From: an uncultured virus (IMG/VR IMGVR_UViG_3300048547_000618)
Taxonomy: Duplodnaviria > Heunggongvirae > Uroviricota > Caudoviricetes
Strand: one strand, 5' to 3'
Virus record (IMG/VR): IMGVR_UViG_3300048547_000618
Length of the DNA stretch: 64,000 bases
Of the stretch, positions 1 to 64,000 are shown in pieces; the stretch's first letter is position 1, and the number at the start of each line of letters is the position of its first letter. The notes beneath the pieces are model-generated. The model searched no databases, was not told the DNA's origin, and worked only from the letters and a program-made list of their open reading frames with translations. A program made the translations under genes and the position numbers.

Positions 1-987
1 GTGCCTTCAATAGACAAGCCATTGACTGGTTTTAATAATAGTCCTACGCAGATCGGAAAACCCCAAGGCGCTACCACGTTTAAACCAACTGCTGCTGTAA
101 AAGCAGCTCCTGCAAATACTAATAGAAGAGCCACAAAAAGCGACCTACAAAAATTGTTGCAAGATTACAATGATAAAATTCCTGCAAAATGGCGTAATGT
201 TTTAATGAAAATCTTTGATTATTTGAATAGAGTAAACGTAGCATTTAAAGTAGTTGACTTAATTATGATTTTAAGCGCGTTGGAACAGACTGAAGAATCA
301 CAGAGAACAAAACTATTAGGAACATGGCTTGGCGGCTTTATTGGTGCTGGTGGTGGCGGTTTAGCTGGCGGCGCTGCTGGACTGCTCGGCGGACCACTTG
401 CGTGGCTTACAGTTCCTGCAGGTGGAATTGCTGGCGCAATTCTTGGCGGTCTTGCTGGAGATTATCTTGGCCTTAAAATTGTGGAATGGGCATTGGGTGA
501 AACACCGCCACAAAGTGAAATTAACAAAGTTCAATCTCAAATTAATGATGCTCTTGGCACTTCACAACTGATGGCAGAAGCTGCAGCAAAATATGGAGGT
601 GGTGGGCAAACTACTACATCTGCAAACTATGGACCTCCGGGTACTGGCGGCCTAGGTCTATTTGACGTGCCAGCCGCAGCTATATCTGGAATGGGAGTAG
701 GATCGGGTAGGGTTTATCCAAATGCAAGGTTGAGCAGCGCTCAAGCAAGAAGAATTGTGAATGTTGCGCCAGGGTTTGAAACTAATGCTTTAGACGCGAT
801 TGCGGATCTAGCTCTTCAAAATGGTAACACTGTTATTATTAAAGGTGGGGATCAAACTGTTTCACCAGTTATAACACAAAAAGGCGGTGATGCATTTGTT
901 GAAGCTCCTACCATTATCGGTGGTCATATGGATAAAAATATGAACACTTACGCATCAGGTCCGTATCCTGGTACCGTGTATGATTAA
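1..987 (+). CDS. Gly/Ala-rich putative virion (tail/baseplate or tape-measure-like) protein, probably 5'-truncated by the window edge
   Basis: Long ORF with a hydrophobic glycine-zipper segment (GGFIGAGGGGLAGGAAGLLGG), ending at a terminator; function inferred only. Confidence 0.35.
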   Translation: MPSIDKPLTGFNNSPTQIGKPQGATTFKPTAAVKAAPANTNRRATKSDLQKLLQDYNDKIPAKWRNVLMKIFDYLNRVNVAFKVVDLIMILSALEQTEESQRTKLLGTWLGGFIGAGGGGLAGGAAGLLGGPLAWLTVPAGGIAGAILGGLAGDYLGLKIVEWALGETPPQSEINKVQSQINDALGTSQLMAEAAAKYGGGGQTTTSANYGPPGTGGLGLFDVPAAAISGMGVGSGRVYPNARLSSAQARRIVNVAPGFETNALDAIADLALQNGNTVIIKGGDQTVSPVITQKGGDAFVEAPTIIGGHMDKNMNTYASGPYPGTVYD

Positions 988-989
988 TT

Positions 990-1018
990 AAAAAAAGGGG
1001 ACCCGAAGATCCCCTTTT
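990..1018. terminator. Bidirectional rho-independent terminator between convergent genes
   Basis: AAAAAAGGGGACCCGAAGATCCCCTTTT; the minus strand gives a GC stem with a C(UUCG)G loop and a U-tract. Confidence 0.85.
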
Positions 1019-1020
1019 CC

Positions 1021-1239
1021 TTAATCTTTATTTGAAACAAACGAATACATTTCTGTAGCTTTTTTCGTGAGCTCCTCGACTGAATATAGTTCAGTCATCT
1101 TTTGATATTCTTCAAATTGAATTTGACCTAATTCCATCATTTTGGCTGCATAGATATGGTTAGTTTCATGGATTTGATCCATATACTCTTTAGCCATCTG
1201 CAACATATCTGCACGAATTTCAAAAGGGTTTTTACTCAT
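1021..1239 (-). CDS. Hypothetical protein
   Basis: 72-aa ORF translationally coupled to the upstream gene. Confidence 0.7.
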   Translation of the reverse strand: MSKNPFEIRADMLQMAKEYMDQIHETNHIYAAKMMELGQIQFEEYQKMTELYSVEELTKKATEMYSFVSNKD

Positions 1240-1448
1240 TATTTCATTACCTTTGCTGCGGTTTCACCAGATGCATTCATAAAATCAGTCATAGATTTCA
1301 TTGCCACTTTAGTAAAAGATGTTTGCGCTTCAATAAAAGCATGTAGTGGCGCAGACAATTTTTCGTCTTTTACCAATGTATCAACCATTGTTTTCTTTGT
1401 AGATTGAATATGGTCGATAAAGTAGTTAGTTGTAAAGTCGTTAAACAT
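1239..1448 (-). CDS. Hypothetical amphipathic helical protein (possibly phasin-like)
   Basis: 69 aa with a strong RBS (AGGAG); the phasin resemblance is weak. Confidence 0.55.
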   Translation of the reverse strand: MFNDFTTNYFIDHIQSTKKTMVDTLVKDEKLSAPLHAFIEAQTSFTKVAMKSMTDFMNASGETAAKVMK

Positions 1449-1470
1449 TTTTGTTCTCCTGTGTGTTGTG

Positions 1471-1665
1471 TTATCCGCCTCCTGCGAAGCGGTCCTTTGG
1501 TTTATACCAATTCTTTTGATGAAAAATTTTGGCTCTAAGATTTGTAATAGCTTCTATTTCAAATCCTACAACGCCGGTACGCTGATGTTGTAATACAATC
1601 AACGCTTCATCAATCATATTTATATCATCAACATCTAAGTTGAAACTGGTATTAGGTTTTACCAT
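1471..1665 (-). CDS. Hypothetical protein
   Basis: 64-aa ORF coupled to the DoxX gene. Confidence 0.6.
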   Translation of the reverse strand: MVKPNTSFNLDVDDINMIDEALIVLQHQRTGVVGFEIEAITNLRAKIFHQKNWYKPKDRFAGGG

Positions 1666-2066
1666 TACGTTCTATTACCTCTTAGTGCAAAAAACATTCC
1701 ACCTACCCATAATAAAACATGAAAGTTATCATATAGAATTACATCCATAAAGCTTTCAGGTTCGCCGATCCAAATAACGCCTGTCATAATACTACAGATT
1801 GTAATACCACTAAACCGCGTAGTTAGATCGCCCAATTCTTTAAACCAATTGGCAAGTACTCCGCCAACGAGTAATCCGACTCCTGAACCAATTTCACCAT
1901 AAACAACAAAGACCCAAACAATTAGTGGTAGTGCAAAGGACTCTGCTGTTCCAGCATCAACGGGCCATTTATCAAGGCCCTGTTGAAGGAATACGATGGC
2001 CAATGGAATACGAAGTAACCAATGGCTCATACAAAACTCTGGTATTTTATCAACTAAACTTTTCAT
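1665..2066 (-). CDS. DoxX-family membrane protein
   Basis: LLRIPLAIVFLQQGLDK, GEIGSG and TRFSG motifs; about 4 TM segments. Confidence 0.75.
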   Translation of the reverse strand: MKSLVDKIPEFCMSHWLLRIPLAIVFLQQGLDKWPVDAGTAESFALPLIVWVFVVYGEIGSGVGLLVGGVLANWFKELGDLTTRFSGITICSIMTGVIWIGEPESFMDVILYDNFHVLLWVGGMFFALRGNRT

Positions 2067-2076
2067 TTCGGCTTGC

Positions 2077-2367
2077 TCATTCTAAATGATCCTCAGCACC
2101 ATATGCTTCTTGCCAATACTCATGTGTTTGATATGCTGCCGTAACATAGCCTGCCGCAAATGCAAATAAAACCAAAGCCGTAATCTTAAGATTCTTTTTT
2201 AGTCCGCCTTTGCCTTTGCTGCGTTTGTATGCTCGCCACATCCACCAAAAGCCGCCAATAGTAAGCACTGTACTGAGTGCAATAATCCAAGGGTTGCTGG
2301 CTAATTGCGCCCCTGTTGCTCCAAATATAAGCAACAGAAGTCCGTTAATGTAACATGCTGGACACAT
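2077..2367 (-). CDS. Small membrane protein with N-terminal CPAC motif (putative metal/redox binding)
   Basis: MCPAC followed by 3 hydrophobic segments; coupled to pseudoazurin. Confidence 0.55.
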   Translation of the reverse strand: MCPACYINGLLLLIFGATGAQLASNPWIIALSTVLTIGGFWWMWRAYKRSKGKGGLKKNLKITALVLFAFAAGYVTAAYQTHEYWQEAYGAEDHLE

Positions 2368-2795
2368 TATAGATCAGCCAGTAACTCTTTGAACTTCTTC
2401 TTTGACTTGCCTTTTACTTTGACATCTTTCAAACGATCTTTAGCTTCACCTTCTGGCTTACCTACAACCACAATGGCAATCATGCCCATTGTTTTGTGTG
2501 GCGAACACTGATATAGATATACGCCTGGTGTATCAAATGTAATCGCCACTTCTTTGTTAAGTTTTGATTTCTTTGGTGCTTTCCATCCGTCTGGGCCCGC
2601 AATAAATTCTACATTGTGACCTTTTGATGTTGGTACCCATGTGATTGTATCACCTACGTCAATACGTGCGATATCTTCACTATATACCATCTTAGCGCCA
2701 TCATCACGTTTGTTCAACATTTCAACAGTCATATCTTCAGCATATGCCGTTGTTGCAAAAAGCGCCATAATACTAGCGGTAATTAAATTTTTCAT
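2367..2795 (-). CDS. Pseudoazurin (type-1 blue copper protein) with signal peptide
   Basis: Signal peptide, then VEMLNK, GDTITWVPTSKGHNVE and YQCSPHKTMGM (His/Cys/His/Met Cu ligands). Confidence 0.9.
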   Translation of the reverse strand: MKNLITASIMALFATTAYAEDMTVEMLNKRDDGAKMVYSEDIARIDVGDTITWVPTSKGHNVEFIAGPDGWKAPKKSKLNKEVAITFDTPGVYLYQCSPHKTMGMIAIVVVGKPEGEAKDRLKDVKVKGKSKKKFKELLADL

Positions 2796-2810
2796 ATTTG
2801 TTTCCTATCT

Positions 2811-3017
2811 TTATTTCTTTACATTAAGATTGGACGGATTATATTGTTCGCCATTATAGGCAGGATAGGTGTCGTCCTCTACCCCAAAGTTACACGATGC
2901 TACAATCAATAAAAATGCAATCGAAGCATAGGTAGTTCGTTTAGACCATAAGATGAAGCCATCAAAGGTTTTTTCCGCTTCTTTCTGAGCGGCTGCACGT
3001 ACTTCATCATCAGTCAT
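2811..3017 (-). CDS. aa3-type cytochrome c oxidase subunit IV-like protein
   Basis: EKTFDGFILWS plus one TM helix matches the alphaproteobacterial subunit IV pattern (xEKTFxGF). Confidence 0.6.
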   Translation of the reverse strand: MTDDEVRAAAQKEAEKTFDGFILWSKRTTYASIAFLLIVASCNFGVEDDTYPAYNGEQYNPSNLNVKK

Positions 3018-3193
3018 AGTGATCTTGTCCCATAATAAGAACGATAAACTTCTGCGAGTTCTTGTTGGTCAGTTGACTCTTGAACAACATAATCTTCTTT
3101 ATCAACTTTTGCACCATCTGCAATTGAAATCGCATCTTCTAAACGTGATGCGATTGCAATTATTTCACCAGATTTTTTTCTAACAATATGCAT
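3014..3193 (-). CDS. Hypothetical protein
   Basis: Probable start MHIVRKK, coupled to its neighbours. Confidence 0.55.
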   Translation of the reverse strand: MHIVRKKSGEIIAIASRLEDAISIADGAKVDKEDYVVQESTDQQELAEVYRSYYGTRSL

Positions 3194-3351
3194 TACTCTA
3201 AACCTATACACGGAATAAGAATAGATTGCTTACAATTATCTGGGTAAGCAATTGCTGAACCAAGAATAGGTAAACCTACCATCATAATAATAATAATCAA
3301 GAATGCCCAGCCTAAGCCTTTGGTTGTGCAATATTGTGTTTGCTCACTCAT
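3193..3351 (-). CDS. Small membrane protein with three Cys
   Basis: Probable start MSEQTQYC; one TM helix. Confidence 0.55.
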   Translation of the reverse strand: MSEQTQYCTTKGLGWAFLIIIIMMVGLPILGSAIAYPDNCKQSILIPCIGLE

Positions 3352-3703
3352 GCTCACCACCATTTGCACGGCCATTATATTTACGACCTGATTTTAAAAG
3401 ATTGTTAAGAGACTCGGGATTGTTTTCTGCTTGACGAAATGTCACAACTGTAATTGTAATACCGCTAATAAGCAATAGGTGAAACGCAGCACTAATTCCA
3501 AATGCCAAATAACTTCCTACCATTAATGCAAAAATACCAGACCAAATAAAGAATAGACACTGAAAGATCATGTGTCCTACCATAGGGTCTAAATTTTGTA
3601 GTGGGGATTTTTCTACTGTCATTACGCTATCCCACATATCTTTAGGAATACTTGCAATTTCAGTCAATGTGGTTGCCCATCCAATGGGTTTTACCTTTTT
3701 CAT
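3344..3703 (-). CDS. Hypothetical membrane protein
   Basis: 119 aa, 2 TM segments each with a His nearby; RBS GGAG. Confidence 0.7.
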   Translation of the reverse strand: MKKVKPIGWATTLTEIASIPKDMWDSVMTVEKSPLQNLDPMVGHMIFQCLFFIWSGIFALMVGSYLAFGISAAFHLLLISGITITVVTFRQAENNPESLNNLLKSGRKYNGRANGGEHE

Positions 3704-3726
3704 ATTACTCTCCGTGTGTGTTAAAA

Positions 3727-3750
3727 GTCAAACCCAGTATAGGGTTTGAC
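3727..3750 (-). terminator. Stem-loop (terminator- or attenuator-like)
   Basis: Perfect 9-bp inverted repeat GTCAAACCC-N6-GGGTTTGAC followed by TTTT on the minus strand. Confidence 0.55.
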
Positions 3751-3758
3751 CGTTATTA

Positions 3759-3791
3759 GAATCAATATAACATAGTTTATTATTTTGTCAA
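3759..3791 (-). promoter_or_regulatory. Sigma70-type promoter for the respiratory gene cluster
   Basis: TTGACA-N16-TATATT followed immediately by GATTC. Confidence 0.65.
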
Positions 3792-3797
3792 TAGTAC

Positions 3798-4256
3798 TTA
3801 CCCGTTGAGAAGTTCAGCCTTATGATTTCCGTTGTTGATAGCAATCTTTCGAGGTTTCTTTTCTTCAGGAATTACATTTTCTAACGAAATGGTTAGAATG
3901 CCATTTACAAAATCTGCTCCATTAACAACAATGGTATCAGCTATTGTAAAAGATCTACGGAAGGAACGAGCCGATAGCCCACGATGCAAATATGTTTTTT
4001 CATCGTTATCACCTTGGTTACCTTCAACATATAATACTCCATCTTTTAGTGTAACGTCAATATCTTCATCTTTAAAACCAGCTAATGCCAGTTCTATAGT
4101 AAAATTATCTTCGTCTACTTTTACAATATTATATGGGGGATAATTGGACGTGTTGCGATGCACTGTATCAACAGAATTCATTCTTTCTAACATTCTGTCA
4201 AATCCGATAAACAATGGATCGTTTAGCGCTGCCGCATTAAATTTAGTTCTAGTCAT
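3798..4256 (-). CDS. hsp20: Small heat-shock protein (Hsp20/IbpA-like)
   Basis: YPPYNI, IELALAGF, YLHRGLSARSFRRSF, NGILTISL and IPEEKKPRKI motifs. Confidence 0.95.
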   Translation of the reverse strand: MTRTKFNAAALNDPLFIGFDRMLERMNSVDTVHRNTSNYPPYNIVKVDEDNFTIELALAGFKDEDIDVTLKDGVLYVEGNQGDNDEKTYLHRGLSARSFRRSFTIADTIVVNGADFVNGILTISLENVIPEEKKPRKIAINNGNHKAELLNG

Positions 4257-4311
4257 TTTTGTTCTCCTTAAATAAGCGAGTTAATTTTAATAGACCTCTG
4301 TTGAGCGTCTA
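4257..4311 (-). promoter_or_regulatory. ROSE-like RNA thermometer in the hsp20 5' UTR
   Basis: SD-sequestering hairpin CUC-G-CUU-AUUU-AAG-GAG with UCGCU motif and bulged G; upstream hairpin UAGAC...GUCUA. Confidence 0.65.
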
Positions 4312-4316
4312 CTATC

Positions 4317-4346
4317 TATATATAATACTTTTTAGTTAAATGTCAA
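4317..4346 (-). promoter_or_regulatory. Sigma70-type promoter for hsp20
   Basis: TTGACA at 4346-4341 with a TATATA-like -10. Confidence 0.5.
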
Positions 4347-4349
4347 TAG

Positions 4350-4685
4350 TTATGGGGATTTTTTTTCAATTTTTTTTGTTGGAATTGAATAAGGCTCAAA
4401 CCCCCATCCCGCCATTACTAAACAAGCTATGTTTCCTGGATATAACGATACTAAACTCCATGCACCGGTTTTCTGATTAACATGGAATACCACTTCAGGT
4501 GTTTGTTGCTCACCGCTAATATGGAATGTTGTGCCGCGGCCTTTCCAAAGCATATCTTGCCCTGTTGATTTTAAAATTGCTCCAGCTTCTTCAAACGATC
4601 CACAAGGATGTCGTGTGATATCACCTTGTTCTTGTGCCACAGCAGAGCTCGCAGCAAGTAGTCCTAAAGTAATGTATTTTAACAT
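4350..4685 (-). CDS. Hypothetical exported protein
   Basis: Likely start MLKYITLGLLAASSAVA (signal peptide) after GGAG; the longer ORF call overlaps dut. Confidence 0.6.
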   Translation of the reverse strand: MLKYITLGLLAASSAVAQEQGDITRHPCGSFEEAGAILKSTGQDMLWKGRGTTFHISGEQQTPEVVFHVNQKTGAWSLVSLYPGNIACLVMAGWGFEPYSIPTKKIEKKSP

Positions 4686-4686
4686 T

Positions 4687-5196
4687 TTAATCTCCTGTAC
4701 TACCAAAACCTCCATCACGATCTGTCTTAGAAACAATTGGTTCAGCAGTTTCATTAATTTCAATTTTTGTAGTCTTTTCAATAAGACACTGCGCCAGTCT
4801 CTCACCGTTTTCAATCATAACAAGACTATCAGTTTGATTAATCATCATAATGAAAGTCTGTTCCACATAGTCTGAATCTATTATACCAACATTATTTGCT
4901 AATGTCAATCCTTTTTTTAGTGCAACGCCTGAACGTACGTACATTTTCATTACGTGGTTTTCAGGTATATCAAACACGAGGCCAGTTGGTATTAAGACTC
5001 TAGTATCCGGGGGAATTTGAAACGCGTCAGCAACTCGCCCAACACCTTTAACCGCCACGTGTGTTTCTTTATTCCAATTATTATAGGCTAAAAGTTTATC
5101 ACCACGTTTAAAACATGCTTTAATATCAAAACAAGCTGAGCCATCTGTTGCATATGCCGGCAACTCAGCATTTTCATTCACTTTATATACATTCAT
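4687..5196 (-). CDS. dut: dUTPase (trimeric type)
   Basis: SACFDI, RSGVALKKG, GIIDSDY, GERLAQ and RDGGFGSTG motifs. Confidence 0.95.
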   Translation of the reverse strand: MNVYKVNENAELPAYATDGSACFDIKACFKRGDKLLAYNNWNKETHVAVKGVGRVADAFQIPPDTRVLIPTGLVFDIPENHVMKMYVRSGVALKKGLTLANNVGIIDSDYVEQTFIMMINQTDSLVMIENGERLAQCLIEKTTKIEINETAEPIVSKTDRDGGFGSTGD

Positions 5197-5199
5197 AAT

Positions 5200-5607
5200 T
5201 TATTTTTTTCCTATGTTATATTTTGCCTCTAATATCCAATTACCTTTTTCTTTATGAGATAATATTTTAATTTGGTTTAATGGGGCAATTGGGTCTTGTG
5301 CGTTATCTGTGTCAATAACATTAACTAATCCCCATTCTTCAAGTAGGTTAACAATTGTGTTACGCCTTGCTTTGTCTTCATCAGCAAATGTATCTTTTTT
5401 ACCATCTAAAATAAATAGTTCTTTAAAGTGTAAAATTGAATATCGACCTTGCTTGTGTAATATATGGCAAGACTGATACAGCTTCTTTTCTTTGCGGGAT
5501 GAAATACCAATACGCGTGAGAGTTTCTTTAATTTTTAAAAAACTATCCTGTGTTGGGAGGGATACCTCAATACCAACACCTTTAAAAATGTTTTCTTCAG
5601 ATTGCAT
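5200..5607 (-). CDS. regA: Translational repressor RegA
   Basis: FLKIKETLTRIGI, LYQSCHILHKQGRY and HFKELF motifs; located after gp62. Confidence 0.95.
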   Translation of the reverse strand: MQSEENIFKGVGIEVSLPTQDSFLKIKETLTRIGISSRKEKKLYQSCHILHKQGRYSILHFKELFILDGKKDTFADEDKARRNTIVNLLEEWGLVNVIDTDNAQDPIAPLNQIKILSHKEKGNWILEAKYNIGKK

Positions 5608-5669
5608 AACGACAGCACCTTTTTTATTATTATTATCACTGAACGCTCAATTGCGATTCTCAATATTTA

Positions 5670-6086
5670 TCATTTCTTTGATTTGGTGCCAACACCGCCT
5701 GTCTCAAGCTTCGTATGGATAGTCTTTAAATCTTCAACTGTTAACGCCTTAAGGTAAAGCTTTGCTATGGTTCTATTACATTGATACACTTCCTGAATAG
5801 CGTCTAAGTCTATGTTTTTATCAGCTTTTGGCCATTTTGAAAAACGTTTACGTTTACGTAATGCTCCACGATAATAGTCAAATTGAGCACGGTCAAATAA
5901 ATGAGCACGTTGATTCAATTCGTTTGCATGGAGTATGGTATCTTCAAAGTTTGCAAAGCCACGATTGACCATGTAAGGAACATATAGCTTTTCAGCTTGG
6001 TCTGGGTTTTCGTGGTTACCAATCAGATCCTCTTTAGTAAAGGATACTGCATTCATAAAATCAAATGGTGTTATCTCTTTCGGCAA
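5670..6086 (-). CDS. gp62: Clamp loader small subunit (T4 gp62-like)
   Basis: YVPYMVNRGF, ANELN and RKRKRFSKW; synteny. Confidence 0.9.
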   Translation of the reverse strand: MPKEITPFDFMNAVSFTKEDLIGNHENPDQAEKLYVPYMVNRGFANFEDTILHANELNQRAHLFDRAQFDYYRGALRKRKRFSKWPKADKNIDLDAIQEVYQCNRTIAKLYLKALTVEDLKTIHTKLETGGVGTKSKK

Positions 6087-6267
6087 TTACTTCCTCCAAT
6101 TCTTTCATCATATCATCAAAATCTTTAGCACAAGTTGGGCATAGCTTTAGGTGTAGTACTCCATCAAGCGTATCAAGATCTACATTGTATATATCTTTCT
6201 TATCAATATATTTTTCACAATTGAAACAAGTGTGGACACCTATTAGTTTTTTTATCCATTCACTCAT
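6061..6267 (-). CDS. Small zinc-finger-like protein
   Basis: CFNC...CPTC; inserted between gp44 and gp62. Confidence 0.6.
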   Translation of the reverse strand: MSEWIKKLIGVHTCFNCEKYIDKKDIYNVDLDTLDGVLHLKLCPTCAKDFDDMMKELEEVIAERDNTI

Positions 6268-7217
6268 TTATATTCGGCTTCAATCATTACTTCAGTTAAG
6301 AATGCAACCATATTGACTTCAAGATCTGCAACAAAGTTTGCCTTATACATATAATCTGCCAGAGTTACAACAAACCCAGGTAATGATTTCATTAAAACTT
6401 TATCAGATCCCATATCATAAATGCGACGGAACATTTCATTCATATCTTGATCGCTATTCTTTGCAACCCATTTACGCATATTAGTAAAGTCTTTAGCTTT
6501 TAACAAACGAAACAATTCATCCATGGACTCTTGCTTCAAATTGATAAAGATACCTTCGTCAATTTTACCTGATGCTGAGTAGGATTGCAGTTCAGTTAGT
6601 ACACGACGGAAATCAGGGAAGTGTTTTTGAATAACCTTTGCAACAACAGATTGGTCATATTCTACTTGTTCTTGTTCGAGGATTTGCGTAACTCGTTTCA
6701 TAAACTGCATTGCAAGTTTAGGACGGTCAGATGTTTCAATTGTAAAGTCAACTTCAGACAACCGAGAACGTAATGGCTGAATAATTCTATTCTTAAAGTT
6801 ACAAGTAAAAATAAAGCCACAGTTTGAAGAATATTCTTCAATAAAATTACGCAAAGCTGGTTGAACATTTGCAGCATTAAGGTAATCAGCTTCGTCAAAG
6901 ATTACATATTTGCGACCACCTTGTAGCGATACAGCAGAGGCATATGTTGATATATCATAACGAAGAGTATCGATGTTAACATTCAAAGAGCCGTTCTTTA
7001 CAATATAATCACAGCCGAGTTCTTCGAGCATTGCTTTCGCAATTGTAGTTTTGCCAACGCCTGGGCCGCCAGTTAGCAATAAGTTTGGTACGCTGTTATC
7101 CGTAACAAACTTTGTGAACATAGATTTAGTTTTTTCAGGAAGTATAGTATCCGCGATAAGTTGCGGCCGATAGCGCTCAACCCAGAGCACTTCATTTTGT
7201 TTAGCATCAATAGACAT
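6264..7217 (-). CDS. gp44: Clamp loader large subunit (T4 gp44-like AAA+)
   Basis: LWVERYRP, GPGVGKTT, DEADYL and HFPDFRR. Confidence 0.95.
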   Translation of the reverse strand: MSIDAKQNEVLWVERYRPQLIADTILPEKTKSMFTKFVTDNSVPNLLLTGGPGVGKTTIAKAMLEELGCDYIVKNGSLNVNIDTLRYDISTYASAVSLQGGRKYVIFDEADYLNAANVQPALRNFIEEYSSNCGFIFTCNFKNRIIQPLRSRLSEVDFTIETSDRPKLAMQFMKRVTQILEQEQVEYDQSVVAKVIQKHFPDFRRVLTELQSYSASGKIDEGIFINLKQESMDELFRLLKAKDFTNMRKWVAKNSDQDMNEMFRRIYDMGSDKVLMKSLPGFVVTLADYMYKANFVADLEVNMVAFLTEVMIEAEYK

Positions 7218-7285
7218 ATTGTCTCCATAATATAAAATAAGGTGCGGGTTTGTTTTACAACGATTGCCCGCGTTCGTTTCAACAA

Positions 7286-7543
7286 TTAGTTTGTCACTTT
7301 ATCTGCAAGTGGTGCATCTTGAGGGACATCTGCTGCTGCGTCAGGTGGCGGCATCATACCTTCAGGCTGTTGCTGTTGTGCACGTAAGAACGCTTCAATT
7401 TTATTCCGAAGCATGCCAACACCTTGCAGTTCACGGCCTTCAAAAGCACCACGACGCGAGGCAATGTCAATGATTTGAACAACTGTTGCCATATCTTGTA
7501 GGTTAATTCCACCTGGATTTTCAGGTTGTTGATTTTCATCCAT
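7286..7543 (-). CDS. Hypothetical protein
   Basis: 85 aa with RBS; IIDIASRRGAF; lies between gp45 and gp44. Confidence 0.7.
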   Translation of the reverse strand: MDENQQPENPGGINLQDMATVVQIIDIASRRGAFEGRELQGVGMLRNKIEAFLRAQQQQPEGMMPPPDAAADVPQDAPLADKVTN

Positions 7544-7545
7544 AA

Positions 7546-8211
7546 TTAGGATCCTTTCTTATAAGTCGACTTTGTATCAATAGCCACGAAATACGTGACG
7601 TCTTCACCTTTAAATTCAGAGATACCTTTACTTGACAGCGTAACTCTGTAATCTTGAGGTAAGAGCTTCAAATTATCAGTTTTAATAATAATTTTAAACT
7701 CATCGGCAGTATCGCCAATTTCTACACCGTAGTCATCCGCTGCCGCAGACGAACTATCAATGGCCTTTAAGTAACACTTTCCATCCTGGCCAACAAATGC
7801 AACTTCATTAAACTGAAGAACACCTGCCGCTTTTTGAACAGATTGCAAATCATTCCAAGATACATCAACAACCACATCAGCCGACGGCAATTCAATGGTT
7901 TTTTCAGGCGCTGCGTGTATCATGGAAACGTCGGCAAAGGCGTAACGAGTACGCTGTTTACCTTCTGTGATTACAAAGTATTTATCATGAAACTCTACGT
8001 CTGGCGCAGTATGAAGTGACAAAATTGATAAAAATCTTGACAAATCGTAAATACATGCTTCTGATGGAAACTGATCTGGGATTGTTGCGGATGCAATCAG
8101 TGTTTTTTCAGGTGTAATGGTACGAAGGGTATTCCCTTGCTTCATTTGGATTGATTTGTTGATAGTAGAGAAACTCTTAAGAATAGTAAGAGTGCGTTCA
8201 GAAAATTTCAT
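7546..8211 (-). CDS. gp45: Sliding clamp (T4 gp45-like)
   Basis: MKFSERTLTILKSFSTINKSI, IYDLSRFL and NLKLLPQDY; synteny. Confidence 0.92.
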   Translation of the reverse strand: MKFSERTLTILKSFSTINKSIQMKQGNTLRTITPEKTLIASATIPDQFPSEACIYDLSRFLSILSLHTAPDVEFHDKYFVITEGKQRTRYAFADVSMIHAAPEKTIELPSADVVVDVSWNDLQSVQKAAGVLQFNEVAFVGQDGKCYLKAIDSSSAAADDYGVEIGDTADEFKIIIKTDNLKLLPQDYRVTLSSKGISEFKGEDVTYFVAIDTKSTYKKGS

Positions 8212-8233
8212 TATATAGCTCCTAGGTTAATCA

Positions 8234-9127
8234 TCATTTGTTTATTTTATTACGTTTTTTGGTTTTTGTCAATGGTTTTTTATAGTTCTTAGAATTGCTT
8301 TGTTTATTTGCGGTTGGAGACGCTCCTAAAGATCCAAGAGCAGACATATTACCGTTAAACATATAAGAACCAACATGAGTCATTCTCATCCATGGACACA
8401 TCCAAACTCTTTTTTGTATTGCTCTTGCCTTTTGACAAAAGAAGTAATCCTCAGACAAATACCGCCGTGTTTTTGGATCAATTATACAATCAAAGAATGC
8501 TGTAATATCACGTTCTCCGTCAAAGTTTTCAGTTCTTGCGTGGTCTGGCTTATATGACAATTCAGGGTATGCAGCTCGGTAATCTTCAAATACTTTACGA
8601 GGTATTAACATAAATCCTGTACCTGCTTCACCAACTTCAAGTGGTGCATCCATTTTAAAACTAGTAACTCCACCTACTGGATTAAATACAAAGTCTCCAG
8701 TAAATTCGTTAAGCTCAAAAGGATTTTCATCGCCTTTACCTGCCTTTGCGGCCATATGAACTTTTTCCCACGCAATAGTCTTTTTAGGATAAGGTCCGGT
8801 CAAAATGTCATACTTATCAGGATCTGAATGATATATTGCCATAAGTGAAATAACATCTCTTGGATTGAAACCAATGTCGGAATCAATAAACATTAAATGC
8901 GTTGAGTCTGAGCGTAGGAATTCATCAACAATATAGTTACGAGCTCTTTGTACCAAACTTTCATTAAAAAGATAATAAAACTTAATTGGAATTTTATTAG
9001 CCGTACACAACATAGCAAGATCGTTACAAGCCTTTGTGAATAAGCCTGCGCATTGTCCACCATACATTGGTGTACCAACAAAGATTTTATATTGTTGTAA
9101 GTCTTCAATAGTTACGTTTAAATTCAT
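8234..9127 (-). CDS. GT-A-fold glycosyltransferase-like protein
   Basis: TPMYGG, NESLVQRARN, FIDSD (DxD), GTGFMLI and LSEDYFFC. Confidence 0.65.
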   Translation of the reverse strand: MNLNVTIEDLQQYKIFVGTPMYGGQCAGLFTKACNDLAMLCTANKIPIKFYYLFNESLVQRARNYIVDEFLRSDSTHLMFIDSDIGFNPRDVISLMAIYHSDPDKYDILTGPYPKKTIAWEKVHMAAKAGKGDENPFELNEFTGDFVFNPVGGVTSFKMDAPLEVGEAGTGFMLIPRKVFEDYRAAYPELSYKPDHARTENFDGERDITAFFDCIIDPKTRRYLSEDYFFCQKARAIQKRVWMCPWMRMTHVGSYMFNGNMSALGSLGASPTANKQSNSKNYKKPLTKTKKRNKINK

Positions 9128-9759
9128 GTTGTCACCTGTTCTAAATCTTCCTCAGCCCTACGAATTGCTTGCATGCGTAATACATCTGCTAAAATATCCC
9201 ACGAGCTGTCGTGAGCTTTAAACATCTGTTCCCAACGCTGTTCGTCAGCAAATGGAATAAACCCATTCTTTTGCTTAAAATCAAACTTTGCATCAATATA
9301 AGTACGTGTATCGCGGACTGCCCAATACTTTAAGTACTCTTCCATATGTAATAGTTTATCTTGTGATTGAAATAAACGACCAAGAATAATCGGGTCAAAT
9401 GTATTTGACCTAGACCACCATTTACTAATCTTTGGCGAGTCAATTAAAAAGTCATGAAATTGCTTGGTAAAATCAGCAACAGTTAAATCAGTTGGAAGTG
9501 GTTTAATGTTCCTACGAACTTCAGGTCCTAAGGATTCCCACCATGTAACTGTTCCTTTATCAATTTCCCATCCATAATTTTTAACTTGATCTACCACGGA
9601 TAGTTTAAATCGTTTTGTTTTTGATATATCTGCAAGAGTATATGGATCAGCTGAAATCATTTTATCCCAACTGAATACCATCACCGAACAGTCAATCACT
9701 GCGCACTTTTGAGCATCCTTGCCGAATGTCTCAAAATCTATAATAAAGTCGTGTTTCAA
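9124..9759 (-). CDS. DEDD 3'-5' exonuclease (DexA-like)
   Basis: IIDFETFG, FDPIIL, VRDTRTYI and HDSSWDILAD. Confidence 0.75.
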   Translation of the reverse strand: MKHDFIIDFETFGKDAQKCAVIDCSVMVFSWDKMISADPYTLADISKTKRFKLSVVDQVKNYGWEIDKGTVTWWESLGPEVRRNIKPLPTDLTVADFTKQFHDFLIDSPKISKWWSRSNTFDPIILGRLFQSQDKLLHMEEYLKYWAVRDTRTYIDAKFDFKQKNGFIPFADEQRWEQMFKAHDSSWDILADVLRMQAIRRAEEDLEQVTT

Positions 9760-10967
9760 GCCATGAACTCCTCAAGTGTTGCTTGGTTGTTTTTCCCACC
9801 CGGATCAGACCACATCCGTTCGTTATGGTTATCTTGACGATGGTAATTAGTATCTGACATCGTTAACTCGCCACGAATAAACTTACCGATTTCAGTATGA
9901 ATATCTCTTGATGTTGGAACAGGAACGTTTTGAGCAATATGATTCATTTTAGGTAATCCGCCAACAAGCTCAAAGTCATGAGGGAAACCCATAAGATATA
10001 AAGCTTCACGGATAGTTAAAGAACGGTCAAACTTTGGATGAATTGTGTCTGCAAGGTTACGGCCGATAACTGCGTTCATACATTCTCCAAAGACGTGAGT
10101 TGAACTGTCCCAAATACCTTTGCCCATTGCAAACTTTTTAACAGCATGGTCTGATACTTTGATACCGCGTTCGTTATTTGTATCATGCATCCATTTATTA
10201 CAAGCAGGCAATTTACCACTTTTATTAATATAGTTAAATGCCGTAATCTGTCCGCTTTCCATAATTACCTTACGAGGATCTTCGTTTGTAAGTGACTTGA
10301 TGTATTGATAGTAAGGTTCTTCATCAAGTTTTTTGTTACACAAAATATCCATTTGTTGAATATCGTCTGTTAAATCCGAAAGATATTCGTGAAACTTTTT
10401 ACGAGGCCGTTTGTACCAATTCATAATAGGAGCGGTTTCTGAATTCCAACCAATGGCAAAACAACGATCTCTAGCTTGTGGGATACCATGATATTTTGTA
10501 GATGTTTTATATAGAGTTAAACTATACCCTGCTTTTGAGCAAATGTCAAACAAATTATCAGCTACTTCTTTACCTTTTTTAGTAAACAGTGCAGGAGCGT
10601 TTTCAACAACAATAGCTTTAGCTGAAAATCGGTTAATGCCTTCTTTAAAGACTTCGTACATCCATTCGTTCTTTTCGCATTTTGCACCTTTTGCCGCTTC
10701 GGTTTTACCAGTGTTAAGTTGTGATAATGCCGCACAAGGTGGTGTGCCTGAAATAACACTTATATGTCGACTTGAACTTTCAGGTATCATTTTATATTGT
10801 ACGTCACGCCCTTTGACGTTTTGCTGATAGTTAACATAATGACTATCGTTTCCTTCAAAGTCCGCGTATGAATAGATAGCTTCAGGTGGTTTTCCAAAAG
10901 CTTTTTCTGCTCCTAGCATTTGTCCACCGATTAGTGGAATAATTGGGGCCCATGTAATTTCGCTCAT
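9756..10967 (-). CDS. C5-cytosine DNA methyltransferase-like protein
   Basis: Motif IV GTPPC, VI ENAP, VIII QARDR, IX RSLTIRE..LMGFP; motif I atypical (PLIGG); start placed after the AGAGGA RBS. Confidence 0.8.
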   Translation of the reverse strand: MSEITWAPIIPLIGGQMLGAEKAFGKPPEAIYSYADFEGNDSHYVNYQQNVKGRDVQYKMIPESSSRHISVISGTPPCAALSQLNTGKTEAAKGAKCEKNEWMYEVFKEGINRFSAKAIVVENAPALFTKKGKEVADNLFDICSKAGYSLTLYKTSTKYHGIPQARDRCFAIGWNSETAPIMNWYKRPRKKFHEYLSDLTDDIQQMDILCNKKLDEEPYYQYIKSLTNEDPRKVIMESGQITAFNYINKSGKLPACNKWMHDTNNERGIKVSDHAVKKFAMGKGIWDSSTHVFGECMNAVIGRNLADTIHPKFDRSLTIREALYLMGFPHDFELVGGLPKMNHIAQNVPVPTSRDIHTEIGKFIRGELTMSDTNYHRQDNHNERMWSDPGGKNNQATLEEFMA

Positions 10968-10977
10968 TTTATATCCT

Positions 10978-12222
10978 CTATGCAAAAAAGTCTTCAAGTG
11001 TCGCAGCTTTTTTCTTTGTAAACTGCAACATGTCAGGTCTTTTATAATTTTCGTCAGCAGCTTTCATAATATTGTCATTAATAAAGCTACCATCATAATA
11101 TTCTGGTTTAAGAATTGCTTTACGCAATCCATTGAGAACCGTTTCGTATTCTGTTGGGTTGTCAATTAGTCTTTGCATATTTGTATAAAATTCTTCAGGC
11201 GTTTTAGGTCTAAGAAAGTTAGGAATAGGCAAATGACCTTGGTCGTCATAAGTTGGATGAAGGAAAGGAATAACACCAGCGTGAATCATTTCAATATATT
11301 TTGATGTGGTCCAACCTTCTTTAATTGGAATGATAAATGTAAACTTAACATCCTGTAGTTTATCTTGGATCTCATTGATATGTAATGATCCTTTAAACCT
11401 TTCGTCGCTTTCAGCACGTTCGTCGAGCCACTTACCGTATATATCAACGTTATCAAATTTATCAAGTACCCAGCTTTTAAGTAAGTTATAGCGTGACGGT
11501 TTGCCTTCATTAAGTACAACCATAAAGTCTGTGTTACGATCCGTGTTTACTTGTTCAGTGTATTCATAATCGCCGCAAAAAGCAGTTTCCATTCCTGCAT
11601 ATTCAGAATGAACAACCCGTACTAATCTTTCTTGGTTTTCGTAATCAGTAATAGAAAATGTTTCATAATCATAATCGTATTGTCCAAGAGAACGGAAAGG
11701 CATATGAAATACATCACGTGGTTGTTTGATAACATATCGTGGATCGTTAACAATTTCTATCCATCGTGGCTTACTTTCGTTTAGCCATTTGGTAATAGGA
11801 GTTGTGTACCACTTAGTCATATCAAGAGTTGCAGCAGGTTTGCCGTCTTGTTGACTTTCACGTACTTTCCAAATTTTATCTGGGATTGTAACATTACTAA
11901 TTTGCCCAATCATCATAACAGAAAAGTCAAGCTCAATGTCTTTAAAATAATTAATAATATGATTATAATATGTTTCTGACATTGCCAAAGGAACGCCGTG
12001 CCAACAGTCAATTACATTATCATATGGGAACAAATCTAAACGTTCAGTATCAGACAATGCACCAAAGTCAGAACGACCAATTAGGTAAAACGTTTTGTCT
12101 GGGTTGTTGTTTGCCATTGCTCGTATAGTGCAAGACGCTTCATTATCTCCACCAATGGGAGAGTACTTGTTAGTTTTAAATTTAATAGATTTACCAATCT
12201 TTGCGAAACCAATGTTTTTCAT
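10978..12222 (-). CDS. Putative GT-B glycosyltransferase (candidate DNA glycosyltransferase)
   Basis: C-terminal VDIYGKW...TSKYIEMIHAGVIPF pattern like phage DNA glucosyltransferases; gene context. Confidence 0.55.
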   Translation of the reverse strand: MKNIGFAKIGKSIKFKTNKYSPIGGDNEASCTIRAMANNNPDKTFYLIGRSDFGALSDTERLDLFPYDNVIDCWHGVPLAMSETYYNHIINYFKDIELDFSVMMIGQISNVTIPDKIWKVRESQQDGKPAATLDMTKWYTTPITKWLNESKPRWIEIVNDPRYVIKQPRDVFHMPFRSLGQYDYDYETFSITDYENQERLVRVVHSEYAGMETAFCGDYEYTEQVNTDRNTDFMVVLNEGKPSRYNLLKSWVLDKFDNVDIYGKWLDERAESDERFKGSLHINEIQDKLQDVKFTFIIPIKEGWTTSKYIEMIHAGVIPFLHPTYDDQGHLPIPNFLRPKTPEEFYTNMQRLIDNPTEYETVLNGLRKAILKPEYYDGSFINDNIMKAADENYKRPDMLQFTKKKAATLEDFFA

Positions 12223-12224
12223 AA

Positions 12225-12584
12225 TCACTTCCATTCCATCATCTTAACGAACTCTTCAGGAGTCATTGCTTTATCATCAATGTAATAAACACCGTGTGGT
12301 TTACCCCACACAATTTCATCATAAGGTACTTCGTACTTATCCAACCAGTCTGTGGTTATTTTTCCGACGTCATTAATGATTTTATTTATGTCACCATCGT
12401 GAGTAAGCATTCGTCGCGCGGTATGAAGTACAATGCGATATCCGTTTTTCTTTGCTTTTTGTAAACTTGCAATCATTGGGCGATTAGGATTTGCCATTCC
12501 GTACTTAACTTCAGATTCAGATCTGCCATGCAACGGAGTACAAATCGTGTCATCAATATCAACTACTAAGGTTTGCGTATTCAT
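12225..12584 (-). CDS. HAD-family (capsule-biosynthesis-type) phosphatase
   Basis: VVDIDDTIC, HTAR, GKP and YIDDKA. Confidence 0.85.
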   Translation of the reverse strand: MNTQTLVVDIDDTICTPLHGRSESEVKYGMANPNRPMIASLQKAKKNGYRIVLHTARRMLTHDGDINKIINDVGKITTDWLDKYEVPYDEIVWGKPHGVYYIDDKAMTPEEFVKMMEWK

Positions 12585-14034
12585 TAATATAATCTCTCAT
12601 TCTTTGTTGGCGTTCTTCACAGTCGTAATGTAATGGCAAACAAGTTGCAATTAACAAAGCGCCGCCGTCAATAATATCATCATATGCGTCAGGGTAATAT
12701 TTAAGTACCAATCGGCCAAAGGTTTCACGTACTGTCTGAGGGTATTTATGCCCGGAAACTAATTCATTATATCCATGGAAAAGGTCGTGTGACAATTTGC
12801 ACATATCATACATCCAATCTCCGCCGCAACCAACATGATCTCCATAAGAGCCACGCGGATCTAACAAGGTAATGCTATCGTTATATGGATTATAAAGAAT
12901 ATTACCGAAATGCAAATCACCGTGCATACCTGAAACTGGGCGAGCTCTACTAAGACAGCGCTCTGCAACATCAAGATAATAATCATCAGCGCCACGATTT
13001 TTGGTTTTATCAATCCACATTTTTTCAGCGTTATCCCAAAAGTCTGCGACAAATTCAAGTGTTGCTTTTTTATGGAAGTACTTGTTCATTATAATGAATA
13101 CCTTTTCAATTAAGTATTCAATAGTAGACGGGCTTAGATCCTCATGCATAAACAAATCAGATAGCAAAATACCAGACTCATATGACATTGTTAGTGCATA
13201 TGGATCTGGCAAAATTTTAGGAACAAACATATTTTGCAGTGGGCTCAGATTTTCATACCAATTCTTTTCATTCATAATAGTCTTAACGGCAAATTTATTA
13301 TCAGACTGCGGCCATTTAGTAATCATATTAAGATCTGAATTGTATTCAAACGAATTAAATTCACGAGCTTTGAATGTTAGTAGAGTTGCGCAAGTTTTGT
13401 GATATGAAGATATGTCGCCGATGTCATACCATTTTTCCGTGTTGATATTATTAAATGAAGCGTGTTCTTCATATAACTCCAAAGCATCTGATATGTCATA
13501 ACCTTTTGAGTAGTGAAAAGCGTGATATGCTTCGTATCCTCTACTGAAACTGTATAGACCTACTAGAGCTGAAGCTTGTTCAATATTTTCTTTTGGTTTA
13601 TTAAAGTATTTTTTACCATCCCACATACACCAAGCAAAGTGATCTTCAACTTCTTTGGTTAATAAAAAGTCAGTGCCTAAAGGTAGTTCTTCTTCAAGAA
13701 TAATTGCATCCCCTAGCCATACAACTAAAGGATACGTAGGATTTTCTAAACTGTTAATACCAACATCAATAGCATCACGAGGACCGTTAAGAGATCCTTG
13801 TTTTACACATTTAATATTATTATATTTTGATTTTGCAACCCACTCACGAATATCGTCATGCTTGCCATCAACTATAATGATTTGATTAACTACAGCGCCG
13901 TTATTATGAACTGACTCAATAATATATTCAATAGTAGGTTTACCGTGTACGCGTATCATTGCCTTCGAGCAATTTGCAGTTAATGGCTTTAATCTTGTTG
14001 CCTCACCTGCTGCCGGTATTACTACATTTATCAT
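12559..14034 (-). CDS. Nucleotidyltransferase fused to a kinase (APH/choline-kinase-like) domain
   Basis: N-terminal IPAAGEATRL..K and WYDIG; C-terminal HGDLHFGNIL and LLDPRG. Confidence 0.85.
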   Translation of the reverse strand: MINVVIPAAGEATRLKPLTANCSKAMIRVHGKPTIEYIIESVHNNGAVVNQIIIVDGKHDDIREWVAKSKYNNIKCVKQGSLNGPRDAIDVGINSLENPTYPLVVWLGDAIILEEELPLGTDFLLTKEVEDHFAWCMWDGKKYFNKPKENIEQASALVGLYSFSRGYEAYHAFHYSKGYDISDALELYEEHASFNNINTEKWYDIGDISSYHKTCATLLTFKAREFNSFEYNSDLNMITKWPQSDNKFAVKTIMNEKNWYENLSPLQNMFVPKILPDPYALTMSYESGILLSDLFMHEDLSPSTIEYLIEKVFIIMNKYFHKKATLEFVADFWDNAEKMWIDKTKNRGADDYYLDVAERCLSRARPVSGMHGDLHFGNILYNPYNDSITLLDPRGSYGDHVGCGGDWMYDMCKLSHDLFHGYNELVSGHKYPQTVRETFGRLVLKYYPDAYDDIIDGGALLIATCLPLHYDCEERQQRMRDYINEYANLSS

Positions 14035-14665
14035 AATTTAATCTCCACTCGTCATATTCATCTTCAAGCATTGCCCAACGCATTTTAGTTAATCCTTGCG
14101 GATACTTTTTGTTCCAAATGAACCAAGCATATGCAATCATGCCGCCGATCTGATCTTTCTTTTCAATTGGTTCTACAATATTAGAATCAAATCTAACTCG
14201 ATCTGATAAAAATATTATATCACTAGGCGGGTAGTTTGTAAATAGTTTATTTCGTTTTTTTCCTTCAAAGAAAGTTAGTCTTAAAAACATTGCGACGTAA
14301 TCATATTCTTTTATCCATTTTTCCGCCATCTTCCGCGGCAAGTCTTTATGATATGGGGGATTGGTAACTACACCATCAAAGCCATCAAGCTTTTGTAATT
14401 CCATAGCATCAACTGTAGTTTTAATAGGTACTAATTTATCACTATAATCATTTAAGTCATACGATATAACATTATGACCGTTACGAACTAATTCTCTTGT
14501 TATGTTACCTCGACCGGCACAAGGTTCAATTAAATTTTGTGGAGGATTACCATACTTGCACAATACATATGTGGCAAGAGGCGGAGTTGGATAAAAGTCA
14601 TTCTTTTTACGATTAGGATCGTTTTTCTTAACGCCAACATATATATCAGTTAAATTATTAGCCAA
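14003..14665 (-). CDS. DNA amino (N6-adenine/N4-cytosine) methyltransferase
   Basis: DFYPTPP, EPCAGRG and TNPPY. Confidence 0.85.
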   Translation of the reverse strand: MANNLTDIYVGVKKNDPNRKKNDFYPTPPLATYVLCKYGNPPQNLIEPCAGRGNITRELVRNGHNVISYDLNDYSDKLVPIKTTVDAMELQKLDGFDGVVTNPPYHKDLPRKMAEKWIKEYDYVAMFLRLTFFEGKKRNKLFTNYPPSDIIFLSDRVRFDSNIVEPIEKKDQIGGMIAYAWFIWNKKYPQGLTKMRWAMLEDEYDEWRLNYDKCSNTGSR

Positions 14666-15167
14666 GCTGTGTTACCAATACGCCTGCCTCTTTAAACATA
14701 GGTCCTGATTTGCTATTCCATAGCTCAACCCATTTTTCTGGAGTATTCATTACGAATTTGTTAATAACAATTCTACGAATGCCTGCTTGAATAATAAGCT
14801 TAGTACAGTCAGGACACACGGGTAATCCATGAACGTACATTGTTGCATTTTTTAAAGAAACACCAGCATAAAGCGCATTCATCAACGCGTTTGTTTCAGC
14901 GTGAACAATAAGCGGATATTTTTGTTCTCTATCGTTTAGTCTTTCTTGACTATCTTCAATGCCTTTTGGGAAACCGTTATATCCAGTCGCAAGTATGCGG
15001 CGTTCATCGTTTACTGCCACTGCACCAATTTTACTCGAAGGATCTTTGCTCCATCCTGAAATTGTTTTAGCCAATTCCATAAAGCGGTTATCCCATTTTA
15101 ATTCACGGGTGTCTTCTTCTAAATTGCGCCTACGCATGTATGCCTCGTAAGGCTCACGTTCTTCCAT
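14658..15167 (-). CDS. cd: dCMP deaminase
   Basis: SKDPSSKIGA, TGYNG, HAETNA and VCPDC. Confidence 0.92.
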   Translation of the reverse strand: MEEREPYEAYMRRRNLEEDTRELKWDNRFMELAKTISGWSKDPSSKIGAVAVNDERRILATGYNGFPKGIEDSQERLNDREQKYPLIVHAETNALMNALYAGVSLKNATMYVHGLPVCPDCTKLIIQAGIRRIVINKFVMNTPEKWVELWNSKSGPMFKEAGVLVTQLG

Positions 15168-15185
15168 AATATAATCTTTCAGTTT

Positions 15186-15467
15186 TTAATCGGTTACTTC
15201 TACAACAGATATAACTCTTGTTGCCGGTATTCCATCGACATGCCATACATTTAATTCGCAATCCCATACACCAACTCTGTAATCTGCAGTTGCCGGGGGA
15301 TTAGGTAAACGATGGCGTTTATCTTCTGGAATTAATTCTGGCTTTAATGTAACTTCACACGACCTTGTTGTGCTAGGTGTGTTTGCATTAGTCTTAGAAC
15401 TTTTATTCCAAGTTACAAGAAATTTACCTTCTTTTAGCCTAGTTTTCAGTCTTGGTTTTGTCCACAT
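15186..15467 (-). CDS. Hypothetical protein (Sm/SH3-like WYL_2-type fold possible)
   Basis: FLVTWNK...TLKPELIP...VWDCELNVW pattern. Confidence 0.45.
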   Translation of the reverse strand: MWTKPRLKTRLKEGKFLVTWNKSSKTNANTPSTTRSCEVTLKPELIPEDKRHRLPNPPATADYRVGVWDCELNVWHVDGIPATRVISVVEVTD

Positions 15468-15690
15468 TATTGTTTCCTAACATAATAGTTTTGTCCTCCA
15501 TCTGTTCTTTAAAATCAACAACCTTTTCTTTTTCAATCATGTCAATAATTAATGTTGTGATATCAAGATCCTTTTTGAGGAAGAACATTTTGTTTTGTAT
15601 TTTTTCAAGTTGCTTCTGATAATATTCAATTTCTTTTTCTTTACGAAGCCGCGTCTCAATAATATCAGAAATAAGAATTAGTTTACTCAT
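15439..15690 (-). CDS. Hypothetical coiled-coil protein
   Basis: 83-aa ORF in operon. Confidence 0.65.
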   Translation of the reverse strand: MSKLILISDIIETRLRKEKEIEYYQKQLEKIQNKMFFLKKDLDITTLIIDMIEKEKVVDFKEQMEDKTIMLGNNNVDKTKTEN

Positions 15691-15695
15691 GTTAT

Positions 15696-16394
15696 TTATA
15701 CAACCAAGTCAAAGTGGCGCTCATACACGTGCAAATTCATAGCTTGCCATGTAAGCATACCTTTATCAATAGTAAAGTGCTTATTGCCAGGAAGTTTACA
15801 TTGTTGGTTCCATTGAGCAACAAACTTATCCATAAGATATTGAGCCCAAGCATAGTCGTTTTTATAGCCAAAGATTGCGTCGTTAGAACGCATTTGTGAC
15901 ACCATCATCAGAATGCCATCGCGGATATAAAACGTTTGTGCATTAGTACAAATAAAGTCAGACTTACCACCTTCGTCAAACTCAACCCAAATAGATGGAC
16001 GATTGTAAATCATTTGAGCACGACGGCTATCAGGGTTACTCCATAGTTCATCAAAAGCATTTTGGAATTGGTTATGATATTTTTTAGAGAATACTAAATG
16101 ACCATAATTGGAATTAATATTACCGTGTGGATCTGCTGAATATTGCCATGCGGCAGGAGCAGGTTTGGATGGTCCATAGATATCATTAATGTTTGTTGAT
16201 TGCGACTCATACCAAGCAAGCTCAGAGTTAATATAAGCTTGACTTGGTTCACCAAAGATTGCAGGTTCTGTTGCAAGAAAGTTTGCGCCAATTAATTCAA
16301 TAGTCCGTTGGCCTGTCTTATCAATTGTAAATGCTTCGTCGGCTAGCTCGCCTTTAAAGAACTCACGAATGTCATGTACACTATCAATTCTCAT
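15696..16394 (-). CDS. gp42: dCMP hydroxymethylase-like thymidylate synthase homolog (T4 gp42-type)
   Basis: DKTG..TIE, INSNYG, NPDSRR, DFICTN, MRSND.IFG.KNDYAW (dCMP-specifying Asp) and LHVYERHF. Confidence 0.88.
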   Translation of the reverse strand: MRIDSVHDIREFFKGELADEAFTIDKTGQRTIELIGANFLATEPAIFGEPSQAYINSELAWYESQSTNINDIYGPSKPAPAAWQYSADPHGNINSNYGHLVFSKKYHNQFQNAFDELWSNPDSRRAQMIYNRPSIWVEFDEGGKSDFICTNAQTFYIRDGILMMVSQMRSNDAIFGYKNDYAWAQYLMDKFVAQWNQQCKLPGNKHFTIDKGMLTWQAMNLHVYERHFDLVV

Positions 16395-16938
16395 TACGAA
16401 CTCCATCTAAAAAATTTACAACGGTATCATATGTGTTACCCACTCCACCGTTCTTTGTTATATTTATGCTTAGTTTATGTTTACAGCTTGACTCGTTGAA
16501 CGCAGTCAAAAACGCGTTACGACTATATAAGAAATCTTCTTTACTTTGTTCAAGGCTATCGCCATCATCACGAGACATAATACCGTCAGTAGTATCAGTC
16601 AACAAAATTAGAGCGGCATTTTTATATCCGCTAAGAAACCTTCGATCTAATTCATAAATGTCTTTACCGTCTGCAGCACGATACTTTTCGCCATAGACGA
16701 TTGCACCGAGATGGAAACGGTCAAAGATAATATCATAATTCATTTGATTTACAAGTCGTTTAGATGCAATGAACAAAGACTCATAATGTTCTTTTTCCCA
16801 ACCATTAGGATCTTCAAAGTCAGGAGGAGAAGATGAATGGTGAGCCATTATGTTTGGATTTTTAAAATATTTTTTACGTAGGTTTTGTACCAATGTGGAT
16901 TTACCACAGCGATCCATACCTTCAATGATTAATAGCAT
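16384..16938 (-). CDS. Thymidylate-kinase-like dNMP kinase
   Basis: IEGMDRCGKST P-loop; FDRFHLG. Confidence 0.85.
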   Translation of the reverse strand: MLLIIEGMDRCGKSTLVQNLRKKYFKNPNIMAHHSSSPPDFEDPNGWEKEHYESLFIASKRLVNQMNYDIIFDRFHLGAIVYGEKYRAADGKDIYELDRRFLSGYKNAALILLTDTTDGIMSRDDGDSLEQSKEDFLYSRNAFLTAFNESSCKHKLSINITKNGGVGNTYDTVVNFLDGVRNEN

Positions 16939-17462
16939 TCTCTCTGGCCTCTCCCTTTAATTTCACGATTAAGTAATGGCTGATAATTATTAATAGTTGC
17001 AGTTTCAATGAGTTCTGCCATACCTTCAATATCAAACTTATCAGTATTAATATATTTTATCACAATATCCATAGAATGTAAATTATTTTCTTTTAAAAAC
17101 TCGCGATATTTACGTCCTGAAGATTCGTGTCTTTCGTGTGGTGTTGTAAAGCTACGCGAGTGGGCATATTGCCGTTTGTGAATACTCGTTGAAGGCGCGT
17201 CTGTTTTACCAACATACATAATCTGATCTCCGTGATACCAAATGTATACGCCTTTGGCACTATTTGCATCAATAGATCTACCGCTCCTTTTAGGAGCAAC
17301 AATATGATTAACTTGATAACGATCTTCGTCGTAATATCCGCTACCTAAATCTCTGAGTTCAATAATACTATAAGTTTCAGCCTCAGTCCAATAGGAATCA
17401 ATTTTGTCGAAGACTTCAGTGCGAAGTAAAGATGCGAGATTTTTAATAGCAGATTTACACAT
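16929..17462 (-). CDS. GIY-YIG endonuclease (EndoII/DenA-like architecture)
   Basis: GVY..YVGKT, conserved R, E..INNYQPLLN; single domain. Confidence 0.7.
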   Translation of the reverse strand: MCKSAIKNLASLLRTEVFDKIDSYWTEAETYSIIELRDLGSGYYDEDRYQVNHIVAPKRSGRSIDANSAKGVYIWYHGDQIMYVGKTDAPSTSIHKRQYAHSRSFTTPHERHESSGRKYREFLKENNLHSMDIVIKYINTDKFDIEGMAELIETATINNYQPLLNREIKGRGQRECY

Positions 17463-17620
17463 TATGCAATACCTTTATCCTGCAAATTGATTTTCTTAGC
17501 ACCACGATTGTAGGCTCCCGCCTTGCCGCGGAATGTTTTGAAACGTTTCTTTGACGGTTCACACTTTGTAATGGAACCGCCTTCAGAGACAAACTTTTTT
17601 ACAAGATCTTTATAATCCAT
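17462..17620 (-). CDS. Small basic hypothetical protein (52 aa, not in ORF track)
   Basis: MDYKDLVKKFVSEGGSITKCEPSKKRFKTFRGK...; overlaps neighbours by 1 nt at both ends. Confidence 0.6.
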   Translation of the reverse strand: MDYKDLVKKFVSEGGSITKCEPSKKRFKTFRGKAGAYNRGAKKINLQDKGIA

Positions 17621-17901
17621 TATGAATAATCCCGGATGTAAACGTCATAATGAGTAGCGTTTTCCCAAGGCGTATCTTTTGCCCACTGAGACGGACGAGG
17701 ACCACGAGGACGAATACGAAGTCCTTGTGTTTTTTGTTTCCCATAAAAACTCATCATACCCGTTTGTTTGCGGGCACGTTTAATGAAGCTGTTGCGGTTA
17801 ACAAGTATTTCTTTAAGATTTGCAATCTCAGGATCATCAAGAGATTTACAAGTAAAACGATAGTCTGATGATGAGCGATTTTTGTAAGTTACATAAGCCA
17901 T
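17620..17901 (-). CDS. Early hypothetical protein
   Basis: Start MAYVTY after AAGGA, directly downstream of a promoter. Confidence 0.65.
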   Translation of the reverse strand: MAYVTYKNRSSSDYRFTCKSLDDPEIANLKEILVNRNSFIKRARKQTGMMSFYGKQKTQGLRIRPRGPRPSQWAKDTPWENATHYDVYIRDYS

Positions 17902-17930
17902 GATATAGTTCCTTTTCATTTGATATATAC

Positions 17931-17959
17931 AATATATCTGATTCGCGACGGAATGTCAA
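17931..17959 (-). promoter_or_regulatory. Early promoter with GANTC in the spacer
   Basis: TTGACA-ttccgtcgcGAATCaga-TATATT (17-bp spacer). Confidence 0.85.
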
Positions 17960-17962
17960 TAG

Positions 17963-18157
17963 TTATTTCACATATTTTTGTAACCAACGACACTTTGGTT
18001 GGATTTTAGCAAGATAAGTCCAGCACTCAAAACAGGTACCTTCATAGATTGTTTCATTGGTGTCAAGATGTACAAGACCAAAATCCTCACGGTTTTCCCA
18101 GTGAGGAAGTACAAGATAGTTAAAAAGAATTTCGGATTTTTTAGTGTATAGTGTCAT
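17963..18157 (-). CDS. Hypothetical protein
   Basis: RBS AAGGA and its own upstream promoter. Confidence 0.6.
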   Translation of the reverse strand: MTLYTKKSEILFNYLVLPHWENREDFGLVHLDTNETIYEGTCFECWTYLAKIQPKCRWLQKYVK

Positions 18158-18183
18158 AGAGTGATTCCTTTTGTTGTAAAATT

Positions 18184-18212
18184 ACTCTATACTATTTCAT
18201 AACGAATGTCAA
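18184..18212 (-). promoter_or_regulatory. Sigma70-type promoter
   Basis: TTGACA-N17-TAGAGT. Confidence 0.55.
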
Positions 18213-18460
18213 TCGTTAATTACCCATTCTTTAAAATAATTTGCAAAAGCTTTTGCGTCAAGCAATTGCTCAAAAAAGAATGTATCTTCATATACATCTG
18301 TATACTTCCTATGAACCCACTGTTGTCTGAACATTTGAACTTTACAATAGTCTAACGCTTTGTTACGAAGATCACTATGGATTTGAACTGAATGCGATCC
18401 TTCTCGCATCCAACGCTGTTTGTATTCTGAAATCTCGAGAGGGTTTGTTAGCTTTGTCAT
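18209..18460 (-). CDS. Hypothetical protein
   Basis: 83-aa ORF. Confidence 0.6.
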   Translation of the reverse strand: MTKLTNPLEISEYKQRWMREGSHSVQIHSDLRNKALDYCKVQMFRQQWVHRKYTDVYEDTFFFEQLLDAKAFANYFKEWVIND

Positions 18461-18590
18461 TTATTAAGCATCCGCATACAAGTAAACACTGAGTTTTCGT
18501 TTAAACAATCAGACCAAATGTGGATTATATACCATCCACATAACACAAGAGCAATTGCAATTGCAGTTCCGTATATTAATCTTTCAGTCA

Positions 18591-18785
18591 TTACGCAGCT
18601 GCCTTTACAGGTTTCATAGTGATCTTAGCAAATTCATTAGTATCATGCAGGCGACGAAAGTAATCAGCGGCTTGCTTATGAGCAAAACCAGTTGCGAACT
18701 CTTGCAACTTGTATTCGCCATCTTCAAAAGAAAAAGCTTCAATTCTAAAGTACTTATTAAGCATAATCATATTCCTTATATTCAA
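18591..18785 (-). CDS. Hypothetical protein
   Basis: Co-oriented ORF; start uncertain. Confidence 0.5.
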   Translation of the reverse strand: MNIRNMIMLNKYFRIEAFSFEDGEYKLQEFATGFAHKQAADYFRRLHDTNEFAKITMKPVKAAA

Positions 18786-19164
18786 CGATCTTCAAAAGAT
18801 CTTTAACTAACTGCTTACCGTATTGAGTAAACAAAATTCCTTGCTCCCACACAAAATGTTCAACATCTTGAGAGTGATAAAAGGTTTCAGAACCAGTAAT
18901 CCAGCTAAGCGCTGTTTTACGGTCGTTGGCGCCAAGACCAATTACGTCTTGAACTCGAGCTTCAAACTTGGCGACGTCTTGCTCTTCCTGAGATTTGGTT
19001 TCAGCCATTTGAATTTCAAGAGCACGGCAATATTCATCCCACGTCTTTTGCTTTTCAGCAGGAGTACAGTTAGACCAATCATCGAAGAAAGCACCGCGAG
19101 GACGGTAGCCGTAAACTTCTTTATGAAGATCTGAGATACAATCGTCTGAGTATGTAAAAGCCAT
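18757..19164 (-). CDS. Early hypothetical protein
   Basis: SDLHKEVYGYRPR motif; RBS and promoter upstream. Confidence 0.7.
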   Translation of the reverse strand: MAFTYSDDCISDLHKEVYGYRPRGAFFDDWSNCTPAEKQKTWDEYCRALEIQMAETKSQEEQDVAKFEARVQDVIGLGANDRKTALSWITGSETFYHSQDVEHFVWEQGILFTQYGKQLVKDLLKIVEYKEYDYA

Positions 19165-19195
19165 TACTGATTCCTTTTCATTTTGTTATACTATT

Positions 19196-19224
19196 AATAT
19201 AACTGATTCTAAACGAAATGTCAA
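19196..19224 (-). promoter_or_regulatory. Early promoter with GANTC in the spacer
   Basis: TTGACA-tttcgtttaGAATCagt-TATATT. Confidence 0.85.
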
Positions 19225-19227
19225 TAG

Positions 19228-19407
19228 TTAATTTGAATTAATTTCATATTCTTTGAACTCAGCTTCAACTTTACAACCAGGATATTGCTTATCAAGATAC
19301 ATTAGTTCTTCAGATGTTGAATATCCGGAATATTCTTCTGACTTATGTAGAAGTTTTCCTTCAGAAGATGTAACTGTTATTTCGTAAAATCTTTTCCACA
19401 TTTTCAT
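19228..19407 (-). CDS. Small hypothetical protein (59 aa, not in ORF track)
   Basis: MKMWKRFYEITVTSSEGK...; RBS AAGGA and promoter upstream. Confidence 0.6.
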   Translation of the reverse strand: MKMWKRFYEITVTSSEGKLLHKSEEYSGYSTSEELMYLDKQYPGCKVEAEFKEYEINSN

Positions 19408-19428
19408 CTTGTATCCTTTCTGTTTATA

Positions 19429-19462
19429 GAATCAGTATACCACAGGCAAAACGATATGTCAA
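19429..19462 (-). promoter_or_regulatory. Sigma70-type promoter with GANTC abutting the -10
   Basis: TTGACA-N17-TATACT-GATTC. Confidence 0.75.
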
Positions 19463-19475
19463 CTGTTTTTTTTCG

Positions 19476-19483
19476 TATAAATA
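19476..19483 (+). promoter_or_regulatory. T4-type late promoter
   Basis: TATAAATA upstream of the QueC-like gene; gp55 is encoded in this window. Confidence 0.65.
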
Positions 19484-19536
19484 TACGTATACATTATTTT
19501 TTAGTATGGTCGCAAAAGTAAAAGGTGTTTCGTAAT

Positions 19537-20139
19537 ATGATTAAAGTTGGTGAAACTATTCCAAATATAAAAACCATGCATAAAGTCGGTCCAACTTGGG
19601 ATAGAAGATTAGTTACTATATCTCCTGCTGGAAAAATTGCTCTTATGATGTCAGGCGGTATAGATAGTTTAGTTTTATATAATTTAATTAAGTCGTATAA
19701 TCCAGATGTGTACACTATAGATAGAAAAGATGGATTCGACAATCCATCTCGAGTAGAGTCCTTAACAAATCAAAAAGTTCATAGATTTAAAGAAACTACT
19801 TTAAATCCAGATTTGAGGATAAAAGAAGCCATTGCTTCCATTCAAAGTAAATATGATCAATTATACATTGGAATAAATCATACTCCACCGAGTCATTATT
19901 TTCCAGATTTAAAAGACGGTGCTCCTTACAGACCTTGGAGAATACAAAATAACGATAAACTAATCGCGCCTTTTCTTCATTTATATAAATATCACATTAT
20001 AGATCTAGCAAATAAGTTAAATATAGATTTATCAAATACAATGAGTTGCCTTACAAATACTATTAATGAATGCAAAGAATGTTGGCAATGCAGAGAAAAA
20101 ATCTGGGCATATAAACAATTGGAAGGAGTTTCAAAATAG
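19537..20139 (+). CDS. QueC-like PP-loop ATPase
   Basis: MSGGIDS PP-loop; PF..LYKYHII; SC...CKECWQC Zn site. Confidence 0.7.
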   Translation: MIKVGETIPNIKTMHKVGPTWDRRLVTISPAGKIALMMSGGIDSLVLYNLIKSYNPDVYTIDRKDGFDNPSRVESLTNQKVHRFKETTLNPDLRIKEAIASIQSKYDQLYIGINHTPPSHYFPDLKDGAPYRPWRIQNNDKLIAPFLHLYKYHIIDLANKLNIDLSNTMSCLTNTINECKECWQCREKIWAYKQLEGVSK

Positions 20140-20162
20140 AACACTTTTCTAAATTAAACGAC

Positions 20163-20699
20163 TTGCCAATTTTTGAAAATTTAGAAGACGAGTTAAGACA
20201 GCTCATATCAAAAGGTTTGGTAAATTGGAATCTTAACCAAATTTGCTTGAATGCTCCGGGAGGAAAATCTCATGACTGGACTATAGGATGTAAAAGCTTA
20301 TATTACAATTGGGATAAAGTAGTTAAAGATAAAGCAGGAAACATAGTTCGTTTACCAAAATTTGAACATCCGCTATACGATGAAGATTTTATTGTTCTGT
20401 GTGATGTTTTTAGAGGAACAATTTTCGAAGAAGTTTTTAATCTTCTAAATGATCGATACACAATAGGAAGATTAAGACTAATGCGCAGTGTTCCTTTTGC
20501 TTGTACTAGTTGGCATAAAGATGTTAGTAAAAGATTGCATTACCCAATAAAAACAGATCAATCCTGCAAGATGGTAATAGAAAATGAGGTATTTCATATT
20601 CCTTATAATGAGTGGTGGATTACTAATACAGAAAAAATGCATGCAGCCTTTAATGGTAGTAGATCAGAAAGAATTCATTTGGTTGGAGTTTTACTATGA
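20163..20699 (+). CDS. 2OG-Fe(II) oxygenase-like (Asp/Asn beta-hydroxylase type); start uncertain
   Basis: RLRLM, WHKD..RLHYPIKT and HAAFN..RIHLV (HxD...H triad). Confidence 0.7.
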   Translation: MPIFENLEDELRQLISKGLVNWNLNQICLNAPGGKSHDWTIGCKSLYYNWDKVVKDKAGNIVRLPKFEHPLYDEDFIVLCDVFRGTIFEEVFNLLNDRYTIGRLRLMRSVPFACTSWHKDVSKRLHYPIKTDQSCKMVIENEVFHIPYNEWWITNTEKMHAAFNGSRSERIHLVGVLL

Positions 20700-21409
20700 A
20701 TTATGAACCTGGATCTAATTATGATAAACTATCAAACTGGCCGGAATGGGAACATTTTAGAAATCTTTCTTTATCTCGAGATAGATTACCTGAAGAAAAG
20801 TATAGAGAAATTCACACTAAAAATCTTGTTCCTTTGGATATAAAAATTGATTGTGATTTATTTGAAGAAGAGATAAAAAGATACGACCATTTATTCGAGC
20901 AATTTGGACCTACTCATACTGACTTAGAAAGGTATTCTCTTGGACTTACAGACCTTGAAAATCCAATTGATATGAAACCAAGTCCAGTTAATTGGCCAAT
21001 GGATGTGTGGTGTTTAGAACATCCAGACAACCCATTGTTTGATACAGATTTCAAATATCCAAATGAAATAATGAAAAATATGAAATCTTTAGATCCTATG
21101 CAAATATTTGACGGAATGTTAGCACGTTGTACTATATTAAAATGGAACACGGGGGCACATTTCAAACCACACATTGATGTAACTATTCCTCCTGCAAATT
21201 TGAGAATATGGGGAACTAACGATCCAGAAAATAATCATTTTTGTTTTTGGGATGAAGAAAAACAAGAATATATAGAAGAAGAAAACGTTGAAAAAGGCAG
21301 ATTATATCTGGCTGATACAGCAAAATGGCATCACGCTTACTCGACTGCGGAAAGAGTATATACTTTCTTTTTTGCTCTTCAGGTCAATGCTTACGAGGTG
21401 TTAAAATGA
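20696..21409 (+). CDS. 2OG-Fe(II) oxygenase-like protein
   Basis: FKPHID...DTAKWHHA. Confidence 0.6.
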   Translation: MNYEPGSNYDKLSNWPEWEHFRNLSLSRDRLPEEKYREIHTKNLVPLDIKIDCDLFEEEIKRYDHLFEQFGPTHTDLERYSLGLTDLENPIDMKPSPVNWPMDVWCLEHPDNPLFDTDFKYPNEIMKNMKSLDPMQIFDGMLARCTILKWNTGAHFKPHIDVTIPPANLRIWGTNDPENNHFCFWDEEKQEYIEEENVEKGRLYLADTAKWHHAYSTAERVYTFFFALQVNAYEVLK

Positions 21410-21954
21410 GTTTGATAATGTTGTACGTATTTTATTGGATAATGGCTGCTATAGGATTAACTATCGGTTATCATAGATGTTTATCGCACAATGAACTAAA
21501 ATTAAATCCTATTTTAGAATTTTTTGTTTTGTACATTGGATTGCTATGTTGCGCAAGATCTCCGTTGACTTGGGCTGCTATGCATAGAATGCATCATGCT
21601 TATTCTGATACTGAATTAGACCCTCACAGCCCAAAACATAAAGGAGCGATAACAGTTTTGTTTTCAACGTTTAGAGTAAAGTCTATTCCTAGAAAATTTA
21701 TAAAATCTTTATACAAAAATCCTAGAGCAATGTTTTTACACAAGTTTATGTGGATTATTTTATTGGTAACTTATTTAATAGCGTATTTGATAAATCCAAT
21801 CGTTCTGCTTTACTTAGCAGCACTTTTACCCATATCATTTGTTAGTTTCGGTCTAATAAACTTTTTTGGACATGACGAAAATGGACCAACTAATAAATGG
21901 TGGATAAATATTTTTGCACCTTTTGAAGGAAATCATTATGACCACCACACTTAA
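21406..21954 (+). CDS. Membrane fatty-acid desaturase (delta-9-like)
   Basis: Three His boxes HRCLSH, HRMHH(AYSDTELDPHSP) and HYDHH; TM segments. Confidence 0.85.
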   Translation: MSLIMLYVFYWIMAAIGLTIGYHRCLSHNELKLNPILEFFVLYIGLLCCARSPLTWAAMHRMHHAYSDTELDPHSPKHKGAITVLFSTFRVKSIPRKFIKSLYKNPRAMFLHKFMWIILLVTYLIAYLINPIVLLYLAALLPISFVSFGLINFFGHDENGPTNKWWINIFAPFEGNHYDHHT

Positions 21955-22525
21955 GAGAAGACATGAGCTTCCAAATTTTAAAAAAATAGAACACGTTCAA
22001 GTTGATGTAGATCGTCTCTTAAAGTGTTTTGAAAACTTCCATCATGAACAAGATTCAATTAGTGAGGTCTGTGGTAGTCCTTATCTGAATGACAAGTATA
22101 AGCAAACACCAGTTACTGGAGTCAAAGGTGAGCTGACGTATCTTAGTAATGGTAATGAAGATGAGAGATGCTATGGTGAAATCTTACCAGAATACAAAGG
22201 AACATATGTTGAAGAAGTGATTGGTATGTTTAAGTCACCAATCACTCGTAGCAGACTGATCGTAAAAGAACCAGGTGCTATGATTCTTCCACATATTGAT
22301 TATGATACAAACTATAGTATTCGAGTTTATATTCCACTCAAAACAAATCCTTGGGCTATGACTGCAGTGAAAAGTAAGACTGATGAAATACCAGAAGTCA
22401 GACATTTAAAAGCAGATGGTAGTGCTTGGTTTGTAAATCCAGGTTGTTTGCATAGTGCCTGGAATATTGGTGGTACAGATGATATTCGATTAATTCTATG
22501 CATTAATGGACAGGATGATTTATAA
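21938..22525 (+). CDS. 2OG-Fe(II) oxygenase-like (Asp/Asn beta-hydroxylase type)
   Basis: RSRL..PG..ILPHID, IPLKTN and HSAWN..R. Confidence 0.7.
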   Translation: MTTTLKRRHELPNFKKIEHVQVDVDRLLKCFENFHHEQDSISEVCGSPYLNDKYKQTPVTGVKGELTYLSNGNEDERCYGEILPEYKGTYVEEVIGMFKSPITRSRLIVKEPGAMILPHIDYDTNYSIRVYIPLKTNPWAMTAVKSKTDEIPEVRHLKADGSAWFVNPGCLHSAWNIGGTDDIRLILCINGQDDL

Positions 22526-22571
22526 TGGAAGCAGTATATTATGATATTAATTTAAAGACAGCAACAATTGT

Positions 22572-22579
22572 TATAAATA
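22572..22579 (+). promoter_or_regulatory. T4-type late promoter
   Basis: TATAAATA ending 18 nt before the 22598 ATG, with RBS AAGGAG. Confidence 0.7.
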
Positions 22580-22597
22580 ATCAAAAGGAGATTATCG

Positions 22598-22903
22598 ATG
22601 ACAACAGAAACACAGACAATAATTATTGCATCATCAGAAACTTATGCACAAGAGGATGATATGATATCCGCAACTTCTGAAGTTTTGATTAACTCCATTG
22701 AAGTTGATGATGTTGCAATGTGGGAATTTATTTGGGAAACTCTTCAGCCAGAAAGTTGGTCTCGTGATTTCTCAAATAATAATACTATTAATGTCACAAG
22801 AACCTATGATGCAGTTCATAGTGATCAAGTAAAAGCATTTTATGATACTGCTAAAGCTGCTTGGGAACAAGCTGGCTTTACTGTAGATATTACATATACT
22901 TAA
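22598..22903 (+). CDS. Acidic hypothetical late protein
   Basis: Late promoter plus strong RBS. Confidence 0.7.
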   Translation: MTTETQTIIIASSETYAQEDDMISATSEVLINSIEVDDVAMWEFIWETLQPESWSRDFSNNNTINVTRTYDAVHSDQVKAFYDTAKAAWEQAGFTVDITYT

Positions 22904-23369
22904 CCTGATATCTCTTTACAACTTCATCAAAAGATAAATCAAAGACACTGAATTTGAGAAGCACTCGGTCAGTGTCTTTTTCTGTTTGGAATACTGCGTG
23001 TTCTACTTGAGTGTTTAATATTGCTGACTTATAATAGAAGTCGCCATCTCGAAAACTAATTGATGATGTTCCATCAAGAACAAAGTTAAAGCTGCACCCA
23101 GTTCCTCTATCTTTATGCCAAGGGAGAGTAAAGCCACTTTTCTGAATATAATATCTTGGTCGTATGTCACTAAGATCAAGATCAGTTTTATATTTCTGTG
23201 CTAAGTCCCAAGCCAAACCTTCATTTGTATGTTTTTGCAACCAATCATCCAAATAGCGATTATTCTTTGCATCATGATAAGGTTGATAATCATCAAAAGA
23301 CATGGCTTCATTAAGTAATAGTTCTTTTGAAATTGGAAAGTTTATGTGATAGAGTGCTTTGTGTTCCAT
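22890..23369 (-). CDS. 2OG-Fe(II) oxygenase-like protein
   Basis: LPWHKD...NTQVEHAV..R. Confidence 0.6.
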   Translation of the reverse strand: MEHKALYHINFPISKELLLNEAMSFDDYQPYHDAKNNRYLDDWLQKHTNEGLAWDLAQKYKTDLDLSDIRPRYYIQKSGFTLPWHKDRGTGCSFNFVLDGTSSISFRDGDFYYKSAILNTQVEHAVFQTEKDTDRVLLKFSVFDLSFDEVVKRYQVKYM

Positions 23370-23857
23370 ATCCCTACAGCTTCACTATAAAATAGATTAC
23401 CTAATTGAAATTTAATCATTTTTCTTTTTGGGCCAGATTTAACACCATGTCTTCGTGCAACGTTTAATATAGCACACGTATAAGTTATTTCTCCAAAGTC
23501 TTTATAATACACTGGAGCAGGATCTTCAGAAAGAACTATATTAATACAAGCTCTATGACCCATATCTTTGTGTGGTGGTATTTCAATATTTTCAGATAAC
23601 TGAAACATTTTACCAACAGGTTCAAAACCATAGACAGAAGCAATATACTCTCTAATCTTATCCATTTCAGGAAGGAAACGATAATCATCAATGGTCCTTG
23701 TCAGCCAATCTGGTTGATAAGAAAACCACGTTTCACCTTTGGTTTGGCGACTAGGTGTATAAGGAACTAGCTCAGTTGAATCGAATTCTTTAATCAAAGC
23801 TTCTTTATCATATTTTAATTCTATATGATTAATAAAGTCTTGGTAATTTAAAATCAT
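23342..23857 (-). CDS. 2OG-Fe(II) oxygenase-like protein (paralog of 22890-23369)
   Basis: IPPHKD...NVARRHGV..R. Confidence 0.6.
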   Translation of the reverse strand: MILNYQDFINHIELKYDKEALIKEFDSTELVPYTPSRQTKGETWFSYQPDWLTRTIDDYRFLPEMDKIREYIASVYGFEPVGKMFQLSENIEIPPHKDMGHRACINIVLSEDPAPVYYKDFGEITYTCAILNVARRHGVKSGPKRKMIKFQLGNLFYSEAVGIWNTKHSIT

Positions 23858-24386
23858 TTTTAAACCCTTCTAACGTAGCTATGTTTTGCCAACAACTTTT
23901 TTCATTTTTATTTGGACTAGATGGACAAGTCCAATATAAACCATCTATAACTTTATACTTGTTTTTTACCACTTCATTTTGAATATTAACAGATCTTTTT
24001 AAAGCATTAATATGATTTAGCATACTATAAAATGGAATTCCACCTTGTTTTAATACTATTTCTGTTTGCATTGGCATTAAAATTTGGCTGCTAATGGCTT
24101 TATTAGGTTTATAGTACGGATTACCTAGATTGTACTGACGTATGGACGGAAAATAAAAACTTCTATCACCAACTCTAAAATAATTATCTGGCCAATATTT
24201 GTATCGCCATATTCCAGATATAGCAACAATTTCCCCTTCTAATTTTACTGCAAAGAAATGACTGTATCCATTTACTCTATCTCTAAAGGTTTTAAAATTT
24301 TCTGGGTGAATCTCAGCAGCTCTATCTGTTACTTCAAATAAAGTATCTTTATCATGTAATATATCTATTATTTCAAGTGACATCAA
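23829..24386 (-). CDS. Hypothetical protein, possibly GNAT-like
   Basis: FFAVKLEGEIVAISGI beta-hairpin pattern; weak. Confidence 0.4.
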   Translation of the reverse strand: MMSLEIIDILHDKDTLFEVTDRAAEIHPENFKTFRDRVNGYSHFFAVKLEGEIVAISGIWRYKYWPDNYFRVGDRSFYFPSIRQYNLGNPYYKPNKAISSQILMPMQTEIVLKQGGIPFYSMLNHINALKRSVNIQNEVVKNKYKVIDGLYWTCPSSPNKNEKSCWQNIATLEGFKNDFKLPRLY

Positions 24387-24412
24387 ATACCAATCGATTG
24401 TTTATACGTTAT

Positions 24413-26158
24413 TTATTTATCAAACACTAATTCAAAATTTTTCGATATAAGGTGGATCATTGCGATATCTTCAACTGCTATTTCTGTTTGCAATTCACGC
24501 TTTGACATTCCATGCTCTTTAGTATCATATGTAAACGATTTTAGGTTTCTATATAAATGTTTGTGGTGCCAACGTTTTGGTAATGGATATAGCTTAACAT
24601 TATTCTTTTTAGTTTTATATGCCATAATAGTTTCATTATCATAACCAAACGCGGAGCGAATTTGAGGAAGATACATTGAAAACTCGTCTTCCTTTAAATC
24701 TTTCATCAATTCAATAACATCATCAATATCGCTGAAGTAATCTATTTGTTCCATAACAGCACGACTGGCCGCCATGATACCGGTATTAAAAATGTATTGG
24801 TCAGGTTCATAGCCTTCTTCTTCAAGCATAGCGTGGGCGTTCCAAAATTTACTATGCGGACTCCTAAAATCAAAGTTATACCATTTATAATATTCATTAC
24901 TTGTTTTACGAACGCCTGCGTTTCTTGCTGTTTGAACCTGACAACAAAAAGTTGTACTAGCAGGTACATAATTAAAAATATTATATGGTTTTGCAAAATA
25001 AACGTCAAGATCAACATACAAAACTAAATCATATTCGTGTGTTAATTTATCAAGTAACCAAACCTTATACAAATTAACCACATCGTATTCTGAAAGATCA
25101 GGAAATCTATTAAAAAATTCTTCGTATTGTTCATCACGCCCAAAATGAATATATTCGGAACCTGTTTCTTTTGCATACCACTTATGGTTTTCAATTAACC
25201 TATCTTTATATTTTCCAAGACGATCCTTAGTTCTTTTACTTTTATTTACTTTATCGTCGTCAGGACCAACAGGGTCATCGAGTTTATCATCAGGAATATC
25301 TATATGTATTGAATATATAGCAGTCGTTTTATCGTTAAAGAATGCATTAAATTTTTTATTGATAAAATGAATTATATTTACATCTTCTATTTTACTATCG
25401 TTAGGTCTGTGATCTACAATCCAATGCCACTTATCATCCATGATTTGATACGGTACTTTGTATTTTTCAAGGATATACGAAAAGATAGACTCGTTGTTAG
25501 CATAATAGTTTATTCTTAAGTATGCTAAATTTCTATCGTCTTTATTATCAGGATCTTCGGGTTCGTAAAGTCTAATCTCTTGTATTTTGGAGTAAGCTTC
25601 TTGCATTCTTTCAACATATTTAATTTGTTTAATATGCTTGCTTTTACCAATCATAATGCCAGTGTTTATGACGTGATTATCTCCGCCATCTAAAAGGTCT
25701 TTTGTAATATGGTATTTAAGAGTCGGATTTCGCATACCAACAGAAGAATATAAAACTTCATTAACTTCTTTTGATTGAATTTCATTATCCATATCTTTAA
25801 CTGCAATACCTTTTGATAAATCCAATTCATCAAATACATTTAGGTCTGTATTAAATACCACATCCATATCAACATACATAACTTCATCGTATTCTTCTGC
25901 AAGTTTAGCAAACAAGTGGTGTTTATATAAGTTGACCTTTGTAAATTGCATTTCATCTTTAACGTCAAAGTCTTTTATTTCGTTGCGATAAAAAATCCAA
26001 TCAACACCGATCTTTTCGCAATACTCTTTTTTGTTTTCAACTAATCTATCAAAGTATTCTTCTACTGACTGTTCGTTTGCCATAAAAATCCAATGACGTT
26101 CCTCGTCATGGACCATATCGTCAATTTCATCGTAACAACTAAAAATTACTCTTTTCAT
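24413..26158 (-). CDS. Two-domain (internally duplicated) GT-A glycosyltransferase
   Basis: Repeated VNLYK, YVD(M/L)DV, NTGIM and NE(S/T)I motifs in both halves. Confidence 0.75.
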   Translation of the reverse strand: MKRVIFSCYDEIDDMVHDEERHWIFMANEQSVEEYFDRLVENKKEYCEKIGVDWIFYRNEIKDFDVKDEMQFTKVNLYKHHLFAKLAEEYDEVMYVDMDVVFNTDLNVFDELDLSKGIAVKDMDNEIQSKEVNEVLYSSVGMRNPTLKYHITKDLLDGGDNHVINTGIMIGKSKHIKQIKYVERMQEAYSKIQEIRLYEPEDPDNKDDRNLAYLRINYYANNESIFSYILEKYKVPYQIMDDKWHWIVDHRPNDSKIEDVNIIHFINKKFNAFFNDKTTAIYSIHIDIPDDKLDDPVGPDDDKVNKSKRTKDRLGKYKDRLIENHKWYAKETGSEYIHFGRDEQYEEFFNRFPDLSEYDVVNLYKVWLLDKLTHEYDLVLYVDLDVYFAKPYNIFNYVPASTTFCCQVQTARNAGVRKTSNEYYKWYNFDFRSPHSKFWNAHAMLEEEGYEPDQYIFNTGIMAASRAVMEQIDYFSDIDDVIELMKDLKEDEFSMYLPQIRSAFGYDNETIMAYKTKKNNVKLYPLPKRWHHKHLYRNLKSFTYDTKEHGMSKRELQTEIAVEDIAMIHLISKNFELVFDK

Positions 26159-26823
26159 TTTCCAATTACCATATATCTTGTGTAATCTTTAGACGGTTTT
26201 AGTTCGCCTTTCCAATATACTGCATTTAAATTTAACTCTTTTACAAACGAATCTAAGCTGTCGTGAGTATTAATATGTTCAGGTTCTGCATGATAGTTAT
26301 TGCTTTGAAAACATATTAAGGTATTATAAGGCTTTTGTCTTAATACCAATTGAATATCATCCTTTTCCATATGCTCGCAACTTGTATTGATAATGAGCTG
26401 AAAATGATCTGTTCTTTCAAAATAGTATTCCATTGCGTCGTCAGTAATAGGCCATATGTTTTCGTAATCACCATTTATTAGTTTATGGGAATATTCTTCA
26501 CACAATGGATCCATATCTACATTATGTATTTTAACATCAGGACTTATATGATTTTTTAATATCATCCCAATAACACTATACCAGCTGCCCATAACTAAAA
26601 TGTCTTTTAGTTCGCCATTCGTATCAGGCCAAAATCTTTTTTTATTAATGAATGGGAGGAGATTATTAACAAGCCATTCTTTACTATCAAGTTGTGGATC
26701 GTTAACAGCATTCATAACATCAAAGCTTCTATAAAGATCCACGGAAGGATCGTATTTACTTTGTTGGTATATTTGCTCTATTATTTTAAGCGCATTTTTA
26801 TAAAGATTTTCGCGGTAACTCAT
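26155..26823 (-). CDS. Class I SAM-dependent methyltransferase-like protein
   Basis: ILVMGSWY, NVDMD and IINTSCEHM. Confidence 0.6.
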   Translation of the reverse strand: MSYRENLYKNALKIIEQIYQQSKYDPSVDLYRSFDVMNAVNDPQLDSKEWLVNNLLPFINKKRFWPDTNGELKDILVMGSWYSVIGMILKNHISPDVKIHNVDMDPLCEEYSHKLINGDYENIWPITDDAMEYYFERTDHFQLIINTSCEHMEKDDIQLVLRQKPYNTLICFQSNNYHAEPEHINTHDSLDSFVKELNLNAVYWKGELKPSKDYTRYMVIGK

Positions 26824-27406
26824 ATTTCAATCCATTATACATATCAATTGGCGCATCCCATGTTGCAGGTGATTTAACACTATTCACTAAGCCTTGTTCA
26901 AACGTATTGTGTGGTACCTTTTCGTGAACAATAAATCTGTCTATACCTTTATACTTACGCATAAAGTAATCTTTATTTTCTAAAAAGTGTTCCCATACAT
27001 CGCGCTGTTCACCAGCAGTCCATGTAATTACAGAACTATTTATGTGTACATCATAAGCATGCGGAGCCATATACAAATCGTCTTTCCAATAATCACGTAT
27101 GACTGTTAGACCTTTCCATGTAATAAACTCAGACGGATCTCTTTTAATATCCATATCCAAATCAAAGAACAAACACTTACCTTCTACAGGAAGATCTTCA
27201 CTGAACAGCGCAAGCTTGTTCCACCAATACTTTAATGATGGCTTGTTAAAACACCAAATGATATTTACTTGTTCATCAATACCTTGTGGGTATTCTGTAT
27301 AACAATGAAATTTTGCATTTGGGTAATATTGAACAAGCTGAGAATAAAGTCGATTTACATGACCTGCGTGGTACTTATCTCCGTGCTTTACAAATATAAT
27401 ATTCAT
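26798..27406 (-). CDS. GT-A glycosyltransferase-like protein
   Basis: GDKY...VNRLY, WWNKLALF, FFDLD and INSSV. Confidence 0.7.
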   Translation of the reverse strand: MNIIFVKHGDKYHAGHVNRLYSQLVQYYPNAKFHCYTEYPQGIDEQVNIIWCFNKPSLKYWWNKLALFSEDLPVEGKCLFFDLDMDIKRDPSEFITWKGLTVIRDYWKDDLYMAPHAYDVHINSSVITWTAGEQRDVWEHFLENKDYFMRKYKGIDRFIVHEKVPHNTFEQGLVNSVKSPATWDAPIDMYNGLKYELPRKSL

Positions 27407-28599
27407 TTTAATTTTCCGCATACTTTAACACAAGCGTGGCAAGCCGTTTCAGGAGTTTCCCAATGCTCAGGAAGCTTTTCTTTAAACCACGTTGATTCCA
27501 TTATATCATAGATACTACTATAATGTAAATTAAAATCTTTCCAATTGTCAACATATTCTTGCATTAATGGATGTTTGGGATCAGCATGTTTGCCAGTTGA
27601 CGTAATCATATATTGAGTGTCTTGATCTTTTTGGTAGATAGCAGCTCGCTCTAACGATGTTGAAAGATAACAGCATGGCGATACCATACCACTTGCTTGT
27701 ACTTTGATATTATTCTCGCCAACAGCTAAACAATTTATTTCGTATTCTTTCGTTTTTTGTTTGACAGGCTCAACTACCTGTGGTATAATAGGTTTATCCT
27801 CAATAGGTAATAAATTAGATTCATTTGATTTAATATTGGTAACAATATCTTTATGGCGATGATCACGTACTCGACGAGTTCTACGTTCTAATCCTTGTTC
27901 TCTATCTTGTCGTGTAACCTGCTCAAGAATTTCAGTCTCGCCATTCTCGTTTAAAAATTCATATTTAGATCCAGTATGCTGAAAGTTATTTCCTTCTACT
28001 TCATCAAACTTAATTGGCTTTTGTACGCGTTCGTTAACCATATTACGAATATCTTCAAGATAGTCTTGATTGTGTTTAAATAAAACAGTAAGTACTTTGA
28101 TATTTGCATCAGTACCTGAGGTTACTTCTATTGCATCTAATACTTTATTGAGATCGGATCCTCGGCGATAAAAGCTATGCATTTCTTGGTCAATACCGTC
28201 AACATCAAATATAAGTTGAAGTCTTGAACCACCCCAAGCCGCAAGGTTAAACCAAAACTCTTCATCTCTCATGGATCCATTTGTATTTATAGAAATACGG
28301 CAAGTACCTTCTAACGCAAGATACTTAACAATATCCATTAGATCTTTACACATCCCAGGATCGCCGTAAGTTCCTGAAAAATGAATACACCCAATTGATT
28401 GTATAATAGTCGGAGGAAACCATTTCATGAAATCTTTTAGGCTAACAGACGTAAGCGGTAACCACTCCATCTTATTTAAATTATTCCTATGATCTGTCCT
28501 TGAACACTGTGGGCACTTGAGATTACAGTGCGTAGTAAGTTCAACGTCAAACGTTAAGTTATGCCATTGCCATCTCTTATAATTCATCTGACCAATCAA
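27403..28599 (-). CDS. Radical SAM protein with C-terminal SPASM/twitch-like Cys cluster
   Basis: CNLKCPQC; SGTYGDP; C...PCC...CVKVC. Confidence 0.9.
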   Translation of the reverse strand: MIGQMNYKRWQWHNLTFDVELTTHCNLKCPQCSRTDHRNNLNKMEWLPLTSVSLKDFMKWFPPTIIQSIGCIHFSGTYGDPGMCKDLMDIVKYLALEGTCRISINTNGSMRDEEFWFNLAAWGGSRLQLIFDVDGIDQEMHSFYRRGSDLNKVLDAIEVTSGTDANIKVLTVLFKHNQDYLEDIRNMVNERVQKPIKFDEVEGNNFQHTGSKYEFLNENGETEILEQVTRQDREQGLERRTRRVRDHRHKDIVTNIKSNESNLLPIEDKPIIPQVVEPVKQKTKEYEINCLAVGENNIKVQASGMVSPCCYLSTSLERAAIYQKDQDTQYMITSTGKHADPKHPLMQEYVDNWKDFNLHYSSIYDIMESTWFKEKLPEHWETPETACHACVKVCGKLK

Positions 28600-29644
28600 A
28601 TCCTCTTATTTCATTCATAATATTAATTTTATTTTGTAACTCGTTATATTTATGAGGATTAAACTTAGATATTAGTCCGCGATCTATAGAGTCTAACTCT
28701 TCTTGAGTTCTCGTATTAAGACAATCCATCTCAGCTGGCCAACGAACAAAATTGTAATCATTATAATTTTGAATATGCCATTTTGTATACTCAAAATCTT
28801 CGTAAAAGCTTTTAATTTCTTCCATATCTAATATATTAAAATATGATATTGTAGGCGAAACACTAAATCTGATACCAGTTTCTTCATATATTCTTTTAAG
28901 TGTATATAGAGTCTGGTCAAAAGGAGTACTTCGTATCCACTCATATTTTTTACCAATATGATCTAAGCTAGCAGTTAAGCTTAAGTTTTTAATTCTTTTT
29001 AGTACTTTTATAAATCTATTAGAAATAATAGACGCGTTTGATAATATCCAAACCTGGCAATCTGGATTTACTTCTACTAATTTTTCCAAAATTTTTGCGT
29101 TTCTAATATCAGCGAAAGGTTCTCCACCTTTTATATTAAGAACTTTTAGCTCAGGTAAAACTTTAATAATTTTATCCATTGCATCATTGGACAAATTAAA
29201 CTGTTTTCGTTTTTGAAATTTATCATTAAACAGTTGTTCTATTGTTTCCCACTTAGAACTAAAATAGCTGTTACACGTAACGCATGTTTGATTGCATATA
29301 TTACTCGTGGTAATTTCTAAAAATTTAATAGATCCATCCATCGCATAGTCTGAATACTCGTATGATTGCTGAAAATGCCGACCTACGTTATTTTCTATTT
29401 GCAGCTTACAATTATGGCATTCTGGTGTGCCTTCAATGTTGTTTTCTTGTAAACTTTTTCTTAAATAGATTAAAAAATCACTATAAAAATATTCATTTAT
29501 AGAATCAGTATGGTCTATATGTATACCATCTAAAACGTTGTGATTATTATTTAACATCTCATAACCGCCCATCATGCAACACGGCTTGATAAACCCCTGC
29601 GAATCTATAACAGCTCCATGATCAGGCCAATAGCACGGTTTCAA
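28577..29644 (-). CDS. Radical SAM protein with N-terminal SPASM/twitch-like Cys cluster
   Basis: C..G..KPCC...CHNC; CNQTCVTC; GGEPF. Confidence 0.9.
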   Translation of the reverse strand: MKPCYWPDHGAVIDSQGFIKPCCMMGGYEMLNNNHNVLDGIHIDHTDSINEYFYSDFLIYLRKSLQENNIEGTPECHNCKLQIENNVGRHFQQSYEYSDYAMDGSIKFLEITTSNICNQTCVTCNSYFSSKWETIEQLFNDKFQKRKQFNLSNDAMDKIIKVLPELKVLNIKGGEPFADIRNAKILEKLVEVNPDCQVWILSNASIISNRFIKVLKRIKNLSLTASLDHIGKKYEWIRSTPFDQTLYTLKRIYEETGIRFSVSPTISYFNILDMEEIKSFYEDFEYTKWHIQNYNDYNFVRWPAEMDCLNTRTQEELDSIDRGLISKFNPHKYNELQNKINIMNEIRGFDWSDEL

Positions 29645-30741
29645 CTCAACAATCCTATAACTTTATTAATTTCAGCCACGTGATTAGACTTGTTGGTTTT
29701 ATTTAAAAGTTCTTTCATTTTATTTAATGCAGATCGTTTAACCTCATCGGACATGGTTTCAATTCTCCAATCCTTTGTATGCTCTCTCCATTCTCTAACA
29801 TAGACATTAATAAATGTATTAAAACCATTTTCAATAGCATACTCAAAAAATTTATCCATATTTTCGGCATTTACTGACATAAATGTCGCGTTAATTGTTA
29901 CATTTTCAGTACCAATTGCTTCTTTAAATTTTTGAATATTATCATATGTATTTTTGTAGTTTGCGCCAATTCTAATTTGCTTATATTCTTCTTCTATAAC
30001 GGTATCACAAGAGATAGTTACTTTTAAATTATTATTTTCACATATGCTTTTTACTTGCTTATTGAATATTGTGCCATTAGTACAAACCCTTAATACAACA
30101 GATGGGTTAATTTCTGAAATAACTTTTGCTAATTTAAACATACCTTTATGGGCGAAAGGCTCTCCACCAACAAATCTAATTTCTTCAAGATGAGGGATAA
30201 ATTCTTTTAGTTGCTCAATTAACTCATTCATATTTTCTTCTTTATCAAACTCATTTGTTTGGCGATAGTATGGATGTTTAGAAACTAAATGCTTATCTCT
30301 TCCCATTCTCAATTTTGATGATAATCCTGCATGGCACATCTCACATTCTAAATTGCACAAATCTGATATTTCAAATTCAATAATTTTAGGATAATTACCA
30401 GAATTCATTGCGTATTCTAATCTATCATCTCCCATATTGTAATCATATTCAACAATGGCAGGATGAGAGTCTGCTTCAATTCTCTGCAAACAAATTTGAC
30501 ATCCTTCATGTAGTTCTTGATTTAAAAATGCATCTTGGTATTCTACGTTTAATCCATTAAACCAATATTCCTTTAAACTACCGTCATGCAACCAATTATG
30601 TCTTTTGTTATTAAAACAACACGGATGCACTGAAGCGTCTTTTGAAATTCTCATATGATTGAATGCAGCATAACAACCAATCATTTTATGTTCTTCAGGT
30701 ATTCTTCGTCTCGCCTGAAACTTATCCCAATTTTTAATCAT
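29641..30741 (-). CDS. Radical SAM protein with N-terminal Cys cluster
   Basis: HPCC...CQIC; CNLECEMC; GGEPF; TNGT. Confidence 0.9.
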   Translation of the reverse strand: MIKNWDKFQARRRIPEEHKMIGCYAAFNHMRISKDASVHPCCFNNKRHNWLHDGSLKEYWFNGLNVEYQDAFLNQELHEGCQICLQRIEADSHPAIVEYDYNMGDDRLEYAMNSGNYPKIIEFEISDLCNLECEMCHAGLSSKLRMGRDKHLVSKHPYYRQTNEFDKEENMNELIEQLKEFIPHLEEIRFVGGEPFAHKGMFKLAKVISEINPSVVLRVCTNGTIFNKQVKSICENNNLKVTISCDTVIEEEYKQIRIGANYKNTYDNIQKFKEAIGTENVTINATFMSVNAENMDKFFEYAIENGFNTFINVYVREWREHTKDWRIETMSDEVKRSALNKMKELLNKTNKSNHVAEINKVIGLLS

Positions 30742-31904
30742 TTTAATCTTTCAATATATTGTTTAAACATAGTCAAGTTTTTATTCGACAAGTAATCATT
30801 TTTCTTATTCATATAAATTTCAGCATTTCCTAAATAACTTTTAAGTTCTTGTATATATTCTTTTGATTGAAGTTCAACCGATTGAGGATAAACAATATCT
30901 CTAAACTTTTTTTCGTTCATCATCGGAACAATAAGATGATAAGAAAATTCAATTTGTTTTTCGTTACACCATGAAATAATATTAGGCAATTCCCTAACGT
31001 TCATCTTACTTATCACAAAGGAACAACCGATGTAGGCTTGGGTTTGTCTAAGTGTTTCGATATTATTTAAAACGTTTTCTAAATTACCGTTAATTCTTAA
31101 TTGAGGATATGTTTCTGGATCTAATGAGTCTAATGATACTGTAAATCTTACATTATTTCTTTGAGCTATTTTGCGAACGGCGCCATTCATAATACTACCA
31201 TTAGTTGTAAAATGAACGCCTAAATTTTCAGGCTGTTCTTCATCAATCATTTTAAGAATATCATATACAACCCTTTGTGCAAATGGCTCGCCACCTGTAA
31301 AGTTAAGCCTATAAATGTTATGAATAATACTTCTTAAATCTTCAATAAAAGCTTCTTTAATTTCTGTATCGTCAAAAACGCTTTTAAATCTTGGATCATC
31401 CTGTAATCCCATTGCTTCCATATGTTGAGATGAATGAAAAGGACTGCAAAATGCACAATGATAATTGCAACTATTTGAAAGTTCTAATTCTATTTCTCGT
31501 GGATATTCGTGAGAAATACTTCTTTCGCCGCCAACCCAATCAAAATCTAAGCTACTAGGAGGCTTATCTTGTTTACATTGGTTTATACAATAAAGACAAA
31601 AATCATGTAGGCTACCTTCCATAGATTCTAATCTCATAGCTTCAAAAGGTTTGCCATTCCATATATCAAGCAAGCTTTTTTCAGGTGACCAAGTTTCAAT
31701 TGCGATATTTTCACCTCTGTATGTCGTTCCGTCTTCACGAGTAAAATATCTATCACTTCCTTTTTTCATTTGAAAAGGACACGATCGAACATCCCCTTTT
31801 TTATTAATATGCATAGCTTGAAATGGAGACCAGCAAGTTATAGGCTTATACATATCTGGAAAGTTATCAGATCTATACTTATTTACAACATCTACGTATT
31901 TCAT
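30738..31904 (-). CDS. Radical SAM protein with N-terminal Cys cluster
   Basis: GDVRSC...CLYC; CNYHCAFC; GGEPF; TTNGS. Confidence 0.9.
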   Translation of the reverse strand: MKYVDVVNKYRSDNFPDMYKPITCWSPFQAMHINKKGDVRSCPFQMKKGSDRYFTREDGTTYRGENIAIETWSPEKSLLDIWNGKPFEAMRLESMEGSLHDFCLYCINQCKQDKPPSSLDFDWVGGERSISHEYPREIELELSNSCNYHCAFCSPFHSSQHMEAMGLQDDPRFKSVFDDTEIKEAFIEDLRSIIHNIYRLNFTGGEPFAQRVVYDILKMIDEEQPENLGVHFTTNGSIMNGAVRKIAQRNNVRFTVSLDSLDPETYPQLRINGNLENVLNNIETLRQTQAYIGCSFVISKMNVRELPNIISWCNEKQIEFSYHLIVPMMNEKKFRDIVYPQSVELQSKEYIQELKSYLGNAEIYMNKKNDYLSNKNLTMFKQYIERLK

Positions 31905-33100
31905 TTTCTATATTCCTGTAAGTAAGGAGCCAATTCCCAAATGTCTTCGTTATTTTCTCGCGCCACATGACAATAGTCAATCCACTTTACCATGCGTTCC
32001 TGCCACCTTGGTTTTTCATCTGCCTCAAAATCTGGCTTAACACTAAGCATATTGTTAATACCGCTTACCAATAGCTTATCACTATGATATAAAGAATCAT
32101 TTGATTTTGTATATTTACTGTCCAAATATTCAAAGAATTTGTTTAAGCCTTCTTCAATATGATGATTATACAAATATAAAGGAGAGCAATACTTTGGAAA
32201 CGTTACCATATTTGCCATACTAATTCTATCAACACCATCTACGTCTCTCCAATAATCAATAAGTTCAGGTAAGTGCATCCAATTATATACTGAAACGGTT
32301 GATACGATTACCACTTTGCGACCTGAATGCGCGTGATATCTTTTAATATTATTAGCGGTCTTAGCAAAATTACCACCACGAATCCAATCGTATATTTCTC
32401 CAACACCGTCTATACTTGCTTGTATATGAACCTCATTAATGCGATGTAATAATTCAATGACTGTGTTTGTTACTAATTGCATATTAGTACAAATCTCAAC
32501 GCGGCAATTTGGATTTGTGTCTGCAAGCTTTCTTAATATTTTTATATTGTTCTGATCTGCAAAAGGTTCGCCACCTTTAATAGTTAAGTGTTGCAACCCA
32601 GGAACAATTTCAAGTACTTTGTCAACATCAGCCGTTGTCATCTTATATGTTTCAGTATGGAATTTATGGTTTTCGTTTCTCCAATCTAAACCATAATCAA
32701 CTGCCATCTGTTCGTATGGCGCCCACTTTGAAGAATACTTACCTGAGCAAGTAACGCACATTTGGTTACAGATATTACTTGTTGTAATTTCAAGAAAACG
32801 AATTGGTATTACGTCAGACGCAAGATCTTCTTCATATGTTGGAAAATTAAAACGATTATAGGAATCAAATCGCGCAATACGACCTGCGTTATAATGACGC
32901 CAGCATACATCACATTGTTTTGGAAAGTTTTGTTCTTTGAAATCTTTTCTTAACTTATCATATATTGGACCATTAAAAAAGTCTGATAAGTTATCAATAT
33001 CTTTAATGTGAGAAACCGCAACATTATCACCGGCACAGCATAAAACCATTTCGCCTATTGGATTAATTGTAATGCCCGTTTCAGGAACCATGCATTTCAT
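31901..33100 (-). CDS. Radical SAM protein with N-terminal Cys cluster
   Basis: VLCC...CDVC; CNQMCVTC; GGEPF. Confidence 0.9.
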   Translation of the reverse strand: MKCMVPETGITINPIGEMVLCCAGDNVAVSHIKDIDNLSDFFNGPIYDKLRKDFKEQNFPKQCDVCWRHYNAGRIARFDSYNRFNFPTYEEDLASDVIPIRFLEITTSNICNQMCVTCSGKYSSKWAPYEQMAVDYGLDWRNENHKFHTETYKMTTADVDKVLEIVPGLQHLTIKGGEPFADQNNIKILRKLADTNPNCRVEICTNMQLVTNTVIELLHRINEVHIQASIDGVGEIYDWIRGGNFAKTANNIKRYHAHSGRKVVIVSTVSVYNWMHLPELIDYWRDVDGVDRISMANMVTFPKYCSPLYLYNHHIEEGLNKFFEYLDSKYTKSNDSLYHSDKLLVSGINNMLSVKPDFEADEKPRWQERMVKWIDYCHVARENNEDIWELAPYLQEYRK

Positions 33101-33765
33101 TATTCGTTTGTCTCAATCAACTCGTCTAATATTGCAATTCCTTGTGTAATACGTTTTACTCTACGGATCTTTGATTTAACTTCCTTTGGAGCTGATTTTA
33201 CAAATTCTTGCTCCAAAGCCCAAAGTTTGAATTTAAATAGTTCGTCGCCTTGTTCGTTATGATTCATAACAATTTCAAGTAAGGCATTATCAACATGAAA
33301 CTCTGTTTTTTTAATTTTGCTTTCAGTGTATGCTAACTCTTCCTGCTGCTCGTCAATCTTTTCATCACTCTTTTTGATAAGGGTTCTTTTTTCTTCAAGC
33401 CAGCCGTGGTGTCGCTCAATATCGTTTTTAACTTTATCTCGTTCTTTTTCTAACGTATCTCGTTCTCTTTTAAGATTGTTTAAACCAATCATTTCACGAG
33501 CAATTGCGCTCGCTCTTTGTTGAACTGCATTATTGAAAGTAGCTGCGTGTTGTCTTTTAAATTCTGCGGTTGCATCTAATAATTCTTTATCACCCCAACC
33601 ATCAGCTTGTAATTCTTGAAAATCCTTAGATTTAGGATCTGCTTCAATAATATGTTTATAAAGTTTAGTGTCTTCAGGATCGTCGGATTTAAAGAGTATT
33701 TCTATTGTATCGTATTTTTCGTTAATGTAGTGCGCATCTTCAATGCGGCCTGAAAAAATTGCCAT
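33100..33765 (-). CDS. Hypothetical coiled-coil protein
   Basis: 221 aa, coupled to the first radical SAM gene. Confidence 0.7.
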   Translation of the reverse strand: MAIFSGRIEDAHYINEKYDTIEILFKSDDPEDTKLYKHIIEADPKSKDFQELQADGWGDKELLDATAEFKRQHAATFNNAVQQRASAIAREMIGLNNLKRERDTLEKERDKVKNDIERHHGWLEEKRTLIKKSDEKIDEQQEELAYTESKIKKTEFHVDNALLEIVMNHNEQGDELFKFKLWALEQEFVKSAPKEVKSKIRRVKRITQGIAILDELIETNE

Positions 33766-33779
33766 TGTATAATCACCTT

Positions 33780-34727
33780 TTAGTATGTTGTAAGTTTTAA
33801 ATAATATGTAGTTAAAGCTGTAGGCTCGCCGTTTGGAAATTCCTGAGCATAGTAGTAATTTGTATCTGGATCAACGTCACCCTCTGTATAACCTTCTGCC
33901 GAAGTTCCATCCAAAACGGTATCAATCATGCCAGTACCTTTTGTTGTACCTGATCCATTAATACTATAAGAAAGTCTAGCGCCTACTGTATTTGAAGCCG
34001 CATACCTAACATAATCACCAAATAATGCAGAAATATCAGAGTCGCTATATACTCTTAAGCTACCATCTGTGTCAATATACATAAGATCTACCCAACCTGT
34101 TTCTCCATATTGAGTGTCACCTGCATCTCTTTGAAATAAGTAATATGAATTTACTGTTTCAGGCTGATCTAAAGTCTCGCCTGTAATACCAACATCATCA
34201 TATAAAGTTTCATCAGCACGAGTATCAACAAATATTGGAGTAGCTGAAACTCTTGTTGCACCGGTAATAGTAGACAAAGTTGAAACGAAATATTCGCCTG
34301 CACTATTATTTGCAACAATTTCGTCCAAGGCAGGCTTAATGAACGTATCAATAAAATCAGTTTCAGTCATAGCTTGTATTTCGCCGGCATTATTATAATA
34401 CACAGGAAACGATCTTGGATTAGAAGAAGCAGCGGGTTGGGTAACTGAAGCGGCGGTTTCTGTAATATTTGAAGCGGTTGTTTCTATAGCCTCAATATCA
34501 GGTGTTTGTCCTGCTGGAAGATATGCTCCATCGCCGACTGAAACCGCGCCTGCTTTGTATCTCGTATCAGTCATTTCAAATTTTGCATCGCCGCCTGATG
34601 AAACAACTGTAAGCGTAACACCTGGGTTTTGGCCATATGCTCGCACAACTTGATCCACGACTGTGTCAAGATTAGTCGCGGTTAATATTTCTCCGCCACT
34701 GTAATATAATGGTGATCTAGCCGCCAT
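33780..34727 (-). CDS. Putative virion structural protein (paralog B2)
   Basis: Thr/Ser/Gly/Tyr-rich; shares many motifs with 34946-35920 (e.g. YYAQEFPNG). Confidence 0.55.
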   Translation of the reverse strand: MAARSPLYYSGGEILTATNLDTVVDQVVRAYGQNPGVTLTVVSSGGDAKFEMTDTRYKAGAVSVGDGAYLPAGQTPDIEAIETTASNITETAASVTQPAASSNPRSFPVYYNNAGEIQAMTETDFIDTFIKPALDEIVANNSAGEYFVSTLSTITGATRVSATPIFVDTRADETLYDDVGITGETLDQPETVNSYYLFQRDAGDTQYGETGWVDLMYIDTDGSLRVYSDSDISALFGDYVRYAASNTVGARLSYSINGSGTTKGTGMIDTVLDGTSAEGYTEGDVDPDTNYYYAQEFPNGEPTALTTYYLKLTTY

Positions 34728-34736
34728 GATTTTTCC

Positions 34737-34922
34737 TTACGCGGATTGTCCGCCATAAATTGTTTTTACAGCCGTACCTGTTGCATCTTTAATAACGAGC
34801 TTATTATCAACAGCTACTATTGCATTATTAATTGCTGTTTGTGTTGTATCATCTGTTCCAGTTATACCGTTGAGCGCTTTAAGGTCGGTGATAACCGTGT
34901 CAGTTCCTACTTTAATTGCCAT
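34737..34922 (-). CDS. Small putative virion protein (paralog A2)
   Basis: Paralog of 35933-36121 (ITGTD..AINNAI..GTAVKT). Confidence 0.6.
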   Translation of the reverse strand: MAIKVGTDTVITDLKALNGITGTDDTTQTAINNAIVAVDNKLVIKDATGTAVKTIYGGQSA

Positions 34923-34945
34923 GTTTTTCTCCTATCAGATATTTA

Positions 34946-35920
34946 TCAATCCGCGGTTATTCTTAAATAATATGTTATTCTTGTTGCTGGTGTACCATTC
35001 GGAAATTCCTGAGCATAATATGTAGTTGTGGCCGAGTCAAACCTTGTAGTGTAACCTTGAGCCGATGTACCAGACAAATATGTATCAGCCATACCAGTAC
35101 CACAGTTGTTTCCGCCGCCGTTAATATTATAGCGTATTCTATAAGGAGTAACAGAAGATGCTACATATTTTAAATGATCTCTTAACATATTTCGCCAGGC
35201 AGTTGTACTATATTGTCTCATTTCACCACTACTGTTAATATAAAATGGAATTTCAGCTGGTGCTAGTTGCACTTGAACAATTTGATGTAAATAATAATCG
35301 TTGATGTCAACAGGCTGGTCGTTATTTTCTGCAATACCTGCAGCCGTGTAGCTTGCAGCATTTGCACGGGTATCCGTAAATACAGGAGTAGCTGAAACCA
35401 ATTGCGCCCCTGTGATGGAACTTAAGGTACTAATAATATAAGTACCAGTTCTATCGGCGTCGGCCCCAGATCCGCCAGCAGTCATTCTAGTAATTGTTGG
35501 ATATATGTATGTGTCATAAAAGTCAGCTTTGGTCATATTCTGCAAATTACCTGATGCGGTAACATATGCAGGAAACGCGTAGTTTTCATCGGTGTATGTT
35601 GGCTCACTAGTCACATTAACGGTTTGGGAAATAGTTGCAGCTGTAGTATCAACATTGCTAATATCATCAGTAACTGCTTCTGTTGGAAATGTTTGTCCTG
35701 CTCCAGAATTAGATCCAGCATCACCCGCTTGCTTTCTTCTGTCAGTCATATTTCCAAGATTACCGCCAGATGAAACAACAGATAATTCTACAGCTGTACT
35801 AGTAGTATAACGATATGCCGCATAATTATAAACGCTTTCCATTTGAACGGAATTAGCAGAGTATACATATGTGATAAAAGTATTGGACGTGTCTAAATAC
35901 GCCGGTGCCCTAACTGTCAT
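34946..35920 (-). CDS. Putative virion structural protein (paralog B1)
   Basis: Paralog of 33780-34727. Confidence 0.55.
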   Translation of the reverse strand: MTVRAPAYLDTSNTFITYVYSANSVQMESVYNYAAYRYTTSTAVELSVVSSGGNLGNMTDRRKQAGDAGSNSGAGQTFPTEAVTDDISNVDTTAATISQTVNVTSEPTYTDENYAFPAYVTASGNLQNMTKADFYDTYIYPTITRMTAGGSGADADRTGTYIISTLSSITGAQLVSATPVFTDTRANAASYTAAGIAENNDQPVDINDYYLHQIVQVQLAPAEIPFYINSSGEMRQYSTTAWRNMLRDHLKYVASSVTPYRIRYNINGGGNNCGTGMADTYLSGTSAQGYTTRFDSATTTYYAQEFPNGTPATRITYYLRITAD

Positions 35921-35932
35921 GTTAAAAACCTT

Positions 35933-36121
35933 TTAGTTTTGAGCGCAGAATAAAGTTTTAACTTCAGTACCCGCAGCGTTATAAATTCTTAGAACATTGT
36001 TTTGGTTTTTAATAGCAGTATTGATTGCAGCATCAGAAACTGAGTCCGTTCCTGAAATATTTGCTAGCTCGCCAGCATTTGTAATGCGAGTTGTACCGTC
36101 TGTTTGTAATGCCATTTTCAT
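35933..36121 (-). CDS. Small putative virion protein (paralog A1)
   Basis: ISGTD..AINTAI..GTEVKT; RBS AGGAGGAG. Confidence 0.6.
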   Translation of the reverse strand: MKMALQTDGTTRITNAGELANISGTDSVSDAAINTAIKNQNNVLRIYNAAGTEVKTLFCAQN

Positions 36122-36154
36122 CTCCTCCTATAATTCGACTAGGCTACGTTTTAT

Positions 36155-36358
36155 TTATCCGCGATCATACCTTCGTAATCGCTCTTCTTTGCTCATACGT
36201 TTTCCGTAACCCAACGACTTCATTACTTCCATACGTTGGTCATCTGTATAATCGTTCCAGCGATTTATTTGCTTTTGCGTTCTTTTACAACCAATGCAAA
36301 CACCAGTAAAAGCGTCAACTTGGCATACTGATACACAGGGTGTTATATACAAAAACAA
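36155..36358 (-). CDS. DUF1289-family Cys-rich protein
   Basis: TPCVSVC...CIGCKRT..I..W. Confidence 0.8.
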   Translation of the reverse strand: MFLYITPCVSVCQVDAFTGVCIGCKRTQKQINRWNDYTDDQRMEVMKSLGYGKRMSKEERLRRYDRG

Positions 36359-36371
36359 ACCTCCTTTTCTT

Positions 36372-36383
36372 TATTTATAAATA
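36372..36383. promoter_or_regulatory. Overlapping divergent T4-type late promoters
   Basis: TATTTATAAATA holds TATAAATA on both strands between divergent genes. Confidence 0.7.
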
Positions 36384-36432
36384 AAAACGTGAGTTATTTG
36401 TCATGCAATTCAAAATTTTATAGGAGAATGAA

Positions 36433-36783
36433 ATGGCAGGTAAGAAAAAAGCAGCTGCGCCATCTAAATATGATCCAAAAGCAGCGGATTATAATGGCGA
36501 TGGAGTGATCACTAATGAAGAACTCGATATGCAGCGTAAAATGCTAGAAATGGAAGATGCCGATGCACAACGCGATGCCATACGTAAAATGGCGTGGTTT
36601 GCTCTATTCGGTCTTTTACTTTATCCAATTGGGATAATGTTAACATCCTGGTTAGGATTAGATACTGCTGCACAATTAATTGCAGATATTGCCCCAACAT
36701 ATTTTGCTTCAATTGCAGTCTTAGTTTCAGCCTTCTTTGGTGCTGATGCATTGAAAGGCCGCGGCGGAAGTAGCGACGACTAA
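36433..36783 (+). CDS. Two-TM membrane protein with EF-hand-like loop (holin-like?)
   Basis: DYNGDGVITNEE followed by two TM helices. Confidence 0.55.
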   Translation: MAGKKKAAAPSKYDPKAADYNGDGVITNEELDMQRKMLEMEDADAQRDAIRKMAWFALFGLLLYPIGIMLTSWLGLDTAAQLIADIAPTYFASIAVLVSAFFGADALKGRGGSSDD

Positions 36784-37557
36784 TTATTTAAACTTTTTGA
36801 CAGAACGAAAATTTTTACGATAGCCAGCGCGAAACATACTCTGTAATGCAGTAATGTTGCGGTGGCGTTTTTTACTAAACTCGTCGCCTGGGATCATGCT
36901 AATAATTTCATGGTTCCAGGCTTCTCTTTTAAATGGAAATAATTGTAAAAGTGGAGTACCTTGTGGTACAAATACACCTTCTTTAGAAAAATTTGTAAAT
37001 ATAAATGGAAAATTAATTTCTAATGTATATTTGTCTGAGTCTATAATACCAGTCATAAATTCTATTCCTAGATCTTTTAAATGATCGTTATTGTGATGGC
37101 TATTAACCAAGATACTATATCCAGGTGGTGTTTCAATACAAAACCAAGTAATAAGTTTTAGAGCAACTGCGTCTGGTGGTGTTTTATCAAATAATGAGTG
37201 TTTTCCTAATTGCCATGTACCATGAAAATTAATAAAATCATGTGTTGACATACCGCTTTTAGCCCATTCACAACCAAAATGAACGTCACCATCTTCTTTC
37301 CAAGCTCTTATGTTCATATCTACTGGAGATTTTACAACATATCCTCCAGTCATTGCATCAAGAACAGGCATACATGTTTTAATTGTAGAATCTTTATTTG
37401 GATCTTGGCCTTTTGGTAGCTTTCCTGCTGGGCAACCTTTTGGTGTCTTTACAAACCATTCCGGAATACTACGATCAGCCGGTACAGGGTGATATGGCTT
37501 TATATTCATATCATCCGGTATATGAAATTTAATTACTGGATTCTTTTTCCAAAACAT
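36784..37557 (-). CDS. Hypothetical protein
   Basis: 257 aa; TIKTCMPVLDAMTGGY, TPPGYS, GIIDSD and GTPLLQ (dUTPase-like beta motifs, weak). Confidence 0.65.
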   Translation of the reverse strand: MFWKKNPVIKFHIPDDMNIKPYHPVPADRSIPEWFVKTPKGCPAGKLPKGQDPNKDSTIKTCMPVLDAMTGGYVVKSPVDMNIRAWKEDGDVHFGCEWAKSGMSTHDFINFHGTWQLGKHSLFDKTPPDAVALKLITWFCIETPPGYSILVNSHHNNDHLKDLGIEFMTGIIDSDKYTLEINFPFIFTNFSKEGVFVPQGTPLLQLFPFKREAWNHEIISMIPGDEFSKKRHRNITALQSMFRAGYRKNFRSVKKFK

Positions 37558-37584
37558 AATATTTTATCCTTGTATAGTTTTCGA

Positions 37585-37760
37585 GGGAGAGGCTTTCTGC
37601 AGTGCCTCTCCCCTTATTTGCATTTGACGTATGCAACAACCGACTGGGTTTTTTTACGGTACCAGTGCTTTTTACCGACCTATATGTCCGACGCGCCTCG
37701 AACCACATATAGGGTTTAGTATAATGAGTTCTTACCTGCTAGTCGGGTTTTCCTCATTAT
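37585..37760 (-). ncRNA. Candidate structured ncRNA downstream of tRNA-Pro
   Basis: Four hairpins plus a possible pseudoknot (CCGACU/AGUCGG); no credible ORF. Confidence 0.5.
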
Positions 37761-37764
37761 CCTT

Positions 37765-37841
37765 TGGTCTCGGAAGTAGGATTTGAACCTACGGTCTCCT
37801 GGTCCCAAACCAGGCGCTTTACCAAGCTAAGCTACACCGAG
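37765..37841 (-). tRNA. tRNA-Pro(TGG)
   Basis: Cloverleaf, anticodon arm CCTGG-TT-TGG-GA-CCAGG, GGTTCAAATCC, encoded CCA; one U-U pair in the acceptor stem. Confidence 0.9.
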
Positions 37842-37847
37842 TGATAA

Positions 37848-38066
37848 ACTACTTTACTCAACGCCCCTAGTATCTCCAATCTCTCCGCACGGCCTTATTG
37901 ACATTGCCGCTCTAGTTTGATTGAAACCAATTGGATCTAACTTACTAGTTTCGCTATATTTACTATCTAATACGATTGTTAGATAGCACCGTCGTCATTT
38001 GTAAGTCGATTTCTTCCAAGTGCTTCTAGGTCCGGTTCCCTCTACACGGACGCTGAGTAAAGTAGT
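37848..38066 (-). ncRNA. Candidate ~220-nt structured ncRNA upstream of tRNA-Pro
   Basis: ~19-bp closing stem (13 perfect bp plus G-U pairs valid only on the minus strand) and internal hairpins. Confidence 0.6.
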
Positions 38067-38068
38067 CC

Positions 38069-38200
38069 TTATACATCTACATATGGATTATCTTTTCCAT
38101 AAATTTCTTTAGCGCTTGCCCAACCAGAGCGGTTACCAAGAATATATCCAATAACACCACTAAGAAAGATGATGCCGCCTAATGTGATAAACTGTTCCAT
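38069..38200 (-). CDS. Small membrane protein
   Basis: Start MEQFITLGG after AAGGA; one TM. Confidence 0.55.
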   Translation of the reverse strand: MEQFITLGGIIFLSGVIGYILGNRSGWASAKEIYGKDNPYVDV

Positions 38201-38231
38201 AACTGATTCCTTTTTTCCATTTGATATAACT

Positions 38232-38260
38232 AATATAACTGATTCTAAACAGAATGTCAA
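38232..38260 (-). promoter_or_regulatory. Early promoter with GANTC in the spacer
   Basis: TTGACA-ttctgtttaGAATCagt-TATATT. Confidence 0.85.
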
Positions 38261-38366
38261 TAGTTAATTTGCTTCCATACCACTTTAATATAATGAGCAT
38301 CAAGAATATCTCTGTATTCTATGGCGTCAAGAACACAATCAAAGCGTTTGCCGTTAATACAATAAA

Positions 38367-38609
38367 TCATCCCCAATCCTTACGATCGTCTTCATTATCA
38401 TAACCGTATTTATAAGCCTCAATTTCACCAACAGTCATATTGTCTTTTTCTACTCTTTCCGAAGTAATAGAATCACCAACATAGTAATGAGGATCATAAG
38501 GACGATGGTAATAAGCATCTGCACTACCGCGATCTTGAGGCGACCCGTGGCGTGGTAATCCTTCAGTTACAATTACGTCTTCCATGTAAGGATTTTCAAC
38601 ACTATTCAT
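38367..38609 (-). CDS. Hypothetical protein
   Basis: HGSPQDRGSADAYYHRPYDPHYY; start uncertain. Confidence 0.65.
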   Translation of the reverse strand: MNSVENPYMEDVIVTEGLPRHGSPQDRGSADAYYHRPYDPHYYVGDSITSERVEKDNMTVGEIEAYKYGYDNEDDRKDWG

Positions 38610-38845
38610 TCTACGATCTCCATTCCAGTAAAGTTTTCTTGTAACCAACCACGGTCAATTGCGTGCAGAACAATCATATTCTTATATGGTTCGGATGGCC
38701 ACAGACCCTTTTTAAGAGCCCACTGTTTCATATCAGACTGAACCATGCAAGACTGTTCACCTTGGGCAGGCCGAGCTTCAATACGATTAATTTCTTCTTC
38801 AGCCATTTCAAAGCCATTGCGAGTTTCTTGAATCCAAGGTTCCAT
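38606..38845 (-). CDS. Hypothetical protein
   Basis: Coupled ORF. Confidence 0.6.
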   Translation of the reverse strand: MEPWIQETRNGFEMAEEEINRIEARPAQGEQSCMVQSDMKQWALKKGLWPSEPYKNMIVLHAIDRGWLQENFTGMEIVE

Positions 38846-39075
38846 TATACTGTCTCCATTTCAAGATCAGCCAATGCTTCAAAGCATTCGTCGATGTATG
38901 TTGAAGCGTAAATTCCAGCAAGATCCATATACATATCAGACTCAACAAAATTCCAAAAATCTGTTGAACCAAAACCAGGGCGCAAGTTAAAATCGTTGCG
39001 GATTGCTTTTTGAAAGCTCTCGACAACATCAGCTTTAATCATTGAACCGTTTGGAAGATGTGTAATTGTTGACAT
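38845..39075 (-). CDS. Early hypothetical protein
   Basis: RBS AAGGA and promoter upstream. Confidence 0.65.
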   Translation of the reverse strand: MSTITHLPNGSMIKADVVESFQKAIRNDFNLRPGFGSTDFWNFVESDMYMDLAGIYASTYIDECFEALADLEMETV

Positions 39076-39106
39076 TTGGTTGTTCCTTTGTTTACCTTAT
39101 ATAAAC

Positions 39107-39135
39107 AATATAACTGATTCTAAACCAAATGTCAA
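39107..39135 (-). promoter_or_regulatory. Early promoter with GANTC in the spacer
   Basis: TTGACA-tttggtttaGAATCagt-TATATT. Confidence 0.85.
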
Positions 39136-39157
39136 CAACTTTTTTAGTGAAAACGAA

Positions 39158-39640
39158 TTATTTTTTTTCGTTGGCTTCTGCAATAACCATCTTATCGTAA
39201 TCTTCACGATTAACTAATCCTTCAGCGAGTAAACGTTCACGATTGGCCATATGAGCTGCTTGAGTGTCTTCTTTTGATCCACCAAAATACGGAACGCAGT
39301 GTCCTTCTTCAGCCATGATTTCTGTTATTAAACGCCCATCGGCTGCTCTGAAATCACCAAGGATACGACCAAATTTGCCTTTCATATCCTCGCCATGTTT
39401 GTTTTCAGTTGTGATAAGTTTTGCGTCTTTTTCTAAAAGCTCGCCGAGTCTTTTACTTGATGCTTTACCGAATAGTTTTTCTACACGGTCTGACGTTCTT
39501 GACTCAGGTGTATCAATACCCATGATGCGTACCCTTTCATCTTTTAGGCAAATACCAAAACCTAGATCAATATCTACATCTACAGTATCACCGTCGACTA
39601 CTTTAACGACAGTCACGTCATATTCGTTTTGATGGCTCAT
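39158..39640 (-). CDS. Staphylococcal-nuclease-like (thermonuclease family) protein
   Basis: VVDGDTVD, RVRIMGIDTPE and GKFGRILG. Confidence 0.88.
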   Translation of the reverse strand: MSHQNEYDVTVVKVVDGDTVDVDIDLGFGICLKDERVRIMGIDTPESRTSDRVEKLFGKASSKRLGELLEKDAKLITTENKHGEDMKGKFGRILGDFRAADGRLITEIMAEEGHCVPYFGGSKEDTQAAHMANRERLLAEGLVNREDYDKMVIAEANEKK

Positions 39641-39698
39641 TTTATTTCCTCATTTATTATAATTGTTATCGGAATGCGATTATCGCCATATATTTATT

Positions 39699-39962
39699 TT
39701 AAGTTTGAAGTCTTACTGCATAAGAATGTACATTATCGATGAATTCACCAATGGTACCCATGTTTTGTATCCATTCTCTAACTACGTTATCAGGAATTTC
39801 TTTTCCTGGATAAAATACGTCTTCGGCTTCCATAACAATATTCATTACGTCTAAAGAATCAATATAATTACTAATCAAGTGTTCTCTTGTTAAATCTTCA
39901 CCTGTTTCATTTTTTAAATATTCAAATACCCAACCTTCTAATTCATTAATTGGTTTGCTCAT
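39699..39962 (-). CDS. Acyl-carrier-protein-like protein
   Basis: 87 aa, acidic, IDSLDVMNIVMEAED (phosphopantetheine Ser motif), TIGEFID. Confidence 0.7.
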   Translation of the reverse strand: MSKPINELEGWVFEYLKNETGEDLTREHLISNYIDSLDVMNIVMEAEDVFYPGKEIPDNVVREWIQNMGTIGEFIDNVHSYAVRLQT

Positions 39963-39964
39963 AG

Positions 39965-40510
39965 TTATTCCCTTCCATTATAAAATCCACTAATCTGTAA
40001 AGTATATTTTGGCGTTAAGCCAGCATTTGCGCTAAGGTGTAAATGATCACTATCCCAAACAAACCCATCACCAGCTTTCCAATGAGTACTTGTTTGCCAT
40101 TTTTTGTAATGATCTTGATAATTTATAAAATGGCCGGGAGCCCAATCTTCTAAGTAAATATTAGCTCTTACCTTTTTACGTTTATCATCAGGAAACAATT
40201 TATTTATTTTAAAAAACGTGTCCCTATGCATTGTAATAGTATTCCCAGGCGGTTGCAATATCGTACTTATTGTAACTGGCTCAATCTTTAATTTATTGCC
40301 AAGCTCTTCAAAGTCTACATCAATAGGATCAAACCATAGTTGTTGGATCTTTGTGTTTTCTTTGGAGTAACTTTCCGGAAATCCACCAAATGTTTTATGA
40401 ATATCTTCTTGTTCGCGAACTTGGTAACTTATACAACTACCTTTGTGTTTTTCGTAATCAGCATTCAAAAAGGTTGAAAAATCATGTCTTAGTTTTATTT
40501 TATAAATCAT
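39965..40510 (-). CDS. 2OG-Fe(II) oxygenase-like protein
   Basis: QPPGN..MHRD...HLSANAG..KYTLQISG. Confidence 0.65.
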   Translation of the reverse strand: MIYKIKLRHDFSTFLNADYEKHKGSCISYQVREQEDIHKTFGGFPESYSKENTKIQQLWFDPIDVDFEELGNKLKIEPVTISTILQPPGNTITMHRDTFFKINKLFPDDKRKKVRANIYLEDWAPGHFINYQDHYKKWQTSTHWKAGDGFVWDSDHLHLSANAGLTPKYTLQISGFYNGRE

Positions 40511-41828
40511 TTAAAAACCTTTCCATATCAGATATATCATTTTCATTATATCTAAATGCCTTTATATTATGTATATTTATCTCATCGCTGTCAATTAAAT
40601 ACTGCGACAAATCAGTATGATACAATCTTTCTACTTCATCCATTACCATGTTAAAGCGATATAATTGGTTATGCTCCGCGTCAAACGAATAGTCAATCCA
40701 TGGATAAAACTTATATCCTTTACTTTCCAAATATGTTTTTATACCTGACGCACCAATCCACAGAAAAGGTTGCCCTAGCATTAATGGCCTATAAATTTTT
40801 TCAGTAATTGATGGTATATGAGTTCTTGATTCAATTACAACTTGAAATTGCGAATCTATAAATTGCGGTGGAGTCCTATACCAAAATTGTCCTGTTGCAA
40901 CTTTCATCCAACTCGTTTTAATATCTTCGCCATTATCATTTAAAATACGGTGTTTAAAAACATTTTCAGGACCTACGCGGTTTACAGTATCGTGTACAGA
41001 TTGTTTTAATACTGGGTCTGGATTTTCTAAATATTTTTTAATAGATGCTTCTGGGTTTGGTACGTTTTGCGTATGTATTACGTCATCTTGCCATAATATG
41101 TTTCTTTCAATCAATTCAGCAATTAAGTCTAAACGTAGCCACCTTCCGTCTATCATTCCAACTGGCACTGATAACTTGTATTCATGATTTGCATACGGAT
41201 CCCACTGAATATATGGAAAATGAGAAATCTTATCAAAACAATCAATGTGTGTTACATATGGTTTATATTTTTCAAGGTGTGTTCCAATATCAAGATGTTT
41301 GTGGTTTGTATCGTATGAATTTAACAGCCATTGAAATTTGCTTGGTGGTAACTGTTCACACAATTTATCAAATTCTAAAAAGAAATTTTTAAAATCAGGA
41401 TTACCTATATAGTAATCAGGATTTAACGATATATGCTCGAATATCCATGCTATAACTATCGTAACATTATTGTTATTTGCAAAGTTTATTAAGTCTTGAT
41501 TTTTTAATAATAACCCAGGAATTTCAGCTAAAGTACGAGTATCATCACCTGGTAAAATTATAAGATTTATATCGTTATCGTTGACTACATCTTGATTTAT
41601 TATTTTGTATGAAGGTCTAAATTCTCCATAACATTCTTCGTCTTGTTCGTCTGCAAAATATTTAAAAAACTGTTCTCGTATTTTTTTATCATACCAAATT
41701 GTTTTAACTTGATCCAAAGATTCGCCAAATTTTTGAGACTCTGGTCCATACCACATTGCCGTCTTGTGCACCGGGCAAACAGCTATATCCCACGTCCAAA
41801 TTTTTATTTTGTTAACGATTGTTTTCAT
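40500..41828 (-). CDS. Hypothetical protein with glycosyltransferase-like C-terminus
   Basis: VIES...ITEKIYRPL..GQPF..G...GYK...IDYSFD. Confidence 0.5.
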   Translation of the reverse strand: MKTIVNKIKIWTWDIAVCPVHKTAMWYGPESQKFGESLDQVKTIWYDKKIREQFFKYFADEQDEECYGEFRPSYKIINQDVVNDNDINLIILPGDDTRTLAEIPGLLLKNQDLINFANNNNVTIVIAWIFEHISLNPDYYIGNPDFKNFFLEFDKLCEQLPPSKFQWLLNSYDTNHKHLDIGTHLEKYKPYVTHIDCFDKISHFPYIQWDPYANHEYKLSVPVGMIDGRWLRLDLIAELIERNILWQDDVIHTQNVPNPEASIKKYLENPDPVLKQSVHDTVNRVGPENVFKHRILNDNGEDIKTSWMKVATGQFWYRTPPQFIDSQFQVVIESRTHIPSITEKIYRPLMLGQPFLWIGASGIKTYLESKGYKFYPWIDYSFDAEHNQLYRFNMVMDEVERLYHTDLSQYLIDSDEINIHNIKAFRYNENDISDMERFLNDL

Positions 41829-41882
41829 TTTGCAACTGTCAAATTATATTATGTGTCAAAACTTTGACACTCTTAAAAAACT

Positions 41883-41890
41883 TATAAATA
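41883..41890 (+). promoter_or_regulatory. T4-type late promoter
   Basis: TATAAATA upstream of the exported-protein operon. Confidence 0.7.
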
Positions 41891-41933
41891 TATATAATAG
41901 AGTAAAGTATGCTTTTATCATTACTAATATGGG

Positions 41934-42506
41934 ATGAACATTATGACTAAACATTTACTCTTTCTGTTTTTATTATTTATACCTTTCATTGGAACAACCG
42001 CAGTGGAGGCAGAGCCAATAGTTACAGAAAGTACAACAGAAAGTACTATCAATAGTAATAGTACATCGGAGACTACAGTTAATTCTCCACCGCCGTCGGC
42101 GATCGCCCCTTCGATTAATTCAGCTAACTCAGACTTATGTACAGTTGGAGTTTCCGGCGCAGTCCAAACACAAATATTGGGTATATCAGGTGCCAAGATG
42201 GTTCGTGATATGAATTGTGAAAAGTTAAAGAACGCTAAAACATTATATGATATGGGAATGAAAGTTGCTGCGGTTTCAGTGATGTGCCAAGATCCTCGCG
42301 TATTTAACGCTATGATGGATGCAGGAACACCTTGCCCTTATGATGGTATGATTGGGGACGCAGCTAAAGCAGCATGGATAGCAAATCGCGATGAACAACC
42401 TGAAGATCCGCAAAGTAATATAATAAAGGATATGAACGATGAGACTAAGTCTACTTTGTTCGGCGGTGGCATTGTTGGCGGCCTCCTCCTCTTATTGTTA
42501 CTCTGA
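41934..42506 (+). CDS. Exported/membrane-anchored Cys-containing protein
   Basis: Signal peptide, S/T-rich linker, 4 Cys, hydrophobic C-terminus. Confidence 0.7.
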   Translation: MNIMTKHLLFLFLLFIPFIGTTAVEAEPIVTESTTESTINSNSTSETTVNSPPPSAIAPSINSANSDLCTVGVSGAVQTQILGISGAKMVRDMNCEKLKNAKTLYDMGMKVAAVSVMCQDPRVFNAMMDAGTPCPYDGMIGDAAKAAWIANRDEQPEDPQSNIIKDMNDETKSTLFGGGIVGGLLLLLLL

Positions 42507-43338
42507 TACAACGTATCATTCAACAAATAACGCCGCAGCGGATGCTTTAGCGTGGGCAATGAAAAATGTATTACCTGATTCAGCTTCACCTTATATTACA
42601 GTAGAAGTAAATGGTTTAGCTTATCAATATACAATGGTAAAAGATCCTGAGGCAGACGCAAAGGTTACAATTTCAAACGAAGACCTTGCAAATCCTGGGC
42701 AAAATATTTTTGAAGAAACAGATGATTGGAGTGGTAACCCAGGTGGGTCTGTAAGAAAATTTTTTAGATTTGGATATACAGATTCTTCTAGGTGGGGAGA
42801 TGGAGAAATAAGTGTTGAAGGAGAAGGTACGGTTACGGATCCATTTGTGGTTTATAATTATAAGATGGTGGTAGATGATAGTTATAAATGTCTTTCACCA
42901 TTATCAGATCCAAGTTGTCCTGGATATTCGACAGCATTACAAGAATATTTAGCTTCACTTGCCGTTCCACCGTCAATTGGAGATCCTTATTATGATGAAT
43001 GGGTTCAGGCTGAATTGAACCGTGAAGCAAATGTAGAAGACGAAGAAGAAATAGAACAAACAACCAATAATGAAGTAGAGGATGATTTGGAAGAACAGCT
43101 TGGCGGTAATAATAATATTGACAAATTAGTCGATAGTACCGCGCAACAAAAAATCTTAGCTGATTTATCGTTAAATCCAAAGATTGTACCATATTATGAA
43201 ATAACTATTCCTGGAGGTATATACGAAGATACTTTAGTATTGCCTTCATCTAGTTATCCAGACAACCGAAGAGCGATGAGAAACTTGGCATCTGATGCTA
43301 ATCATAAATCTATGGTACGCTCTCAATATGAACGATAA
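42439..43338 (+). CDS. Exported acidic protein
   Basis: Signal peptide; C..PLSDPSCPGY. Confidence 0.65.
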   Translation: MRLSLLCSAVALLAASSSYCYSDTTYHSTNNAAADALAWAMKNVLPDSASPYITVEVNGLAYQYTMVKDPEADAKVTISNEDLANPGQNIFEETDDWSGNPGGSVRKFFRFGYTDSSRWGDGEISVEGEGTVTDPFVVYNYKMVVDDSYKCLSPLSDPSCPGYSTALQEYLASLAVPPSIGDPYYDEWVQAELNREANVEDEEEIEQTTNNEVEDDLEEQLGGNNNIDKLVDSTAQQKILADLSLNPKIVPYYEITIPGGIYEDTLVLPSSSYPDNRRAMRNLASDANHKSMVRSQYER

Positions 43339-43348
43339 GGAGAAATAT

Positions 43349-43852
43349 ATGTTCAAACATCTAATATTTAGTAGCGTAGCAGCTATTATGCTAGGCGGAT
43401 CTGTAGGCGCAGCAGAAACTCCAATCACCGGTAACGTTGCGTCAAAATGCTCAATTTTTACAGACACAGCTGGGGTTTATGGTAACCCTACACCAGACGA
43501 ATTGAGCACAATCCCAGCGGACGGCGGTGTTTATCCAGTTGTACGCTATGACGTTGCTATTGCAGACTACTATACCGCTAAAATTTCCTGGCCAACATCG
43601 TTTACTTCCGCACCGAGTCTTAGTGACTCAGTAACGTGGGATGGCGAAGTTACAGTATCTAATACATCAGATACTAATATGTCAGGATATGAAGCAGCTA
43701 AAATTGAATACGATAATCACACTGAATACGATCTTAGTGTAGCTGGGTCTACTTGGTTTCAAGTTGAATCAGAAGCAAAGTATGGCGTAGGCAAATCACT
43801 ACCAGGTGGTGAATATAAAGCTAATGTTGTTGCAGAGTGTATCGCAGACTAA
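43349..43852 (+). CDS. Exported beta-rich protein, fimbrial-subunit-like
   Basis: RBS AAGGAG; signal peptide; ITGNVASKCSI...PGGEYKANVVAEC. Confidence 0.55.
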   Translation: MFKHLIFSSVAAIMLGGSVGAAETPITGNVASKCSIFTDTAGVYGNPTPDELSTIPADGGVYPVVRYDVAIADYYTAKISWPTSFTSAPSLSDSVTWDGEVTVSNTSDTNMSGYEAAKIEYDNHTEYDLSVAGSTWFQVESEAKYGVGKSLPGGEYKANVVAECIAD

Positions 43853-43891
43853 GGTGTTAATTTGCGTAAAGAGTAAAGTGAAGGATTAAAA

Positions 43892-44266
43892 ATGAAATAC
43901 CTAGTGAGTTTGATTTTTGTGTTAATAAGTACTGCGGTTACATCACACGAATTGACGCCAACATACCCTGAGTTACGACCTGCGTACGTAGATGGTGTGT
44001 TGGTGACAACTATGGATATATGGAATAGAAGAACAGATGTAGAGTATTACGAAATAGAAGTCTTTGATAAATATTGGGAGGCACTTCCGTTTGCTTCACA
44101 AGATAAAGTTATAAAGCTTGGTTATTTAGAAAAGAAACAATTTGAGGTTTATATCAAAAGTGAACACAAAGCTAAGGCTGTATATATATGTACTACCTCT
44201 AAACTTTTGAGGGATGATGTACTATCAACCGGAGTAAAATCAAGGATATGCTCCAAATTAAAGTGA
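43892..44266 (+). CDS. Exported Ig-like protein (pilus-chaperone-like?)
   Basis: Signal peptide; alternating beta pattern; two C-terminal Cys. Confidence 0.5.
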   Translation: MKYLVSLIFVLISTAVTSHELTPTYPELRPAYVDGVLVTTMDIWNRRTDVEYYEIEVFDKYWEALPFASQDKVIKLGYLEKKQFEVYIKSEHKAKAVYICTTSKLLRDDVLSTGVKSRICSKLK

Positions 44267-44273
44267 GAACATT

Positions 44274-44684
44274 ATGCGTTATATTATTTCATTGTGTTTA
44301 ATGTTGTTTACGACAACAGTAAACGCAGACTCTGGTTCGGTAAGTTTGGCATTACCGAGTGCACCAGGTAATTACCAATCCGATAAATTTAGGGCTGGTG
44401 ATTTAGATTGTTCTAATGCCATCGGATCGGCTACACAACTTGAGCTCGGTGTAACTGGTCTTATTGACGGCGGTTATTATGATGATGTGAATCGATATGT
44501 TAATGATAGGAGAGTTGATAACGTTGGTGTATATGCAAGGATTGTTATACCACTCGGCGCAAGACCTAAAGAAAGAATTGATTGTAATAGATTATATGAA
44601 ATGGAATTACAGTTAAAATCGCTGGAATTAGAACGTTTAAGAAGAGAGCTTCAGCAGTTGAAAGAATTATCTTTCGAGGAGTAA
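44274..44684 (+). CDS. Exported protein with C-terminal coiled coil
   Basis: Signal peptide; DLDCSNAIG, GVYARIVIPLG and IDCNRLY. Confidence 0.65.
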   Translation: MRYIISLCLMLFTTTVNADSGSVSLALPSAPGNYQSDKFRAGDLDCSNAIGSATQLELGVTGLIDGGYYDDVNRYVNDRRVDNVGVYARIVIPLGARPKERIDCNRLYEMELQLKSLELERLRRELQQLKELSFEE

Positions 44685-44687
44685 TAT

Positions 44688-45383
44688 ATGGCTGAATTTG
44701 AATTTGCCGGAACCACGTTTAAAGGTGGTAAAATGTTTGCTGTCTTAACCGCACTATCTACTTTAGGTGGTGGCGCATGGGCCGGTTTTGAATTTTATGC
44801 GGACTATATGGACATGAAAGAAATTGTTCAAAACATTGACATTGACGAAATCGCCGCAGCAAATGCATTGCAACTACAAAAGCTTGAAGACGCTATAGGA
44901 TATACACAAGATATTAAAGACGATTTAAAAGGTGACATTGCCCGTTCTGAAAATTTAATAGGAGTATTAGAAGATCAGGTTATTGCGGCTGAAACCACCG
45001 TAAGAGATTTGCGTAAAGATATATACGCAAAACTTGATGCCTTCGAAGAAAGGCTAAGAATAACTCTTAAAGATAACCAAGATACAATGGCAAACTTAAG
45101 AGATACAATTTCAACTAACCTTGACAATTCAGAAGCAAGAATTAAGAATACACAAAATAGTATTGGTGGTACTCTTGAAGGTATTCGTACTGAAATGAAC
45201 GAACTTCAAAAAGACGTAACTTCGTCTATCCGTGAAGTTGAAGCGACGATAAGAGCGTCTGAAAAAGACGTACGTAATACTATGCGTGATACACAAACTA
45301 ATATTGATAGTGAAATGAGATTATTAGAAAAGGACCTCAAAGAAACAATACAAGAAGCATTAGATAATCCGTTATCAGAATAG
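44688..45383 (+). CDS. Membrane-anchored long coiled-coil protein
   Basis: N-terminal TM then a long heptad-rich region. Confidence 0.7.
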   Translation: MAEFEFAGTTFKGGKMFAVLTALSTLGGGAWAGFEFYADYMDMKEIVQNIDIDEIAAANALQLQKLEDAIGYTQDIKDDLKGDIARSENLIGVLEDQVIAAETTVRDLRKDIYAKLDAFEERLRITLKDNQDTMANLRDTISTNLDNSEARIKNTQNSIGGTLEGIRTEMNELQKDVTSSIREVEATIRASEKDVRNTMRDTQTNIDSEMRLLEKDLKETIQEALDNPLSE

Positions 45384-45392
45384 GAGATACAC

Positions 45393-45512
45393 ATGCAAGA
45401 ATCAAAAAGAACATGTACGTCGTGCGGCCATGATTGCCATTGTTATAGACCTGACTGTAAAGATTGCCAAAATGACGTATGCATAAAATGCAGCTGCAAG
45501 AAAAATGACTAA
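45393..45512 (+). CDS. Cys-rich metallothionein-like peptide (39 aa, not in ORF track)
   Basis: MQESKRTCTSCGHDCHCYRPDCKDCQNDVCIKCSCKKND; RBS AGGAG. Confidence 0.7.
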   Translation: MQESKRTCTSCGHDCHCYRPDCKDCQNDVCIKCSCKKND

Positions 45513-45717
45513 TGACTATTATGAAAGTACTAGAAAACAAATTCGAGATATCAGAAGAAGAATTGCAGAACTCAGAGCTCAAATTTCTGGTAATTCGCCA
45601 CGACGCAGTACTACACGAAAAGATGGAAAAGTGGAAGAATCGCCACGGCGACCGGCCGATGTTCCGGTCAGTCCAAGCGAAGCCATTAAAGCAAAACTGT
45701 TAAGCAAAGGTAAGTAA
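45505..45717 (+). CDS. Basic hypothetical protein
   Basis: Coupled ORF. Confidence 0.55.
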   Translation: MTNDYYESTRKQIRDIRRRIAELRAQISGNSPRRSTTRKDGKVEESPRRPADVPVSPSEAIKAKLLSKGK

Positions 45718-46059
45718 ATGGAAATTTTAGCATTCATAACGTTTTTTGCTATGGGAAACACTATTAACAACTTGGAAAACGAAGTAGCGACATTAGGTTA
45801 TTTTCAAGAACAAAATACTGCAGAAAGTATAAAGCAGCAAGAACAAATTAATAATCTTATAATTAATACGGAAAAATTAGAAATTCAAGTTAAAGAATTA
45901 AAAAAGCAAACTGAGATGAATCATCTTGAATTATCAGGAGCAATCGCTTCAAAATATGCAAGGCATGAAACGTTTCACGACATGCAACAAATACAAATAG
46001 ATATCATGGAAATGAGACAAGATGATATATTAGAAAAAATGTTAGCAGCAGGGGAGTAA
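45718..46059 (+). CDS. Hypothetical coiled-coil protein
   Basis: Hydrophobic N-terminus plus coiled coil. Confidence 0.6.
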   Translation: MEILAFITFFAMGNTINNLENEVATLGYFQEQNTAESIKQQEQINNLIINTEKLEIQVKELKKQTEMNHLELSGAIASKYARHETFHDMQQIQIDIMEMRQDDILEKMLAAGE

Positions 46060-46061
46060 CA

Positions 46062-46799
46062 ATGTTAGAAAATTGTGCAAAGATGGCAGAAGTAGCTGAG
46101 CTTGCATACTTAGACGGACCTGAGGCAAAACCTAAATATAAAAAATTAGGTTATGTAGCCCACAAGTTTGTTGAAGTAAACGGTGCACAATGCCACATCA
46201 TTTCAAACAAAGAAGAAATAACAATTGCATTTCGCGGTACCGAACCAAAAGAGTTTTCTGATATTAAGGCAGATTTAAACGCCTTTCCAGATAAACCAAA
46301 CAATGGACACGGATTAGTACATAACGGGTTTCAAGAAGAAGTAAACAAAGTATGGCCTGACATTGAAAAGGCTTTATCTAAAATGAAAACAGATGGAAAA
46401 CATTTGTTTATTTGCGGCCATTCTTTAGGAGCTGCAATGGCAACAATTGCAACAAGCCGACTCGGCGATAAAGTTACAGCTTTATATACATATGGGTCGC
46501 CAAGAGTAGGGACTAGAAAATTTGTTAAATCGTTTGCTCATATACCTCATTTCCGCCATGTTAACAATAACGACTTGGTCACTTGTGTTCCTTTTGCTGC
46601 AATGGGATATAGACACCATTCGCAACCGCGGTACATCAACTACTTCGGTAATATTAGAAAAATGAGTAGATGGCAAAGAACAAAAGATAAATGGCGTGGA
46701 AGATTACGTGCATTTAAAAAAGGAATGCCATTCGACGGGGCATACGATCACGGTATGAACCATTATTGTAAATACACGAAAGAAAATGAAAATGTCTGA
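46062..46799 (+). CDS. Class 3 lipase (alpha/beta hydrolase)
   Basis: IAFRGT, VHNGF, GHSLGAA, YTYGSPRVG and NNNDLVTCVP. Confidence 0.9.
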   Translation: MLENCAKMAEVAELAYLDGPEAKPKYKKLGYVAHKFVEVNGAQCHIISNKEEITIAFRGTEPKEFSDIKADLNAFPDKPNNGHGLVHNGFQEEVNKVWPDIEKALSKMKTDGKHLFICGHSLGAAMATIATSRLGDKVTALYTYGSPRVGTRKFVKSFAHIPHFRHVNNNDLVTCVPFAAMGYRHHSQPRYINYFGNIRKMSRWQRTKDKWRGRLRAFKKGMPFDGAYDHGMNHYCKYTKENENV

Positions 46800-47034
46800 T
46801 GAAATTGAAGTACCAAAAATATTACAAAAACCTGTACCATTAAAAGATGAAGATACACCAGAAGGAACTTTTGATTTAAGTTTTAGAATAATGAACAACG
46901 AAGTTATTGGATTTGCAATGCGAGTCGACGATTTCAAAGCAAAGTGGCTTATCCTTGGTCTTATAGCTATTGCAATACTAGGTTTTGTTGCAACAGCCTT
47001 TGGTCCAATGATAATGAGTACTTTCGGTGGCTAA
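46786..47034 (+). CDS. Small membrane protein
   Basis: C-terminal TM. Confidence 0.6.
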   Translation: MKMSDEIEVPKILQKPVPLKDEDTPEGTFDLSFRIMNNEVIGFAMRVDDFKAKWLILGLIAIAILGFVATAFGPMIMSTFGG

Positions 47035-47218
47035 ATTATTCGACAATTTTTTTCACAGTAAAGCAGCACATATAACTTATGCTATAAGTACAATACTTTT
47101 TATCTTGCATTTATTATTACATGCTGTACCGGTTGGTTTAGGTGGATGGGCTATATGGTCATATGTTGGTCATGGTCATACGCACGGAAACGGAACTCAT
47201 AATCATAAGGATAAATAA
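47027..47218 (+). CDS. Small membrane protein with His-rich tail
   Basis: TM segments then GHGHTHGNGTHNH; GTG start. Confidence 0.5.
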   Translation: MAKLFDNFFHSKAAHITYAISTILFILHLLLHAVPVGLGGWAIWSYVGHGHTHGNGTHNHKDK

Positions 47219-47533
47219 ATGGAAATGTTAACTAGAATGTTTGGCGATACGCTGTGGATATATACAGCTATCGGCGGATCAGTAATTGGCGCAGCATTTT
47301 TGGCATGGTTCAGAAATACACACGCAGCACTTTATCTGATGTCGAAGTTTGATGCATTTTTAGATTATTTAGTAGACCGCTTTGGTTGGGATTGGCTACA
47401 AGACGATCCTGAAGCTTGGCGTAAACGCTATCCTAAAGTCACAAAGAAAATTGATGATTTAGAATTGCGGCTGCGAACGCTAGAAGCTGGATCTAAAGCA
47501 AAAGTAATAAAACAGAAGGAGACCAAAAAATGA
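47219..47533 (+). CDS. Membrane protein
   Basis: N-terminal TM; abuts its neighbours. Confidence 0.65.
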   Translation: MEMLTRMFGDTLWIYTAIGGSVIGAAFLAWFRNTHAALYLMSKFDAFLDYLVDRFGWDWLQDDPEAWRKRYPKVTKKIDDLELRLRTLEAGSKAKVIKQKETKK

Positions 47534-47688
47534 ATTGGTTAAAATCAAAACTTACAGAGCGTTCAAGTATGGACGGAATTTTAATGGTTGCCGCTGGTGC
47601 TGCCATTATTGTATTCAGCCCGCTAACTCAAATGATTGCTTATGCAGCAATTGCTTGGGGAGCATGGACAATCTGGCGTAAAGAATAA
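47530..47688 (+). CDS. Small two-TM holin-like protein (52 aa, not in ORF track)
   Basis: MNWLKSKLTERSSMDGILMVAAGAAIIVFSPLTQMIAYAAIAWGAWTIWRKE; RBS AAGGAG. Confidence 0.6.
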   Translation: MNWLKSKLTERSSMDGILMVAAGAAIIVFSPLTQMIAYAAIAWGAWTIWRKE

Positions 47689-47691
47689 ACC

Positions 47692-48267
47692 ATGGCACAC
47701 TGGACTTTTGAAGACCATAAAAAATGGTATCCTAATAACTTTGACGATGGCATGATAAGGTCCTTTGTAGATAAATTTAAACCAACTTCGGTTTTTGAGT
47801 TTGGTTGCGGAATTGGGCATTATTGTAATTACATGTCCAATTCCGATATTCCAATCGTTCATGGCGTAGAACCTGCCCCGATGGATCCTAATATGTTTCA
47901 AAATGAAGGTTGTGAAAATATTGTTTGGGATATAACTAAAGATCCTGAACCATCACCAATATTACCAACTTATGACGCAATTGTGTCTATTGAAGTTATG
48001 GAACATATTGACAAAAAATTCCATGCTGAAATATTTGACTATCTTGTTTCTAAAAATCCACGCGTCGTTTTGTTTTCAGCCGCAAGGCCTGGGCAAGGCG
48101 GCAATGGTCATATTGCTGAAAGGCACGAAAGAGAATGGATTGATGAGTGGGAAAGGCGTGGATACCGCAGAGACAAGATAAGTTCTGATATACAAAAGAA
48201 AGCATGCAATAAAAGAAACATTAATCACGTTAGAAATTGCAATATATTTTTTAGGAATGACGATTAA
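47692..48267 (+). CDS. Class I SAM-dependent methyltransferase
   Basis: VFEFGCGIG, SIEVMEHI and FSAARPGQGG.GH. Confidence 0.85.
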   Translation: MAHWTFEDHKKWYPNNFDDGMIRSFVDKFKPTSVFEFGCGIGHYCNYMSNSDIPIVHGVEPAPMDPNMFQNEGCENIVWDITKDPEPSPILPTYDAIVSIEVMEHIDKKFHAEIFDYLVSKNPRVVLFSAARPGQGGNGHIAERHEREWIDEWERRGYRRDKISSDIQKKACNKRNINHVRNCNIFFRNDD

Positions 48268-48505
48268 TCATTTCAGTTATTAAACGCGGCGGAATTGTAC
48301 CTTGAACTCTATCAATTTCAACACCATCCTTTAATAGTATAAAACACGGTAATGTTTTAACACCATAGCTACCTGCTAAACCAACGTTTCCCATTATGTC
48401 TACCTTTTCAATAGGTACACCAAAATCTTTACCTGCTATTTGCTTATCTAACAGTTTTGCTGAGTTCGAGTAATTAGCTATGAACTGGATTATTTTTAAG
48501 GACAT
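48251..48505 (-). CDS. Thioredoxin-fold protein lacking CxxC
   Basis: F.ANYSNSAK in place of WCxxCK; YGVKTLP and DGVEIDR retained. Confidence 0.65.
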   Translation of the reverse strand: MSLKIIQFIANYSNSAKLLDKQIAGKDFGVPIEKVDIMGNVGLAGSYGVKTLPCFILLKDGVEIDRVQGTIPPRLITEMINRHS

Positions 48506-48582
48506 ATTCTTTCAAATCCCTTTTACGCATTCGTTTTAATTTGAGAGTTTCTTTCTTAAACCGCTGCAGTTTTAAAAACTCT

Positions 48583-49305
48583 TTATGATTGTGTTTGTAA
48601 ATTATTGGTTGCGACATCTTTAAACTTTTCTGTTGACCATATATTTAACCAATTGTGAGGGGAGAACTTTAGCTGTCCAATATATTCGTATCCCCATTCT
48701 TTAAGAACATCACCAGCTTTATCATAATAGTCTTCCATAATTACAATAGGTTCATTTTGCATTATTGTATTCTTTGCTCCTTTGATTGCAGGAGGCTCAT
48801 GGTTTTCTAAATCCAAATGCATAATTGATAATTCTTTAATAGCCAAATCATCAATTGCGATCGTATTAACTAATTGTGTTTTCTTATTGTCATCTTCTGT
48901 AATTTGTGATGCGCCACCCATGTGGCCATTGTCAAATGTTTGCATATACGCGTAACCAGTTTCAAGACTCATAGCTGCATTAAATAACATAACATTAGTC
49001 AAATTGTTTTCTTGAACGCAACGTCTCGTAAGAACGTAGTTTTCTAATACCGGCTCAAAGGCATATAATGTACCTTCGCAATGTACAGAAAAATTTGGAA
49101 CCATATCACCAAAGAACGTACCACCATGGATCATAGACATTTTAGTATCTTTTAATACTCCAACAACAAACTCGTGTGTCCTTGCTTCATAACGATATCC
49201 ATTTATCATTACTTCTGCCGCAGGGCGTCGTAACGCGTATGAAGGAATAAAATACGTATGACCTTCCAAGGTAACTTCTTTATGATTGATTTGATAATTA
49301 CCCAT
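48583..49305 (-). CDS. FkbM-family methyltransferase
   Basis: HGGTFFG, YAFEP, IDDL and HLDLENHE..AIKGA. Confidence 0.8.
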   Translation of the reverse strand: MGNYQINHKEVTLEGHTYFIPSYALRRPAAEVMINGYRYEARTHEFVVGVLKDTKMSMIHGGTFFGDMVPNFSVHCEGTLYAFEPVLENYVLTRRCVQENNLTNVMLFNAAMSLETGYAYMQTFDNGHMGGASQITEDDNKKTQLVNTIAIDDLAIKELSIMHLDLENHEPPAIKGAKNTIMQNEPIVIMEDYYDKAGDVLKEWGYEYIGQLKFSPHNWLNIWSTEKFKDVATNNLQTQS

Positions 49306-49522
49306 CTAATTCTCCAAACTCTTTTATTATATCGTTAACAAACATAACTGCCATATTAACCGTTTCTTGATTAACGTCTTTTATTTCACGAGCATATATA
49401 CCTTTAACTATTTCGTCTTCAATTTTTTCTACATTAGCTTTACCATTTACTAAAGGCTGATGAAAACCGTTCATCATGATATCAATTGCTAACTCTGTAG
49501 CTATTTCAGCTTGCTTATCCAT
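49298..49522 (-). CDS. Hypothetical protein
   Basis: RBS AAGGAG and promoter upstream. Confidence 0.65.
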   Translation of the reverse strand: MDKQAEIATELAIDIMMNGFHQPLVNGKANVEKIEDEIVKGIYAREIKDVNQETVNMAVMFVNDIIKEFGELDG

Positions 49523-49546
49523 ATCTATTCTCCTTTAGATATATTT

Positions 49547-49575
49547 AATTTATACTGATTCTTTTAGAATGTCAA
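49547..49575 (-). promoter_or_regulatory. Promoter with GANTC in the spacer (1 nt shorter variant)
   Basis: TTGACA-ttctaaaaGAATCag-TATAAATT. Confidence 0.7.
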
Positions 49576-50276
49576 CCAAATGTTTTCCAATTTTCAGGAG
49601 ATGATAAAGTTCTCATATAAACTTTTGCTTCTGGTTTTTTTGTAATGATCATATCACCTGCAACACAAAACCGGCTTTCAAGTAAATCCTCTTTAGTTTT
49701 AAACGAATTTATAACTGTACTTTCATGTTTTTCTTTTGTGATATCATGGTTCATATTGCTTGGAAAAATAAGCATAGAACCTTGACCTACTGGTATAGAA
49801 AAATTAGTACAATTCATTTCAGTCCATTTATCAACATAATGAAAAAACCAACTTGTGTTTATTTCGTTTGAATGGCAAGATTTAGTATCATATAATATAA
49901 TACTTCTTTCTTTTCCTGGTTTTATATATGGATAATAAGTAAATGATATATGGTTTTCTTCGTGGTTGTGTTTATTGATTCCGTTATCGTCAACAACGTT
50001 AAAGAAAGTTTTAGTTATATGGACGTTAAACTTGTTTGAGTCAACACTTAACGTTTTGAAATATTCACGTACACTCGGCATTACTTTATGCTTAAAGAAA
50101 CCTTCTAGGCTTGGCTCTAATTGGATTTGTTCATATCCTAAAAGGTCATGAGTTCTCCCATCTTCATTAGAATGTTTTAAATACAAATCAAACCAAAGAT
50201 CTTGTTCTTCTTTGCTAACCTCATGTTGTGCGTGAGTTACATTCGTTGGAAACAAGGCAATATTTTGTATTTTCAT
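49572..50276 (-). CDS. 2OG-Fe(II) oxygenase-like protein (TIGR02466 type)
   Basis: LFPT, HNHEENHISFTYY and IFPSNMNH. Confidence 0.7.
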   Translation of the reverse strand: MKIQNIALFPTNVTHAQHEVSKEEQDLWFDLYLKHSNEDGRTHDLLGYEQIQLEPSLEGFFKHKVMPSVREYFKTLSVDSNKFNVHITKTFFNVVDDNGINKHNHEENHISFTYYPYIKPGKERSIILYDTKSCHSNEINTSWFFHYVDKWTEMNCTNFSIPVGQGSMLIFPSNMNHDITKEKHESTVINSFKTKEDLLESRFCVAGDMIITKKPEAKVYMRTLSSPENWKTFG

Positions 50277-51136
50277 GGATTATTCATTTCTAAAGTAAAT
50301 TGGTCTAAACACATATCTTCTAATGTTTTAGTTAATTTGCATAATGTTGACGGAGTCGCGACTGCGGCAGCTTGATCGCCCAATCTCCTGCCAACGATTT
50401 CACGGTTCATACTAACGCCTGTAACTCTTTCCATTGTATCAAGTACTTCATGTACAGTCCAACCGCTTTGAGAACCTAAACACTCGTATGGAGTATTGCT
50501 AGGACCAGCTTCAACCGCATTAATTATAGAACGGCTAAGATCACTAACGTGTATATAATCGCGAATGCAAGTACCGTCCCTAGTATCATAATCGTTACCA
50601 AAGACCTTAATATTGGGAATTTTGCCAGCAGCCACCATAGCAGCAACACGGATAAGATGGGAAGCCACACCAAGTTGGCGGTTAACACCATCAGTACCGC
50701 TGACGTTAAAAAAGCGAAAAATAGTATACCCATCTGCTTTCTCCTTAATTACATCTTCTGCTCCTACCTTACTTCTTGCGTATGGAGAAGCCATTTCAAA
50801 CGCAGAACTTGTACTTGCAAATATAAAATTTTCTGTTCTGAGCTTTTCAACAGCATTTTTTGTACCCATTATGTTAGTACGATAATACGCTGATGGTTCT
50901 TTTAGTGATTGAGGAACAACGCTACGGCCTGCTAGGTGAACTACTGCGTCTCCCCAACCCATAAGCCAATGATCCATAAGGTCTTGTACCCAAAACTTAT
51001 CGCAATACTTTTCAACGTTGTTATATTCGCCGTGTATGTTCAAATCAAAGCCGTGCACTTCATGACCGTGTTCTTTTAATTGTTTGCAAACATGACTACC
51101 AATATAACCTGTTGCACCTGTTACTAATACTTTCAT
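50273..51136 (-). CDS. galE: UDP-glucose 4-epimerase
   Basis: TGATGYIGSH, YARSK, RFFNV and DGTCIRDYIHV. Confidence 0.88.
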   Translation of the reverse strand: MKVLVTGATGYIGSHVCKQLKEHGHEVHGFDLNIHGEYNNVEKYCDKFWVQDLMDHWLMGWGDAVVHLAGRSVVPQSLKEPSAYYRTNIMGTKNAVEKLRTENFIFASTSSAFEMASPYARSKVGAEDVIKEKADGYTIFRFFNVSGTDGVNRQLGVASHLIRVAAMVAAGKIPNIKVFGNDYDTRDGTCIRDYIHVSDLSRSIINAVEAGPSNTPYECLGSQSGWTVHEVLDTMERVTGVSMNREIVGRRLGDQAAAVATPSTLCKLTKTLEDMCLDQFTLEMNNP

Positions 51137-51666
51137 AGTATTAACCTTCTAACTGCTACAACACGGTCAGCTCTAAATAATTGAATTGACACTGAGTTAT
51201 CTTGATTACCGCCAAGAATTTGATAATAAACATCTCCGCCTATAATCTTAAGGTCAAGATAAAAACCGACATGACCTTCCCAAGGCTCTCCTCGCTTTAA
51301 GACAACAATGTCTCCGTGTTCTGGAGTATTAACTTTATATCCCAAATCCATAAAGCTTCTTGCCATATATGGATTTTCTGATACTGTTTCGGAACCAGGG
51401 ATATCAGAATCACGAAGCACAGCATTAACATACGCTGCGCACCATTCTGTGTTGACAGGATCTACTTTTAGAAAGTTTCTCAAATCAGAGCGATGCTCTG
51501 TTTCTGAATATCCTATGTATTCAGCACCTAATTTTATATAATCAGGGTGTGATAAATCGTGTTCTTCAGAAAGTATTGAACAGCCTGCAAGACTACCTAT
51601 CAATATGCATGACTTGGGAAAATGTTTGAGGTGGTGGACAACACCACTCATAAGTAAATAATTCAT
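51133..51666 (-). CDS. NlpC/P60-CHAP-like peptidoglycan hydrolase (TIGR02594 type); start uncertain
   Basis: WCAAYVN, ARSF, GHVGFY and LGGNQ; possible lipobox LAGC. Confidence 0.8.
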   Translation of the reverse strand: MNYLLMSGVVHHLKHFPKSCILIGSLAGCSILSEEHDLSHPDYIKLGAEYIGYSETEHRSDLRNFLKVDPVNTEWCAAYVNAVLRDSDIPGSETVSENPYMARSFMDLGYKVNTPEHGDIVVLKRGEPWEGHVGFYLDLKIIGGDVYYQILGGNQDNSVSIQLFRADRVVAVRRLIL

Positions 51667-52405
51667 TAAGGTTACCAGTTCCTCCTTTGGTTTCCCACCA
51701 CTGTTTAACATATCCATATGCGTGATTAGCAACATCTTTTAAATGTTGTGAATTTGGATCGTGAACTGTTGATGGAAATTTTGGTACGTTATGATTAAAT
51801 AACGGGTGAATATAGAAAGTGCCTAATCCATATACAACATTTTCTATAGTAGGTTTATACTTTTTACTATCTTCACTCTTTAATACATACGGCATTTTAA
51901 AATGTATTGTGTTATCATTTACAAAATAATAGTCTATAATTTTTTTAGCATAATGGCGCTTAATTACATAGCATTGAAGTCCATGATCGTGGCCGTTGCG
52001 GTGGCGTGGATACATAACAGCCCAGCCTTCGTGCATGCAGCAAAGTTGGAGACCATCCCACAATACGCCAAACTCCTTAACATAATCCTCATAAACAAAG
52101 TTCCAATGTTGAATAGTGCTAAAGTCACAGTCGTCTTCAAAGAATGCGGCTTGTTCATCATCAGTATTTTCATACCACCACTTAATGGTCAGGAGATGAG
52201 AAGTAGTAGCACCTAATGGTAGTATGTCCAAGGTGTCACGGTCGCCAGCAATCTTTAAATCGCTGTCTTCAAGTCTTTTGTATTGTAGGACGGTTCCATC
52301 TAAACCGAGTCTATTAAACTCGGAATTCATATAGTCTCTACGTTCAACACTTTCTTCAAGGTTAACAACGTAGCACTTTGGAAATCCTTTTAGTTTTGGC
52401 TCCAT
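51593..52405 (-). CDS. Glycosyltransferase family 25-like
   Basis: YVVNL..S.ERR, SHL and FEDD. Confidence 0.8.
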   Translation of the reverse strand: MEPKLKGFPKCYVVNLEESVERRDYMNSEFNRLGLDGTVLQYKRLEDSDLKIAGDRDTLDILPLGATTSHLLTIKWWYENTDDEQAAFFEDDCDFSTIQHWNFVYEDYVKEFGVLWDGLQLCCMHEGWAVMYPRHRNGHDHGLQCYVIKRHYAKKIIDYYFVNDNTIHFKMPYVLKSEDSKKYKPTIENVVYGLGTFYIHPLFNHNVPKFPSTVHDPNSQHLKDVANHAYGYVKQWWETKGGTGNLNELFTYEWCCPPPQTFSQVMHIDR

Positions 52406-52608
52406 TAGAAATAATTAGTTAGCATGTCCAATTGGTCTTCATACTTAGCCATTTCTTCAAGCTGCTTTTCAATTTCTTCCATAACTTCTGAATGCTCGCC
52501 AACTCCTACTGGGTTCCGCAAATAAATTTCTGCATTCATACGATGTTTTTCGATATGAGCGCGCGCGTGGTCTTTTAGAGCTGCTATCATTTGATCTCGT
52601 AATTCCAT
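52405..52608 (-). CDS. Hypothetical protein
   Basis: NPVGVGEHS; start MELRDQ after AGGAG. Confidence 0.7.
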   Translation of the reverse strand: MELRDQMIAALKDHARAHIEKHRMNAEIYLRNPVGVGEHSEVMEEIEKQLEEMAKYEDQLDMLTNYF

Positions 52609-52618
52609 TTTCTTTCTC

Positions 52619-52909
52619 CTATACAATTAGATTTGTTTTTGGCGTTACAAGTCCACTTGTCATTTGACGATACGCATCTTGTACTTGTTCGTTTGTTTCC
52701 ATAATACATGAAATATTATAGAGAGTAACTTCTTTTGGATTTGCGTGGCCTGTCATAGAAATACCATTTGCAAATCCCATTCCTTGGTCACTAATAGACA
52801 CAAACCTAGGATCTTTAAGTTCCACCTTATCGTTATCTTGTGATACTAATTTTCCAACATATTCACCGTTGGTTGTTAGTACTGTAACAATATCATTTGT
52901 TTTATACAT
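52619..52909 (-). CDS. Hypothetical protein (Sm-like fold possible)
   Basis: IVTVLTTNGEYVGKL pattern. Confidence 0.6.
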   Translation of the reverse strand: MYKTNDIVTVLTTNGEYVGKLVSQDNDKVELKDPRFVSISDQGMGFANGISMTGHANPKEVTLYNISCIMETNEQVQDAYRQMTSGLVTPKTNLIV

Positions 52910-53097
52910 TATATTGATCTTTCATTTAAATTAATACATAAAGCCTGTTGCCCTAGTTTGAAATAACCTCCACCCTTTCCTACATCATCACTAAGAGCTT
53001 CACGGGCGTAAAAACATTCTGTCATCGTAGAATGAGTTGTTACCAATTCGGCATAAGGTATAGTATCGTAAAAGTATATAAAGACAAGGGCCCACAT
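52909..53097 (-). CDS. Hypothetical protein
   Basis: Coupled ORF. Confidence 0.55.
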   Translation of the reverse strand: MWALVFIYFYDTIPYAELVTTHSTMTECFYAREALSDDVGKGGGYFKLGQQALCINLNERSI

Positions 53098-53115
53098 TTA
53101 ATCATTCTTTCTATT

Positions 53116-53200
53116 TGGTACTCGCAACCGGACTCGAACCGGTACGCCCTAAGGCAAAAGATTTTAAGTCTTCATTGTCTACCAATTCCAACATGCGAGT
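53116..53200 (-). tRNA. tRNA-Leu(TAA)
   Basis: Acceptor ACTCGCA/TGCGAGT, anticodon loop CT-TAA-AA, long variable arm, GGTTCGAGTCC, CCA. Confidence 0.92.
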
Positions 53201-53202
53201 AT

Positions 53203-53280
53203 TGGTGATCTCTGTAGGACTCGAACCTACGACCTAGTGCTTAGAAGGCACTTGCTCTAATCCGGCTGAGCTAAGAGACC
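53203..53280 (-). tRNA. tRNA-Arg(TCT)
   Basis: AGTGC-CT-TCT-AA-GCACT anticodon arm, GGTTCGAGTCC, CCA. Confidence 0.93.
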
Positions 53281-53282
53281 TA

Positions 53283-53753
53283 TCACTTTGTTACATCAAT
53301 AAATTGTAGCTCGTATGTTCTACCATTTTGTTTGAAGGTGACAACTGAATAGTCATAAACACGACGCGTTTTATCGCGGTATCTTGTTACCTTATCGCAC
53401 TTACGTTCTTGCCTGTAACCGGTGATGACTCGCTTAGTACTATTTTGCGCTTCATTTGCGCCAATAATACCGCCAAGGACAGCTCCTGCAGCTGCGCCTC
53501 CGTCATCACCGGTCAGGCCTTTGCCGAGGATGCCACCGAGGATCATACCGCCTAAAGCGCCAGCACCAGCGTCACCGCCTTGCTGTCTGCCATAAATCGG
53601 GGTCTCTACAGTATAACATTCCTTGACAGAGTAAGGTTCAGAAATAACTTGAGTTGCGTAATAATCTTGTACACCAACCATTTTTGTTTTTGCGTCTGCG
53701 GTTGCAGTTGTTGCAGCCAACAATAGGCTTGCTGTAATAATGAACTTAGACAT
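53283..53753 (-). CDS. Exported glycine-zipper 2TM protein
   Basis: Signal peptide; GALGGMILGGILG...AGAVLGGIIG. Confidence 0.75.
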   Translation of the reverse strand: MSKFIITASLLLAATTATADAKTKMVGVQDYYATQVISEPYSVKECYTVETPIYGRQQGGDAGAGALGGMILGGILGKGLTGDDGGAAAGAVLGGIIGANEAQNSTKRVITGYRQERKCDKVTRYRDKTRRVYDYSVVTFKQNGRTYELQFIDVTK

Positions 53754-53857
53754 TGTTATATCCTTTATGGTTGTCTATTGCGTTTTGAAAGATTTTGTAG
53801 GGTAAATAACAAACCCAGCCGTATACACACCAAAAAACAATGTTAGGAAGAATTATT

Positions 53858-54097
53858 TCAATCAACATATTCACTACTAAAATCCCATTCATCAAACGGC
53901 TCTGACGAACCATCACACTCAAAGCTGATATCTATATCTGAATTGTACTCAGACAGATATTTATTCATCGCGATCTGGCGTGACATGTCTTGTATTTCTT
54001 CACGCTCTTGCGCATCAAAAGTGTCAAACATCCAATCAATAACTTTAAATTCTTTAAACTCTTCTTCGAGATCTAAATCTTTACCAAACTTAAACAT
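53858..54097 (-). CDS. Acidic hypothetical protein
   Basis: Coupled ORF. Confidence 0.6.
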   Translation of the reverse strand: MFKFGKDLDLEEEFKEFKVIDWMFDTFDAQEREEIQDMSRQIAMNKYLSEYNSDIDISFECDGSSEPFDEWDFSSEYVD

Positions 54098-54321
54098 TAT
54101 TTCATAACCTTTTTAGCATATTTAATAGTTAAGAGCTGAGCGTCGTTTAAACCTTTAGTTGAAGCTGTCTCTGCAAGATGCTCTCCTACATCTGAAAACG
54201 CGTTTAGAATTGCCAAAGGCACATTCATATTTTCTCCGCTTTCTGAAAACCACATCATTTTACGGCCAAAGTTAGCAATTACACGTTGCTGAGGAGTTTG
54301 TTCAAAAAATGTAATGTTCAT
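54097..54321 (-). CDS. Early hypothetical protein
   Basis: RBS AAGGA and promoter upstream. Confidence 0.65.
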   Translation of the reverse strand: MNITFFEQTPQQRVIANFGRKMMWFSESGENMNVPLAILNAFSDVGEHLAETASTKGLNDAQLLTIKYAKKVMK

Positions 54322-54351
54322 GGTGATTCCTTTTTTCCATTTGATATATAT

Positions 54352-54380
54352 AATCTATCTGATTCTATCAAGAATGTCAA
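54352..54380 (-). promoter_or_regulatory. Early promoter with GANTC in the spacer
   Basis: TTGACA-ttcttgataGAATCaga-TAGATT. Confidence 0.8.
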
Positions 54381-54741
54381 CAAATTTTTTCACAAAAACC
54401 AAACTTTTTTCTCTTGCTTCCTTTTCCCACCAACGATCTTCGTATTTTGGTTTGTTGCTGTCGAGTAATTTACCGAGATTATTTTCCATGTATTGTTTGA
54501 TGTGAACTATTTCATGTGCAACAGTAGTATATATTTCAGTAAGAGTACGATCTTTAACTGCAGTCATTATTATATAGCTTTGTTCGTCAAGATCTATACA
54601 CATTCCTGTTCTGTCTTTACCTGCTAAATACGCAGCGCCAACAACTTCAATGCTATGAGGTTTTATATTAAGCTCTTTACAACAAAAATTAACAAAGTCT
54701 TTTGTTAAAGAATCATCTAAATTATCTACTTTAATATTCAT
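54355..54741 (-). CDS. HExxH zinc metallopeptidase-like protein
   Basis: AHEIVHIKQY...WEKEA. Confidence 0.7.
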   Translation of the reverse strand: MNIKVDNLDDSLTKDFVNFCCKELNIKPHSIEVVGAAYLAGKDRTGMCIDLDEQSYIIMTAVKDRTLTEIYTTVAHEIVHIKQYMENNLGKLLDSNKPKYEDRWWEKEAREKSLVFVKKFVDILDRIR

Positions 54742-55225
54742 CTTCCCAAATTTCTTCACTTTCATCAAAGTTCATTTGTAGTTCTTCTTCAAGATTAAAG
54801 TGTTCTACAAGATCTTTAGGAATCGAGTCTAACGAATTAATATCGTTTGAATCATATTCAAAATATTCATTTTTGCCATCAGCAAATATTCCAATGAATT
54901 CCATACCTGATTCGTAATATCTAAGCTCAGCAACACATTCTGGGTTATTATTCAAAAAGGTTTTAAATGCTTCTACAGGAGGACTCCATGCGCTGTCCAC
55001 AGTACCTGAAATTGAGCCTTCTTCTTTCTCAAATTCAATTTCAAGATTTTCAGGATCTACATCCCACTTGGTACCCCACTTATCAACTGCATTACTATAA
55101 TCCCATTCTCCTTGAGGTGACATAACTTCTAAAAGACCACCTGTATCCATTATTTTATTATACAGATCAGTAATCTTTTCTTTAGGTCCACTAATAAGAA
55201 CATCGTTCATACACCAGTTAGGCAT
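54731..55225 (-). CDS. DUF1281/Api92-like protein
   Basis: MPNWCMN, WGTKWDV, SAWSPP and YYESG. Confidence 0.7.
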   Translation of the reverse strand: MPNWCMNDVLISGPKEKITDLYNKIMDTGGLLEVMSPQGEWDYSNAVDKWGTKWDVDPENLEIEFEKEEGSISGTVDSAWSPPVEAFKTFLNNNPECVAELRYYESGMEFIGIFADGKNEYFEYDSNDINSLDSIPKDLVEHFNLEEELQMNFDESEEIWEDEY

Positions 55226-55313
55226 TTATTTCTCCTTTAAAAAAATGTTTCGTATACAGCTGTAACAGCTACCAATGTAATAAAGAAAACACTGCATCCA
55301 ATAAAAGCTCCCA

Positions 55314-55520
55314 TCACGCAGCCTCCTTATAATATTCATCAAAAGTTCCATGCAGCCGTAGCTTTACGTTACGAATATGACTACACGCTTTACGTGGTTT
55401 CTTTTTGCATGAGCAACTAAAACCTTCGTTATGCATTTTTACTGTACCTTTAGCATATTGCCATTCTGTACCAACAGCCCAATGGTTTTTAGTGTTTACC
55501 AATGAAGTAGAAAATATCAT
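55314..55520 (-). CDS. SWIM-type zinc-finger protein
   Basis: FSCSC...CSHI. Confidence 0.65.
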   Translation of the reverse strand: MIFSTSLVNTKNHWAVGTEWQYAKGTVKMHNEGFSCSCKKKPRKACSHIRNVKLRLHGTFDEYYKEAA

Positions 55521-55690
55521 ACTGCTTGAGCCTCAACAATTTGAGCCATTTCAAGACGCTCGGCGCGATCTTCATAATCTTCAGCAATCATAATAATTTC
55601 TTCGAGGAGTTCCTGCCGCGATTTACCAAAGTTATCAGCGCGGCGAGATAAACTACGAAGACGTTCGGCAATTACAATAAGTTCAATCAT
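55517..55690 (-). CDS. Small early hypothetical protein (57 aa, not in ORF track)
   Basis: MIELIVIAERLRSLSRRADNFGK...; RBS AAGGA and promoter upstream. Confidence 0.6.
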   Translation of the reverse strand: MIELIVIAERLRSLSRRADNFGKSRQELLEEIIMIAEDYEDRAERLEMAQIVEAQAV

Positions 55691-55716
55691 GTATAGTTCC
55701 TTCCATTTATAGAACT

Positions 55717-55745
55717 ATACTATCTGATTCGCGATAGAATGTCAA
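55717..55745 (-). promoter_or_regulatory. Early promoter with GANTC in the spacer
   Basis: TTGACA-ttctatcgcGAATCaga-TAGTAT. Confidence 0.8.
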
Positions 55746-55748
55746 TAG

Positions 55749-56159
55749 TTATTTAAATACTTCATTAAAAAATATGTCTGACATTACTGTTTCTAATTCG
55801 TATGCTTCTTTTTCCCACGGTAAAGAATAGTAATCTCCGTCAAATGGTTCGCCATTCCAACGCGATGGCGCTTTGCCTTCACCTATTTCAAGCTCACCAT
55901 TTATGTATTGCTTTGCATGGACAAACTCGTGAAAGAGTGTTGTGATTACCATTTTCTTTTTAAGTTTTGGATTAACAAATAATGTTATACCATCTTCTTC
56001 ATCATAGTCACAATATCCAGCGCATTCGTTATCAAACTCGCCACCAAAATCTATTTCAACTGACTCATCTATTTCAAGAAAGTCAGATGCAAACAATACA
56101 GCCTTATCCATAAGTTCATTAGATATCCATCTTGGTTTTCCATAGCTAACATAGTACAT
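55749..56159 (-). CDS. HExxH zinc metallopeptidase-like protein (paralog of 54355-54741)
   Basis: FHEFVHAKQY...PWEKEA. Confidence 0.7.
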   Translation of the reverse strand: MYYVSYGKPRWISNELMDKAVLFASDFLEIDESVEIDFGGEFDNECAGYCDYDEEDGITLFVNPKLKKKMVITTLFHEFVHAKQYINGELEIGEGKAPSRWNGEPFDGDYYSLPWEKEAYELETVMSDIFFNEVFK

Positions 56160-57508
56160 TATGAATCCAACTCGTCAAGATCTGTTGTGAATTGTTTTGC
56201 TGGTGTTGTCTTGGACCAAAACTTAAGATCCTTTTCAGCCTCTTTGATTTCTTTTTCTAATGCTTTTACCATTTCTTGCGTAAGACTTAGTATATTAATA
56301 CGGAGACAACGGTCAACATCGTCAAGGTTGCGTACTGCATCTGTTTGTTTATAAATCTGCTCAGCTACGTCAGCTTTCTTTTGATTTTTAAACTCAATAC
56401 GATTGTCAAGTACTGCTTGAATGAATTGCATTTTAACGTTCAGCCAACGCATTTCTTCTTCAGCTTCTTTCTTGCGCAAATCAATACGCTGCTGAAGAAC
56501 ACCCATACGAAATTCACAAAAGTCTTTGATGAGTTGCCGTTCGTCTTTATATTCACGCAGCTTTCCGTCAAATCCAATTACTGTTAAGTTTTCAGTTAAT
56601 GGCTTTGATAGCTTAAATTTTGAAATAATTTTTACGTTAGTCCACGTTGATGAGCTGTTCTGTTTTAGTTTAACTTCAAATTTAAAACCAGATTTATCGC
56701 AAAGATCTTCATAAGAAACGATATCTCCGTCTTCCTCTAACTTGTCAAGTACCTTAACATAGCCTTCTCTGTCAAAGCCATATGGTACTTCAGTTATTTC
56801 TAATACTGTTTTACTCTTCTTTTCAAAACAACCAAGAACTGTGTATTTATCATCAGTTTTGTCATAGTTTACGGTACCTTTGAAGTCCGGAAAGGACACT
56901 GGAAGCCTTTTGGATATATTACCATACGTCACATATTCGCGACAGGCACGAGAAAGTGCATCAGCGCTTCGAGGTAATATGTTTGTAGCAAAACCAGTTG
57001 CGATACCTTTAGTTCCATTAGTCAACACGAGTGGAATAACTGGAATATAAAACGAAGGAGGTTCGTGTTCAGGATCGCTATGTTGTGGAGATAGATCTAA
57101 ATCACGAATATACTTTTTGAAGTTTTGGTGTAAACGAGTGTAAACATAACGAGCTGCACCAGGCTCTTGAACTAACCGAGTACCAAACGATCCTCGTCCT
57201 TCAACTAAGCAGACATTATTGTTCCACTCTGCAGCCATAAGTTGACCGGCACCAGCTGCGCTTGCTTCACCGTGGTTGTATCCGTAGTCTGATATAATAC
57301 CAGCAACCGCAGACACCTTTTTGAAATCGTTTTTAGAATTTAGGATTGATGAATATAAGTAGAAACGCTGAACAGGTTTCAATCCGTCAATCATATTTGG
57401 AATAGCACGACTTTCAACTGTGTACATAGCAAACGAAAGCCATTCGTTTTTCGCAACAGATGAAATTGGATATTCTTTTTCTGCTTTTGCAAAATCAAGT
57501 ATACTCAT
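56159..57508 (-). CDS. gp52: DNA topoisomerase II, GyrA-like subunit (T4 gp52)
   Basis: RAIPNMIDGLKPVQR, YNHGE, AARY (catalytic Tyr) and GIATGFAT. Confidence 0.95.
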   Translation of the reverse strand: MSILDFAKAEKEYPISSVAKNEWLSFAMYTVESRAIPNMIDGLKPVQRFYLYSSILNSKNDFKKVSAVAGIISDYGYNHGEASAAGAGQLMAAEWNNNVCLVEGRGSFGTRLVQEPGAARYVYTRLHQNFKKYIRDLDLSPQHSDPEHEPPSFYIPVIPLVLTNGTKGIATGFATNILPRSADALSRACREYVTYGNISKRLPVSFPDFKGTVNYDKTDDKYTVLGCFEKKSKTVLEITEVPYGFDREGYVKVLDKLEEDGDIVSYEDLCDKSGFKFEVKLKQNSSSTWTNVKIISKFKLSKPLTENLTVIGFDGKLREYKDERQLIKDFCEFRMGVLQQRIDLRKKEAEEEMRWLNVKMQFIQAVLDNRIEFKNQKKADVAEQIYKQTDAVRNLDDVDRCLRINILSLTQEMVKALEKEIKEAEKDLKFWSKTTPAKQFTTDLDELDS

Positions 57509-57522
57509 TATATTTCCTTTGT

Positions 57523-57561
57523 GATTCTATATATTCTACACTATTTGAGTGTAGATGTCAA
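57523..57561 (-). promoter_or_regulatory. Sigma70-type promoter for gp52 with downstream GANTC
   Basis: TTGACA-N17-TAGAAT, then GAATC. Confidence 0.7.
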
Positions 57562-57696
57562 CCGATAATTGCAATACACTTTCCAAGCTTCCCACAAACT
57601 GTATGATATAATGGGACCGATAAATGGAAAGAAGAAAAAGTTTAGTATTAGCCACGCACAAAAGGTTGCAGCTAGTATATCATACCATTCTATCAT
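57541..57696 (-). CDS. Small membrane protein between the topoisomerase genes (51 aa, not in ORF track)
   Basis: MIEWYDILAATFCAWLILNFFFFPFIGPIISYSLWEAWK...; ATGA overlap with the gp39 stop. Confidence 0.55.
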   Translation of the reverse strand: MIEWYDILAATFCAWLILNFFFFPFIGPIISYSLWEAWKVYCNYRLTSTLK

Positions 57697-59522
57697 GCAA
57701 ACATATACTCCTTACGTAATGCTGAGTCTTTACCAAACATCATTTGAAAAATACTTGCATCATCGACCGTAACAGTATCATATTGTGGATCGTTAATAAT
57801 ACTATCATATTCGTTTTCAGTTAATGAACCGAGGCCCTTAATGTAACGGTGTTTCCAATTTGGATTTTTTTGTTTATGATCGTTTGCGCTATCGTAATCG
57901 TAAAACCAAATAACCTTATCTTTGAACGTTGAAATCATCATAGGTGTACGAGTAATCTTTACACGTTTTTCGGTTAATAGGCGTGGCCAGAATTTGAAAA
58001 AGAATGCAATCAGCAATGGACTAATATGACCAATACCATCATGGTCAGCATCAGTTAGAGTTGCAACGCTTTCATATGTCATATTGTCAACGCTATTAGG
58101 ATTAGTAATATCAAGTCCTAAAACCGCAACGAGCTCGGAGAGTTCTTTATTCTTCAATACATCAGCAGGTTTCATATCCCACGTATTCATAATGACGCCT
58201 CGAAGTGGATATGCTCCAACCTTATTAGCATCGCGAACCTTAAGTAAGAAACCCATAGCTGAGTCACCTTCGACGATCTTTAGAGTTGCGTTTGATTTGT
58301 TGGCAGCAATATGTTTTGCAACCTTAACGCGGCGTAGGCCTTTTTGAGCAAGCGTAGCTGCACGTTTATCAGCTGCAATCTTTCTCGCAAGTTGCGCTTC
58401 GATAATAGGATCAATAAGCTCAGGAGTATTTAAAATTTTGCGAGCAAAGAATACAGCATCCTTAATACCAGCTTCAGTTGCGTGTTCTTTAACATTTCCA
58501 GTTGGGTTTGTTAGACGCTCTTTAGTTTGGCTGTCAAATTTTGGATTAGTAAAATTACGAGCAAACATAATAAACGTAAGATTACCTTTACAATGATTAC
58601 GATTAATTTCAATCTTATGTTTACGTTTAATCATAACGCACAATTCTTCAACAATGCTATTCATTACAAAATCGACATATGTTCCGCCTTGGCGAGTATT
58701 AACACCGTTTACAAAACTATTTGAACGAAAGCCATCTGACGAATGCGCAATAAAAAATGATAAGTTATCAGACTTTTCAATAATTGCTGGTTGGTCACCT
58801 ACAAACATTTTAGAATATTTTTTAAGATCGTTAACTTTAATCCGTTTCTTATTAAACGAAAATGTAATTTCAGGAAAGGCCATTTGCAAACTGATAAGAC
58901 GATCTTCAACTAAAGAAATCGTATCGTATTCATTTAGGCTATTACACTCAAATAATTCAAAATCAGGAATGAATGAAACTTCAGTTCCGTTACCTGCTTT
59001 GTCTGATACTTTTTCTTTGATTGACTCGGCACCGTTAGTACACTGAACGATTTGACATTTACCATCTCTCCATGTTTTGCCTGTAAATTTTGCAGACAAG
59101 AAATTAGTCGCCGCAGATCCTACGCCGTTCGTTCCGATGGTTACTCGCTCATCGTCAAAAGATGTACCTGCGTTGACACGCGTCCATGCTGCTGTCGCTT
59201 GAGATATTTTACTTCCTGTAGTTTCATCATAAACCAATTCATGTGGTATACCACGTCCGTTATCTGTTACGGTGATTGAGTTGTCCATTTTAATAGACAC
59301 GTCAATTTTATTTGCATATTTGAAATTAGTGCGAATTGCTTCATCTATTGAGTTATCTAAGATTTCATCAATCATTTTTGATAAAGCTGGTACGTATTCA
59401 ACTCTATCCCATTGGCCCATCATAAAACGTTCAATTGGTTCACGGGCGCTTGATCCCATGTACATACCAATGCGTTCACGAACGTGTTGACGAGCTGTTA
59501 AGATTTTAAATTGTTCAGACAT
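57693..59522 (-). CDS. gp39: DNA topoisomerase II, GyrB-like subunit (gp39+gp60 in one ORF)
   Basis: EILDNSID, DNGRGIP, GTNGVG, EGDSA, PLRG, DADHDG and YIKGLG. Confidence 0.95.
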   Translation of the reverse strand: MSEQFKILTARQHVRERIGMYMGSSAREPIERFMMGQWDRVEYVPALSKMIDEILDNSIDEAIRTNFKYANKIDVSIKMDNSITVTDNGRGIPHELVYDETTGSKISQATAAWTRVNAGTSFDDERVTIGTNGVGSAATNFLSAKFTGKTWRDGKCQIVQCTNGAESIKEKVSDKAGNGTEVSFIPDFELFECNSLNEYDTISLVEDRLISLQMAFPEITFSFNKKRIKVNDLKKYSKMFVGDQPAIIEKSDNLSFFIAHSSDGFRSNSFVNGVNTRQGGTYVDFVMNSIVEELCVMIKRKHKIEINRNHCKGNLTFIMFARNFTNPKFDSQTKERLTNPTGNVKEHATEAGIKDAVFFARKILNTPELIDPIIEAQLARKIAADKRAATLAQKGLRRVKVAKHIAANKSNATLKIVEGDSAMGFLLKVRDANKVGAYPLRGVIMNTWDMKPADVLKNKELSELVAVLGLDITNPNSVDNMTYESVATLTDADHDGIGHISPLLIAFFFKFWPRLLTEKRVKITRTPMMISTFKDKVIWFYDYDSANDHKQKNPNWKHRYIKGLGSLTENEYDSIINDPQYDTVTVDDASIFQMMFGKDSALRKEYMFA

Positions 59523-59547
59523 ATTTACTCCATTTTATATAGTATAC

Positions 59548-59613
59548 TCAAAACCAATGAGTACAATCATCGCACGGATCATCCCATTTATGCGGAATGT
59601 CGTCGTTGTCCAT
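59548..59613 (-). CDS. 21-aa peptide in the topoisomerase leader (not in ORF track)
   Basis: MDNDDIPHKWDDPCDDCTHWF with AAGGA RBS. Confidence 0.4.
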   Translation of the reverse strand: MDNDDIPHKWDDPCDDCTHWF

Positions 59614-59650
59614 ACAGATCCTTGTTTCTGTTACCGGTTACTCTATTTAT

Positions 59651-59658
59651 TATAAATA
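59651..59658 (+). promoter_or_regulatory. T4-type late promoter for gp3
   Basis: TATAAATA. Confidence 0.7.
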
Positions 59659-59661
59659 TCT

Positions 59662-59690
59662 ATACTAACTGATTCGGGACAGAATGTAAA
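59662..59690 (-). promoter_or_regulatory. Promoter with GANTC in the spacer driving topoisomerase
   Basis: TTTACA-ttctgtcccGAATCagt-TAGTAT. Confidence 0.75.
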
Positions 59691-59697
59691 TAGGAAA

Positions 59698-60189
59698 ATG
59701 AACATGCAGACAAATTATTTGAATCCAACATCCTTTTTGGTGTCTATTGAAAGAATACCAAATGTAGTATTTACAACACAACGGGCTATCTTGCCTTCGA
59801 TTTCGATGTCCGCGGTTACAACTCCTAACCCATTGAAAAATATCTATCAAGTTCCTGACCATCTTGAATATGCTGAACTTGACTTGAGTTTTATCCTCAA
59901 TGAAAACCTTGATAATTATATAGAAATTTTAAATTGGATGGAAGGTCTTGCAACTCCTGAAAATTTGGCGCAGTTCGATCGCTTAAAGAAATCAAGAGAT
60001 GGATTGAAGTCAGATATTGTAATTATCATGACGAATAGCCACAAGAACCCAAATATTGAGTTTAGGTTTAAAGATGCTTTCCCACTTACTATCTCTCCAA
60101 TCAGTTTAGATATTACACCTGGCGATATTGTAAACCCTGAAGTAACCGTAACATTCCGCCATAACGGTTTCACAATCACTCAATTATAA
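59698..60189 (+). CDS. gp3: Tail completion/sheath stabiliser (T4 gp3-like)
   Basis: NYLNPTSF...IP, LNENLDNY.EI.NW and FKDAFP; precedes uvsY. Confidence 0.8.
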   Translation: MNMQTNYLNPTSFLVSIERIPNVVFTTQRAILPSISMSAVTTPNPLKNIYQVPDHLEYAELDLSFILNENLDNYIEILNWMEGLATPENLAQFDRLKKSRDGLKSDIVIIMTNSHKNPNIEFRFKDAFPLTISPISLDITPGDIVNPEVTVTFRHNGFTITQL

Positions 60190-60192
60190 TTG

Positions 60193-60221
60193 TTGACATT
60201 CCACTGATTCTAGTGTAGAAT
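60193..60221 (+). promoter_or_regulatory. Sigma70-type promoter for uvsY-uvsW, with GANTC in the spacer
   Basis: TTGACA-ttccactGATTCtagtg-TAGAAT. Confidence 0.75.
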
Positions 60222-60247
60222 AGCAGTATAAGCTAGAGGAGTATAGT

Positions 60248-60685
60248 ATGAGCACTGATGATATCAGCGAGCTGTGGTCAAAAGATTCTAAGATTGACGA
60301 AACGAACCTTATGGGTGAATCAAAACGAATTCCTGAATTGCATAGTAAGTATTATAATTTATATTATAAGGAAGCGCTAAAAGTTAAAAAGCTTCGATAT
60401 GACTATAAAGAACTTGAAATGGCAAAGCGCGAATGGATTGATGGATCCATGGCAGAAGAAGATCTACATGACCGCGGATGGCGACCATTTCAGAAAAAAG
60501 TTATTCGCCAAGATATGGATAAATATATTCAGAGCGATAAAGATGTTATAAACTTAAGTCTTAAAATAGATTATCATTCGGTACGAGCAAACTACCTGGA
60601 AGATATCGTTAAGACAATACATAGCCGCAATTTCATTATCAAAAATATAATTGACATTATGAAATTTCAAGCTGGAGAATACTAA
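60248..60685 (+). CDS. uvsY: Recombination mediator UvsY
   Basis: W.KDSKID, IPELHSKY and IKNIID..KF.AG. Confidence 0.9.
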   Translation: MSTDDISELWSKDSKIDETNLMGESKRIPELHSKYYNLYYKEALKVKKLRYDYKELEMAKREWIDGSMAEEDLHDRGWRPFQKKVIRQDMDKYIQSDKDVINLSLKIDYHSVRANYLEDIVKTIHSRNFIIKNIIDIMKFQAGEY

Positions 60686-60948
60686 TGACAGAAATTAATA
60701 ACGTGTATGGGCATCCGATAGTGTATCCTAATAGCGAAAACATTTTACCGCCTTTGGAAAAAGAACGTGTTCGTGTTGTTGAAGCTGCCACTCGAGCTGA
60801 GATTGCTAGCCATCGAGTTAAGGAAATCGAAGAGCGGATAGAAGAGATAAATATACTCAGACAACAAGCGGTATTGCGATATGCTCCAAATGGAGATAAG
60901 ATTTTACCTGCTGTTACTGAAGGTGAATTCGTAGATATTGAAGTATAG
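60685..60948 (+). CDS. Hypothetical protein
   Basis: Coupled ORF between uvsY and uvsW. Confidence 0.65.
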   Translation: MTEINNVYGHPIVYPNSENILPPLEKERVRVVEAATRAEIASHRVKEIEERIEEINILRQQAVLRYAPNGDKILPAVTEGEFVDIEV

Positions 60949-60954
60949 GATTAT

Positions 60955-62448
60955 ATGACTGACGTTGTAAATGTTGAACAGATTAATGCTGTTTATTTGA
61001 AAGTAACCGCAGATCCTGGAACTCGTCAAGAGATTCAGCAATTCTTTTCATTTAGACCAAATAATTATCAATTTACTCCTGCATACAAAAATCGTATGTG
61101 GGATGGTTGGATCCGCTTATATCAACCTATGCGGCCAACGCTTTACGTCGGTTTGATGAAACACCTAATTAAATTCTGTGAAGACAGAGGTTATACTATT
61201 AATGCTGACGACGATCTTATACACGGTGATGATATTCCTGATGATTATGGTTATCAAATTGCTAAAGATATAAACTGTAAATTCGAGCCTCGAGATTATC
61301 AAAACGATTATATTGTTAGCGCGTTACGAGATCGCAGATCATTATCGTTATCGCCAACTTCATCAGGTAAATCATTAATCATTTATCTTATGCAACAACA
61401 TTATTATGAAACTTATGGTCATAGAACCTTAATCATTGTTCCTACAATTGGTCTTGTTCATCAGATGGCCGGTGACTTCGAAGACTATGGTTGCGATCCT
61501 AGTTTGATTTATAAAATACAAGGAGGTGTCGATAAGAATACTTCAGCTCCTATTGTTATAAGTACTTGGCAATCACTAATTAAACAGCCAAAGGATTGGT
61601 TCTCTCAATTTAAAGTTGCATTAGGAGACGAAGCTCACTTGTTCCAAGCTAAGTCTTTGCAAAAAATCATGGAAGGTTTAGACGAATGTTATTACCGACA
61701 TGGATTTACAGGTACACTAAAAACTGAGGAAAGCAAAACACACCAACTTGTTCTTGAAGGTTGCTTTGGTCCTGTTCGTCGCTTTGTTAATACTAAGGAT
61801 TTAATTGAAAGCGGAACAGTTGCAGATTTCAACATCAAAGCAATTGTTCTTTCTCATAATAACGAAACACGTAAAAAGTTTAAAGACGCTTTTAAACAAG
61901 TTAAAGAAACTCAGAAAAAGTACCCAGCTGAAAGAGAGTTTATTGTTAATAACGAAAAAAGAAACATATTCATTCGCAACTTGTTATGGTCTCTTAAAAA
62001 TCAAAATAACTTAGTGTTGTTTGATTTGGTTGAAAAACATGGTAAGATATTAGAGCCACTCCTTCGGAGAGACGATCGTCAACTACATTTTATATATGGC
62101 GCAACAAAAGGTGAAGAACGTGAACGTATTCGTCATATGATTGAAAATGATCCAATTAAGCAACATGACATTCTTGCATCGTATGGTGTATTCTCAACTG
62201 GTGTTAACCTTAAGAAATTGGATAACGTAATCTTTGCGTCTGGTTCTAAATCTGAAATCAAAGTACTTCAATCAATCGGACGGACTCTTAGGAAAGGTAA
62301 CGACGCAGATAAAGCTACGTTGTATGATATTACTGACGACCTATCAGTAGGATCGTTTGAAAACTATACTCTCAAACATTTCCGTAAACGTATTGAGATT
62401 TATGGTTCTGAACAATTCCCATATAAGATATATACAGTTAACATCTAA
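60955..62448 (+). CDS. uvsW: UvsW SF2 helicase
   Basis: PRDYQ, SPTSSGKS, DEAH, FTGT and QSIGRTLR. Confidence 0.95.
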   Translation: MTDVVNVEQINAVYLKVTADPGTRQEIQQFFSFRPNNYQFTPAYKNRMWDGWIRLYQPMRPTLYVGLMKHLIKFCEDRGYTINADDDLIHGDDIPDDYGYQIAKDINCKFEPRDYQNDYIVSALRDRRSLSLSPTSSGKSLIIYLMQQHYYETYGHRTLIIVPTIGLVHQMAGDFEDYGCDPSLIYKIQGGVDKNTSAPIVISTWQSLIKQPKDWFSQFKVALGDEAHLFQAKSLQKIMEGLDECYYRHGFTGTLKTEESKTHQLVLEGCFGPVRRFVNTKDLIESGTVADFNIKAIVLSHNNETRKKFKDAFKQVKETQKKYPAEREFIVNNEKRNIFIRNLLWSLKNQNNLVLFDLVEKHGKILEPLLRRDDRQLHFIYGATKGEERERIRHMIENDPIKQHDILASYGVFSTGVNLKKLDNVIFASGSKSEIKVLQSIGRTLRKGNDADKATLYDITDDLSVGSFENYTLKHFRKRIEIYGSEQFPYKIYTVNI

Positions 62449-62528
62449 TTATTATTTATAGAGACATAAGTCTATTATACACAGTATCCAGAGTATGTCA
62501 ACCAATATTTTCATAAAAAGGAAAAAAA

Positions 62529-63128
62529 ATGTTTATAGACTTTGGTTGCGGTTACGATCTTAGCCAATTTCAACATAAGCAAACTTATTGGCCAGTTCCA
62601 AAAGATGTTCCGTATGTTGGAATAGATCGTAGGCCGATTAAGCACAACGCGTCAAAACAATTTATAGATTTACTTGTAGCAGGATATACTCAAACGGCTA
62701 AAAACGTTTGGATAAAGAAACATGAATATTCGTTTCGTTTACATGATATATATGTGATTGATGATATCAGAAACGATATGCCTTCTTACATTATGGCAGA
62801 ACAGTTCAGGTGTGATTCCGTTTTAGAACATATACCTGAGGGCGAAGTATTTGATACTCTTGTTGGGATGTATAATAAGATAGACGATGAAGGCTCAGGC
62901 GGAATACATATTGACCTTTCAGATCATAAAAAACAAATACCGCCTACATTTGACCATTACGAAGATGATACTTGGGGTGTAGAACACCGAGAGCATTACA
63001 AAGGATTTTTTCTTAATCGTATCAAAAAAGATCAATGGATAGAATTACTTAACGAATTTTTTGTATATGAGCTGCGAGATCCAGAAGAACCATCTTTTGT
63101 ATCAGCACGCGATGTTAGAAAAAAGTAG
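62529..63128 (+). CDS. Putative SAM-dependent methyltransferase
   Basis: IDFGCG, SVLEHIP and HIDLSDH. Confidence 0.6.
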   Translation: MFIDFGCGYDLSQFQHKQTYWPVPKDVPYVGIDRRPIKHNASKQFIDLLVAGYTQTAKNVWIKKHEYSFRLHDIYVIDDIRNDMPSYIMAEQFRCDSVLEHIPEGEVFDTLVGMYNKIDDEGSGGIHIDLSDHKKQIPPTFDHYEDDTWGVEHREHYKGFFLNRIKKDQWIELLNEFFVYELRDPEEPSFVSARDVRKK

Positions 63129-63157
63129 TTGACATATTAGTATTTTTAGAATACTAT
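63129..63157 (+). promoter_or_regulatory. Sigma70-type promoter for gp55
   Basis: TTGACA-N17-TACTAT. Confidence 0.65.
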
Positions 63158-63191
63158 ATTAATATAACCACAATAAAGGAGGACACCGTCC

Positions 63192-63695
63192 ATGGCGAAA
63201 CCTCGCAAACGGAATTACGTAAACAACAAAGATCTGCTAGAAGCGTTAATCAATTACAAAAAAGATTGTGTCGAAGCAGAAGACCAAGGTGAAATAGTAC
63301 CACGCGTACCTGATTACATTGGCAAATGCATTTATCAAATCGCAACAAGACTCGCGACAAAACCAAACTTCAGTGGTTATTCGTACAAAGAAGATATGAT
63401 ATCAGACGGCATTGAAAATTGCCTACAATATATCAATAACTTTAATCCTGAAAAATCGCAGAATCCATTTGCATACTTTACGCAAATCATTTGGTACGCG
63501 TTTTTACGGCGCATTCAAAAAGAAAAGAAGCAAATGTATATTCGTTTTAAATCTTCACAAAGTATGATTGCAACTGGCGGAACGTACGCTGGCGACGAAG
63601 TGGTTCTCAATTTAAATACTAATGCTGATTATATGAATGCATTTGTTCAAGACTTTGAAGACAAATTAACTCGTGATAAAGAGAAGAAAAAATAG
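63192..63695 (+). CDS. gp55: Late-transcription sigma factor (T4 gp55)
   Basis: YVNNK, MISDGIENC and NPFAYFTQI..AFLRRIQKEKKQ. Confidence 0.95.
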   Translation: MAKPRKRNYVNNKDLLEALINYKKDCVEAEDQGEIVPRVPDYIGKCIYQIATRLATKPNFSGYSYKEDMISDGIENCLQYINNFNPEKSQNPFAYFTQIIWYAFLRRIQKEKKQMYIRFKSSQSMIATGGTYAGDEVVLNLNTNADYMNAFVQDFEDKLTRDKEKKK

Positions 63696-63782
63696 TATTG
63701 GAGAATAAATAATTTTTTCAAAACTTGACTTATATTAATTACCATATGATATACAAAATGTTTGATCTAGAAAGGTTATCAT

Positions 63783-64000
63783 ATGGTAGATCCATTTACA
63801 GCGGTTGCTGCAGCAACTGCAGCGTTCAACGGAATCAAAAAAGCAGTTTCTGTTGGTCGCGACATTCAAGACATGGCAGGTCAACTCGGCCAATGGTCAA
63901 AAGCTATATCTGATTTTAATTATGCCGCAGACAAGACTGAAAAACCAAAATGGTACAAAGCTCTTGGTAGCAAATCTAAAGCAGACGCTGTTCAAATTTG
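63783..64000 (+). CDS. Hypothetical protein, runs off the window end
   Basis: MVDPFTAVAAATAAFNGIKKAVSVGRDIQDMAGQLGQW...; RBS AAGG; promoter-like TTGACT upstream. Confidence 0.65.
   Translation, partial: MVDPFTAVAAATAAFNGIKKAVSVGRDIQDMAGQLGQWSKAISDFNYAADKTEKPKWYKALGSKSKADAVQI

Follow-up and report, generated by a model that had tools for sequence, protein, structure and literature searches.

What would a lytic phage build with five consecutive genes for exported proteins and a sixth for a coiled-coil protein? This question is raised by a gene block in the 64,000-nucleotide stretch of an uncultured T4-like ocean phage (Caudoviricetes) analyzed here (the window), taken from a 134-kb phage record that is 63% complete. 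The first-pass annotation had suggested a single module making a pilus-like or surface structure. Our best reading is a minimal, usher-less donor-strand fiber on the infected cell, with a probability of about 0.4. The features concerned are the following:

41883..41890, + strand: TATAAATA, presumed T4-type late promoter, conserved upstream of A
41934..42506, + strand: A, 190 aa; predicted signal peptide, Ser/Thr-rich stretch, PPPSA; part of the phage A-B-F unit
42439..42506, + strand: A/B dual-coding overlap, 68 nt; A's hydrophobic tail is B's signal peptide in the +1 frame
42439..43338, + strand: B, 299 aa; predicted signal peptide, beta-rich N-terminal domain, Cys pair, acidic linker
43349..43852, + strand: C, 167 aa; pilin-like predicted Ig sandwich, N-terminal extension I5-x-G7-x-V9, C-terminal GxY strand
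43892..44266, + strand: D, 124 aa; candidate single-domain PapD-like chaperone, Cys82/Cys102 (mature numbering)
44274..44684, + strand: E, 136 aa; predicted signal peptide, four strands, Cys28/Cys86, C-terminal coiled-coil helix
44688..45383, + strand: F, 231 aa; weak N-terminal membrane segment, long coiled coil; part of the phage A-B-F unit

The octamer TATAAATA, which we take to be a T4-type late promoter motif, lies 44 nt upstream of the ATG at 41934 and occurs 13 times within the window. Its place ahead of the first ORF, pointed out by the first-pass annotation, is conserved: of the 44 non-redundant loci that could be tested, 34 have it at most 450 nt upstream of the PPSA motif of A, compared with 85 of 1030 background windows. 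The six-gene block is likely transcribed late. Near-identical short contigs spanning B, C, and F were present in RNA libraries X5, X7, and X10 (depth 2–4), although such contigs cannot show transcription. All six ORFs begin exactly at the earlier annotated starts, and the signal peptides attributed to those at 41934, 42439, 43349, 43892, and 44274 were all flagged by a hand-written heuristic, used instead of SignalP on the ORFs of at least 80 aa in the 134-kb record. Eight of these 123 ORFs were flagged, five of them being the consecutive genes A to E, and a run of five was obtained in 5 of 100,000 shuffles. The paired cysteines described in the mature regions proved invariant in all aligned rows (four in A, 29/29 rows; two each in B, 33/33, C, 43/43, D, 46/46, and E, 107/107). 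From their sequences, the products of the block are predicted to enter the envelope of the infected cell. Pfam, PHROG, and NCBIfam gave a functional family for none of A to E, and profile searches of their five alignments against solved structures returned nothing significant.

The block consists of two mobile units nested in a single late operon, A-B-[C-D-E]-F. This order is intact in 37 of 50 non-redundant loci and rearranged in none, so the synteny on which the first-pass annotation had staked its proposal does exist. The idea of a single module had to be abandoned, as each unit also occurs without the other: C-D-E in cultured Vibrio and Klebsiella phages and in Vibrio and Mesorhizobium replicons, A-B-F in 52/52 pelagiphage-type loci, with F and A together in all 52 of the loci lacking C-D-E. 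In bacteria and unrelated phages, the trio takes the orders CDE, CDEC, CCDE, and DEC; in two bacterial loci, at least two C paralogs flank D-E, resembling a major and a minor pilin, and an EAL-domain gene is present in two. No phage genes were seen in the stretches read around the trio in bacterial chromosomes and plasmids. Within one alphaproteobacterial family, nine of the 251 genomes contain E, the marker of the trio, and the phage-type E profile matched 2/401 and 1/400 genomes of two class-wide samples (two of the three being centre genomes); ten genome-contig matches that look like phage contigs binned into MAGs were left out of these counts. On the viral side, the trio was found in 194 phage records and is directly testable, since many of these belong to Vibrio and Klebsiella phages in culture. 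The patterns of A are matched by about 3,900 stretches of the viral collection, so that ocean phages commonly carry this late module, for which there is as yet no explanation. A literature search, which did not extend to supplements or subscription journals that may hold virion proteomes of trio-bearing phages, found no description of it.

Chaperone-usher subunits are described as having an incomplete Ig fold and an N-terminal donor strand (PMC10104325). The structure model of C (pLDDT 95.3) predicts an Ig-like sandwich whose N-terminus is free and resembles a donor strand, in line with the fold first proposed for it: residues 1–12 are unstructured, and I5, G7, and V9 are conserved across 43 rows. 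Foldseek placed the PapG pilin domain on top (E 3e-3); CfaB and a type 1 pilus tip subunit were also among the first ten matches, and CsuA/B came 15th. When aligned by hhalign with pilins from PapD-linked loci, C matched over 140 columns with a score of 32.4 (best of 40 shuffles, 12.8). In the Atlas, C had a feature match of 0.95 to an SCPU cluster of which 14% of the members are SCPU, and neither C nor its bacterial relatives exceeded the Pfam cut-off for the SCPU/Csu pilin family PF05229. The pilin likeness of C holds moderately, but the fold matches are weak and not specific to chaperone-usher pilins, as generic Ig-like adhesin domains match as well or better: in a wide structural search, the highest rank went to staphylococcal MSCRAMM domains (Z 8.0), and a chaperone-usher subunit reached only Z 5.6, values that the tool rates as compatible with a common arrangement. 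Against the fiber also count the Foldseek E-values, all above 0.001, with TM scores to pilins of 0.37–0.48, the lack of the C-terminal aromatic residue of the canonical pilins compared, and a different Cys pair (Cys13 and Cys143, mature numbering).

The evidence for a dedicated chaperone passes through bacteria. The phage-only D profile matches both Vibrio-phage and bacterial D, and bacterial D aligned with the PapD N-domain at hhalign probabilities of 59–65 (92 columns at 65; score 32.3 over 96 columns, best of 40 shuffles 25.5, cross-control 7.3); among the matches listed, 2 of 120 bacterial D relatives are named PapD by their sources. By this bridging profile, D is homologous, at the level of sequence comparison, to the first domain of PapD chaperones, which gives moderate support to the chaperone role first ascribed to it. 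D itself has no Pfam PapD_N match, and a first, phage-heavy profile comparison of D with PapD was not significant, just as C and pilins then aligned over 20 columns only; both signals emerged once diverse members were added to the alignments. Counting against the fiber, phage-only D and sphingomonad-type D share 22 aligned columns only. Chaperones of chaperone-usher systems are two-domain proteins. D has no second chaperone domain, its mature form being 106 aa long compared with ~240–300 aa for the canonical chaperones examined, in a homolog search spanning 63–252 aa and thus excluding longer fused forms.

E may take the place of the usher. Two of its four strands are 11 residues long and amphipathic; in a column profile of 107 rows, strands 3 and 4 present one hydrophobic, uncharged face, as expected of membrane-spanning strands, while the opposite face carries E/D39, G41 (107/107), Y69 (102/107), and R/K71, and the two strands are joined by a loop of variable length (8–35 residues). 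The family comprises 480 clusters at 50% identity. Among 63 long relatives scanned, four carry a C-terminal SPOR fusion and two an OmpA fusion, which suggests that the coiled coil of E faces the peptidoglycan. Together, the strands, the coiled coil, and the relatives fused to peptidoglycan-binding domains incline us slightly toward an outer-membrane oligomer. The structure model of E is less certain (pLDDT 77.8, pTM 0.44), and a four-copy complex prediction scored 0.30 against a mark of 0.42 with the controls not folded, an outcome that weighs neither for nor against an oligomer. Foldseek returned nothing for E at E-values up to 0.001, and no usable match came from the named Atlas clusters. 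Ushers have ~800 residues, whereas the E subunit has 118, and the many copies needed to pass a folded subunit speak against the fiber. A similar build, with few amphipathic strands per subunit and a periplasmic helix or coiled coil, is found in curli CsgG, trimeric autotransporter anchors, and FapF, a likeness by description that we treat as a lead only; unlike those channels, E is not a lipoprotein, and its strands precede the coiled coil.

F had been described as one transmembrane segment plus a coiled coil. The long coiled coil stands, varying in length and ending in a conserved (D/E)NPL, and its database matches are generic coiled coils. The N-terminal segment is Gly-rich and weakly hydrophobic, with no 15-residue window above a Kyte-Doolittle value of 1.5, so that a membrane anchor, judged from this segment, is only probable.

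In the proposed mechanism, D would assist the folding of the pilin-like C and keep it bound, and C subunits would polymerize by donor-strand exchange; that D chaperones C into such a polymer is the step we consider probable. In the outer membrane, an oligomer of E would likely anchor or pass the fiber as the usher's replacement, and the exit of the fiber through or at E is put forward tentatively. In trio-bearing bacteria that show no usher gene, a small pilus-like fiber is likely made by such an undescribed route. A-B-F would be a second, phage-borne unit wrapped around the trio, in which F and the tail of A would likely brace the inner membrane, with B, a candidate adhesin or passenger, as a likely adhesin-like cargo. 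The likely payoff would be a sticky infected cell bursting beside new hosts or particles, with adhesion as the purpose judged less probable than not. We consider it rather unlikely that the whole scheme holds, namely a three-gene fiber-secretion pathway with a ring of 118-residue E subunits replacing the usher, captured by many lytic-phage families and merged in marine T4-like phages with A-B-F as a second, hairpin-pore unit, growing adhesive fibers on doomed cells, which would then set their progeny free next to new hosts. As the usher is regarded as an essential part of such pili, a three-gene version lacking it would, if true, be a new minimal route of outer-membrane secretion and possibly an ancestor or offshoot of chaperone-usher systems, by which a virus gives its host cell a sticky surface structure.

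The block does not belong to the chaperone-usher class, whose operons encode an outer-membrane usher (PMC10104325). The conserved block contains no usher-sized gene, and, as the first-pass annotation had supposed, no usher was detected: PF00577 had no match in the phage record (63% complete) or in eight of nine E-bearing genomes, whose completeness is unreported, such that an usher may have been missed or be host-supplied. The trio might instead feed a host usher in trans as an ordinary accessory cassette. The only usher match in the nine genomes, which would favor this idea, lies 250 kb from the trio, and this frequency is not above that of the canonical chaperone in the family (23/121 genomes). 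With eight genomes lacking a match, D lacking a second domain, and E left unexplained, a host usher is the least probable of the explanations considered.

The strongest competing explanation is that the block replaces spanins or helps lysis: F, as an inner-membrane coiled coil, and the hairpin proteins A and E would span the periplasm and break up the outer membrane once the wall is degraded, with C and D as an accessory scaffold. Such a role would bear on the question of how phages without spanins get through the outer membrane. In a published survey, 91 of 677 phages had no recognizable spanin; two-component spanins include an outer-membrane lipoprotein with a lipobox (PMC6139136). In topology, F resembles the i-spanins among known spanins (lambda Rz/Rz1, T4 PseT.3/PseT.2, T1 gp11), having an N-terminal segment, a coiled coil, and a type II inner-membrane layout, but the segment is weakly hydrophobic and no spanin PHROG matched. 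A shares with spanins a Pro-rich stretch, cysteines, a C-terminal anchor, and overlapping genes. Lysis genes are often near: in Bennett, 252E42.2, HTVC023P, and L088, the trio or A-B-F has holin or endolysin genes close by, and a cell-wall-hydrolase-like cluster was recognized by eye in 24 of 76 loci; however, neighborhoods vary across T4-like loci, and two jumbo phages have no annotated lysis gene within 3.5 kb of the trio. A lipobox scan of the 134-kb record yielded one 44-aa ORF elsewhere and no credible lipoprotein, which leaves room for a substitute, while none of A to F has a lipobox, unlike spanins. Ordinary spanins may nevertheless exist in this phage, given the incomplete record and the weak match of ORF 45718 to an Rz-like family (E 0.004). 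Five exported partners and the occurrence of C-D-E alone in bacteria, outside prophages, are also unlike spanins. The spanin explanation suits A-B-F better than C-D-E, and for the whole block we judge it unlikely.

Less probable still is a remodeled or shielded surface that blocks superinfection or delays lysis, for example by receptor masking, with no long fiber. All products are predicted to be envelope-directed, predicted porin-like (21/76) and outer-membrane (6/76) genes are frequent neighbors by eye, and the module is common to unrelated phages of dense marine hosts, all of which would fit. DNA-entry exclusion, as established for T4 imm and sp, acts earlier than late promoters, however, making the conserved late promoter late for this purpose, and shielding leaves the donor-strand-like extension and the dedicated chaperone unexplained. 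Alternatively, C (and B) could acquire their fold and disulfide bonds in the periplasm and attach to virions during lysis, forming whiskers or decoration. The late promoter, the trio's position beside tail genes in two Vibrio phages, and the Ig folds common on virions favor this, but the trio is also present in bacterial loci that are not of phage type and in genomes resembling myo-, sipho-, and podoviruses, whose virions are unrelated, and E and F have membrane-type anatomy, making decoration quite improbable. That the trio has tail genes on one side and lysis genes on the other in Thalassavirus and Vibrio phage 252E42.2 counts against the fiber as well.

The usher-less fiber would have its nearest relatives in chaperone-usher pili (archaic Csu/CupE; FGL-type Caf1M, SafB), which share the Sec-exported Ig-like subunit with its N-terminal extension and GxY last strand, the PapD-like chaperone domain, and the extra subunit paralogs of bacterial operons. 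Here, in contrast, there is no usher, the chaperone has one domain, lytic phages carry the genes, and a small hairpin/coiled-coil protein, E, is added; C also differs from their subunits in having cysteines at the start of the first strand and the end of the last, and no terminal aromatic residue. Usher-free filaments (Bacillus TasA, archaeal bundling pili, Pyrodictium cannulae, Bacteroidota type V pili) likewise polymerize Ig-like subunits. C weakly matches a bundling pilin in Foldseek and a cannula subunit in the wide search (Z 5.7 over 128 residues), and no sequence link between C-D-E and these filaments was found. To our knowledge, usher-free donor-strand filaments do not use a PapD-like periplasmic chaperone and a small outer-membrane protein.

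Turning to the outer unit, A matches PHROG 20531 (function unknown; E 1e-12) and has homologs in 11 phage records, pelagiphages among them. Its Cys69 and Cys95 flank an uncharged amphipathic hairpin, followed by a helical Cys118/Cys134 domain and a poly-Leu C-terminal tail (hydrophobicity score 2.41) that had been overlooked. A and E were considered as paralogs, a possibility rejected because hhalign aligned their signal peptides only. B has no match in Pfam, PHROG, or NCBIfam and ends in a conserved motif closing with SQY. Its profile did not match the B* proteins of cultured pelagiphages; its last 42 columns align with the longer B* of loci lacking C-D-E (hhalign probability 88.6), and position, overlap, and this C-terminal motif argue for the homology of B and B*, whose fold may be lectin-like. 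The A/B overlap has the identical frame in 53 of 62 pelagiphage-type loci. The predicted cleavage site of B coincides with the stop of A: in each of the 35 loci in which the motif could be placed, the site precedes the end of that stop codon by 2 to 8 nt, and the frame offset is constant.

The virus record that contains the window is 133,849 bases long and 63% complete and, judged from translations, carries T4-like replication and structural genes. The promoter, the six open reading frames and the Cys pairs described in the first-pass annotation were all found when checked on the sequence. The genes, called A to F here, start at the following window positions:

41934 (+), A, predicted exported protein
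42439 (+), B, predicted exported protein
43349 (+), C, predicted exported, putative pilin-like subunit
43892 (+), D, predicted exported, chaperone candidate
44274 (+), E, predicted exported, putative outer-membrane oligomer
44688 (+), F, putative membrane protein

A heuristic (not SignalP) predicts export for 8 of the 123 ORFs, and A to E account for five of them; such a run arose in 5 of 100,000 shuffles, bearing out the proposed series of consecutive signal-peptide genes. The membrane segment ascribed to F was seen but is weak. Of the 44 loci that could be tested, 34 have the promoter octamer upstream of A, versus 85 of 1030 background windows.

The module is real and widespread: C has 697 relatives and E 1,709. 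A search with C gave 65 viral loci, which, with 10 contigs from metagenome-assembled genomes (MAGs), came to 50 loci after redundancy removal. The order A-B-C-D-E-F is kept in 37 of these 50, 12 stop at or near a contig edge, and none is reordered. In one locus (L074) the contig starts at B, and F, overlooked by BLAST, was recognised by eye. A separate search with A found all six genes in 49 and A-B-F in 2 of the 51 loci, out of 80, having enough flank. Full-module phage contigs (L071-L080) have ended up in MAGs that bear the labels Melainabacteria, archaea, Aquiluna, Polaribacter and Rhodobacteraceae, so database taxa are unreliable for these families. No description of the module was found in the largely open-access literature searched.

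With a pelagiphage A as query (80 loci fetched), all 52 loci that had sufficient flank contained A and F and lacked C, D and E. The place of C-D-E is taken there by a longer exported protein, B*, with a C-terminus that matches B (probability 88.6). A and F were also found in HTVC115P and CRP-810, and Mosig gave a weak match to F. In two of the loci without C-D-E (L194:5458-7167 and L201:5482-7158) B is lengthened by tandem Cys-rich repeats (C..NPLY...CPGY), its single Cys pair amplified into a stalk. A has its own uncharged hairpin, flanked by Cys, and a C-terminal poly-Leu tail encoded by 68 nt that also encode the signal peptide of B. The A/B frame offset is identical in all 35 loci where the B cleavage motif was located, and the unusual cleavage region of B, SSSYCYS, is the +1-frame reading of Leu codons, which suggests that selection acts on the tail of A.

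E is also found in the absence of A, B and F. Matches to E occur in 194 phage records (183 Vibrio, 6 Klebsiella, 3 Erwinia, 1 Stenotrophomonas and 1 Raoultella), four of which were read. In Bennett and 252E42.2, C-D-E is located with tail genes on one side and lysis genes on the other. Vibrio phage 2.275.O and Klebsiella phage Miami carry the genes as D-E-C, without an annotated lysis gene close by; C was identified there by where it lies, its signal peptide and its Cys pattern, and its profile scores are weak. Two unrelated Vibrio phages have a small lipoprotein-like ORF immediately after E (L067:6308-6511, L290:3790-3957), possibly an o-spanin or a partner of the trio. In bacteria, copies are carried by a V. 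nigripulchritudo plasmid, a Mesorhizobium plasmid and a Vibrio replicon. Among 251 genomes in the alphaproteobacterial family of genome G150, likely sphingomonad because of the names of D relatives, 9 were matched by E; C accompanies E at all nine loci and D at seven, and a display filter may have hidden D in the other two. In a targeted test, phage-type-row profiles of C and D matched bacterial and Vibrio-phage C and D (E 3e-7 to 6e-4, database size 100) and gave no match to the G150 copies.

C was modelled by AlphaFold2 as an all-beta sandwich (pLDDT 95.3) with residues 1-12 unstructured. This extension keeps I5-x-G7-x-V9 ahead of an invariant Cys, a pattern as expected for a putative donor strand (principle in PMC10104325). 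A diverse C alignment matched pilins of PapD-linked loci over 140 columns with a score of 32.4 (40 shuffles, ≤12.8). PapG pilin, CfaB and a type 1 pilus tip subunit ranked high in Foldseek, where no hit had an E-value below 0.001, and MSCRAMM domains came top in a wide structural search (Z 8.0). Of the annotated pilin likeness, the predicted general Ig-like adhesin/pilin fold therefore stands, while specific kinship with chaperone-usher pilins is only moderately supported.

Bacterial D aligned with the first domain of PapD, a chaperone of chaperone-usher pili, over 92-96 columns (probability 59-65; score 32.3, shuffles up to 25.5), giving the suggested single-domain chaperone moderate backing. 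Two sources name D relatives PapD, and a second chaperone domain is absent. The two Cys of D lie at the position of the F1-G1 disulfide in FGL chaperones.

The E family forms 480 clusters at 50% identity, and the model of E has four strands plus a helix of 30 residues (pLDDT 77.8, pTM 0.44). Strands 3 and 4 show strict alternation and flank a loop of 8-35 residues; on their polar face Gly41 is invariant and Tyr69 nearly so, a pattern of outer-membrane barrels. Since SPOR or OmpA domains form the C-terminus of 6 of the 63 long relatives, the coiled coil of E is likely directed at peptidoglycan.

The usher (PF00577) has no match, in line with the first annotation, in the 63% complete phage record or in eight of the nine E-bearing genomes (of unreported completeness); the ninth has one match, 250 kb from the trio. 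Since 23 of 121 genomes in the family carry a canonical chaperone, the E-bearing genomes are not enriched for the canonical system. The module resembles chaperone-usher systems at the subunit and chaperone level but shows neither an usher match nor the two-domain chaperone that these require, and on both counts falls outside them.

The most likely reading, at roughly 0.4, is that C, made late, would be exported and fold with the help of D, then polymerise where an oligomer of E serves as anchor or passage for the fibre; each step past gene content is one that we infer. From the inner membrane, F and the tail of A would support the complex, with B carried along as an adhesin. That the block substitutes for a spanin, a phage lysis protein, seems rather unlikely: the A-B-F unit and the nearness of lysis genes in small phages agree with it, but the bacterial trio does not fit. 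Surface shielding is more doubtful, a virion appendage quite improbable, and use of a host usher the least probable.

Beyond F, a 113-aa protein with a hydrophobic N-terminus and coiled coil (45718-46059, +), confined to the three closest loci, weakly matches an Rz-like spanin PHROG (E 0.004). Next come a Class 3 lipase, which 13 of 76 loci also have downstream of F, and then three small membrane-type proteins (46062-47688, +), a possible membrane-attack or lysis cassette. A 116-aa two-helix membrane protein (36433-36783, +) downstream of another TATAAATA (36376) is a candidate holin-associated gene; 17 of 76 loci have a relative, and L088 has a similar gene placed between F and a holin. A DoxX-like membrane protein and an exported plastocyanin/pseudoazurin-like protein (PHROG 515; 1665-2795, −) are host-type redox genes carried by the phage. 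By eye, five proteins in a row carry radical-SAM-like CxxxCxxC motifs and adjoin glycosyltransferase-like genes (27403-33100, −), and small oxygenase-like, desaturase-like and QueC-like genes cluster at 19525-24386 (both strands).
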